Below are positions 1-32,000 of a stretch of DNA of 32,000 nt, in pieces. The stretch is taken from NCBI RefSeq assembly GCF_042660085.1, contig NZ_JBHSTI010000008.1:600001-632000 (forward strand), in the 5' to 3' direction. The notes below the pieces were generated by a model, which was not told the origin of the DNA, made no database searches, and saw nothing but the letters and a program-made list of their open reading frames with translations. This DNA is from Longivirga aurantiaca. GTDB lineage: Bacteria; Actinomycetota; Actinomycetes; S36-B12; CAIYMF01. The position numbers were made by a program, and so were the translations under genes. Position 1 is the first letter of the stretch, and every line of letters begins with the position of its first letter.

Positions 1-957
1 CGCGCCGCGCGCGCTGCCGATGACGAGCTCGAACAGCCGGTCGTGCAACGCAGGGTCGTGCATCCAGAGCTGCGTCGCGTGGGTGAGGAACCCCAACGAT
101 GTGAGGTCGTCGTCGGCGAGCACCTGCGCCTCGGGCGAGGCCGGAGCCTCCGGCAGCAGCAGCGAGGCGTGCACGGCCGGACGATGCGCGGTGAGGCCGA
201 CGCACGCGATCTCCGCGCGCAGCGGCAGACCCTCGCGCAGCTGCTCGGTGGCGGCCTCGACGCAGCGCCGGTGGAACTCCTCCTCGCCGACCTGCTGGAT
301 CGCCTCGTACGCCGGGCCCGTCGAGGCGAGCATCCGCGCGAACGTCTCGGGGTCCGGGAACTCCCACGCGAAGGGCACCTCGTGACGCCGTACGCCGACG
401 AAGCCCGCCTCGGCAAGGACGGCCTCGCCCACGTCGGGACGCCCGAGCGACTTCATCCGCGCCTGGGCCTCGACCTTCTCCGGCGCGGCCAGGGTGAACG
501 GCAGCAGCGCCCACAGGCCGGGCGACGCCTTGACGTGGCCCCAGGTGGTGACGGCGATGCGGCCGCCCGGACGCAGCACGCGGCAGGCCTCGACGAGCGC
601 CTCCGGCGTCGTGGCCCACAGGCCGCGGAAGCTCGTGACGACGTCGAAGGACGCGTCGTCCCACGGCAGCGCAGCCATGTCGCCGACGCGGATGTCGCCG
701 TCGGGCACGCGGTCGCGCGCGATCGCCGTGAGGCGCGGCGATGCATCGACCCCCGCCACCGTCGCGCCGCGCGCGCGAGCGAGTTCCAGCGCGAGTCCGG
801 ATCCGCAGGCGATGTCGAGCAGGCGATCGCCCGCGCCGACGTCGAGGTGCTGGTGCATCGCGACGTACTCGCGCGACGCGGCCGGCTCGAGCAGGGTGGC
901 GAAGTCGACAGCGCGCCGGCCCCAGCCCTCGTCGACGGTGAGCCACTGGTCGGTCAT
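1..957 (-). CDS. Class I SAM-dependent methyltransferase domain protein; C-terminal end lies beyond the window edge
   Basis: The minus-strand frame is open from the ATG (957-955) to position 1. Hand translation gives MTDQWLTVDEGWGRRAVDFATLLEPAASREYVAMHQHLDVGAGDRLLDIACGSGLALELA..., with SAM-binding motif I (LDIACGSG) and downstream VAGVDASP, FDVVTSF and LRPGGRIAVTTWG motifs. It is missing from the ORF track only because no stop codon falls inside the window. An ATGA start/stop overlap (954-957) links it to the upstream LuxR gene. Confidence 0.75.
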   Translation of the reverse strand, partial: MTDQWLTVDEGWGRRAVDFATLLEPAASREYVAMHQHLDVGAGDRLLDIACGSGLALELARARGATVAGVDASPRLTAIARDRVPDGDIRVGDMAALPWDDASFDVVTSFRGLWATTPEALVEACRVLRPGGRIAVTTWGHVKASPGLWALLPFTLAAPEKVEAQARMKSLGRPDVGEAVLAEAGFVGVRRHEVPFAWEFPDPETFARMLASTGPAYEAIQQVGEEEFHRRCVEAATEQLREGLPLRAEIACVGLTAHRPAVHASLLLPEAPASPEAQVLADDDLTSLGFLTHATQLWMHDPALHDRLFELVIGSARGA

Positions 958-2573
958 CGGGATCCCTCGGTCAGCCCGTGGTCGGTCGCGTAGGTCGCTG
1001 CTGCGACGCGCGATCCGACGTCCAGGGCGGCGTAGATGTTGGCGATGTGCCGGTGCACCGTGTGCTCGCTCAGGTGGAGCTGGCGAGCGATCTCGGCGTT
1101 GCTGAGGCCGGCGGCGAGGAGTCGCAGCACCTCGGTCTGCCGCTCTGTCAGGGGCCCGTCGGCGGGCGTGCTCCTCAGCGGCCCGAGGATGGCCATGGCG
1201 GCGCGCTGCTGCTCGTCGGCGCGCACGTCGTCGGTCCGGCGCAGCGCGGCGGCGAGCTGCAGCCGAGCGTCGGCCTCATCGAACGGCCGCCCGGCGAGAT
1301 GGAAGCGGCGTACGGCGTCCTCCCACTTCTCGATCGCGGCGTCGTCGTCGGCGAGACGCGCCTCGGAGGAGTCTGCGTGCGCGGCGAGCGCGACGGTGCC
1401 GACGCGGTCGGCGATGCGGCGCAGCTCGGCGGCCGCCTGCTGCGCCTCGGCGAGGTTGCCCGCCGCGATGCCCGCGGCCACCGCGACGTCGAGGGCGCCG
1501 ACCCGCTCCAGAAGCTCGTCGCCGCGCATCGATCGGAGGAGCTCGGCGATGGTCGACCATGCACGCGCCGCATCGCCCTGGTCGAGCCGCAGCCGGGCGA
1601 GGCTTGTGACGGCCGCAGGCAGGTAGCCGGCCTGGGCCAGGAGCGCCTCGGCCTCGATGAGCCGGCCCTGCCTACGACGCACCTCGCCGAGCTGGGCGAC
1701 GGCGTCGAGCCGGCTCATCCGCTGCGATCGCTCGAGCCGGGACATCACATCGACCAGCGTCGACTCGGCGCCGGCGGAGTCTCCGCTCGCCAGCTGCACC
1801 GTGGCGTACTGCGTTCGGCAGACGGCGAACAGCGGGGCCAGCTCGTGCCGGACGCAGATGTCCTCGACGCGGGCGCACCAGTCACCGGCGCGCGCGAGGT
1901 CGTGCGTCTCCTGGCAGGCGCTGATGAGCCAGCAGCAGATCTTGCCCATCCACATGAGGCTCTCGACGTCGCCAGCTGTCGCCGCGGCGGCGGCCGAGTC
2001 GAGCGCAGCCATGCCGGGCACGACATCGCCGCAGCGCACGTGCGCCAGCCCCTCGAGGGCCTGCCCGACGATGGCGAGGTCGTCGTCACCGGTCGCCCGG
2101 CCCACGGCCGAGGCCCGTGCTGCTGCGTCGAGCGCGGCGGCCGAGTCGTGGTCGACGTTGAGCGCCACCTCGGCCTGCCTCACGGCGAGCCAGCCCGCCT
2201 CGGGCACGTCCGTCGCCCCTGCTAGGAGGTCGGCGGCCCGCGCGAGCCACCCGCGCCCGACTGCGACCCCTCTGCCGAACAGCATGGAGTCGTAGCCGAG
2301 CGAGGCGGCTGCCCGGGCGGCGCCCCTGTCGTCGCCCGTGGCACGGAAGCTGCGGTACGCCGCCTCACGGGCCTCGAGGCAGGTCCCGGCGTCGTCGAGC
2401 CACCACGCCGCCTCCGCGATCCCCTCGAATCCCTCGGGATCGCCGGTCATGGCCGCGAGCACCGTGAACCGGTCGACGGCCTCCGCCCACCGGCCGGCCT
2501 TCAGCGCTGCGCGCGCCTCCTCGCGGTCGTCGGTGGCGGTCATCGGGCCAGCGTGTCGGTCCAGGGTGAGCAC
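954..2573 (-). CDS. LuxR/FixJ-family transcriptional regulator with long helical-repeat (TPR-like) N-terminal region
   Basis: 539-aa ORF. The C-terminus carries a LuxR-type HTH: LTERQTEVLRLLAAGLSNAEIARQLHLSEHTVHRHIANIYAALDV. The N-terminal ~460 aa is Ala/Leu-rich repeat-like helix. The start is GTG at 2573 or ATG at 2543, and neither has a clear RBS. Confidence 0.85.
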   Translation of the reverse strand: MLTLDRHAGPMTATDDREEARAALKAGRWAEAVDRFTVLAAMTGDPEGFEGIAEAAWWLDDAGTCLEAREAAYRSFRATGDDRGAARAAASLGYDSMLFGRGVAVGRGWLARAADLLAGATDVPEAGWLAVRQAEVALNVDHDSAAALDAAARASAVGRATGDDDLAIVGQALEGLAHVRCGDVVPGMAALDSAAAAATAGDVESLMWMGKICCWLISACQETHDLARAGDWCARVEDICVRHELAPLFAVCRTQYATVQLASGDSAGAESTLVDVMSRLERSQRMSRLDAVAQLGEVRRRQGRLIEAEALLAQAGYLPAAVTSLARLRLDQGDAARAWSTIAELLRSMRGDELLERVGALDVAVAAGIAAGNLAEAQQAAAELRRIADRVGTVALAAHADSSEARLADDDAAIEKWEDAVRRFHLAGRPFDEADARLQLAAALRRTDDVRADEQQRAAMAILGPLRSTPADGPLTERQTEVLRLLAAGLSNAEIARQLHLSEHTVHRHIANIYAALDVGSRVAAATYATDHGLTEGSR

Positions 2574-2581
2574 GGCAACTG

Positions 2582-2806
2582 TCAGACGCCTGCGCCGGCG
2601 GCGAGCGCATGCACGTCGGCCGTCGTGAGCGCGTTGCCAGCGATGCCCCAGTCACCGCTCTGCACCTCGCGGATGACGCACCAGGTGACCGGGCGCATGT
2701 TCTCGCCCTCGATTCTCACCATCGCGTCGGTGAGCGTCGTGATGATCTGGTTCTTCTGCTCGGGCGTGAACACGTCCTTGATGACGTTGACCTCGATGAG
2801 CGGCAT
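2582..2806 (-). CDS. 4-oxalocrotonate tautomerase family protein
   Basis: 74 aa, beginning MPLIEVNVIKDVFTPEQK. This gives the catalytic Pro1 after Met removal and the typical tautomerase size and beta-alpha-beta start. An AGGAGG RBS lies upstream on the minus strand (2814-2819). Confidence 0.85.
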   Translation of the reverse strand: MPLIEVNVIKDVFTPEQKNQIITTLTDAMVRIEGENMRPVTWCVIREVQSGDWGIAGNALTTADVHALAAGAGV

Positions 2807-3015
2807 GCGAGCCTCCTGGCGTCGGGTTCACGGTCCCTGCGACCGTGCCGCCAGTCTTCGGGGCCGCACACCGTCGCCGCATCGACGGTGGAGGCCAACG
2901 TGGTCCAGCAGGCCATGGCCCGTCCGGGCCATGGTCCGTTCCCTGAAGCTCGACGGCTGCGCGCCCAGGCCGGTCGAACGGGTGAGGGCGGGGGCTGGAA
3001 GCTTCGCGACCGGGG

Positions 3016-3738
3016 TCAGGCTGGCACGGCGGTACGGCGGACTCCGATGACGAGCAGGTAGCCGACCATCCACAGCTCGCCGAGAGCCGCCGGGAACGTC
3101 AGGGCGTCGCCCAGAGCGCCTGCCGAGGGCGCGGCGTAGGTGACGAACGCGTTCAGGATGTAGCCCACGCCGCTGACGATCAGCAGCCACCCGAGCGCGG
3201 CCGGCATCCATCCGGAGCGGCGGGCCAACCAGCCCATGGGGATGAGCCAGAGACCGAAGAAGAGCGCCCCGACGCCCCACAGGTTCCCGCTGAGGAGGTA
3301 CAGGAGCTGTGTGGTCGCGGCCTCGGTCTCCGGGCTGTCGAGGGCGCCGCCGGCGACGTCGATGGCGGTGGCCAGTGCGGCGGCGCTGCCGAGGAGCGCG
3401 ACGGCGTTGACGGTGCCGAAGACCGCGATGGCGCCCGCGGCGAAGGAGTTGACCGAGCGGAACAGCCGGAAGAACCACAGCGCGCACAGCACCTGGGTGA
3501 GCACGAGCCCCAGCTCGAGGACCACGCCGAGTCGGGCGAGGCCCGGGTTCTCGACGAGGTTGGCCAGGGTGGCGGCCGGGTCGCCGTCCACGAAGAGCTG
3601 GGTGCGTACGAACAGGAAGCCGAGGCCGCCCGTGATGGCGACGCCCAGGTAGAGCAGGCCGGTCGCGCGGGCCGTGCGCACCAGGTCGGCGCGGGCCGCA
3701 TCGTGCTGGGGGACGGCGGGTGCCGCGGTCGTGGTCAT
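3016..3738 (-). CDS. DUF4386-like multi-pass membrane protein
   Basis: I take the start at the internal Met (MTTTAAPAVPQHDAARADLVRTARATGLLYLGVAITGG...), which is preceded by GGAGG. About six hydrophobic helices. The motifs FVDGDPAATLANLVENP and LWLIPMGWL match my recollection of DUF4386. The upstream part of the 300-aa track ORF is Arg/Pro-rich and overlaps the tetR promoter. Confidence 0.72.
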   Translation of the reverse strand: MTTTAAPAVPQHDAARADLVRTARATGLLYLGVAITGGLGFLFVRTQLFVDGDPAATLANLVENPGLARLGVVLELGLVLTQVLCALWFFRLFRSVNSFAAGAIAVFGTVNAVALLGSAAALATAIDVAGGALDSPETEAATTQLLYLLSGNLWGVGALFFGLWLIPMGWLARRSGWMPAALGWLLIVSGVGYILNAFVTYAAPSAGALGDALTFPAALGELWMVGYLLVIGVRRTAVPA

Positions 3739-3760
3739 GGGAGAGCCTCCGATCGACGTG

Positions 3761-3795
3761 TGCCTTACGTTGTAAGGCATCCTTACACGGTAAGG
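3761..3795. promoter_or_regulatory. Two tandem inverted repeats (CCTTAC-N3-GTAAGG) in the DUF4386/tetR divergent promoter; candidate TetR operators
   Basis: TGCCTTAC-GTT-GTAAGGCA lies at 3761-3779 and CCTTAC-ACG-GTAAGG at 3781-3795, with centres 18 bp apart. They sit between two divergent starts (3738 and 3821). TAAGGT (3791-3796) could serve as a -10 element for tetR. Confidence 0.55.
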
Positions 3796-3820
3796 TGGTC
3801 GCTGTCCAGGAGGAGGTCCG

Positions 3821-4507
3821 ATGACCGCGGAGGCAGTACGAGGCACGCTCAGCCGCGAGCGCGTGCTGGCGACGGCGATGACCGTGGCCGACGCCGACGG
3901 GCTCGCCGCCGTGACCATGCGGCGGGTGGCGTCCGAGCTCGGGGTGGAGGCGATGTCGCTCTACCACCACGTACCGAGCAAGGAGCAGCTCCTCGACGGC
4001 CTGGCCGACGCCCTCATCGTCGAGATCGCCGCCGCGGCGCCCGAGCGCGACCCGTCCGCGGACTGGCGGACGTCGCTGCGCCACCGGTGCCTGGCGGCGC
4101 GCGAGGTCGTCGTGCAGCACCGGTGGGGTCCCGAGCTCATCGGATCGCGCACCCAGGTGCCGATCAGCCTGGTGGTCCACTTCGAGGCGGTCCTCGCGAC
4201 CATGGTGGACGGCGGCCTCAGCTACCACCTCGCGCACCGCGGCCTGCACGCCCTCGGAAGCATGGTCCTGGGCTACTCGCAGGAGCTCTTCGCCGTGCCG
4301 CAGGGAGACGCCGACCCTGGCGCCGAGGTCGAGGCGCAGATGGCTGCGATGGCGGACTCCTTCCCCCACCTCACGGCGATGGTCGCCTCCGAGCTCCACG
4401 ACAACTCCGAGGACCCGTTGGGCTGGTGCGACAGCAACGCGGAGTTCGAGTTCACGCTCGACCTGATCCTCGACGGCCTCGCCCGCCATCACGACCCGCA
4501 CGCCTAG
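3821..4507 (+). CDS. TetR/AcrR-family transcriptional regulator
   Basis: 228 aa. N-terminal TetR HTH: RERVLATAMTVADADGLAAVTMRRVASELGVEAMSLYHHVPSKEQLLDGL. The C-terminal ligand domain resembles the tetracycline-repressor-like C domain (WCDSNAEFEFTLDLILDGL). An AGGAGGAGG RBS lies upstream. Confidence 0.9.
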   Translation: MTAEAVRGTLSRERVLATAMTVADADGLAAVTMRRVASELGVEAMSLYHHVPSKEQLLDGLADALIVEIAAAAPERDPSADWRTSLRHRCLAAREVVVQHRWGPELIGSRTQVPISLVVHFEAVLATMVDGGLSYHLAHRGLHALGSMVLGYSQELFAVPQGDADPGAEVEAQMAAMADSFPHLTAMVASELHDNSEDPLGWCDSNAEFEFTLDLILDGLARHHDPHA

Positions 4508-4573
4508 CCCTCAGACCCGCACGCGGACGGCTGCCCGGGAGCAGGAACCCGCCGATCCGAGTACGTTCCCATC

Positions 4574-5374
4574 ATGACCACCTCCGTGGGCGCGACCGAA
4601 CGACCGACCGGCGACGAGATCCCCGAGGCCAGGTTCACGCGGCTGCGGCGCTACAACCTGTTCATGGGCGTGCTGCACGCGCTCCAGGCGGTGGCCGTGA
4701 TCGCCCTCGCGACGGCGTTCGCCCTGCCGGTGACCGCAGCCTTCATGACGGGGCCGCCGGGATCCGCGCCGGCGGAGCCCGCGACGCTCTTCAACGTCAG
4801 CATCGCCTGGGGCTGCGCGATCTTCCTCCTGCTCTCGGCAGCGGCGCACTTCGTCATCGCCTCGCCCCAGGTCTTCCCGTGGTACCGCGCCAACCTGCGC
4901 CTCAGCCGCAACTACGCGCGCTGGATCGAGTACTCGCTGAGCTCGTCGGTGATGATCGTGCTCATCGCGCTGATCACCGGCATCAGCGACGTCGCCGCTC
5001 TCGTCGCGCTGTTCGGCGTCAACGTCTCGATGATCCTGTTCGGCCTGCTGCAGGAGAAGTACGAGAAGCCCGGCGGCGGGATGCTCCCGTTCTGGCTCGG
5101 CTGCATCGCCGGCATCACGCCGTGGATCGCGATCGGCATCTACCTCGTGAGCCCGGGAAACGCCGCCAGCCCGCCCGGATTCGTGTACGGGATCTTCGTG
5201 TCGCTGTTCGTCTTCTTCAACTGCTTCGCCCTCAACCAGTGGCTGCAGTACCGCCAGGTGGGCAAGTGGCGCGACTACCTCTACGGCGAGACCGTCTACA
5301 TCACCCTGAGCCTCGTGGCGAAGTCGCTGCTGGCCTGGCAGGTCTTCGCCGGCACCCTCGTCCCGCCGAACTGA
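4574..5374 (+). CDS. Heliorhodopsin (seven-TM retinal protein, inverted topology family)
   Basis: 266 aa and collinear with the heliorhodopsin 48C12 sequence as I remember it. Matching segments: FMGVLHALQAVAVIALA (His23 equivalent), AAAHFVIAS (His80 equivalent), RWIEYSLSSSVMIVLIA (counterion Glu), FGVNVSMILFGLLQEKY, LPFWLGCIAGITPWIAIGIYL, PGFVYGIFVSLFVFFNCFAL, and YITLSLVAKSLLAWQVFAGTL (Schiff-base Lys). Confidence 0.9.
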   Translation: MTTSVGATERPTGDEIPEARFTRLRRYNLFMGVLHALQAVAVIALATAFALPVTAAFMTGPPGSAPAEPATLFNVSIAWGCAIFLLLSAAAHFVIASPQVFPWYRANLRLSRNYARWIEYSLSSSVMIVLIALITGISDVAALVALFGVNVSMILFGLLQEKYEKPGGGMLPFWLGCIAGITPWIAIGIYLVSPGNAASPPGFVYGIFVSLFVFFNCFALNQWLQYRQVGKWRDYLYGETVYITLSLVAKSLLAWQVFAGTLVPPN

Positions 5375-5390
5375 CTCGGCACCAGCACGA

Positions 5391-5732
5391 TCAGGCGCGC
5401 AGCACCTTCTCCATCGGTCGGCCCTTGGCGAGCTCGTCGACGAGCTTGTCGAGGTAGCGGATCTGGCGCATGAGCGGGTCCTCGACCTCCTGCACCTTCA
5501 CCCCGCACACGCTCCCCGTGATGAGGGAGGCGTTCGGGTTCAGGTGCGCCGCGGCGAAGAAGTCCTCGAACGTCGTACCGGCCTCGAGGTGCCGCTGCAG
5601 GGTCGGCTCGTCGAACCCCGTGAGCCACGTGATCACCTGGTCGAGCTCGTCCTGCGAGCGACCCTTGCTCTCCACCTTGGTGATGTAGTGGGGGTAGACC
5701 GAGGCGACGCTCGTCGTGAAGATCCGGTGCAT
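5391..5732 (-). CDS. DUF2200 family protein
   Basis: 113 aa. The sequence [40 protein letters not shown]... matches the conserved DUF2200 N-terminus as I recall it. It is convergent with the heliorhodopsin gene, with a 16-nt gap. Confidence 0.8.
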
Positions 5733-5897
5733 CCCGCGATGCTAGGCACACCGGCCGATCGCCGGACGGCGGTTCCCGCCGGCCCCGTGGTTGCCGGCTG
5801 CACCGGTCAAGTCCCGGGGGGTGCCGTGCCGAAGGAGAAGGGGTAGTACGGCGATCGCGGCGTCCGGCCGCGCGCCGACCGCGAAGGGCCCCAGCGC

Positions 5898-6086
5898 ATG
5901 AGCACCGACACCACGCAGCGCGTCGAGGAGATCCTCCGACCCGTCCTCGGCGACCAGGGCGTCGTCGGCTGGCTCAACCGCCCCCGCCATCAGCTCGGCA
6001 ACCGCACGCCGCGGCAGCTCCTCGTCGACGGCGACGACGACGACAGAGTGCTCGAGATGGCGCTGCGCCTGTCCCGCACCGCCTGA
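5898..6086 (+). CDS. DUF2384 (Xre/MbcA/ParS-type antitoxin C-terminal domain)-like miniprotein
   Basis: 62 aa. WLNRPRHQLGNRTPRQLLVDGDDDDRVLEMALRL resembles the toxin-binding DUF2384 motif (W..p...LgG.tP..ll). It has GC3-rich codons. There is no HTH domain and no adjacent RES or ART toxin gene. Confidence 0.5.
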   Translation: MSTDTTQRVEEILRPVLGDQGVVGWLNRPRHQLGNRTPRQLLVDGDDDDRVLEMALRLSRTA

Positions 6087-6092
6087 CGCAGG

Positions 6093-6488
6093 TCAGTCGA
6101 GCAGCGACGACGCGTCGTCCGGCGCATCGGCGGCGACGGCGAACAGCGCGTCCTCCGGCACGATGTCGAGTGCTGCGATGTTGGTCGCGCGCAGCACGAC
6201 CGGCGCCTGCACCCCCGCGGCGTAGGACTGGAACCAGCGCGCCGCGCAGACGGCCCAGCGGTCGCCCGGCTTCAGGCCGGGGAAGCCGTACTGCGGTGCC
6301 GGCGTGGAGAGATCGTTGCCGGTCTGCTTCTGGTGCTCGAGGAACTCGGCCGTGACGACCGTGCACACCGTGTGCGAGCCGACGTCCTCGGGCCCGGTGG
6401 TCGTGTATCCGTCGCGGTAGAAGCCGGTGATCGGCTCGAGGGAGCAGACCTCGAGGGGCTCGCCGTGCACGTTCGCCTGCAGCTCCAT
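6093..6488 (-). CDS. DUF2237 family protein
   Basis: 131 aa. NVHGEPLEVCSLEPITGFYRDGYTTTGPEDVGSHTVCTVVTAEFLEHQKQTGNDLSTP...GLKPGDRWAVCAARW is the characteristic DUF2237 pattern. Confidence 0.85.
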   Translation of the reverse strand: MELQANVHGEPLEVCSLEPITGFYRDGYTTTGPEDVGSHTVCTVVTAEFLEHQKQTGNDLSTPAPQYGFPGLKPGDRWAVCAARWFQSYAAGVQAPVVLRATNIAALDIVPEDALFAVAADAPDDASSLLD

Positions 6489-6581
6489 GCGCCCACCCTA
6501 GGACGACCCACAGCAGGGGGCACGGCCCGCTGACCGGCGGACAGGATTGGCCTCGGCCGGTTCCTCACGTACGTTGGACGC

Positions 6582-6968
6582 GTGAGCCAGCCGAGCGGTC
6601 GACGCGCAGCCTTCGGGGCCGCGCTCCTCGGCGTGCTGCTCCTGCTGGTGTCCGGAGTCGCAGGCGCCCTGCCCCAGTCGGTCGCCACCGCTCCCGTGGC
6701 CGCCTCATCCTCGGCGCCGTCGCTCGAGGCCTCGACGTCGCAGCTCGGTCATGCCGCGCTGCGCACGTCGCACGCCTCGGTGACCGGTGCCATCGGCGCC
6801 GATCGCAGCGCGGTGGGCAAGGGCTCGTCCTCTGCCGTTCCCGTCACCCTGCTCCTCCTGGCGCTCGCGTGCCTGGCCATCGCCGTACGCCGTGCCCGGA
6901 CGCCGATGTCGTCCGCGCCCGTGCGTGCGCGCGGCTCACGCGCCCCGCCGACGCTCGCGTCCTGCTGA
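6582..6968 (+). CDS. Hypothetical small exported protein (N-terminal signal/TM, Ser/Ala-rich middle, C-terminal TM plus basic tail)
   Basis: GTG start with strongly GC3-biased codons. The N-terminus RRAAFGAALLGVLLLLVSGVAGA looks like a signal peptide. The C-terminus is PVTLLLLALACLAIAVRRART. TACGTT lies 6 nt upstream of the GTG, consistent with a leaderless -10 geometry. I recognise no homologous family. Confidence 0.4.
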   Translation: MSQPSGRRAAFGAALLGVLLLLVSGVAGALPQSVATAPVAASSSAPSLEASTSQLGHAALRTSHASVTGAIGADRSAVGKGSSSAVPVTLLLLALACLAIAVRRARTPMSSAPVRARGSRAPPTLASC

Positions 6969-7107
6969 CGCCAGCGCGCTGACGCCGTAGCTGCGTCCGT
7001 CACGTCTCCTCGCGGTCCGTCGACCGCCCCTCCGCCCTTCCACGTCGCCGCCCTGGTGCGGCACGTGCCGGCGACGTCCCCGACGTCGCGCCTTCCCGGG
7101 AGAAGCC

Positions 7108-7449
7108 ATGCACATCCCCGTCGCCGACCGACCGCTCTCCGTGCGCGATCTCCGCGCCGTGCGCCAGCGCCTCGTGTCGATGCACGCGCATCTCGACGAG
7201 CAGATGGACCGCGCCACCACGGCGCTCGACCTGCTGCGAACGACCGCCGACGTCGCCGACCCAGAGGTGCAGCCGCCGCTGATGTCGGCCCTGCGGCTCC
7301 TCGACGTCGCCGAGCGTGAGGCGTCCGATGTGATCCACGCGCTGACCCGCCTCGCGGACGGCCGCTACGGGCGCTGCGACGTGTGCGGCGTTCAGATCCC
7401 GGTCGAGGTGCTGCTCGACCGCCCCCTCGCGCGGACGTGCGGACGATGA
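7108..7449 (+). CDS. TraR/DksA-family zinc-finger protein (finger lacks the fourth Cys)
   Basis: 113 aa. The coiled-coil-like N-terminal part is followed by DGRYGRCDVCGVQIPVEVLLDRPLARTCGR-stop, which is C-x2-C-x17-C-x2-stop. A GGGAGAAG RBS lies upstream. The stop overlaps the secDF ATG (ATGA at 7446-7449). Confidence 0.7.
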   Translation: MHIPVADRPLSVRDLRAVRQRLVSMHAHLDEQMDRATTALDLLRTTADVADPEVQPPLMSALRLLDVAEREASDVIHALTRLADGRYGRCDVCGVQIPVEVLLDRPLARTCGR

Positions 7450-9803
7450 GCGGTGCGGGTGCTCCGGCCTCGGAGCGCAGGGCCCTCCTGCTGCGAGCGC
7501 TGGCGGCCGCGGCCGTCATCGCCGGCGCCGTGTTCTTCGCCCTCTCCAGCCCGGTGCGGCTCGGGCTCGACCTGCGCGGCGGCACCCAGATCGTGCTCGA
7601 GACGCGCGACACCGGCGAGGTGGTGGCCGACGCGGAGTCGACCGACCGCGTCGTCGAGGTGCTGCGCAAGCGGGTGGACGCGCTCGGCGTGTCCGAGCCG
7701 ACCCTCGCCCGCTCGGGCGAGCGACGGATCATCGTCGAGCTGCCCGGCGTCCTCGACCCCCGCGAGGCGGCCGAGACGATCGGCCGCACCGCCCAGCTCA
7801 CCATCCACCCGGTCGAGGGCGAGGCCGCGGGTGCGACGCCCGAGCCGGGCGGCTCGACCGTCCTGGCGGACGAGTCCGGCCAGCTTCTGCGGCTCGGGCC
7901 GCCCGCCCTCACCGGCGACCTCATCGCCGACGCCACGGCGGGCACCGACCCTTCGCGCGGTGCCAGCTGGTTCGTGACCCTCGGGTTCACCGGCGAGGGC
8001 GTCAGCAGCTGGCGGGACGTCACTGCTGCCGCCGCGTGCGCGGCGCCCGGTGAGTCATCGCGTCGGGTCGCGATCGTCCTCGACGACGCCATCATCTCCT
8101 CGCCGCAGGTCGACCCGTCGATCACGTGCGGTGTCGGGATCCCCGGCGGTGGCACGGAGATCACGGGCACGTTCACCGTGGCGGAGGCGCAGGAGCTCGC
8201 AGCCCTGGTCCGCGGAGGTTCGCTGCCCCTGGACGTCGAGGTGGTCGAGCAGCGGACGGTCGGCCCCACCCTCGGCGCCGCCGCGATCGAGGCCTCGGTG
8301 CAGGCAGCGCTGATCGGCCTCGCGTTCACCGCCCTCTTCATCAGCATCGTCTACCGGCTCGTCGGCATCGCCGCGAGCATCGCGCTTGCTGCCTACAGCC
8401 TCATCGCGTACTCGCTGCTCGTGGCGATCGGCGCGACGCTGACGCTGCCTGGCCTCGCCGGCTTCGTGCTCGCGATCGGGCTGGCGATCGATGCCAACGT
8501 GCTCGTCTTCGAACGAGCGCGGGAGGCGTACGCCGAGGGACGCGTACGCGGCGTGAGCGAGGAGGGAGCGCTGCGGCGCGCGCTCAAGGACGGCTTCGCC
8601 AAGGCCTGGAGCGCGATCATCGACTCGAACGTCACCACGCTCCTGGCGGCTGCGCTGCTGTTCTTCCTCGCCTCGGGTCCGGTGAAGGGGTTCGGCGTCA
8701 CCCTCGGCATCGGTGTGCTCGCCTCGATGGTGTCGGCGCTGGTCATCGCCCGCGTGCTCGCCGAATGGCTCGTCCGCCGTCGCTGGGTGGCGAGTCACCC
8801 CCGGGTCTCGGGCATCACCGGCAACGGCCGGCTGCGGGCCTGGCTCTCGGAGAAGGGCCCGGACCTCATGCGGCGCAGCCGGTTGTGGCTCGCGGTGTCC
8901 GGTGCCCTCGTCGTGGTCGCGCTCGCAGGCGTCGCGGTACGCGGGCTCAACCTGGGCGTGGAGTTCACCGGCGGCCGTCTCCTGGAGTACTCCACGAGCC
9001 GCGAGGTCGACGTCGACGAGGCGCGCGACCTTCTCGCCGCTCAGGGTCTGCCGCGCGCCGTCGTCGCGACGTCGCAGGAGCAGGGCGGGGTCGAGCGCAT
9101 CACCGTGCGCACCGACCCGATCGACAACGACCAGGCCCAGGCCGTTCAGGACGCCCTCGGCACGATCGGCGGCGACGTCGAGAAGGTGAGGGACGAGCTC
9201 GTCGGCCCGACCATCGGCGACGAGCTCCGGCTGAAGGCGCTCATCGCGCTCGGCATCGCGCTCCTGGCGCAGATGGCCTACCTCGCCTACCGGTTCCGCT
9301 GGGCTTTCGGCGGCGCGGCGGTCCTGGCCCTGCTGCACGACGTGATCCTCGTGATCGGTGTGTTCGCGTGGACGGGGAAGTCGGTCGACGGCGTGTTCGT
9401 CGCGGCGCTGCTCACGATCGTCGGGCTCTCGGTCAACGACACCGTCGTGGTGTTCGACCGCATCCGAGAACGGCTGCGGGAGAGCCCGGACCAGCCGCTG
9501 GCAAAGCTCGCGAACACGGCTGTGCTGCAGACGGTGCCGCGCACGATCAACACCGGTATCGGCGCGATGGCGATCCTCGCCGCGCTCGTGCTGCTCGGCG
9601 GGGACTCGCTGGCCGACTTCGCCCTCGCCCTGCTGCTCGGCCTGGTGATCGGAACCCTGTCGTCGGTCTTCACGGCCACCCCGCTGCTGCTCGCACTCTC
9701 CGGGAGGGCGCAGCGCAGGTCGGGCGGGGGATCGGGCTCCCCCTCGGCCTCGCGTCGTCCGCCGGTGATCGATCCCTACGCCGGGGTGCCGTCGGGCAGG
9801 TGA
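7446..9803 (+). CDS. secDF: Fused protein-export membrane protein SecDF
   Basis: I take the start at MSGAGAPASERRALLLRALAAAAVIAGAVFF. SecD part: LGLDLRGGTQIVLE, RKRVDALGVSEPTLARSGERRIIVELPG, EQRTVGPTLG and six TM segments. SecF part: GLNLGVEFTGGRLLEYS, DELVGPTIGDELRLKA, LHDVILVIGVFAW and LTIVGLSVNDTVVVFDRIRE. About 785 aa. Confidence 0.9.
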   Translation: MSGAGAPASERRALLLRALAAAAVIAGAVFFALSSPVRLGLDLRGGTQIVLETRDTGEVVADAESTDRVVEVLRKRVDALGVSEPTLARSGERRIIVELPGVLDPREAAETIGRTAQLTIHPVEGEAAGATPEPGGSTVLADESGQLLRLGPPALTGDLIADATAGTDPSRGASWFVTLGFTGEGVSSWRDVTAAAACAAPGESSRRVAIVLDDAIISSPQVDPSITCGVGIPGGGTEITGTFTVAEAQELAALVRGGSLPLDVEVVEQRTVGPTLGAAAIEASVQAALIGLAFTALFISIVYRLVGIAASIALAAYSLIAYSLLVAIGATLTLPGLAGFVLAIGLAIDANVLVFERAREAYAEGRVRGVSEEGALRRALKDGFAKAWSAIIDSNVTTLLAAALLFFLASGPVKGFGVTLGIGVLASMVSALVIARVLAEWLVRRRWVASHPRVSGITGNGRLRAWLSEKGPDLMRRSRLWLAVSGALVVVALAGVAVRGLNLGVEFTGGRLLEYSTSREVDVDEARDLLAAQGLPRAVVATSQEQGGVERITVRTDPIDNDQAQAVQDALGTIGGDVEKVRDELVGPTIGDELRLKALIALGIALLAQMAYLAYRFRWAFGGAAVLALLHDVILVIGVFAWTGKSVDGVFVAALLTIVGLSVNDTVVVFDRIRERLRESPDQPLAKLANTAVLQTVPRTINTGIGAMAILAALVLLGGDSLADFALALLLGLVIGTLSSVFTATPLLLALSGRAQRRSGGGSGSPSASRRPPVIDPYAGVPSGR

Positions 9804-9909
9804 CCTCGGCGCCCTGCCTGGAAGGACTCACGCACCCCTCGTGCCTACGGTGGTGTGGGGACCGGTTGACCCGCTCGTCAACGGGCGCTACGAGGGAGGG
9901 CAGGACGCC

Positions 9910-10722
9910 ATGCAGATCTCGGACAAGGTCTTCGTGGTCACTGGTGCCGGCAACGGCATCGGCCGTGAGGTGACGCTCGAGCTCATCAGGCGCGGTGCCA
10001 GCGTGGCAGCCGTCGACGTGAGCGAGATCGGCCTGGCGGAGACGGTCGCACTCGCACGGACACCGGCCAGCCGGCTGAGCACCCACACGCTGAGCGTGTC
10101 CGACCGTGCGGCCGTGGAGGCGCTCCCCGAGCAGGTCGTCGCCGTCCACGGACAGGTCGACGGCCTCCTCAGCATCGCCGGCATCATCCAGCGGTTCGTG
10201 CGCCTGGAGGAGCTCTCGATCGAGGAGATCGAGAAGGTCATGGCGGTCAACTTCTGGGGCACGCTCTACCTCGACAAGGCGTTCATCCCCTACCTGAAGA
10301 GGCGCCCCCAGGCGGCGCTGCTCAACGTCTCGAGCATGGGTGGGCTCGTCCCCGTGCCCGGTCAAGGCGCCTACGGCGCGAGCAAGGGTGCGGTGAAGCT
10401 GCTGACCGAGACCCTGTACGCCGAGCTGCAGGGCACCAGCGTCGCGGTCACGGTCGTGTACCCGGGAGGCGTCGCGACCAACATCACCGGCAACTCCGGG
10501 GTCGAGGTGCCGAACATGGACAAGGTGATGGCCAGCGGCACGCCCCCGAAGACCACGGCGGTGCACGACGCCGCCCGCCAGATCGTCGTGGCACTGGCCG
10601 CAGGGAAGCCGCGCCTGCTGATCGGCAGCGACGCCAAGACGCTCGACCGGCTCTCGCGGGTGAACCCCACCAAGGCGATCACGACCGTGGCGAAGCAGAT
10701 GCAGAAGCTCCTGGGGGTCTGA
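9910..10722 (+). CDS. Short-chain dehydrogenase/reductase (SDR) family oxidoreductase
   Basis: The start [21 protein letters not shown] contains the TGxxxGIG Rossmann motif. [18 protein letters not shown] (the YxxxK catalytic motif) and PGGVATN are also present. A GAGGGAGGG RBS lies upstream of 9910. Confidence 0.85.
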
Positions 10723-10814
10723 GCCTCGGGCGCGTGCCGACGCGCGCCGCGGGGAGCGCGGATCGGCACGAGGTTCCGCCGCCGGCGTGCGTGGAGTCGA
10801 GGCACCATGGGCGC

Positions 10815-11222
10815 ATGGCCGAACCCTTCGCTCGCGCGTACTTCCACGGCACGCGTGCCGACCTGTCCGCGGGAGACCTGATCGAGCCCGGCCGCGCGTC
10901 GAACTTCGGCTCTCGGCGTACGGCGAACCACGTGTACGCGACCGGCACGTTCGACGCGGCCGTCTGGGGTGCCGAGCTCGCGGCCGGCGACGGCCCCGGG
11001 CGCATCTACGTGGTCGAGGCGGTCGGGGAGCTCGAGGACGATCCCAACCTCACCGATCAGCGGTTCCCCGGCAACCCCACGCAGTCGTTCCGCTCGCGCG
11101 AACCGCTCCGGGTCCTCGGCGAGATCGTGGGCTGGGAGGGCCATCCGCCCGAGGTGCTGCAGACGATGCGCGACCACCTCGAGACGCTCGCCGCCGACGG
11201 CGTCGAGGCCATGGACGACTGA
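10815..11222 (+). CDS. arr: NAD+--rifampin ADP-ribosyltransferase (Arr family)
   Basis: Taking the start at [32 protein letters not shown] gives 135 aa. It continues [73 protein letters not shown]. This is collinear with the Arr sequences I recall, in both size and motifs. Confidence 0.85.
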
Positions 11223-11329
11223 TCGAAGCGCCGCGGAGCAGCAGCGCCGCGGCTCCTCCTCCGTCCCTTCGCCCATGTTCCTGCCCGGTGGGTCGACCTC
11301 GCGCGTGCCGAGGCTGCCAGGATCGGGGT

Positions 11330-12952
11330 ATGAGCGATCCGCGTGCCGGCCACCTGCCCACCTCCGCCGACCTGGTCGACGTCGCCCAGCTGGTGACGGC
11401 GTACTTCACGGTGCACCCCGACCCCGAGGACCCGGGCCAGCGGGTGTCGTTCGGCACGAGCGGGCACCGCGGGTCGTCGCTCACGGCCAGCTTCAACGAG
11501 GACCACATCCTCGCCACGACGCAGGCGATCTGCGAGTACCGCACGGCGCAGGGGAGCGACGGCCCGCTGTTCCTCGGTGCCGACACCCACGCCCTCTCCG
11601 AGCCCGCCACCGTCAGCGCCCTCGAGGTGCTGCTCGCCAACGGCGTGCATGTGCTCGTCGACTCGCGCGGCGGATACACGCCCACACCGTCGGTCTCGCG
11701 CGCGATCCTCGTGGCCAACGCCCGCGGGGCCAGGGCCGACGGCATCTGCGTGACGCCGTCGCACAACCCGCCGGCCGACGGCGGCTTCAAGTACAACCCG
11801 CCGGACGGCGGCCCCGCGGGCACCGACATCACCGGATGGGTCCAGGACCGGGCGAACGACCTGCTGCGGGCGGGCCTCGCTGGCGTGAAGCGCGTGTCGC
11901 TCGCGACCCACAAGCCGGGCTACTACGACTTCCTCGACGCGTACGTCGGCGAGCTCGGCGACGTGGTCGACCTTGAGGCGATCGCCCGCGCGGGCGTGCG
12001 CATCGGCGCGGATCCGCTCGGCGGCGCGAGCGTGGGCTACTGGGGCGCGATCGGTGAGCGCTACGGCCTCGACCTCACCGTCGTGAACCCGGACGTCGAC
12101 CAGACGTTCCGCTTCATGACGCTCGACTGGGACGGCAAGATCCGCATGGACTGCTCGTCGCCGTCGGCGATGGCCAGCCTCATCGCCAAGCAGCACGAGT
12201 TCGACATCGCGACGGGCAACGACACCGACTCCGACCGCCACGGCATCGTGACGCCGGACGGCGGGCTCATGAACCCCAACCACTTCCTGGCCGTCGCGAT
12301 CCACTACCTCTACGCGCACCGCGACGGGTGGTCGCCCGATGCGGCCGTCGGCAAGACGCTCGTGAGCTCGTCGATGATCGACCGCGTCGTCGCGGGCCTC
12401 GGCCGTCGTCTGCTCGAGGTGCCGGTGGGCTTCAAGTGGTTCGTGCCGGGCCTTCTCGACGGGTCGGTCGCGTTCGGCGGCGAGGAGAGCGCCGGCGCGA
12501 GCTTCCTGAAGCGCGACGGCTCGGTGTGGACCACCGACAAGGACGGCATCATCCTCGCCCTGCTCGCCTCGGAGATCCAGGCGGTCACGGGCTCGTCGCC
12601 GTCGCAGCTCTACCGCGGGCTCACCGAGCAGTACGGCGAGCCGGCGTACGCACGCATCGACTCGCCGGCCACCCGCGAGCAGAAGGCCATCCTCGGGAGG
12701 CTGTCGCCGCAGCAGGTCACCGCCACGACGCTGGCGGGGGAGCCGATCACCGCCACGCTCACGACGGCGCCGGGCAACGGCGCACCGCTCGGTGGCCTCA
12801 AGGTGCAGACCGAGAACGCGTGGTTCGCCGCCCGGCCGTCCGGCACCGAGGACGTCTACAAGCTCTACGCCGAGTCGTTCAAGGGCCCCGACCACCTCGC
12901 CGACGTCCAGGAGGAGGCGCGCGCGGTGATCGCCACGGCGCTCGCCGGCTGA
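11330..12952 (+). CDS. pgm: Phosphoglucomutase, alpha-D-glucose phosphate-specific
   Basis: 540 aa. Contains SFGTSGHRG, the catalytic-Ser loop [26 protein letters not shown], the metal loop [14 protein letters not shown], the sugar loop GGEESAG, and the phosphate-binding [17 protein letters not shown]. Confidence 0.92.
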
Positions 12953-13014
12953 CGCGGCGTACGACACACGGGGTTGGGCGGGCGCCGGGGGAGCGGGCGC
13001 GCCAGGATGGGCGC

Positions 13015-13113
13015 ATGACCAACCCGATCCTGGCCTGGGGCCCCCTCGTCGTGTTCTTCGTCGCCGCCGCGGCGGGCTCCCTCCTCGGCTACCTGCAGTT
13101 CCTCGCCCTCTAG
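13015..13113 (+). CDS. Possible 32-aa hydrophobic micropeptide
   Basis: MTNPILAWGPLVVFFVAAAAGSLLGYLQFLAL. Every codon ends in G or C. AGGA lies about 10 nt upstream. It forms a single predicted TM helix. It is below the ORF-track length cutoff, and I recognise no family. Confidence 0.35.
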   Translation: MTNPILAWGPLVVFFVAAAAGSLLGYLQFLAL

Positions 13114-13132
13114 CCGCCCCGCGGTCAACGGC

Positions 13133-13573
13133 GTGACCGGGCCCGACGACGACTGGCAGGCGCGGCGCCGCGAGGCGGCGGACGCGCAGGCCGAGCGTGC
13201 GGCGCGCAACCGCGCCGTCGAGGAGGCCAAGGCCCGTGAGCTCGTCGCCGGCTTCGTCGCGCAGGCGCGATGTCGCAGCCTCGCCACCCAGCCGTTGCGC
13301 GTGCGCGCGGGCGACTCGCGCGACACGTACGCGACCTCCCTGGTCGGCTGGTACCTGCGTCGAGACGGCTCGCTGGCCATCGCGGAGGACGGCGAGATGT
13401 ACGTGCTCACCGCGCCGAAGAGCCTGCGCGCCCGGCTCTCGGGCGTGACGCTGACGCCCGACGAGCCGCGGCTGCAGGCGGGGATCGGCGGCAGGGACGG
13501 CGAGTCGGTCGCGCTCGCCACCCTGCTCGAGCTCCGGCTCGCAGCCGGTGACGACTGGCCGATCACCCGCTGA
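13133..13573 (+). CDS. Hypothetical protein
   Basis: 146-aa ORF with a GTG start and coding-like composition. It has a charged helical N-terminus (DDDWQARRREAADAQAERAARNRAVEEAKARE) and then a mixed region. I recognise no domain. Confidence 0.5.
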   Translation: MTGPDDDWQARRREAADAQAERAARNRAVEEAKARELVAGFVAQARCRSLATQPLRVRAGDSRDTYATSLVGWYLRRDGSLAIAEDGEMYVLTAPKSLRARLSGVTLTPDEPRLQAGIGGRDGESVALATLLELRLAAGDDWPITR

Positions 13574-13589
13574 CCGCGCGGGGCAGGGA

Positions 13590-13657
13590 ATCTGCCCCCG
13601 GTTCGGTCGTGAAGTCACGACCGAACGCCGCGGGAAGCGACGAATCCGGGGGCAGAT
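13590..13657. terminator. Nested inverted repeats between convergent genes; candidate bidirectional terminator
   Basis: Outer arms are ATCTGCCCCCGG (13590-13601) and CCGGGGGCAGAT (13646-13657). The inner hairpin is GTTCGGTCGTGA-AG-TCACGACCGAAC (13601-13626). The element lies between the stop at 13573 (+) and the stop at 13668 (-). There is no U-tract. Confidence 0.4.
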
Positions 13658-13667
13658 CTCCGGAGCG

Positions 13668-14156
13668 TCAGGCGGCCAGCAGGCCGTCGATCTGACCCAT
13701 GGCCTGGCGAAGTCCCTCCTCCATGCCCATCTCGACCATCTGCTCGAGGCTCTCGAGCGAGCTGAAGGTCGAGGTGAGCGTCATGACCACGCCGCCGCCG
13801 GCCCGGTCGACGATGTCGACCTGCATGGAGGTGACGCCCATGCCGTCGAGAGGCGTGCCGTCGTCGTCGGCGAAGCCGTCCTTCACCACGAGCAGGCGCG
13901 GTGCCTCCACCTGCACCACGTCCCAGTAGCCGCGCGGGGTGTCGCCCTCCGGCCCGGTCATGAAGTAGGTGACCCTCCCGCCCGGGCGCAGATCGTGCTC
14001 CTCCACGGTCGCGGGGTACGTCGGCGGCCCCCACCAGCGCTCGAGCTGGCGCGGGTCGGCCCAGAGCTGCCAGGCGCGCTCGGCGGTCACGTCGTACTCG
14101 CCGGTGACCGTCATGGTCAGCCGGTCGAGGTCCTTCTCGATGCTCGTCACGCTCAT
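13668..14156 (-). CDS. SRPBCC-superfamily protein (AHSA1/Aha1-like START fold)
   Basis: 162 aa. AERAWQLWADPRQLERWWGPP...LRPGGRVTYFMTGPEGDTPRGYW is typical of the ArsR-linked AHSA1 family. Its start overlaps the arsR-like stop (TCAT at 14153-14156). Confidence 0.85.
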   Translation of the reverse strand: MSVTSIEKDLDRLTMTVTGEYDVTAERAWQLWADPRQLERWWGPPTYPATVEEHDLRPGGRVTYFMTGPEGDTPRGYWDVVQVEAPRLLVVKDGFADDDGTPLDGMGVTSMQVDIVDRAGGGVVMTLTSTFSSLESLEQMVEMGMEEGLRQAMGQIDGLLAA

Positions 14157-14515
14157 CGCGCCTCTCCTTGGTCGTCGGCCAGTACGTCGGACATGCGGTC
14201 GAACCGGTCCCGCCAGAGCTGCTCGTACGCGTCGAGGAGCGTGCGGGCACGGCGTACCGCCTCGGGCTCACCGGTCACGCGCTGCTCCCTGCCGTGCCTG
14301 CGTCGCGACACGAGCCCCGCCGCCTCGAGGACGGCCACGTGCTTCTGCACGGCGGTCACGCTCATGGGGTAGGCCCGGGCGAGGTTGGACACCGAGTGCT
14401 CGCCGACGAGCACGCGCCGCACGATGTCGCGGCGGGTGGAGTCGGCGAGGGCGTGGAAGAGCCGGTCGACCTCGGAGTCCAAGAGCTGATCTACAACCAT
14501 AAGGTTGTAGATCAT
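14153..14515 (-). CDS. ArsR/SmtB-family winged-helix transcriptional regulator
   Basis: MIYNLMVVDQLLDSEVDRLFHALADSTRRDIVRRVLVGEHSVSNLARAYPMSVTAVQKHVAVLEAAGLVSRRRHGREQ. GGAGG lies 7 nt upstream of the ATG at 14515. An alternative start is the ATG at 14500. Confidence 0.85.
   Translation of the reverse strand: MIYNLMVVDQLLDSEVDRLFHALADSTRRDIVRRVLVGEHSVSNLARAYPMSVTAVQKHVAVLEAAGLVSRRRHGREQRVTGEPEAVRRARTLLDAYEQLWRDRFDRMSDVLADDQGEAR
14488..14513. promoter_or_regulatory. 26-bp palindrome (11-bp perfect arms) overlapping the arsR-like start codon; candidate autoregulatory operator
   Basis: GATCTACAACC-ATAA-GGTTGTAGATC. It is AT-richer than its surroundings and covers codons 1-9 of the ArsR-like ORF. 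Confidence 0.5.
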
Positions 14516-14567
14516 GCAGCACCTCCCCGGGAGCGTCAAGGCTGCCGCCGAGGCCTCGCGCACGACG

Positions 14568-14594
14568 AAGCCCCGGCCGCGGGGGCCGGGGCTT
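14568..14594. terminator. GC-rich stem-loop downstream of the 52-aa Cys-rich gene
   Basis: AAGCCCCGGCC-GCGGG-GGCCGGGGCTT, an 11-bp stem with a 5-nt loop. It lies 17 nt past the stop at 14611 on the minus strand. There is no clear U-tract. Confidence 0.4.
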
Positions 14595-14610
14595 GATCGC
14601 GCGGAGTGCG

Positions 14611-14769
14611 TCAGCGACCGAAGAGGCGGTCGACCAGGGACTTCTTCTGCTCGGGCGGGCAGGCGCAGCGCTGCGACTTCGGGACGCCGCGCATGACCTG
14701 GTCGACGTGCTGGCCGCATCCGGCCCACGTCGCCTTGCCGCAGCGTCGGCAGCTCACCTGTCGGCACAT
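14611..14769 (-). CDS. Six-cysteine miniprotein, copy 1 (52 aa), uncharacterised
   Basis: MCRQVSCRRCGKATWAGCGQHVDQVMRGVPKSQRCACPPEQKKSLVDRLFGR. An AAGGAG RBS lies 8 nt upstream. It has GC3-biased codons and a paralog at 20292-20408. It lies directly downstream of the site A palindrome. The track shows it only inside a longer 89-aa ORF. Confidence 0.6.
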   Translation of the reverse strand: MCRQVSCRRCGKATWAGCGQHVDQVMRGVPKSQRCACPPEQKKSLVDRLFGR

Positions 14770-14797
14770 GTCCTGGTCTCCTTCGTCGGGGTTCGCG

Positions 14798-14837
14798 GTA
14801 GCCATCACTATACCCCCGGGGGTATAGTGATGGCTAC
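14798..14837. promoter_or_regulatory. CsoR/CstR-family operator-like palindrome, site A (40-bp perfect; 60-bp with one mismatch pair)
   Basis: GTAGCCATCACTATACCCCC|GGGGGTATAGTGATGGCTAC is perfectly self-complementary. The flanks 14788-14797 and 14838-14847 extend the symmetry with a single mismatch pair. The core ATACCCCCGGGGGTAT is at 14810-14825. TATAGT is present on both strands as a candidate -10 element. Confidence 0.7.
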
Positions 14838-14858
14838 CACGAACCCCAGGAGGACGCC

Positions 14859-15158
14859 GTGACCGCAGGATCCGGGACACCGGCCGCCCAGCACGTCGTC
14901 GAGGACCAGAAGGCCGTGCTGGCCGTGGCCAACCGGCTCAAGCGCGCGCAGGGCCAGCTCGGCGGCGCGATCGCGATGCTCGAGGACGGCAGGTCCTGCC
15001 AGGACGTCGTCACGCTGCTCGCCGCCGTGAGCAAGGCTGTGGACCGGGCTGCGTTCCAGATGATCTCCACCAGCCTGCGCGAGTGCGTCGTGGCCGGCGA
15101 CCAGGACTCCGAGGTCGTGGCCGAGCAGCTGCAGAAGCTGTTCCTGTCCCTGGCCTGA
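14859..15158 (+). CDS. cstR: CsoR/RcnR-family repressor of the CstR (persulfide-sensing) type
   Basis: 99 aa with a GTG start and AGGAGG 5 nt upstream. LKRAQGQLGGAIAMLEDGRSCQDVVTLLAAVSKAVDRAAFQMISTSLRECV is the DUF156 fold. It has the two Cys, but Ser replaces the Cu-ligand His at Cys-4 (SLREC), as in S. aureus CstR (NLIEC) as I recall it. Confidence 0.82.
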   Translation: MTAGSGTPAAQHVVEDQKAVLAVANRLKRAQGQLGGAIAMLEDGRSCQDVVTLLAAVSKAVDRAAFQMISTSLRECVVAGDQDSEVVAEQLQKLFLSLA

Positions 15159-15184
15159 GATCGACCGCGCCGCAACCGATCTCA
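15156..15184. terminator. Weak inverted repeat between convergent cstR and methyltransferase genes
   Basis: TGAGATCG-N13-CGATCTCA, with 8-bp arms. It lies between the stops at 15158 (+) and 15199 (-). Confidence 0.3.
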
Positions 15185-15198
15185 GGCGGGACGCAGGT

Positions 15199-15813
15199 TC
15201 ACGTAGGACGTCGGGCGAGCACCACGGCGTCGAACGCGTGAGCGGGTGAGCCGGCGACCTCCACGGCTCTGGCTGCCTTGGCCGCCACCTCCACCGTCAG
15301 ACCGCTGCCCTCGAGGTCGGCGACGACGTCGTCCTCCGTGAAGAGCACGGCCGGGTCCTGCGGGCCGCCCACGCCCTCGGTCAGGTTGTCCGTGTGGTGG
15401 GCGACGACGAGCAGGGCGCCGCCGGGTGCCACCGCGGCCGCTGCGGACCGGTGCGCCCGGCGCCGGTCGTCCGCCGGGATCTGCAGGTAGCAGACGACGA
15501 CGAGGTCGAAGCCCTGGTCGCCGAGCGGATCGGCGACGACGTCGGCCTGGCGCACGTGCAGCCGCCCGAGGGGCTGCACGCGCTGGTCCCACAGGTGAGC
15601 CGCGCGCTGGAGGGCGACCGCCGAGAAGTCGGTGACGGTCGCCTCCCAGCCGCGGTCGGCGAGCCACAGCGCGTTGCGTCCTTCGCCGCCGGCGACGTCG
15701 AGCGCCCTGCCAGGGGGTAGGGCGGAGCAGTGCTGCTCGACGAACACGTTCGGACCGGTGGACCACACGCGGTCCACGGCGGCGTAGCGGGCGTCCCACT
15801 CTGCGGCTCGCAC
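15199..15813 (-). CDS. Class I SAM-dependent methyltransferase (TehB/TPMT-like)
   Basis: 204 aa with a GTG start. ALDVAGGEGRNALWLADRGWEATVTDFS (motif I plus an acidic loop) and LLVVAHH are present. It is the last gene of the sqr transcription unit, 10 nt after the 59-aa ORF. Confidence 0.8.
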   Translation of the reverse strand: MRAAEWDARYAAVDRVWSTGPNVFVEQHCSALPPGRALDVAGGEGRNALWLADRGWEATVTDFSAVALQRAAHLWDQRVQPLGRLHVRQADVVADPLGDQGFDLVVVCYLQIPADDRRRAHRSAAAAVAPGGALLVVAHHTDNLTEGVGGPQDPAVLFTEDDVVADLEGSGLTVEVAAKAARAVEVAGSPAHAFDAVVLARRPT

Positions 15814-15823
15814 GTCCGACCCC

Positions 15824-16003
15824 TCAGTGGTGCGACGTGCGGATCATCTTGAGCATGCGCAGGGACACCGCGGCGAAGCGGAATCCCTGCACCGGCAGAG
15901 ATGTGCGCTGGCGCAGCGTCTTGTCGGTGGGGGCCGGCGCCAACGTGACGGCCAGCGGCACCTCCGCCGGGGAGACGGGCTCGGTGCTCGGGTTCTCGGT
16001 CAT
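15824..16003 (-). CDS. Possible 59-aa protein between sqr and the methyltransferase
   Basis: Hand translation gives MTENPSTEPVSPAEVPLAVTLAPAPTDKTLRQRTSLPVQGFRFAAVSLRMLKMIRTSHH. It has GC3-biased codons and starts 7 nt after the sqr stop. It is below the ORF-track cutoff, and I recognise no family. Confidence 0.4.
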   Translation of the reverse strand: MTENPSTEPVSPAEVPLAVTLAPAPTDKTLRQRTSLPVQGFRFAAVSLRMLKMIRTSHH

Positions 16004-16010
16004 CGTCAGC

Positions 16011-17468
16011 TCACTCCGGGATGAAGGACCAGCCGGGCAGGCCCTTCGCCTTGTAGATGAACATGTAGTGGAGCAGGTTCTTCATCCAGTGCCCCGCGAG
16101 CCCGATCTCACCGGTGGTGTCGTCGAGGCTGCGGCCGTAGCCGGGGAAGCGGGCGTAGTCGGGGACGACGGGGTACATCGTCATCGAGGCGGCGGTGCCC
16201 TTCGTGAACCCGGCACCGGCGCTGGCGACGCAGGCTGCGCCCATGTCGGCCATCGAGGCCGTGTGCTCGGGCCTGGTCGCCTTGCCCGTCACCATGTCGG
16301 CGATGCTCTGCGCGACAGCCTTGCCCATGAGCCCCGACGGCATGCCCGTCCGCGGCGGCGCGGGCGAGATGGCCGTGCCCTTCGGGCTCGTGCGCGGTAC
16401 CGAGATCGGGTGGGGCGGGGCGAACGCGATGCCGATGCCGAAGACGTTCGCGTACTTCGGGCTCTGGTACGTGCTCGGCCAGTCCTCGGCCCTGTACTCG
16501 TCGAACTTCTTCGGCGTGTAGTCGGCGTCCACCTTGAGGAACCCGCTCGGCGCGAAGACCTCCGAGCTGATGTCGCTTCCGTCGCGCGCGAACGCCTGCA
16601 GGTCGACGCCGCGGAACGGCGGGAGCAGCATGGCGAAGTCGAAGTCGAGCACGCCGTCGACGCCGTCGAGAGTCTCGTAGTAGAGCCGGCCGTCCTCGAT
16701 CCTCGTCGGGTGCGCACGGGTGATCGAGCGGACGTCGCGCTCGACGAAGAGCGACTCCGTCCAGAGCTGGCTCGTGGTGACGAAGCCCTCCTGCTTGAAG
16801 GTCAGGCCGCCGACGCCGAAGTCGCCGAGCTCGTACTCGTTGGTGAAGTAGACGATCTCGGCGAGGTCGCGCACCCCGGCGGCGCGGAGCTCGTGCTCGA
16901 CGTTGAACGTGTACTCGAACGCCGCGCCCTCGCAGGTGCAGGTGCCGTGGCCGACGCCGATGACCAGGCGCTGCTTCTCGCCGCGCTTGAGCCTGGCGAT
17001 CACCTCGGCGAGGGCCTTGGCGGCCTCCTCGGCGTGGCCGTAGGTGCAGACGGAGTAGGTGTGGCCGTCCGGGCCGAGGCCCGGCGTCGCGCCGAAGTTG
17101 AGCTTGGGCCCGGTGGCGTTGATGACGTAGTCGTACTCGATGCGCTCGACGTGCCCGGTCTTGCCAGGGGCGGTCCACTCGATCTCGACCTTGGGCCTGT
17201 CGGACGAGTCGTCGCCCTCGGGCCACAGCGCCACGGCCTTGGCCTGGTGGTAGGTGATGCCCTTCTTCTTGTAGACCGGTGCGAGCTTGAACGTCACGTC
17301 CTCCGCCGACATCCGGCCGACCCCGACCCAGATGTTGGACGGGATCCAGTTCCAGTTCGAGTTGGGGGAGACCACCACGACCTCGTGCTGCTTGCCCAGC
17401 AGCCGCCGCAGGTGGAGGGCTGCGGTGTGGCCGGAGATCCCGGCTCCCAGGACGACGACGCGTGCCAT
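16011..17468 (-). CDS. sqr: Sulfide:quinone oxidoreductase-like FAD-dependent pyridine nucleotide-disulfide oxidoreductase
   Basis: I take the start at MARVVVLGAGISGHTAALHLRR, which has the GxGxxG FAD fold. SPNSNWNWIPSNIWVGVG is present, along with a second dinucleotide region RLVIGVGHGTCTCEGAAFEY containing a Cys pair, and NVFGIGIAFAPPH. 485 aa. It sits in a sulfide-detoxification gene context. Confidence 0.82.
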   Translation of the reverse strand: MARVVVLGAGISGHTAALHLRRLLGKQHEVVVVSPNSNWNWIPSNIWVGVGRMSAEDVTFKLAPVYKKKGITYHQAKAVALWPEGDDSSDRPKVEIEWTAPGKTGHVERIEYDYVINATGPKLNFGATPGLGPDGHTYSVCTYGHAEEAAKALAEVIARLKRGEKQRLVIGVGHGTCTCEGAAFEYTFNVEHELRAAGVRDLAEIVYFTNEYELGDFGVGGLTFKQEGFVTTSQLWTESLFVERDVRSITRAHPTRIEDGRLYYETLDGVDGVLDFDFAMLLPPFRGVDLQAFARDGSDISSEVFAPSGFLKVDADYTPKKFDEYRAEDWPSTYQSPKYANVFGIGIAFAPPHPISVPRTSPKGTAISPAPPRTGMPSGLMGKAVAQSIADMVTGKATRPEHTASMADMGAACVASAGAGFTKGTAASMTMYPVVPDYARFPGYGRSLDDTTGEIGLAGHWMKNLLHYMFIYKAKGLPGWSFIPE

Positions 17469-17530
17469 GTCTCGTGCTCCTCGACGCAGGTGGCGCAGGC
17501 TGCGTGCGCGGCTCTGCGCACGTCCCGGAC

Positions 17531-17548
17531 CATACCCCCTGGGGTATG
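17531..17548. promoter_or_regulatory. CsoR/CstR-family operator-like palindrome, site B (upstream of sqr)
   Basis: CATACCCCCTGGGGTATG, with 7-bp core arms ATACCCC/GGGGTAT around a CT centre. It lies about 70 nt upstream of the sqr ATG. On the sqr strand the promoter-proximal arm reads GGGGGTATGGT, giving a TATGGT candidate -10. Confidence 0.6.
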
Positions 17549-17681
17549 CGGTTAGGACAGCCTCAGGGATGCGCCGACCCCGTGACCTGCCGCACAACCG
17601 GTCCAGCGTCAGCGCCTGAAGACCGCACCGGAGAGGGTCGCACCCCGGTCTGGGGAACGTCGCCCGTGCAGGCCGAGCCGC

Positions 17682-18497
17682 TCAGGCGAGGACGAGCTGG
17701 GCGGTCTGGTACGCCGCGACCACGAGCAGGAGGACGCCGAAGGTCCGCTGCAGCGCCGCCGACGGGATCCGCGGCTGCAGCACCGCGCCGAGCACGGCGC
17801 CGACCGCCGTACCGACCGCGACGACGGCGGTGAGGCCGCCGTCGACGTGCTCGGTGCCGTGGGCGAGGAAGGCCACGGTCACGTTGACGAGGATCACCAC
17901 GAGAGCGGTTGCGCTCGCGCGCCGCATGGGCATCCTGAGCGCCAGCACCAGGGCCGGGACGGCGATGAAGCCGCCGCCGACGCCGAAGAACCCGGTCACG
18001 AGGCCGACACCCGACGCAAGGAGCACGACCACGGCCCAGTTGGGGTCGGGCAGTGGCTTGTCGTCGTCCTCGGGAGAGGACTCGCTGCGTCCTCGCAGCA
18101 TGCCGTACGCGGCCAGGGCGAGGAGCACCACGAAGCCGGCGAGCTGCACCCGGTCGTCCACGGCGAACGCGAGCCGCGACCCCGCGATGGCGCCCGCGGA
18201 GCCCAGCGCACCGAACATGAGCCCGATGACCCAGTCGACGCGCCCGCCGCGGGCATGGGTGGCGAGGCCGGCGGCCGCGCCGACTCCGACGACGACCAGT
18301 GAGGTCGTGGCCGCGGCGTCGAGCGACAGCCCGAGCGCCAGCAGGATCGGCACCGCGAGCACACCGCCGCCGCCTCCGAGCAGGCCCATGACGGCGCCGA
18401 GCGCGAGGCCGGCGGCGACAGGCAGCAGGAGGGGCACGGGTGGGTGACGACGCTCAGGCCACGCGGCCCGGCGCGCCCTGCGCGTCGACGACCGCAC
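17682..18497 (-). CDS. TauE/SafE-family sulfite/organosulfonate exporter
   Basis: Multi-pass membrane protein with repeated Gly-rich helices: GAVMGLLGGGGGVLAVPILL and VTGFFGVGGGFIAVPAL. The start is uncertain. GTG at 18497 overlaps the rhodanese gene by 44 nt. GTG at 18437 gives 252 aa and begins directly at TM1. Confidence 0.82.
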   Translation of the reverse strand: MRSSTRRARRAAWPERRHPPVPLLLPVAAGLALGAVMGLLGGGGGVLAVPILLALGLSLDAAATTSLVVVGVGAAAGLATHARGGRVDWVIGLMFGALGSAGAIAGSRLAFAVDDRVQLAGFVVLLALAAYGMLRGRSESSPEDDDKPLPDPNWAVVVLLASGVGLVTGFFGVGGGFIAVPALVLALRMPMRRASATALVVILVNVTVAFLAHGTEHVDGGLTAVVAVGTAVGAVLGAVLQPRIPSAALQRTFGVLLLVVAAYQTAQLVLA

Positions 18498-18798
18498 CGC
18501 CGGACGCCTGCCATGCGCCCATGCCGCCGGCGACGTTCCAGGCGTCGACCCCCAGCGCGATCAGGTGAGCGGTCGCCGACTTCGAGCGGTTGCCGCTGCG
18601 GCAGACGACGAGAACGCGCTGCCCGGGAGCAGGCGCGAACCCGCCCGACGGCAGATCGCCGAGGGGCACGTGCACGGCGGTCGGAGCGTGTCCGGCCACC
18701 CACTCGGCAGGCTCGCGGACATCGAGCAGGACTGCGCCGTCACCGACGAGGCGCAGGGCCTCCGCGGCGTCGACCGTGGGAAGGGTCTGGTTGTCCAC
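18454..18798 (-). CDS. Single-domain rhodanese (sulfurtransferase) with active-site Cys
   Basis: The GTG start is preceded by AAGGAG. VDNQTLPTVDAAEALRLVGDGAVLLDVREPAEWVAGHAP...VLVVCRSGNRSKSATAHL contains the CRxGxR[ST] catalytic loop. 114 aa. Confidence 0.85.
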   Translation of the reverse strand: MDNQTLPTVDAAEALRLVGDGAVLLDVREPAEWVAGHAPTAVHVPLGDLPSGGFAPAPGQRVLVVCRSGNRSKSATAHLIALGVDAWNVAGGMGAWQASGGAVVDAQGAPGRVA

Positions 18799-18806
18799 GT
18801 CGCTCC

Positions 18807-20258
18807 TTAGTCGGCGTACGCCGCACCGAGAGTGGCCTGCGTGACCTGCTCGGCGGGGGTCCAGGCGCGGATCACGCGCGCGGTGGCGATGTCGGCGTCC
18901 AGGTGGACGACGGTGAGGCCTGCACGATCGAGGAGCGACGCCGCGGCCGAGGCGCGGAAGCCTGAGCCGCAGTAGACCCACACCGTCGCGTCGCGACCCG
19001 CGTGAGCTGCGGCACGGGACCAGGTCACGATCTTCTCGACGCTGCCCATGAGCTCGTGCAGGGGTACGTGCCGGGCGCCGGTCACGTGGCCCTCCTGCCA
19101 CTCGGTGCGGCGCCGGGTGTCGATGACGATCAGATCGGGATCGGCGGCGAGGGCCTCGTCGAGCTCGTGGAACTCGGCCCTGCGGTACGACGTGACGTCG
19201 GACGGCGCGAGCGCCCAGTCGCCGGGCTCGCCGTCGTTGAAGGCGGCCGGGCGGTCGATCCCGATCCGGGCGAGCTCGCGCTGCATGGCGGTCACGCGCT
19301 CCGGCGTGTCGCCCAGCAGGGTCAGAGGTGTGCCCCACGGGATCAGCCACCCGAGGTAGGTGACGGCGTTGCCGTCGCCGTCGAAGGAGAGGGTGCCGCG
19401 CAGGTGGCCCTCGGCGAAGACCCGACGTGAGCGCAGGTCGACGACCCACTCGCCGGCGTCCATGCGTCGCCGCAGCTCGGCGGCTTCGGCCCGCTCGGGC
19501 AGGGACAGGTCGATCGGGCCGGGGCCCGCCTGGTTGGCCGGTCCCATGTGCGCGTAGTACGCCGGGTAGGCGTCGAGGCCCGCGATCAGCTCGGCGACGA
19601 ACTCGTCCTCGTCGACCGTGCAGGCCGGGTTGGCCACGGCCTGCTGGCCGATGGTCGACTCGAGCCCGACGGTCGCGCTGGCGCTGCAGAACGAGCCGAA
19701 GCCGTGGGTCGGGAACACGGCGGCGTCGGGCTCGACCTCGGTCGTCAGGCGTCGGACGCTGCGCCACTGCGCGTGCGCGAGTTCGTGCGTGTGGTCCGGG
19801 CCGATGAGGTCGGGACGTCCGACGCTGCCGAACAGCAGCGAGCCGCCGGTGAACGCCGCGGCGTCCTTGCCGTCGACCGCGACGACGTACGAGAGGTGCT
19901 GCGGGGTGTGCCCAGGAGTGTGCACTGTGCGCCAGGCCATCCGCCCGCTCGTGAAGGTCTCACCGTCGCCGAGCTGGGTCGCGTCGTAGTCGAGCGCATA
20001 GCCCGTGGGGACGACGTACACGGCGCCGAGCTGTCGGGCGAGGACGAGTCCGCCCGACACGTAGTCGTTGTGGATGTGGGTCTCCACGACATGCGTCACG
20101 GTGAGCCCGTGCTCGGCGAGCACCGCCTCGACCCGGTCGAGGTCGCGCTGCGGGTCGACGACGACGGCGAGGCCGTCGAGGTGGACCACGTACGAGCGGT
20201 CACCGAGGTTCGGCGTCTCGATGACGACGACGTCGGGCAGGGCGGGCGCCGGGTGCAT
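18807..20258 (-). CDS. cstB: CstB-like persulfide dioxygenase (MBL fold) fused to a pseudo-rhodanese and a catalytic rhodanese domain
   Basis: 483 aa. The MBL motif is THIHNDYVSGG (H-x-H-x-D-Y rather than HxHxDH). HTPGHTP is present. The middle rhodanese-like domain lacks the Cys (LLGDTPE). The C-terminal rhodanese has VWVYCGSGFRAS. This is the same three-domain order as S. aureus CstB. Confidence 0.85.
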   Translation of the reverse strand: MHPAPALPDVVVIETPNLGDRSYVVHLDGLAVVVDPQRDLDRVEAVLAEHGLTVTHVVETHIHNDYVSGGLVLARQLGAVYVVPTGYALDYDATQLGDGETFTSGRMAWRTVHTPGHTPQHLSYVVAVDGKDAAAFTGGSLLFGSVGRPDLIGPDHTHELAHAQWRSVRRLTTEVEPDAAVFPTHGFGSFCSASATVGLESTIGQQAVANPACTVDEDEFVAELIAGLDAYPAYYAHMGPANQAGPGPIDLSLPERAEAAELRRRMDAGEWVVDLRSRRVFAEGHLRGTLSFDGDGNAVTYLGWLIPWGTPLTLLGDTPERVTAMQRELARIGIDRPAAFNDGEPGDWALAPSDVTSYRRAEFHELDEALAADPDLIVIDTRRRTEWQEGHVTGARHVPLHELMGSVEKIVTWSRAAAHAGRDATVWVYCGSGFRASAAASLLDRAGLTVVHLDADIATARVIRAWTPAEQVTQATLGAAYAD

Positions 20259-20291
20259 GAGGTCTCGTCTCGTCTCGTGGGGCAGGGAGGG

Positions 20292-20408
20292 TCAGCGGCA
20301 GGTGCAGCGGCGGTCGGTCGACACGTCGGCCATGACGAGATCGACGTGCATGCCGCAGCCGGACCAGGTGACCTTGCCGCAGCGGGAGCAGGTGGCGGGG
20401 CTGCACAT
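20292..20408 (-). CDS. Six-cysteine miniprotein, copy 2 (38 aa), uncharacterised; first ORF of the cstB-like operon
   Basis: MCSPATCSRCGKVTWSGCGMHVDLVMADVSTDRRCTCR. GGAGGA lies 6 nt upstream. The Cys and His positions are identical to copy 1. It is below the ORF-track cutoff as a stand-alone gene and is visible only as the C-terminal end of a 168-aa junk-prefixed ORF. Confidence 0.55.
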   Translation of the reverse strand: MCSPATCSRCGKVTWSGCGMHVDLVMADVSTDRRCTCR

Positions 20409-20463
20409 GGGGGTTCCTCCACGAGGTGTCGGGGCGCGAGGAGCGCCGGTGATGGCTCGAGAG

Positions 20464-20481
20464 TATACCCCCGGGGGTATC
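20464..20481. promoter_or_regulatory. CsoR/CstR-family operator-like palindrome, site C (upstream of miniprotein 2 and the cstB-like operon)
   Basis: The 16-bp perfect palindrome ATACCCCCGGGGGTAT lies at 20465-20480. On the minus strand it reads GGGGGTATACT, giving a TATACT candidate -10. Its centre is about 64 nt upstream of the ATG at 20408. Confidence 0.6.
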
Positions 20482-20527
20482 CGATCAAGTCGGGTCCGGG
20501 CCGCCCCGGGTGGGCTCGGGGTGGGGC

Positions 20528-21793
20528 TCATCGGAGCAGGTACCGGTCGACGAAGGCGTTCCCGAAGACGCCCCCGGGGTCGAGCCGGGCACGCAGGTCC
20601 TCGAACTCGCGACGGCGCGGGTAGAGCGAGCGGACGACGTCGGGGTCGGTCGTGAAGACCTTCCCCCAGTGCGGCCGGGCGTCGTACGGCGCGAGCCCGC
20701 GCTCGACTGCGAGGACGGCGGGTGCGACGGCCTCGGCGTCGTCGACCCAGGTGAAGTGGATGCAGACCGTGTCGCGTCCCTGGCACGGGCTGAGCCACAG
20801 GTCGTCGCCCGCCACGGTGCGGACCTCGCTGATCTGGAGCACCGGCGCGACCAGGTGGGCGACGCGCTGCACGGCTTCAAGTGCCTCGCGCGCAACGGAT
20901 CTCGGCACCATGTACTCGGTCTGCAGCTCCGCGCCGGCGCTCGGCGTGAACTCGAGCCGGAAGTGCGGGAGCCGTTCGAACCACGGGCCCGGGACTCCGC
21001 CCTGCTCGGTGCACGCGTCAGCCGCCACGCCGGGCACCGGGTGGCGCGGCGCGTCGGCCGGACGCGACCCGGTCCACCCGAGGTCGGCAGGGTCGCCCCC
21101 GGCTCGTCGCTTCACCCAGACCTGCTCGAACCCGTGCCCGGTCCAGGTGGTGAAGAGGCTCACGCTGTACGCCGCACCCATGACGTCGTCGAAGCGCTCG
21201 ACGGCAGTGCCGAAGGGCAGCCCCTCCCACACCGTCTGCTCCACGTCGTACGACGGCTCGAGGTCGAGGGTCATCGACGTGACGATGCCGAGCGCACCGA
21301 GGGCCACCACGCTGCCGTCGAAGTCTGCGTCGCCCCGCTGGAGGGTGTGCAGCGAGCCGTCGGCGGTGACGAGGTCGAGCGACCTGACGGCGGTGGCGAG
21401 GCAGCCGAGGCCGCTGCCCGACCCGTGCGTGCCGGTGGACGCCGAGCCCGCGACGGAGATGTGCGGCAGCGACCCCATGTTGTGCAGCGCGAGCCCGTGC
21501 GCGTCGACCAGCGGGGCGAGCTCGCCCCAGCGGGTGCCCGCGCTCACCCGTGCCGTGGACGCGACGGCGTCGACCTCGAGCACCCGCGGGAGCGAGTCGA
21601 GGAGCACGAGGGTGCCGTCCGTGTCGGCGACCGGGGAGAACGAGTGCCCGGTGCCCAGGGCACGAACGCGCGCGGTGGAGGCGACGACGTCCCGCAGCTC
21701 GTCGACGGACCGCGGCCGCACGGCGCGCTCCGGCGCGAACGTGACGTTGCGCGCCCAGTTCTGCAGCGGCGCGTCGTACGTCGGTGTCGTCAC
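20528..21793 (-). CDS. FAD-linked oxidoreductase of the alditol oxidase / D-arabinono-1,4-lactone oxidase family
   Basis: 421 aa with a GTG start. NWARNVTFAPERAVRPRSVDELRDVV, RALGTGHSFS (the covalent-FAD His region), HNMGSLPHISVAGSASTGTHGSG, and the ALO C-terminal domain RPHWGKVF...FGNAFVDRYL. Confidence 0.85.
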   Translation of the reverse strand: MTTPTYDAPLQNWARNVTFAPERAVRPRSVDELRDVVASTARVRALGTGHSFSPVADTDGTLVLLDSLPRVLEVDAVASTARVSAGTRWGELAPLVDAHGLALHNMGSLPHISVAGSASTGTHGSGSGLGCLATAVRSLDLVTADGSLHTLQRGDADFDGSVVALGALGIVTSMTLDLEPSYDVEQTVWEGLPFGTAVERFDDVMGAAYSVSLFTTWTGHGFEQVWVKRRAGGDPADLGWTGSRPADAPRHPVPGVAADACTEQGGVPGPWFERLPHFRLEFTPSAGAELQTEYMVPRSVAREALEAVQRVAHLVAPVLQISEVRTVAGDDLWLSPCQGRDTVCIHFTWVDDAEAVAPAVLAVERGLAPYDARPHWGKVFTTDPDVVRSLYPRRREFEDLRARLDPGGVFGNAFVDRYLLR

Positions 21794-21818
21794 CGCTCGA
21801 GCCTAGGCGCGGTGGGGG

Positions 21819-22277
21819 TCAGGGGGCGGAGGTTCCGTCGCGGCCGTAGTCGTCGGCGAGTCGGACGACGTCGTGCTGCCACCCCACGCCGGCCGTCGAG
21901 GCCTCGACGAGCACCACATCGGTCACCGCGGTGATGCGGTGCACGACCGTCGCCGGCACGTGCACCGTGTCGCCCGCGATCATCGTGGTGCGCTCCAGCA
22001 TTCCTGCGGACGGGCCGGCCTCGAACACCATCTCTCCGCTGATGACGCTGATGGTCTCGTCCTTGCGGTGGTGCAGCTGGAGGCTGAGCGAGCGTCCGGC
22101 CAGCACGTGGATGAGCTTGCCCGCGTAGCCGTTGCTGCCGTCGGCGAAGAGGGTCTCGTGGCCCCAGGGCTTGTCCTGCCGGGCGGCCTCGAGGTGCTCG
22201 GCGTCGGGGGCGTCGGGCAGCACGGGCGGGGAGAGGAACGGGTTGTTGCTCGGCCTGAGGCCGTTGGGCATGGTCAT
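21819..22277 (-). CDS. Cupin-domain protein resembling the type II phosphomannose isomerase C-terminal cupin
   Basis: 152 aa. KPWGHETLFADGSNGYAGKLIHVLAGRSLSLQLHHRKDETISVISGEMVFE...GDTVHVPATVVHRI contains the LSLQ.H..R.E cupin pattern. An ATGA overlap links it to the upstream gene (22274-22277). Confidence 0.78.
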   Translation of the reverse strand: MTMPNGLRPSNNPFLSPPVLPDAPDAEHLEAARQDKPWGHETLFADGSNGYAGKLIHVLAGRSLSLQLHHRKDETISVISGEMVFEAGPSAGMLERTTMIAGDTVHVPATVVHRITAVTDVVLVEASTAGVGWQHDVVRLADDYGRDGTSAP

Positions 22278-23797
22278 GAGTGGTCCTCGTCGGTCGTGGG
22301 CGGTGCGGGGGAGGTCGCGAGCTCGGCGAGCAGCGGGTCGAGGTCGACCACGGCGAAGCGGGTGGCGGAGTCGCTGCTGCCGTAGGGCAGCACGAGGTGG
22401 CGACCGTGCAGCAGGGCGCCGCACGAGTAGACGACGTTCGGAACATAGCCGTCGCGCTCGTCGTCGTCCGGGGTGAGCAGCGGCTGGGCGAGGCAGCCGA
22501 GGACCACCGTGGGGTCGTCGAGGTCGAGCAGGATCGCACCGATGCCGTACCGCCGCATCGGGCCGACGCCGTGGGTCAGGACGAGCCAGCCCGCCTCGGT
22601 CTCGATCGGCGGCCCGCAGTTGCCGAGCTGGACGATCTCCCACGGCTCGCGGGGAGTCTGCACGAGCACCGGCTCGTCCCAGTGCTGCAGGTCGTCGGAC
22701 GTCGTGACGCCGTTGCTCTCACGGTCGGCGCGCGACATCGCGACGTACCGCCCGGCGATCTTCCTCGGGAAGAGCGCGAGCCCCTTGTTCCGCGAGCCGG
22801 GGCCGGAGAGGCGCGTGATCGTGAAGGTGCGGAAGTCGCGCGTACGGATCATCTGCGTCGAGATGCGGTCGCCGTCGTACGCCGTGTAGGTGCCGACGTA
22901 GTCCGCCTCGCCGTCAGCGTCAGCGTCAGCCAGGCGGATGAGGCGCACGTCCTCCATGCCCTGGGTCTCGGAGGGACCGCGCGGCATCAGCACGCGCTCC
23001 TGGACATGGGACGACGGCGGGAACTCCACCGTGTACGAGCAGCCCGCGATCCACTCGAACCGGTCGATGGTCCTCCTCGCAGCGCCGCGCGTGAGCCGCT
23101 GGTCGCGCAGGTTCTGGAGGGCGACGTCGAGCTCGTCCCGGCTGAACTCCTCGGGCAGGGCATCGAGGACGAAGTCCGAGTTGGTGCGGTCGCCCCACAT
23201 GTCGACGAGCTGGTTCTCGAAGGCACTGCGCACGTAGCTGGTGGGCCGGGCGTTGGCGAGCACCGCGACCGTAGGAGGCGGGTCGAGCGTGATCTGGCCC
23301 GATGCCGACACGGTGCCGGTGCGCAGCTCGATGCTCGAGATGTGCCCCTCGCCGACGGCGCGGACGGTCATCACGAAGCGGACCGAGCCGATCGGCAGCC
23401 CGGTCTGGTCCGGGTGCAGCGCCATGGACGGGTTGAACAGGGCCGCGCCCTCGACCGAGTACTCCTGGGTGAAGTAGGCGCCGATGAGTCGTCGGCGCGC
23501 GAGGGAGGGAGGCTCGTGGTCGGTGACCCGGTGCTCGAGGAGGGAGAAGTGCGACTCCCAGGTCGACAGCAGGCCGCGATGCCGCGTGCTGAAGGAGTCG
23601 TAGACGGCGCTCAGCTCCTCGTCCACCTCCTCGTCGGTGAGGGCGAGCGCACGATGGATGACGGCCTCGGAGCGGGACACCCCGAGTGCGGCCATCTCCT
23701 GCCCGGGCAGGAACAGCCGTGCGACGACCCGTGACGGGTCGGGACGCAGCACGCTCTCCGTCCGTCTCACCCAGGTGCTGGTGGTCGCGATCGTCAC
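22274..23797 (-). CDS. GH130-like (DUF377 beta-propeller glycosidase/phosphorylase family) protein with ~270-aa N-terminal extension
   Basis: The GTG start at 23797 overlaps the upstream stop (GTGA). The C-terminal ~240 aa (GMEDVRLIRL...YVGTYTAYDG...TRDFRTFTITRL...NKGLALFPRKIAGRYVAMSR...GWLVLTHGVG...YGIGAILLDLDDP...YVPNVVYSCG) matches the GH130 five-bladed propeller pattern as I recall it. I do not recognise the N-terminal part. Confidence 0.75.
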   Translation of the reverse strand: MTIATTSTWVRRTESVLRPDPSRVVARLFLPGQEMAALGVSRSEAVIHRALALTDEEVDEELSAVYDSFSTRHRGLLSTWESHFSLLEHRVTDHEPPSLARRRLIGAYFTQEYSVEGAALFNPSMALHPDQTGLPIGSVRFVMTVRAVGEGHISSIELRTGTVSASGQITLDPPPTVAVLANARPTSYVRSAFENQLVDMWGDRTNSDFVLDALPEEFSRDELDVALQNLRDQRLTRGAARRTIDRFEWIAGCSYTVEFPPSSHVQERVLMPRGPSETQGMEDVRLIRLADADADGEADYVGTYTAYDGDRISTQMIRTRDFRTFTITRLSGPGSRNKGLALFPRKIAGRYVAMSRADRESNGVTTSDDLQHWDEPVLVQTPREPWEIVQLGNCGPPIETEAGWLVLTHGVGPMRRYGIGAILLDLDDPTVVLGCLAQPLLTPDDDERDGYVPNVVYSCGALLHGRHLVLPYGSSDSATRFAVVDLDPLLAELATSPAPPTTDEDHS

Positions 23798-24810
23798 GAG
23801 ACGCCTGCCAGCGAGTCGAGCTGGGACAGCTGCACCGTCGCGAGCCAGGCGAGGGTCGACTCGGCGCCCTGGTTCTGGTTGACCGAACCGTCCTCGAGGC
23901 CGTCGTAGCCGCCGCCCGTGGCCTCGTCGCGCACAGGGATCCCGCAGTCGTTGTCGCCCTCGAACCAGCGGGCGCACATCTCGACGGCGCTGGTCCAGCG
24001 GCGGTCGCCCGTGAGCTCGTACGCCGTCCGCGCGGCCTCGGCGAGCGCGGCCACCTCGATGGGCTGCTGGTCGAAGCCCGGTCGTCGGTCGCCGGATGCC
24101 CGGCCGTGCGCCGGCACCATCGAGAGGTGGCCCAGGTGCGTCTGCTCCTCGACGAGCCAGGTGAGCAGCCGGAGCCCGTCCGCCTCGAGGTCGTGCGCCT
24201 CGAGGTGCCGACCGATGGCCAGCATGGCCTGGGGCAGGACGGCGTTGGCGTACGTCAGGCGCTCGTACGGCCACGGCCAGGTGACGTCGACCAGCGCAGG
24301 TCGCAGCAGGCGTCGGGCGTCGAGCATGATCCGGCGGCACTGCAGGTCGTCGGGTGCCACGGTGAGCAGCTGCGCCGCACCGAGCGCGGCGTAGGCCATC
24401 GACCGCGGGTGCGGCGAGCGTGCGCCCATGGCGGTCGCCGCCGCGATGCGTGCAGCACCGGCGAGCAACGTGTCGTCGAGGTGCGCGGCCGCGGTGCCGA
24501 GCGCGTGCAGCGCGCGGCCCCAGTGGTCGTCGGTCGACGCGTCGTCGCCCCAGGTGCCGTCGGGGTTGCGACGGTTGTGCATCGCGCCGTCGTCGTGGAG
24601 GGCCGCCTCGAGGAAGGCGAGGTAGGTGCGCGTCATGGTGCGCACCTCGTCGGTGGGCTTCTCGATGCGGGCGACGACCACGAGGGCCCGGGCGACGTCG
24701 TCGACGCACATGCCGTGCTCGGTGCGCGGCTCGGTGCCGAGCGCGTGCTCCCAGAGGCCGGTGCGCGTGGTCAGGTGGGCGAGGTGCCCGAGCTGGAGGG
24801 TGCGGGGCAT
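23794..24810 (-). CDS. Hypothetical alpha-helical-repeat protein (possibly an (alpha/alpha)6-barrel glycoside-hydrolase-like fold)
   Basis: 338 aa. MPRTLQLGHLAHLTTRTGLWEHA...DDVARALVV...DDHWGRALHALG...NQNQGAESTLAWL shows a periodic helical pattern with conserved Trp and acidic residues. The fold call is a guess. It is translationally coupled on both sides. Confidence 0.6.
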   Translation of the reverse strand: MPRTLQLGHLAHLTTRTGLWEHALGTEPRTEHGMCVDDVARALVVVARIEKPTDEVRTMTRTYLAFLEAALHDDGAMHNRRNPDGTWGDDASTDDHWGRALHALGTAAAHLDDTLLAGAARIAAATAMGARSPHPRSMAYAALGAAQLLTVAPDDLQCRRIMLDARRLLRPALVDVTWPWPYERLTYANAVLPQAMLAIGRHLEAHDLEADGLRLLTWLVEEQTHLGHLSMVPAHGRASGDRRPGFDQQPIEVAALAEAARTAYELTGDRRWTSAVEMCARWFEGDNDCGIPVRDEATGGGYDGLEDGSVNQNQGAESTLAWLATVQLSQLDSLAGVS

Positions 24811-26003
24811 CAGACTGCCGACCTCAGCTGGGCGCCGAGGGCGATCGCGCCATGGCTCGCGAGGTCGCGCTCGGCGAGATCCACCCGGCCGTGCCCGAGC
24901 AGGGTCCGTCCGAGCTCGATGTACCGCTGGGAGACAGCAGGCCACAGCAGCGAGGCTGCGAGCCCCCGCGCCTCCCGTGCCATGTGGTCGCGGACCCCGG
25001 GGACCGTGATCACGCGACGCAACGCGTCGGAGATCGCAGCGGGGTCGCGCTGCGGCACGAGGATCCCGGCGCCGCCGGACAGCAGCTCGACCGCGTGGGG
25101 GAACGACGTGGAGATCACGGGCTTGCCGGCAGCGACAGCCTCGGTGAGCACGCCCGACGTGACCTGCTCCGCCGAGTCGTAGGGCAGCAGGACGACGTCC
25201 GCCTCGCTGACCGCGCGCCGCAGGTCCGGCCCGGAGAGGTAGCGGCTGTCGAAGTCCACGTGACCCTCGAGGCCGAGGTGGCGCGTCATCGACAGCAGCC
25301 GCTCGCGGTAGGCCTCGCCGTCGCGCTCGAGCACCTTGGGGTGGGTGCGCCCGAGCACCCGGTAGCGCGGCAGCTCGGTGGTCTCCCGGAGCTCGGCCAG
25401 TGCCAGGAGGGCCCATTCGATGCCCTTGCCCTCGGACAGCAGGCCCCAGGTGAGCACGGTCGGACGCACGGGGACGGCGGCCAGCGGGGACGGGTGGTCG
25501 CTGCGGTTGTCCTCGGCGCCGTGCGGGATCACGGTGACCGTGGCCGGGTCGACGCCCCAGCCGGCGACCAGGCGGTCGCGCGCCGTCTCGGTCATGGTGA
25601 CGAGGGCTGCCGACCGGTCGACCAGCGAGGCCAGCACCCGGTGCTGGTTCGGGGTCGGGTGCGTCAGGACGGTGTGGAGCACCGTGATCACGGGGACGGA
25701 GAGGCGCTGGACGACGTCGAGCACGTCCTCGCCGTCCGGGCCGGCGAAGATGCCGTACTCGTGCTGCACGACGGCCACGTCGAAGTCGTCGAGCACGAGA
25801 GCCGCGTCGATCTCGGCACCGCGGCGACCGCGGACCCACTGGTGCACGACGGGGAGCACCTGCACCTCAGGCGCGTCGACGAGCCGGACGACGCCGACGT
25901 GCGCGCCGGAGCGGTGGAGGTGGCGGACCAGCGACTCCGCGAACGTCGCGATACCGCACTGCGTCGGAGGGTAGGTGGACAGGAAACCGAACCTGAGGCC
26001 CAT
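24810..26003 (-). CDS. Glycosyltransferase family 4 (GT-B, retaining)
   Basis: 397 aa. MGLRFGFLSTYPPTQCGIATFAESL, HEYGIF, and the C-terminal EX7E-like region VVLLPYDSAEQVTSGVLTEAVAAGKPVISTSFPHAVELL. Its stop overlaps the next start (TGATG). Confidence 0.85.
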   Translation of the reverse strand: MGLRFGFLSTYPPTQCGIATFAESLVRHLHRSGAHVGVVRLVDAPEVQVLPVVHQWVRGRRGAEIDAALVLDDFDVAVVQHEYGIFAGPDGEDVLDVVQRLSVPVITVLHTVLTHPTPNQHRVLASLVDRSAALVTMTETARDRLVAGWGVDPATVTVIPHGAEDNRSDHPSPLAAVPVRPTVLTWGLLSEGKGIEWALLALAELRETTELPRYRVLGRTHPKVLERDGEAYRERLLSMTRHLGLEGHVDFDSRYLSGPDLRRAVSEADVVLLPYDSAEQVTSGVLTEAVAAGKPVISTSFPHAVELLSGGAGILVPQRDPAAISDALRRVITVPGVRDHMAREARGLAASLLWPAVSQRYIELGRTLLGHGRVDLAERDLASHGAIALGAQLRSAV

Positions 26004-26197
26004 GGCCGTCTGCTTTCGAGATACCGATCTGTGCAGCCGATGTGCTGCCGTGCACGGAGGGAGGATCGACATCCCAGGGCGCTCGACCAAGCGGTCGCGC
26101 CGAAGGCCGCGGCATCATCGCTGCGGCGCTACCCCTTCACAGTAGCACCGATCCCAGGTGCTGATTTCCCTTGTAGATTCAGGTCAAACCGGAGGTC

Positions 26198-27241
26198 ATG
26201 GTGAGGATCGCCCTAATCGCTTCCATCGCTCACTCGGTGCCGCCGCGGTCCTACGGGCCGTGGGAGCAGGTGGCCTCGACCCTCGCGGAGGGCCTCGTCG
26301 AACGAGGGCACGACGTCACGCTGTTCGCGACCGCGGACTCGACGACGGCCGCGCGGCTGCACTCCGAGGCCCCGGCGGGCTACGAGGAGGACGCCTCCGT
26401 CGACGCGAAGGTGTACGAGGCCCTGCACATCGCGGCGGCGTTCGAGCGGGCCGACGAGTTCGACGTGATCAGCAACCAGTTCGACTTCCTGCCGCTCGCC
26501 TTCAGCAGGCTCGTCCGCACACCGGTGGTGACGACGATCCACGGCTTCTCGTCCGAGCGGATCGTGCCTGTCTACCGGGCGTACGACGACGTGGCGCACT
26601 ACGTCTCGATCAGCGACTCCGACCGTCATCCCGACCTGCACTACGCGTCGACGATCCACCATGGCATCGACCTCGCGTCGTTCACCGCCGGCGCCGGTGA
26701 CGGCGGCTACCTGCTCTTCCTCGGGCGCATCCATCCCGACAAGGGCACGGCCGTCGCGATCGAGGTGGCGCGACTCGCCGGGCTGCCGCTCGTGATCGCC
26801 GGTGTGGTGCACGACGACGACTACTTCCGTTCCTTGGTGCTGCCGCACGTCGACGGCGCCGCGGTGTCGTACGTCGGCCCCGTGGGGCCGGCCGAACGCG
26901 ACCGGCTGCTCGGCGGGGCTGCCGCGCTGCTGCACCTCATCGACTTCGACGAGCCCTTCGGGCTGTCGGTGGTGGAGTCGCTCGCCGCCGGGACGCCGGT
27001 CGTGGCGTTTGGCCGGGGCTCGATGCCCGAGCTGATCCGTGACGGCGTGACGGGCTTCCTCGTCGCCTCGGTCGACGACGCCGTCGACGCCGTTGCACGA
27101 CTCGGCTCCATCGACCGCGCATCCTGCAGATCCGATGCGGCGCAGCGGTTCTCGGCGGGTCGGATGGTCGCCGACTACGAGAGGCTCTTCGCGGCCGTGG
27201 CCGCCGGGGGGATCAGCCCGCTGCACCTGCCTGCGGCGTGA
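26198..27241 (+). CDS. Glycosyltransferase family 4 (GT-B)
   Basis: 347 aa. VRIALIASIAHSVPPRSYGPWEQVASTLAEGLVERGHDVTLFA, LLFLGRIHPDKG, and FDEPFGLSVVESLAAGTPVVAFGRGSMPELI (the EX7E motif). A GGAGG RBS is present. It is divergent from the other GT4 across a 194-bp lower-GC spacer. Confidence 0.85.
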   Translation: MVRIALIASIAHSVPPRSYGPWEQVASTLAEGLVERGHDVTLFATADSTTAARLHSEAPAGYEEDASVDAKVYEALHIAAAFERADEFDVISNQFDFLPLAFSRLVRTPVVTTIHGFSSERIVPVYRAYDDVAHYVSISDSDRHPDLHYASTIHHGIDLASFTAGAGDGGYLLFLGRIHPDKGTAVAIEVARLAGLPLVIAGVVHDDDYFRSLVLPHVDGAAVSYVGPVGPAERDRLLGGAAALLHLIDFDEPFGLSVVESLAAGTPVVAFGRGSMPELIRDGVTGFLVASVDDAVDAVARLGSIDRASCRSDAAQRFSAGRMVADYERLFAAVAAGGISPLHLPAA

Positions 27242-28427
27242 GCCCGAGGGCGAGGGTCAGCTCGAGCACGGTGCGCGGGTCGTCGAGCGCGTCGCCGTAC
27301 AGCTCGCGCACCTGACCCATCCGGTAGCGGACGGTCTGCGCGTGGACGAACAGGTCTGCGGCGACGTCGTCGCGCCTGCCCTGGTGCAGGAGCCACGAGC
27401 GCAGAGTCTCCGCGAGTCGCTCCCGCGATGACGCGCGCACGCCGGCCAGGGGTGCGAGCACGCGAGTCCTGAGGTCGGCGAGCGCCTCGGCGTCGGCACC
27501 GAGCACGATCTCGGCGAGGTGCTCGTCGGTGTCGACCACGCCCCGGATCGTCGTGATCTCGCGGGTGCGCCGGACGCGTGCGTACGAGGCCGCGACCTCG
27601 AGCCACGGCCGCGCCGGCCCGACGACGGCGTCGCGCCCGGCGAGCATGCGCAGCAGGCGGGTGCGTCGACGGCCGCCGAGGTCGGGCACGAGCAGCAGCA
27701 CGAGGTCGTCGTCGTCGCTCACGCCTGGAAGGTCCTGGCGGGCGAGCACGCTGCCGGCGGGGAGCGCGGGAACGAGGGCGTGAACCTGCCCCTCGGGCAG
27801 CAGCACCGCGGTGAGGGTGGCGGGGGGCTGCCATCCGGCGCGGGCGGCCGCGGACATGACGGTGCCCTCGTCGGCCCCTGCGAGCAGCAGCTGGGCGAGG
27901 CGCTCGAGGTAGCGCTCGCGCACCCGGCCGCTGGTGGCGAGCTCGTCGGTGTGCCCCGCCACGCTCGACGCCGACAGCTCGTCGATGTAGGCGAAGACGA
28001 GCTCGGCGAAGCGCGCCATCGTGCCCGCGGGCATGCCGGCGCCGGCCGCCGCGGCCGACATCTCGCGCCAGGCGACGCGCGCGCCGATGCGGTACGCCGC
28101 CTGCAGCGCGTCCATCGACCGCCCGCTGCGCGCCTCGCCGCGGCCGAGGTCGTACGCCGCCTCGAGGGCCGGCGTCAGCGGTGTGCCCGGGTCGGAGCCC
28201 GCGGTGCGTGTCGCGAGCTTGAGGAAGCCGCCGAGCGCGACCTGCACCGCGCCCGTGATGGTGGCGCCCAGGTCGCCGGTGAAGGCGCCGGCGTACGACG
28301 GCACCTCGGCGGTCACCGCGGCCACCGTGGCGGCGGCGACGTCCGGGAGCCGCTCGCGCAGCGTCGCGGCCACCGCGGGCTCGAGGGCGAGGTGCTCCGA
28401 GGTGGCACGTGCGGTGGCGCCGTCCAT
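27213..28427 (-). CDS. PucR-family transcriptional regulator
   Basis: The C-terminal PucR HTH is LAETLRSWLLHQGRRDDVAADLFVHAQTVRYRMGQVRELYGDAL. I prefer the ATG at 28427 (GAGGA upstream) over the TTG at 28478. The 3' end overlaps the convergent GT4 gene by 29 bp. Confidence 0.8.
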   Translation of the reverse strand: MDGATARATSEHLALEPAVAATLRERLPDVAAATVAAVTAEVPSYAGAFTGDLGATITGAVQVALGGFLKLATRTAGSDPGTPLTPALEAAYDLGRGEARSGRSMDALQAAYRIGARVAWREMSAAAAGAGMPAGTMARFAELVFAYIDELSASSVAGHTDELATSGRVRERYLERLAQLLLAGADEGTVMSAAARAGWQPPATLTAVLLPEGQVHALVPALPAGSVLARQDLPGVSDDDDLVLLLVPDLGGRRRTRLLRMLAGRDAVVGPARPWLEVAASYARVRRTREITTIRGVVDTDEHLAEIVLGADAEALADLRTRVLAPLAGVRASSRERLAETLRSWLLHQGRRDDVAADLFVHAQTVRYRMGQVRELYGDALDDPRTVLELTLALGLTPQAGAAG

Positions 28428-28512
28428 CTTTGTCCTCACCGAACAATCTAGGGGGGTGGTTTCACGCCCGACGGACAAGAGTTTAGACCCTCCGGTGAAT
28501 CACCCTGGTCTC

Positions 28513-29631
28513 ATGGCAGTTGCTCCCACCACACCGCCTCTCACCACACCGGCGCCGACGACCCCGCGGACCCGGGGCCTTCGTGAGCGCCTCGTCGACC
28601 TGGCCGGGCTGGTCACCACGCCGCTCGTCCCGTCCGACTACCTCGACCGTGTCGTCCCGCTCCGCGCGGGCACGGCGCTGCGCGGCCGCATCGTCGGCCT
28701 GCACCCCGAGACCCGCGACGCCGTCACGGTCGTCATCCGACCCGGTCGCGACTGGCTCGGGCACACGCCCGGGCAGTACGTGCGCCTCGGCGTCGACGTC
28801 GACGGCGTGCGCCAGTGGCGCACCTACTCCCTCAGCTCGGACGCCGCGCGCGCCGACGGCTGCATCGCGATCACGGTGAAGGCCGTGGACGGTGGAGTCG
28901 TGAGCGGCTACCTCGTGCACCGGGCGCGGGTCGGCACCGTCGTGCAGCTCGACCAGGCGGCCGGCGACTTCGTGCTGCCTCCCGTGCGGCCCACCAAGGT
29001 GCTGTTCCTGACCGCCGGCTCCGGCATCACCCCTGTCATGGGCATGCTGCGCTCGACGCAGCTGACCGACGTCGTCGTGGTGCACTCCGCGCGCACGGCG
29101 TCCGACGCGATCTTCGGCGCCGAGCTGCGGGTGCTGGCCGACGGCGGGGTGATCCGGCTCGTCGAGCGGCACACGTCCGACGACGGCCGCCTCGACGTCA
29201 CCGAGCTGGAGCGGCTGGTGCCCGACCTCGCGCAGCGGCGCACCTGGGCCTGCGGCCCGGGCGAGCTGCTCGACGCGGTCGAGGCGCACTACGCGTCACT
29301 CGGCCTCTCGGACCGGCTGCGCACCGAGCGGTTCCGCCCGGTCGTCGTGGCTCGCACGGAGTCGGGGTCGAGCGCGGTCACCTTCAGCCGCACCGGCACC
29401 GTCGTCGAGGCGTCGACGTCCACCTCGCTGCTCGACGCCGGAGAGGAGGCGGGCGTGCTCATGCCCTCCGGGTGCCGCATGGGCATCTGCTTCGGCTGCG
29501 TCGTGCCGCTCCGCGAGGGCGTGGTGCGCGACCTGCGCGACGGCGCCGTGACCACCGCAGCACCCGGCGACGGCGTGCTCATCCAGACCTGCGTGTCGGC
29601 GGCTGCCGGCGCCTGCGACATCGACCTCTAG
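28513..29631 (+). CDS. Ferredoxin reductase-type oxidoreductase (FAD/NAD(P)-binding plus C-terminal plant-type 2Fe-2S domain)
   Basis: 372 aa. RTYSLSS (the RxYS flavin motif), LFLTAGSGITPVMGML (NAD binding), and the C-terminal cluster motif MPSGCRMGICFGCVVPL...IQTCVS. It is the same partner architecture as the mycobacterial DesA3 reductase. Confidence 0.85.
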   Translation: MAVAPTTPPLTTPAPTTPRTRGLRERLVDLAGLVTTPLVPSDYLDRVVPLRAGTALRGRIVGLHPETRDAVTVVIRPGRDWLGHTPGQYVRLGVDVDGVRQWRTYSLSSDAARADGCIAITVKAVDGGVVSGYLVHRARVGTVVQLDQAAGDFVLPPVRPTKVLFLTAGSGITPVMGMLRSTQLTDVVVVHSARTASDAIFGAELRVLADGGVIRLVERHTSDDGRLDVTELERLVPDLAQRRTWACGPGELLDAVEAHYASLGLSDRLRTERFRPVVVARTESGSSAVTFSRTGTVVEASTSTSLLDAGEEAGVLMPSGCRMGICFGCVVPLREGVVRDLRDGAVTTAAPGDGVLIQTCVSAAAGACDIDL

Positions 29632-29640
29632 GAGGCCGGA

Positions 29641-30822
29641 ATGACCACGATCCAGAACAAGGCGCAGAGCCCCATCGCGCACCTGACCGACGACGACATC
29701 ACCGCGATCGGCGTCGAGCTCGACGCGATCCGCGAGCAGGTGCTCGCGTCGCGCGGCGAGCGCGACGCTGCGTACATCCGTCGCGTCATCGACGTCCAGC
29801 GCGCGCTCGAGCTCAGCGGCCGCGGCATGCTGCTCTTCTCGCTCCTCCCGCCGGCCTGGGTCGTCGGGACGACGGCGCTGTCGATCGCGAAGATCCTCGA
29901 GAACATGGAGATCGGGCACAACGTCCTGCACGGCCAGTGGGACTGGATGCGCGACCCGAAGATCCACTCGACCACCTGGGAGTGGGACAACGCGACGCCC
30001 GCGACGATGTGGAAGCACTCGCACAACGAGCTGCACCACACGTACACGAACGTGCTCGGCCGCGACAACGACCTCGGGTACGGGATCATGCGCGTCGACG
30101 AGGACCAGCGCTGGAAGCCGGGCTACATCGCCCAGCCCGTTTGGAACTTCGTCAACATGTGCTTCTTCCAGTACGGCATCGCGGCGTACGACCTCGAGGT
30201 GGGCAAGTACCTCGCGGGCCGCAAGGACAAGGACCAGTTCTGGGCCGAGGCCCGCGTGGTGCTCGCCAAGATCCGCTCCCAGGCGACGCGCGACTACGTC
30301 GTGCACCCGCTGCTGTCGGGCCCGTCGTTCGTGCCCACGCTCGCGGCCAACGCCACCGCCAACTTCGTGCGCAACGTGTGGACGCACTCGGTCATCATGT
30401 GCGGCCACTTCCCCGAGGGAGTCGAGACCTTCTCGAAGACCTCGATCGAGGGCGAGAGCCGCGGCGAGTGGTACCTGCGCCAGATGCTGGGCTCGGCCAA
30501 CATCTCGGGCGGCAAGCTGCTGCACATCATGAGCGGCAACCTGTCGTTCCAGATCGAGCACCACCTGTTCCCCGACCTGCCGAGCAACCGCTACCAGGAG
30601 ATCGCACCCCAGGTGGAGGCGCTCTTCGAGCGCTACGGCCTCACCTACACCAGCGGCCCGATGGTGAAGCAGGTCGCGTCCGCGTGGACGAAGGTCGTGC
30701 GGCTCTCGCTGCCGAACCACTTGCTGCGCAAGGCGTCCCAGGGCGTCGCCGCGGCGACGTCGCTGCCGCGCAAGGTCGTCGCCGCCGTGCTGCCCGACGT
30801 CGCGACGAGCGCCGCGGCCTGA
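29641..30822 (+). CDS. Membrane acyl-CoA (stearoyl-CoA delta-9 type) fatty-acid desaturase, DesA3-like
   Basis: 393 aa. Three His boxes are present: HNVLHGQ, HNELHH and QIEHHLFP. TM hairpins lie near LLLFSLLPPAWVVGTTAL. It starts 9 nt after the reductase gene. Confidence 0.88.
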   Translation: MTTIQNKAQSPIAHLTDDDITAIGVELDAIREQVLASRGERDAAYIRRVIDVQRALELSGRGMLLFSLLPPAWVVGTTALSIAKILENMEIGHNVLHGQWDWMRDPKIHSTTWEWDNATPATMWKHSHNELHHTYTNVLGRDNDLGYGIMRVDEDQRWKPGYIAQPVWNFVNMCFFQYGIAAYDLEVGKYLAGRKDKDQFWAEARVVLAKIRSQATRDYVVHPLLSGPSFVPTLAANATANFVRNVWTHSVIMCGHFPEGVETFSKTSIEGESRGEWYLRQMLGSANISGGKLLHIMSGNLSFQIEHHLFPDLPSNRYQEIAPQVEALFERYGLTYTSGPMVKQVASAWTKVVRLSLPNHLLRKASQGVAAATSLPRKVVAAVLPDVATSAAA

Positions 30823-30825
30823 CCG

Positions 30826-31212
30826 TCAGACGCTGCGGCCCCGCAGCCGCTCGGTGATCCGGCGCTCCTTCTTGGTCGGCCGGCCCGACCCGCGCTCGCG
30901 CACGATGGGCGCCGCCCGCTCCTCCTTCGGGGGAGGGGGCGGCGTCCTGTCGTCGTAGTTGAGCGCGGCCAGCGTCGCGCTCGTGCGCTTCTCGATCAGG
31001 CCGGTCACGACGACGATGCGCTCTCCGCCGGGGGTGTAGGCGCGGACCGTGTCGCCGATGCGCACCGGGGTGGCGGGCTTCGCGGCGGCGTCGTTGACCT
31101 TCACGTGCCCGGCCTTGCACGCCGCGCTCGCAGCCGATCGGGTGGGGTAGAGGCGGATCGCCCACGTCCACGCGTCGGCGCGGACGCTCGACGGCGGTGG
31201 CGACGCGGGCAT
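30826..31212 (-). CDS. RNA-binding S4-domain protein (Hsp15/HslR-like)
   Basis: 128 aa. VRADAWTWAIRLYPTRSAASAACKAGHVKVNDAAAKPATPVRIGDTV is the S4 alpha-L motif. The C-terminal tail is basic. Confidence 0.8.
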   Translation of the reverse strand: MPASPPPSSVRADAWTWAIRLYPTRSAASAACKAGHVKVNDAAAKPATPVRIGDTVRAYTPGGERIVVVTGLIEKRTSATLAALNYDDRTPPPPPKEERAAPIVRERGSGRPTKKERRITERLRGRSV

Positions 31213-31352
31213 GACGTCAGCCTAGGCGGGCCGCGGCGTGGTGCCGGAGACGTTCCGCGGGCGTCGTTCGTCGGACCTGTGCCGCCCCGGGATGCCCGGG
31301 CGGCGCGCATGCCGTTCGATGGCCTGGTGGGGACGACGCGAGGGGGCGAGGC

Positions 31353-32000
31353 GTGATCGGCTGGTTGCGGTCGTCGCGGGCACGGACTGCCGCGGCGGTG
31401 CTGGGCGTGGTCGCGCTGCTCGCCGCCCTTCTCCTCTGGGTCGTCCCTGTGCTGACCGCGGGGCCGACGGTCCGCGAGGAGGCGCTCCGCGTGCCGGTGG
31501 GCGCCGAGCCCGACGGCACGGCGGTCGAGCTCGACGTCGCGGTCTACACGTCCGACGGCGCCACGGCGCCCGCCCCGGCCGTGCTGCTCGCGCACGGGTT
31601 CGGGGGCAAGCGCCAGGACCTCGTCGCACAGGCACGCAGGCTCGCCGCCGAGGGGTACGTCGTCCTCACCTGGACCGCCCGCGGCTTCGGCGAGTCCGGT
31701 GGGCGCATCCACCTGAACGCACCGGCGTACGAGGTGGCCGACGCGAGCGCGCTGGTCGACCTGCTCGCCGCACGCGACGACGTCCAGCTCGACGCCGACG
31801 GCGACCCGCGGGTGGGCATCGCCGGCGGTTCCTACGGCGGCGCCATCGCGCTGCTCGCCGCGGGCTACGACCAGCGGGTCGACGCGATCGCGCCGCGGAT
31901 CACCTGGAACGACCTCGCGGCCTCGCTCTTCCCGCAGTTCGCCACGACGGGCGATCCCAGCACGGCTGCGGCGTTCGACCCCGTCCCCGACCCCGGCGTG
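31353..32000 (+). CDS. Alpha/beta hydrolase with N-terminal membrane anchor (CocE/NonD or S15-like); 3' end beyond window
   Basis: GTG start after GAGGGGG. Hand translation gives VIGWLRSSRARTAAAVLGVVALLAALLLWVVPVL...VLLAHGFGGKRQD...VVLTWTARGFGESGG...VGIAGGSYGGAIAL, with a GxSxG nucleophile elbow. The frame is open to the window end. Confidence 0.7.
   Translation, partial: MIGWLRSSRARTAAAVLGVVALLAALLLWVVPVLTAGPTVREEALRVPVGAEPDGTAVELDVAVYTSDGATAPAPAVLLAHGFGGKRQDLVAQARRLAAEGYVVLTWTARGFGESGGRIHLNAPAYEVADASALVDLLAARDDVQLDADGDPRVGIAGGSYGGAIALLAAGYDQRVDAIAPRITWNDLAASLFPQFATTGDPSTAAAFDPVPDPGV

Follow-up and report, generated by a model that had tools for sequence, protein, structure and literature searches.

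A 48C12-type heliorhodopsin gene, probably transcribed from its own leaderless promoter, in a high-GC actinomycete

The window (the whole 32-kb stretch of DNA analysed, with a GC content of 72%) harbors a heliorhodopsin gene on the forward strand, preceded on the same strand by a gene for a TetR-family regulator and followed by convergent genes encoding DUF2200 and DUF2237 proteins, while a DUF4386 gene lies divergently from tetR (Table 1). The first-pass annotation had listed these four neighbours and a DUF2384-only peptide; the four genes and their strands (tetR forward; DUF4386, DUF2200 and DUF2237 reverse) were recovered, and the match of the 62-aa ORF to Xre_MbcA_ParS_C (formerly DUF2384) is sub-threshold (23.5 bits; cutoff 24.5). 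The ORF of 266 aa and the spacer of 66 nt, measured from the tetR stop codon at 4505-4507, were likewise found as claimed. Past the in-frame stop, no start codon comes earlier than ATG 4574, and the reading frame has a GC3 of 0.95. As a side observation, gene callers tend to over-extend heliorhodopsin genes in this close clade, two orthologs having been called at 300 and 356 aa.

Table 1. Coordinates of the features at the heliorhodopsin locus, as positions in the window
Feature	Position	Strand	Basis or remark
Two perfect palindromes CCTTAC-N3-GTAAGG, likely TetR operators	3763..3795 (3763-3777, 3781-3795)	.	Between tetR and the divergent DUF4386 gene
TetR-family regulator gene, own SD, judged outside the heliorhodopsin unit	3821..4507	+	Pfam TetR_N and TetR_C_1
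Promoter-proximal, semi-conserved stretch CCCGGGAGCAGGAACC (orthologs CCCGGGAAGCGCGATC)	4534..4549	+	Anchored alignment, 13 orthologs
Putative -10 hexamer TACGTT, TANNNT type	4562..4567	+	6 nt before ATG; TA..TT columns invariant in an 8-ortholog alignment
Heliorhodopsin CDS	4574..5374	+	266 aa plus stop; 48C12 subfamily
ATG start codon, also the inferred transcription start (leaderless mRNA)	4574..4576	+	First start after in-frame stop; no SD
His35 codon (48C12 H23)	4676..4678	+	Alignment; 28 homologs
His92 codon (48C12 H80)	4847..4849	+	Alignment; 28 homologs
Glu119 codon, Schiff-base counterion (48C12 E107)	4928..4930	+	Alignment; 28 homologs
Lys250 codon, retinal Schiff-base lysine (48C12 K241), motif S246-x3-K250	5321..5323	+	Alignment; invariant in 28 homologs
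DUF2200 gene, convergent	5391..5732	-	Ends 16 nt past the heliorhodopsin stop; also directly downstream in L085
DUF2237 gene, convergent	6093..6488	-	Near heliorhodopsin in L007; abuts heliorhodopsin in L166-L168

Profile searches placed the product in the heliorhodopsin family, with matches to Pfam PF18761 (E = 9.6e-103; 343 bits, cutoff 26.7; all 242 positions of the profile covered) and to the NCBIfam HeR equivalog NF038020 (337 bits, cutoff 100), and the PDB structures of 48C12 matched it with E = 4e-86 and two small indels only. An exact-sequence look-up of the 266-aa protein returned no record, the nearest recorded protein being 91% identical. Comparison with orthologs gave dN/dS values of 0.14-0.20, indicating that the gene is under strong purifying selection. 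Among the genomes carrying close orthologs, L007 is labelled Actinomycetes and the others Sporichthyaceae, Nanopelagicales or Actinomycetota MAGs; these labels and the GC content of the window point to a monoderm host, and heliorhodopsin hosts are described as monoderm (PMC8612252).

The closest structural reference, 48C12 (PDB 6su3, 6su4, 6uh3 and 9ljj), shares 56% identity over 246 aligned positions; it derives from a fosmid of a freshwater actinobacterium of Lake Kinneret, whereas the host here is a 72% GC actinomycete and the N-terminus is 12 residues longer. All four peptides that had been read as family signatures are present and map onto 48C12 as claimed: SLVAKSLLAWQ carries the Schiff-base lysine (K250, equivalent to K241), RWIEYSLSSSVMIVLIA carries the counterion glutamate (E119, equivalent to E107), and VLHALQ and AAAHFVIAS carry the conserved histidines (H35 and H92, equivalent to H23 and H80). 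An alignment to structurally characterised members also left the lysine and glutamate positions as assigned. Among the 44 structurally important residues, defined as those named for 48C12 in PMC7049168, 41 are identical to 48C12, including K250, E119, H35, H92 and S246, and these residues are invariant among 28 homologs. The SxxxK motif in helix 7 is kept (S246 for 48C12 S237 and K250 for K241; both invariant in the 28 homologs), as are the single counterion of helix 3 and its stabilising serines (E119, S88 and S123 for E107, S76 and S111). Moreover, the polar Schiff-base cavity is identical (N28, Y104, N113, R116, Y120, E161 and E239 for 48C12 N16, Y92, N101, R104, Y108, E149 and E230), and so are the retinal-pocket residues N150, M153, I154, W184, F215 and Q222. 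Three cytoplasmic-face basic residues of 48C12 are changed (R91W, K218R and R231T), which could alter partner binding.

The AlphaFold (AF2) model (pLDDT 83, pTM 0.80) contains seven long helices and an AB-loop hairpin with strands at residues 50-55 and 70-76. Its best matches in the PDB are the structures of 48C12 (TM 0.87-0.92, rmsd 1.7 A; TM 0.87-0.91 for 6su3), compared with TM values of at most 0.64 for type-1 rhodopsins. TaHeR from a Thermoplasmatales archaeon (PDB 6is6) shares both the fold and the Schiff-base set (E = 2e-60, TM 0.84) but is more distant, with 44-45% identity in the structural alignment and an archaeal host. Homology to 48C12, and this only, suggests an inverted membrane topology with a cytoplasmic N-terminus. 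The collinearity with 48C12 noted in the first-pass annotation was thus confirmed by profile HMMs, residue mapping and the structure model, which together indicate a canonical 48C12-type heliorhodopsin of the PF18761 family; the find is sound but ordinary.

Considering the supply of the chromophore, a Pfam scan of the coding-like ORFs across the 32 kb revealed no carotenoid, retinal or type-1 rhodopsin families, in line with the earlier remark that no crt or blh genes lie nearby, and the absence of blh beside heliorhodopsins is the published norm (bioRxiv 10.1101/2021.02.16.431466). This absence of crt, blh and carotenoid-oxygenase families, along with published surveys in which blh accompanies heliorhodopsins chiefly alongside another rhodopsin, could be taken to mean that the protein is made but stays chromophore-free, or is functionally decaying, in an organism without a retinal pathway. 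Such a reading is very improbable in view of the strong purifying selection and the retention of every retinal-pocket and Schiff-base residue; furthermore, the absence concerns the 32-kb window, and Nakajima 2020, as cited by others, describes blh-less rhodopsin-bearing actinobacteria that nevertheless make pigment, either with external retinal or through some unknown route.

The gene had also been proposed to possess a leaderless promoter of its own, on the grounds of TACGTT lying exactly 6 nt before the ATG without a Shine-Dalgarno sequence. Both features were seen, with nothing GGAGG-like between hexamer and start, and GGAG, GAGG and AGGA are absent at -17 to -5 in the window and in 12 of the 13 orthologs compared; the neighbouring tetR, in contrast, has the SD CAGGAGGAGG. 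In actinobacterial leaderless mRNAs, as known from Mycobacterium and Streptomyces, a TANNNT -10 element ends 6-7 nt before an ATG or GTG that is itself the transcription start. The present locus fits these in hexamer, spacing, SD absence and the occurrence of GTG as well as ATG starts, and differs in that the start is deduced from sequence and no -35 hexamer is recognisable upstream of TACGTT. The TANNNT pattern is very rare in the window, with 24 sites over both strands (8 on the forward and 16 on the reverse strand).

Phylogenetic footprinting covered the window and 19 close orthologs (at least 85% identity) from at least 12 different gene neighbourhoods. The hexamer was located at -12 to -7 before an ATG or GTG without SD in the window and in 18 of the 19 orthologs, L003 having it at -13 to -8; the codon aligned with ATG 4574 is ATG or GTG in the orthologs, and one further TANNNT in total occurs within 100 nt upstream of 14 of these genes. 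The -10-to-start distance is therefore kept in 19 of 20 loci even though the flanks differ, which strongly supports the proposed promoter and suggests that the heliorhodopsin is probably transcribed alone from it. Across the family, the same geometry was detected at 23 of 55 actinobacterial loci against 0 of 55 control codons inside the gene, and Chloroflexota orthologs have AAGGAGG-type sites in its place. The close ortholog in L085 has a GAGGAG ribosome-binding site and no -10 geometry, which shows that members of the clade can do without leaderless expression. In addition, the leaderless layout is shared by at least seven further genes of the window, indicating that such starts are routine in this genome.

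Other elements of the upstream region were also considered. The semi-conserved stretch CCCGGGAGCAGGAACC, with 60-75% conservation per column in the anchored alignment of 13 orthologs, is possibly a degenerate -35 region; calling it a motif was dropped, its conservation being not significant enough. An ECF-type promoter (GGAAC-N15-CGTT in the window) was rejected, as GGAAC is not kept in orthologs (GGATC, CGATC and CGGTC occur instead) and this spacing is shorter than in SigH/SigR/SigE-type promoters; unlike it, a TANNNT element at a constant 6 nt from the start accommodates all the compared sequences. An Rfam scan of the whole window gave no match.

The adjacency of tetR offers a different account, in which tetR and the heliorhodopsin form an operon, with the heliorhodopsin gene in second place and under the control of the TetR repressor and a ligand of that repressor. 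The two genes share a strand across the short spacer, the pair is retained in the closest genome (L007), scanning 3600-6600 for a sigma-70 consensus and for intrinsic terminators gave no match, and folding of the spacer yielded no stable structure (z +1.7), so that some read-through transcript from tetR is possible. However, the two palindromes, which are the only zero-mismatch occurrences of CCTTAC-N3-GTAAGG, stand before tetR and the divergent DUF4386 gene (in-frame start ATG 3780, whose leaderless -10 falls within the TetR operator), and no operator with up to three mismatches exists in 4508-4573, directly upstream of the heliorhodopsin. Among the contexts compared, TetR adjoins the heliorhodopsin in the window and L007 only, and about 12 other close-ortholog contexts without a TetR neighbour nevertheless have the same -10/start geometry. 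Moreover, from the way leaderless initiation works, an internal ATG without SD would be expected to be poorly translated on a long transcript. Control through a shared operon consequently appears improbable, and transcription from the leaderless promoter is preferred.

On the downstream side, the end of the convergent DUF2200 gene 16 nt past the stop means that nothing there can be co-transcribed with the heliorhodopsin. None of the ten neighbour groups of PMC11109279 (glutamine synthetase (GS), NAD synthetase, photolyase, MerR, TerC, ABC transporter, SDR, alpha/beta hydrolase, DUF2177 and DUF2238) was found as a co-directional partner in an operon; the nearest SDR gene, at 9841-10722, is 4.5 kb away behind SecDF. 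By gene order, the heliorhodopsin falls in the class of helR genes alone in their operon, as most helR genes are, and published work describes the regulation of partner proteins by contact (PMC11109279, PMC9529153, PMC9769723). AbHeR, TfHeR and OcHeR, which bind and modulate a glutamine synthetase, a photolyase and an ABC exporter of the same operon (PMC9529153, PMC9769723, PMC11109279), belong to the same family and have the same presumed mode, a slow photocycle with signalling by protein contact, whereas the present gene has no adjacent co-directional partner.

The expectation that every new genomic context would be informative was not sustained, as context tells little for a gene whose close orthologs occupy about a dozen unrelated neighbourhoods, and the neighbourhood of the window recurs in one close genome only, L007. 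The gene appears to move through unrelated neighbourhoods as a self-contained unit comprising the -10 element and leaderless start, which makes guilt-by-association from a single context unreliable in this clade. Neighbours are largely not conserved across these contexts, apart from DUF2237 (L166-L168) and DUF2200 (L085), which adjoin close orthologs.

These adjacencies bear on the idea that the heliorhodopsin signals via the small cytoplasmic DUF2237 and/or DUF2200 proteins of the adjoining downstream genes. The distance from the heliorhodopsin to the DUF2237 gene on its downstream side is 0.7 kb here, 2 kb in L007 and, counted from the stop, 5 nt in L166-L168, and DUF2200 follows the heliorhodopsin directly here, in L007 and in L085. 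Furthermore, the DUF2237 family is statistically linked to phototrophy (PMC5932025), being reportedly enriched in rhodopsin- and photosystem-bearing genomes, and a Synechocystis knockout is less phototactic (PMC5932025; bioRxiv 10.64898/2025.12.11.693642). Yet both genes are always convergent to the heliorhodopsin and hence not co-transcribed with it, both are missing from about ten other contexts of the clade and about 150 wider heliorhodopsin loci, and the positive cases are all close relatives, for which one ancestral adjacency decaying by rearrangement is a sufficient explanation. Signalling through these proteins is accordingly unlikely, and a functional tie to DUF2237 within the clade, suggested by a convergent neighbour in two arrangements (window and L007; L166-L168), is just as doubtful. 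In a weaker variant of the DUF2237 idea, the semi-conserved CCCGGGAAGCGCGATC stretch might bind a light- or stress-responsive regulator.

The preferred reading, with a probability of about 0.8, is that the locus encodes a functional 48C12-type heliorhodopsin, a light sensor acting by contact and expressed as a leaderless single-gene unit among bystander neighbours. The product would be a seven-helix membrane protein of inverted topology, binding all-trans-retinal at Lys250 with Glu119 as the counterion and with His35 and His92 in the wall of the Schiff-base cavity. In analogy to those bacterial heliorhodopsins that have been characterised, it would pump no ions and would serve as a slow-cycling sensor that alters another protein by direct contact. 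A role as a light-driven transporter or enzyme is quite unlikely: a viral heliorhodopsin does transport protons, and the 48C12 subfamily has been suggested to have enzymatic or lipid(-remodelling) roles, but its bacterial members are reported without ion pumping, 48C12 is hydrophobic throughout its extracellular half, and DegV or DUF2177 neighbours are absent at this locus. For the light sensor favoured here, the -10 element, presumably read by a housekeeping-type sigma factor, would make the A of the ATG the first base of the mRNA, yielding a leaderless message without a ribosome-binding site and a unit of one gene, with a convergent gene next downstream. The partner protein and the retinal supply would be encoded elsewhere in the genome, and the flanking TetR and DUF genes would be bystanders.

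The locus adds to the 48C12-type heliorhodopsins a further well-preserved member, from an actinomycete of high GC content that probably lives in soil or sediment. In a field without a general mechanism for heliorhodopsin output, the adjacency of DUF2237 represents a cheap, testable hypothesis, and if DUF2237 did prove to be the cytoplasmic partner, both orphan families would gain a function.

The window heliorhodopsin frame showed a GC3 of 0.95 and a coding signature typical of this 72% GC window, and short ORFs overlapping it on the opposite strand were treated as non-coding because their low GC1 and GC3 of 0.97–0.99 match its antisense-frame pattern. The product matched the Pfam Heliorhodopsin profile end to end (E = 9.6e-103) and the NCBIfam HeR equivalog with 337 bits (cutoff 100), and the collinearity with the structurally characterised heliorhodopsin 48C12 claimed in the first-pass annotation was borne out by an alignment to the 48C12 PDB structures with only two small indels across residues 22–264 (E = 4e-86). 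Mapping of the 44 positions named structurally important in the 48C12 structure paper (PMC7049168) revealed 41 identical residues, including the proposed signature lysine, glutamate, and both histidines (48C12 K241, E107, H23, and H80, corresponding to K250, E119, H35, and H92), S237 (S246), the counterion-stabilising serines, the entire polar Schiff-base cavity, E149/E230, the retinal-pocket residues, and the helix-E proline/tryptophan, whereas the three changes (R91W, K218R, and R231T in 48C12 numbering) all affect basic residues of the cytoplasmic face. The key residues were invariant across an alignment with 27 homologs (63–89% identity), from which an AlphaFold model with seven long helices and an AB-loop hairpin was built (pLDDT 83, pTM 0.80). 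The 48C12 structures were its top PDB matches (TM 0.87–0.92, rmsd 1.7 Å), followed by the archaeal TaHeR, with type-1 rhodopsins far below (TM ≤ 0.64). Profile HMMs, residue mapping, and structure model thus agree that the gene encodes a heliorhodopsin, and it is under purifying selection (dN/dS = 0.14–0.20 against eight orthologs). The family comprises about 8000 database proteins at E ≤ 1e-20, the closest being 91% identical, and no identical sequence was on record in the protein databases searched.

Coordinates of the heliorhodopsin locus and other features of the window
Feature	Position	Strand	Remark
LuxR-type regulator	954–2573	−	Pfam
Tautomerase	2582–2806	−	Pfam
DUF4386	3016–3780	−	Pfam; leaderless layout, start 3780
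TetR	3821–4507	+	Pfam
−10 hexamer TACGTT	4562–4567	+	six bases upstream of ATG 4574
Heliorhodopsin	4574–5374	+	266 aa; ATG 4574 earliest possible start following in-frame stop
DUF2200	5391–5732	−	Pfam; leaderless layout, start 5732; convergent, 16 nt past heliorhodopsin stop
62-aa ORF	5898–6086	+	Xre_MbcA_ParS_C match below threshold
DUF2237	6093–6488	−	Pfam; leaderless layout, start 6488
128-aa ORF	6582–6968	+	leaderless layout, start 6582
SecDF, SDR, phosphomutase	beyond DUF2237, in that order		Pfam
AHSA1/SRPBCC gene	13668–14267	−	
ArsR-type regulator	~14264–14494	−	
Palindrome GATCTACAACC-ATAA-GGTTGTAGATC	14488–14513		perfect
Cysteine-rich ORF	14611–14769	−	52 aa
42-nt palindrome, core ATACCCCCGGGGGTAT	14797–14838		perfect
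CsoR-like regulator	14802–15158		cluster with Pyr_redox_2 protein
Pyr_redox_2 protein	16011–17681		
TauE exporter	17682–18560		cluster with Pyr_redox_2 protein
MBL-rhodanese protein	18807–20291		cluster with Pyr_redox_2 protein
Cysteine-rich ORF	20292–20408	−	38 aa
Second ATACCCCCGGGGGTAT core copy	20465–20480		
ALO-like oxidase	start 21793	−	leaderless layout
811-aa ORF	22274–24709	−	
PucR-type regulator	start 28439	−	leaderless layout
FA_desaturase	29641–30822		
S4-domain protein	30826–31212	−	leaderless layout, start 31212

The hexamer TACGTT ahead of the ATG, the 66-nt spacer after the tetR stop codon (4505–4507), and the lack of a Shine-Dalgarno sequence were all as first described; inspection of the upstream sequence revealed no purine-rich ribosome-binding site, unlike tetR, which carries CAGGAGGAGG ahead of its own ATG. 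Leaderless mRNAs of actinobacteria are arranged in this way, as known from transcription-start maps of Mycobacterium and Streptomyces. TANNNT is very rare in the window (8 sites on the + strand and 16 on the − strand), and a promoter scan detected no −35 consensus upstream of the gene. Read-through from tetR is possible, given that a terminator scan and folding identified neither a terminator nor a stable hairpin in the spacer. Evidence on the gene's own putative promoter came from close orthologs (≥ 85% identity) drawn from genome and metagenome collections and exact-protein look-ups: in 18 of them, the aligned ATG/GTG is preceded at a distance of exactly six bases by TACGTT, TAGGTT, TACATT or TACGGT, one (L003) has TATTTT at seven bases, and that of locus L085 alone lacks the hexamer and carries a GAGGAG ribosome-binding site in its place. 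A single additional TANNNT turned up in the 100-nt upstream sequences of 14 ortholog genes taken together, and when eight upstream regions were aligned with MAFFT, the T, A, T, and T columns of the hexamer were invariant at an overall column identity of 61%. Several orthologs have an in-frame stop 9 nt upstream of the ATG, making the start codon unambiguous there. Since the orthologs occupy at least 12 unrelated neighbourhoods, the hexamer moves with the heliorhodopsin gene and not with a neighbour, and the comparison therefore supports well the leaderless start predicted by the first-pass annotation. Some 20 nt ahead of the hexamer lies a semi-conserved stretch (CCCGGGAGCAGGAACC in the window, CCCGGGAAGCGCGATC in orthologs) that may be residual homology. 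Moreover, two public calls of close orthologs, at L163 (4001–5071, P0002, 356 aa) and L169 (3300–4202, P0011, 300 aa), are N-terminally over-extended and contain both the conserved hexamer and the ATG aligned to the window start, showing that gene callers over-extend leaderless genes of this layout.

Of the window's 24 TANNNT sites, eight fall 5–6 nt before real-looking gene starts, namely those of the heliorhodopsin and the seven other genes so marked in the table, suggesting that leaderless genes are common and the layout routine in Longivirga aurantiaca. Among these, the unannotated 128-aa ORF has a hexamer identical to that of the heliorhodopsin 6 nt before its GTG; it yielded no significant Pfam match, and faint similarities to DUF6153/DUF202 point to a small membrane protein. 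Across heliorhodopsin loci, the −10 geometry occurred in 23/55 from actinobacteria (0/55 for control codons inside the gene) but in just 1–2/22 from Chloroflexota, most of which carry AAGGAGG-type sites, indicating a phylum habit and not a property of heliorhodopsin.

The stretch that separates tetR from DUF4386, its divergent neighbour, holds two perfect palindromes (CCTTAC-N3-GTAAGG, 3763–3795). The second includes the −10 TACCGT (3792..3787) belonging to the leaderless start of DUF4386, as well as a TAAGGT ahead of tetR; no related site precedes the heliorhodopsin, even allowing three mismatches. TetR can thus be accounted for without the heliorhodopsin: with DUF4386, an uncharacterised membrane protein, it forms by its predicted operators a classic autoregulated TetR/target pair.

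For chromophore supply, family searches with the coding-like ORFs of the whole 32-kb window found no phytoene synthase/desaturase, lycopene cyclase, Blh, carotenoid oxygenase or type-1 rhodopsin, in line with the earlier statement that retinal-synthesis genes are missing nearby. This is unsurprising because a published survey of neighbours reported blh to be rare beside heliorhodopsins, co-occurring chiefly where another rhodopsin is present (bioRxiv 10.1101/2021.02.16.431466), and because actinobacteria with rhodopsin but without blh are on record (PMC12817590). The FA_desaturase resembles one half of a fatty-acid desaturase pair with a ferredoxin-reductase-like protein (FAD_binding_6/NAD_binding_1/Fer2), and with the PucR-type regulator (−) these genes (27213–30822) are probably a DesA3/oxidoreductase-like fatty-acid desaturase set, not carotenoid enzymes. 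The Pyr_redox_2 protein sits with the CsoR-like, TauE, and MBL-rhodanese genes in a cluster resembling sulfide/persulfide detoxification.

In that cluster, the 42-nt palindrome precedes the CsoR-like repressor gene and the second core copy lies upstream of the MBL-rhodanese/TauE/Pyr_redox_2 genes, each followed on the minus strand by one of two paralogous small cysteine-rich ORFs (MC..C.RCGK.TW.GCG.HVD), neither with a Pfam match; together they resemble a CstR-type sulfide/persulfide regulon that includes a small Cys-rich component not described before. Elsewhere, the GATCTACAACC-ATAA-GGTTGTAGATC palindrome overlaps the start region of the ArsR-type regulator, which is followed by the AHSA1/SRPBCC gene. 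The 811-aa ORF, in a region of weaker coding bias, has a GH130 (mannoside phosphorylase) match confined to its C-terminal third and no Pfam match in its N-terminal 570 residues, and could be either a fusion or a pair of separate genes.

Pfam agreed with the neighbours previously listed, the DUF2384-type (Xre_MbcA_ParS_C) match of the small peptide being sub-threshold. This gene order recurred in one other genome only, an uncultured Actinomycetes MAG (L007; neighbours 74–93% identical); in tblastx of 5-kb flanks all other close orthologs differed, with contexts such as SpoIIM/RibD_C, AbiEii/MarR, MscS, zf-UBP/DUF1349, DabA, and SnoaL. A convergent gene nevertheless abuts the heliorhodopsin stop in L166–L168 (DUF2237, 76% identical to that of the window) and in L085 (DUF2200, 58%), and both families were absent from all ~150 loci of more distant heliorhodopsins examined. 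These two adjacencies would most simply be read as one ancestral arrangement eroded through rearrangement. The 62-aa ORF, conserved in L007 (74%), matches the toxin-binding C-terminal domain of Xre/MbcA/ParS antitoxins only below threshold, and no gene for a partner toxin accompanies it; the peptide may be a toxin–antitoxin remnant, as the P0005 context carries a complete toxin–antitoxin pair of RES-Xre type (L166 2008–3188) on the upstream side of its heliorhodopsin. The distance from the heliorhodopsin to an S4-domain gene (L166 7376–7822; 82% identical to that of the window) is 3.5 kb in L166–L168 vs 25 kb in the window, suggesting a large insertion or rearrangement between the two genes in the window lineage.

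Bacterial heliorhodopsins do not pump ions and have a long-lived photo-activated state, and three members each bind a protein encoded next to them, namely glutamine synthetase, photolyase, and an ABC exporter, and modulate it (PMC9529153, PMC9769723, PMC11109279). By analogy with these relatives, the window protein would most likely be non-pumping and modulate a partner protein from such a state. About 61% of heliorhodopsin genes are alone in their operon (PMC11109279); the present gene appears to be of this class and meets a convergent gene downstream, so the locus does not indicate a partner. In marine Flavobacteriia, DUF2237 was reported to rank second among gene groups for proteorhodopsin bias; it occurs in 66% of rhodopsin-bearing prokaryotes vs 17% of all prokaryotes, and is required for normal phototaxis in Synechocystis (PMC5932025; re-examined in bioRxiv 10.64898/2025.12.11.693642), and no joint mention with heliorhodopsin was found in the literature searched. 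A functional link between the two is nonetheless very improbable, as the repeated convergent adjacency is confined to one clade and probably reflects one event. The heliorhodopsin of L. aurantiaca thus belongs to a well-known kind, and its context, expected by the first-pass annotation to be informative like every new one, adds little to the question of heliorhodopsin output; for the orphan family DUF2237, the convergent adjacency is a lead.

Follow-up and report, generated by a model that had tools for sequence, protein, structure and literature searches.

Candidate operators of a persulfide-sensing CsoR-family repressor at the sulfide-detoxifying promoters of Longivirga aurantiaca

Three copies of a 16-bp palindrome in a 32,000-nt stretch of the Longivirga aurantiaca genome (the window) are probably operators of the persulfide-sensing CsoR-family branch of actinobacteria, situated at the promoters of genes for sulfide detoxification. 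We put the probability of this reading, which is drawn from sequence comparisons, at about 80%. The adjacent regulator, CstR1, very probably belongs to this CstR-type branch of the CsoR family, which it shares with S. coelicolor ScCsoR. The regulon is an ordinary new example of the known CstR/ScCsoR-type repressor system. Its genes, operators and candidate promoter elements are located as follows in the window.

14611–14769, minus strand: miniprotein 1, 52 aa, Cys/His-rich; reading frame with RBS
14807–14812, minus strand: candidate -10 TATAGT of the miniprotein-1 promoter (promoter scan)
14810–14825: operator A, exact match to ATACC-N6-GGTAT, TAC-X8-GTA; common to the divergent miniprotein-1 and cstR1 promoters
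14823–14828, plus strand: candidate -10 TATAGT of the cstR1 promoter (sigma-70 scan)
14859–15158, plus strand: cstR1, putative CsoR-family repressor (PF02583, 68.7 bits, cut-off 22.8)
15199–15813, minus strand: methyltransferase, class I SAM, TehB/TPMT-like (Pfam Methyltransf_25/11, TehB; GC3 0.90)
15824–16003, minus strand: 59-aa ORF directly downstream of sqr (GC3 0.93)
16011–17468, minus strand: sqr, sulfide:quinone oxidoreductase-like (SQR-like) flavoprotein, 485 aa (Pyr_redox_2)
17529–17534, minus strand: proximal-arm hexamer TATGGT of operator B, 60 nt before the sqr ATG
17532–17547: operator B, exact match, upstream of sqr
17682–~18497, minus strand: TauE/SafE sulfite exporter (PF01925, 165 bits)
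18454–18798, minus strand: single-domain rhodanese (PF00581); GTG start at 18798 with AAGGAG before it
18807–20258, minus strand: MBL-fold and rhodanese fusion (Lactamase_B + Rhodanese), CstB / type III persulfide dioxygenase (PDO)-like
20292–20408, minus strand: miniprotein 2, 38 aa, first gene of the PDO unit; aligns with the miniprotein family
20462–20467, minus strand: proximal-arm hexamer TATACT of operator C, 53 nt before the miniprotein 2 ATG
20465–20480: operator C, exact match, upstream of miniprotein 2

A pattern search of the window found ATACCCCCKGGGGTAT at these three operators and nowhere else, even with up to three mismatches allowed, as an earlier sequence-only reading had stated. 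Shuffled sequences held 0.06 copies on average, and none of 100 shuffles reached three. The same tolerance of three mismatches revealed no second operator at any promoter in the window of the kind found at S. coelicolor pdo. The strand-specific readings reported earlier (GGGGGTATAGT, GGGGGTATGGT and GGGGGTATACT) proved correct on rereading. Codon-position GC and Pfam searches bore out that every site lies upstream of a sulfur-gene transcription unit, and the TAC/GTA dyads and G/C tract identify the sites as type-2 operators, in line with the CsoR-family style proposed for them. Such operators are found in the promoter of cstR1 itself and in those of the cargo genes, with the X8 spacing of ScCsoR.

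CstR1 has the x-C-x-C pattern, with two Cys 29 residues apart (C47 and C76) and Ser (S72) where the His ligand is expected, and so the C-H-C ligand set of Cu(I)-sensing CsoR is absent. Its top PDB match is 7MQ1, the persulfide sensor SpCstR of S. pneumoniae. Both the residues and this nearest structure favor the persulfide over the copper type, as the two Cys and the Ser had first suggested. The same position is G, A, T or S, never His, in 49 CstR-like genes of related miniprotein loci; of 80 such loci, 49 have a CstR-like gene no more than 6 kb from the miniprotein gene, alongside homologues of PDO, CoADR, Trx, Rhod and TauE. Around cstR1, SQR-like, MBL+rhodanese, rhodanese and TauE genes all occur within 6 kb, and Pfam matches support the earlier assignment of sulfide/persulfide genes to all three units. 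The SQR-like protein is a weak match to the type III SQR model. A homologue of the 59-aa ORF adjoins SQR in four related loci (L010, L014, L062, L087). The methyltransferase is the last gene of the sqr unit; a frame at 15182 was rejected in favor of 15199–15813 by codon-position GC and Pfam. The TauE start is uncertain, with candidates at 18497, 18437 and 18389.

The closest studied system is the ScCsoR circuit of S. coelicolor, which comprises the PDO-rhodanese SCO0618, TauE, the CsoR-like repressor SCO0620 and the rhodanese SCO0621; ScCsoR recognises ATACCn6GGTAT and lets go of it in the presence of polysulfide, and relative to the mapped pdo start its sites lie at -48 and -9 (Lu et al. 2020, PMC7533328). 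Common to both circuits are a two-Cys repressor that lacks the His ligand, the 16-bp operator ATACC-N6-GGTAT, a divergent-promoter autoregulation layout (judged here from gene order) and a cargo of TauE, rhodanese and PDO-rhodanese fusion, with the fusion sharing the domain architecture of ScPDO SCO0618 (PMC7533328). In contrast to S. coelicolor, L. aurantiaca also has SQR, a methyltransferase, two Cys-rich miniproteins, thioredoxin, CoADR-rhodanese and DsrC/DsrE among its cargo, six sites that each stand alone instead of a double one at pdo, and two CstR-like paralogs; the Y position of CstR1 is Ser.

Similarities extend to S. aureus CstR, whose cst operon holds cstR, tauE, cstA, cstB and sqr, and to the CstR proteins of streptococci and enterococci, which go with coaP-rhd operons (Fakhoury et al. 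2021, PMC8643695). The S. aureus and streptococcal proteins share with CstR1 the spacing of the x-C-x-C pair and a type-2 operator with TAC/GTA dyads, and the cargo likewise includes SQR, a CstB-like PDO-rhodanese, TauE, rhodaneses and a CoA-persulfide-reductase-like enzyme. The x-C-x-C proteins of actinomycetes make up SSN cluster 3, regarded as candidate persulfide sensors, whereas S. aureus and streptococcal CstR fall in clusters 4/10 (PMC8643695). The S. mitis cst operator is TAC-X9-GTA (PMC8643695) rather than X8, and CstA of the S. aureus operon has no counterpart here. With the Cu(I)-CsoR proteins of S. lividans and M. tuberculosis (Tan et al. 2014, PMC3902906), the system shares the fold, half-sites, G/C tracts and TAC/GTA dyads; it differs in the missing His ligand of CstR1 and in its sites, which have X8 in place of X9, one base less, and precede sulfur genes rather than copper genes.

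The regulon had been described as compact and defined by three copies of the palindrome. This does not hold: a genome scan for the 16-mer gave a further three, at sulfur loci far from the window.

Extra site outside the window: predicted to drive thioredoxin-rhodanese lipoprotein-membrane protein
Extra site outside the window: CoA-disulfide-reductase/rhodanese-cstR2-rhodanese, plus a divergent MFS gene
Extra site outside the window: predicted to drive SQR-like-DsrC-DsrE (second SQR-like gene)

Genome-wide, five sites match ATACC-N6-GGTAT perfectly and a sixth has one mismatch; the core is C/G-rich in all of them, and each lies upstream of sulfur genes by Pfam. A reversed control pattern gave one match even with one mismatch allowed. 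Weaker candidates were set aside: C8:1978236, which has a broken GTA dyad and lies where a gene ends, ahead of a malic-enzyme gene, was regarded as a chance or decayed match, and C2:58483, C8:305355 and C8:1383926 were treated as chance matches as they have no G/C core. The result is a genome-wide picture of an actinomycete reactive-sulfur regulon with six operators, ~18 genes and two sensors. The second sensor, CstR2, is a CstR-like paralog 49% identical to CstR1 and is encoded in the CoADR-rhodanese operon (contig C8, 2.3257 Mb). Since cstR2 lies behind a site of the same kind, CstR1 cannot be assumed to be the sole regulator of these sites, and both paralogs may act on all six.

The earlier proposal that a TAnnnT -10 hexamer lies inside the operator arm gains support from comparative geometry and, at site A, from a separate promoter scan. 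There, a sigma-70 scan called TAGCCA-18-TATAGT on both strands (3 matches in 6.3 kb vs 0.2 expected). The predicted cstR1 promoter combines a -35-like TAGCCA (14799–14804) and an 18-nt spacer with a GTG start 30 nt downstream of TATAGT; that of miniprotein 1 has its -35-like TAGCCA at 14831–14836 and its ATG 37 nt downstream of TATAGT. TAnnnT is present in all four transcribed arms of the window and in neither of the non-transcribed arms, namely TATGCG on the gene-less side of operator B and TATCCG on the side of operator C that has no gene start. Both arms of site E, in the same genome, read TATAAC, a hexamer that does not end in T. Neither sequence reading nor the promoter scan found a convincing -35 hexamer at sites B and C, and another promoter is thus possible there.

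Related loci show the same tendencies. In 45 related miniprotein promoters, the operator mostly starts 50–65 nt before the ATG; a T occupies the third base after the operator in 32 of these 45 non-redundant promoters, compared with 15 at the mirrored upstream position. Across 108 distinct related sites, start codons peak exactly 6–7 nt past the arm hexamer TATnnn (16 sites, 13 with a hexamer ending in T), which is a leaderless geometry, and a second, broad peak follows at 31–50 nt. T at hexamer position 6 is found in 52% of arms with a downstream gene and 33% of those without (p=0.015), and as the latter have no detected gene, the flank preference may partly belong to the operator rather than the promoter. 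The arrangement is not universal in the family: a 15-bp operator variant of Microbacteriaceae (Agromyces and Leifsonia loci) is flanked by a perfect TTGACA on one side and a distinct -10 on the other.

The sequences directly show the sites and where they lie, the genes around them, the residue pattern, the correlation of spacing and the geometry of start codons; repressor binding, the inducer, -10 occlusion and the pairing of paralogs with sites are inferred as parts of the following model. Reduced repressor would occupy TAC-X8-GTA as tetramers, of which each site holds two in relatives that have been studied. The sigma-A -10 hexamer TATnnT would be made up of the promoter-proximal arm (G)TAT and the three bases after it, so that bound repressor is proposed to exclude RNA polymerase. 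Sulfane sulfur would then modify or cross-link C47 and C76, the repressor would leave the DNA, and four window units would be released: miniprotein 1; cstR1; sqr-orf59-methyltransferase; and miniprotein 2-PDO/rhodanese-rhodanese-tauE.

Two other readings accept the operators and differ over the regulator or the place of the promoters. There is a sizeable minority chance that the window sites are run mainly or jointly by CstR2, with CstR1 as a partner, heterotetramer subunit or sensor of another inducer range. CstR2 retains both Cys and the KLFLSLA C-terminus of CstR1, its operon follows a site whose core equals that of site B, and two such CstR-like genes lie within 12 kb of each other in other genomes, for example at locus L030. 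Against this, cstR1 diverges from site A inside the cluster in the classical autoregulated layout that matches ScCsoR, and the flanks of the six genome sites show no pattern separating CstR1 from CstR2 sites. It is unlikely that the promoters lie elsewhere, with the repressor acting as a roadblock or within a -35/-10 spacer and TAnnnT being an operator flank preference. The poor -35 regions of sites B and C, the Agromyces/Leifsonia variants and the 33% T6 on gene-less arms would all fit such an arrangement. It is opposed by the sharp 6–7 nt peak, formed by 16 related N6 sites, by the lack of any start-codon peak among the 108 sites where a downstream -10 would place one, by the asymmetry of proximal and distal arms, by the symmetric -35/-10 prediction at site A, and by the position of ScCsoR site bsII at -9 of a mapped start (PMC7533328).

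The identity of the sites themselves is questioned by two further explanations. Given that the half-sites ATACCCC/GGGGTAT are the same in Cu-CsoR operators, only spaced one base further apart, the sites could belong to a copper-responsive regulon bound by the canonical C-H-C CsoR paralog (Cu sensor) encoded with copZ-copA on contig C18. This is very improbable. Cu-CsoR sites are TAC-X9-GTA (PMC3902906), and among 30 C-H-C CsoR genes from the same order, 24 are preceded by an X9 site and none by an X8 site. G/C-rich X9 sites in this genome occur only at csoR-copZ-copA and a DUF4396 gene, whereas the X8 sites of the window precede sulfur genes and adjoin a regulator without the His ligand. Slighter still is the chance of a structural or mobile element, such as a cruciform, terminator or REP-like repeat, with no regulator acting on the palindromes. 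A perfect 42-bp palindrome (14797–14838), which reaches 60 bp (14788–14847) if one mismatch pair is allowed, is centred on operator A, and a 41-bp palindrome surrounds the copper site C8:241083. Such repeats would not explain why the 16-bp core is kept upstream of homologous genes in many genera despite differing flanks (146 sites vs 2 control matches in 822 kb), nor why it matches an experimentally defined operator (PMC7533328).

The one-base difference in spacing is a plausible means of separating the copper regulon from the sulfur regulon; miniprotein/CstR loci have 109 N6 sites vs 2 N7. We regard a wider proposal for Actinomycetota as evenly balanced: CsoR (copper) and CstR (persulfide) would share half-sites and be separated by TAC-X9-GTA vs TAC-X8-GTA, and the X8 arm would supply the TAT of a -10, often of a leaderless gene, making operator and promoter one evolvable module of ~19 bp able to recruit any gene into the sulfur regulon. 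Two testable rules follow, namely that a single spacing base parts copper from sulfur operators of paralogous repressors in one cell, and that the operator arm is the -10 box, including for leaderless genes that start 6–7 nt after the arm. Both would aid sequence-only regulon prediction for ~3,000 uncharacterised cluster-3 proteins.

The Cys-rich miniproteins, still nameless, are firmly placed among the core regulon targets. Miniprotein 1 matched no Pfam or NCBIfam family, and its 306 homologues are all named hypothetical; miniprotein 2 is the sole other copy in the genome. In the family alignment, C2, C7, C10, W15, C18, H21 and C35 are invariant.

By every sequence-level criterion, the sulfur-linked system in the window is a member of the circuit described for ScCsoR of Streptomyces coelicolor. 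ScCsoR binds ATACCn6GGTAT, and polysulfide, acting through Cys37 and Cys66, releases it; it represses a persulfide dioxygenase (PDO)-rhodanese fusion, TauE, a rhodanese, and its own gene (Lu et al. 2020, PMC7533328). Actinomycete x-C-x-C proteins, including ScCsoR and Rv1766, fall in SSN cluster 3 and are regarded as candidate persulfide sensors (Fakhoury et al. 2021, PMC8643695). On the basis of this literature, the window system belongs to a known kind. It differs in its cargo, which comprises SQR, a methyltransferase, miniproteins, Trx, a CoA-disulfide-reductase (CoADR)-rhodanese, and DsrC/DsrE, and in having two sensors. In addition, the sites are single here, whereas pdo in S. coelicolor has two ScCsoR sites, at positions -48 and -9 relative to its mapped start (Lu et al. 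2020, PMC7533328). The sequence-only reading, which described a compact CstR-type persulfide-stress regulon, was mostly right in its interpretation but too narrow, given three further sites in the genome.

Within the window, a search located the 16-mer ATACCCCC(G/T)GGGGTAT at three positions. Codon-position GC and Pfam/NCBIfam matches were used to verify the gene calls around them.

Operator sites in the window
14810-14825, site A: between a 52-aa Cys-rich ORF (miniprotein 1; 14611-14769, reverse strand) and the CsoR-family gene cstR1 (14859-15158, forward strand)
17532-17547, site B: 60 nt ahead of an SQR-like gene
20465-20480, site C: ahead of a 38-aa paralog of the miniprotein (miniprotein 2)

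The SQR-like gene is followed, at gaps of 7 and 10 nt, by a 59-aa ORF and a TehB/TPMT-like methyltransferase gene, and the miniprotein at site C by an MBL-rhodanese fusion, a rhodanese, and TauE. The earlier count of three copies and no others in the window was confirmed: no fourth copy was found with up to three mismatches allowed, and dinucleotide-preserving shuffles gave a mean of 0.06 matches. Such an AT-ended palindrome is conspicuous because the window has a G+C content of 72%. In four other loci (L010, L014, L062, L087), homologues of the 59-aa ORF (15824-16003) follow SQR immediately, and the ORF probably encodes a genuine, as yet unnamed partner of SQR.

The regulator encoded by cstR1 matches PF02583 and carries C47 and, 29 positions further on, C76; at the place of the Cu(I)-CsoR His ligand it has Ser72. 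Its closest solved relative is the persulfide sensor CstR of S. pneumoniae (7MQ1). These features support the proposal that the regulator is of the persulfide rather than the copper type. Among 49 homologues encoded beside miniprotein genes in other genomes, all keep both cysteines and the C-terminal KLFLSLA is conserved; at the ligand position, Gly occurs in 24, Ala in 20, Thr in 3, and Ser in 2, with His in none.

A scan of the whole genome identified six ATACC-N6-GGTAT sites, five of them perfect and the sixth with one mismatch; each has a G/C core. The reversed control pattern matched once. The regulon is hence not confined to the three copies originally described as compact, as three of these sites lie outside the window.

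Operator sites elsewhere in the genome
Site D: precedes genes for a thioredoxin, a rhodanese lipoprotein, and a membrane protein of 160 aa
Site E: flanked on one side by an MFS gene and on the other by an operon comprising CoA-disulfide-reductase/rhodanese, cstR2 (the second CstR-like gene), and a rhodanese
Site F: precedes another SQR-like gene together with DsrC/TusE and a DsrE-like gene

Across the family, sites of this type number 0-8 per genome, with a total of 50 versus 1 control match. There are three CsoR-family genes in the genome: cstR1, cstR2 (49% identity to cstR1, same C-terminus), and a canonical C-H-C CsoR gene on contig C18 that is followed by copZ and copA. As far as the sequence shows, either CstR1 or CstR2 may act at each of the six sites. 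A degenerate site, ATACCCCCCAGGGTGT (contig C8, G000:C8:1978236-1978251), overlaps a gene end and lies 1.8 kb upstream of site D, with a malic-enzyme gene beginning 58 nt beyond it; the site is probably non-functional because its GTA dyad is broken.

It had also been proposed that the transcribed operator arm doubles as a -10 box, and several lines of evidence agree with this. In 80 loci encoding a miniprotein homologue, 44 of the 79 miniprotein genes carry an operator within 250 nt upstream, whose first base mostly falls 50-65 nt from the ATG. At non-redundant miniprotein promoters, T stands three bases past the operator in 32/45 (15/45 at the mirrored upstream position), and A directly follows the operator in 28/45 (14 upstream). 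For each of the 108 distinct perfect sites that these loci contain, we then measured how far the next credible start codon lies from the arm hexamer (TATnnn). Start codons show a sharp peak 6-7 nt after the hexamer (16 sites, 11 at exactly 7 nt; 13 of the 16 hexamers T-ended) and a second, broad one at 31-50 nt. A spacing of 6-7 nt is what leaderless actinobacterial genes show; in that case the start codon would be the transcription start, fixing the arm as the -10 element. Position 6 of the hexamer is T in 52% of cases with a gene downstream versus 33% without (Fisher p=0.015). A consensus promoter scan of 14400-20700 returned only three matches (0.2 expected), two of which are TAGCCA-18-TATAGT, one per strand of site A. 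The strand-specific arm readings proved correct on direct reading of the sites: the four transcribed arms in the window are TATAGT, TATAGT, TATGGT, and TATACT, and the two non-transcribed arms TATGCG and TATCCG. The transcribed arm may thus serve as the -10 box, although both arms of site E read TATAAC, which counts against this role. No clear -35 element was found at sites B and C.

In three MAG loci (L052 1127, L060 3112, L074 4647), the miniprotein gene is leaderless, with the arm hexamer, exactly 7 nt, and the ATG, and a Shine-Dalgarno sequence is absent. Agromyces and Leifsonia (Microbacteriaceae) carry a variant of 15 bp, ATACC-N5-GGTAT, frequently as a tandem pair (L022 4049-4100; L026 4094; L029 4167-4203; L034 4049-4085; L068 4073-4109). 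The tandem copies lie on either side of a perfect TTGACA, and the -10 is a distinct element (TACCGT, TACGAT, or similar) 6 nt ahead of a CoADR-like start that is leaderless. Operator and promoter are thus arranged differently in these members of the family, and the arm does not serve as the -10 box throughout it.

Operator spacing separates the sulfur sites from those of the copper paralog. Operators of Cu-CsoR have the form TAC-X9-GTA (Tan et al. 2014, PMC3902906), and the L. aurantiaca sulfur sites TAC-X8-GTA. TACC-N7-GGTA, the X9 spacing, has three matches in the genome, and both with a G/C-rich core are at copper loci: one on contig C18, ~30 nt upstream of the ATG of csoR, the other ahead of a gene for a DUF4396 protein whose tail is His-rich (L093:226-753; G000:C8:241126-241653). 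Within the same order, a G/C-rich TAC-X9-GTA precedes 24 of 30 C-H-C CsoR genes, and neither X8 nor any other X6-X11 spacing was found upstream of these 30. Miniprotein/CstR loci contain 109 N6, 13 N5, and 2 N7 sites, and both X8 and X9 kinds occur in eight genomes. This correlation suggests that one base of spacing may insulate the paralogous copper and sulfur regulons. The DUF4396 membrane protein, whose C-terminal tail holds four SAHDDH repeats, is likely a member of the Cu-CsoR regulon.

Long perfect palindromes enclose CsoR-family operators in L. aurantiaca and its closest relatives. Centred on site A is a perfect palindrome of 42 bp (14797-14838), lengthened to 60 bp if one mismatch pair is allowed; others are located at the copper X9 site of L093 (G000:C8:241063-241103; 41 bp) and in L010 and L011 (~5940). 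Their outer arms are wholly different between sites and between relatives, with symmetry kept through covarying changes, and this symmetry is not obviously explained by a -35 box or known repressor contacts. The 9-mer GTGATGGCT has only three copies in the window (0.12 expected), all flanking operator A or C.

Copies of the 9-mer
14800-14808, reverse strand
14827-14835, forward strand
20449-20457, forward strand

Its orientation is opposite in the 5' leaders predicted for the two miniprotein mRNAs, and these leaders would therefore be complementary over 9 nt.
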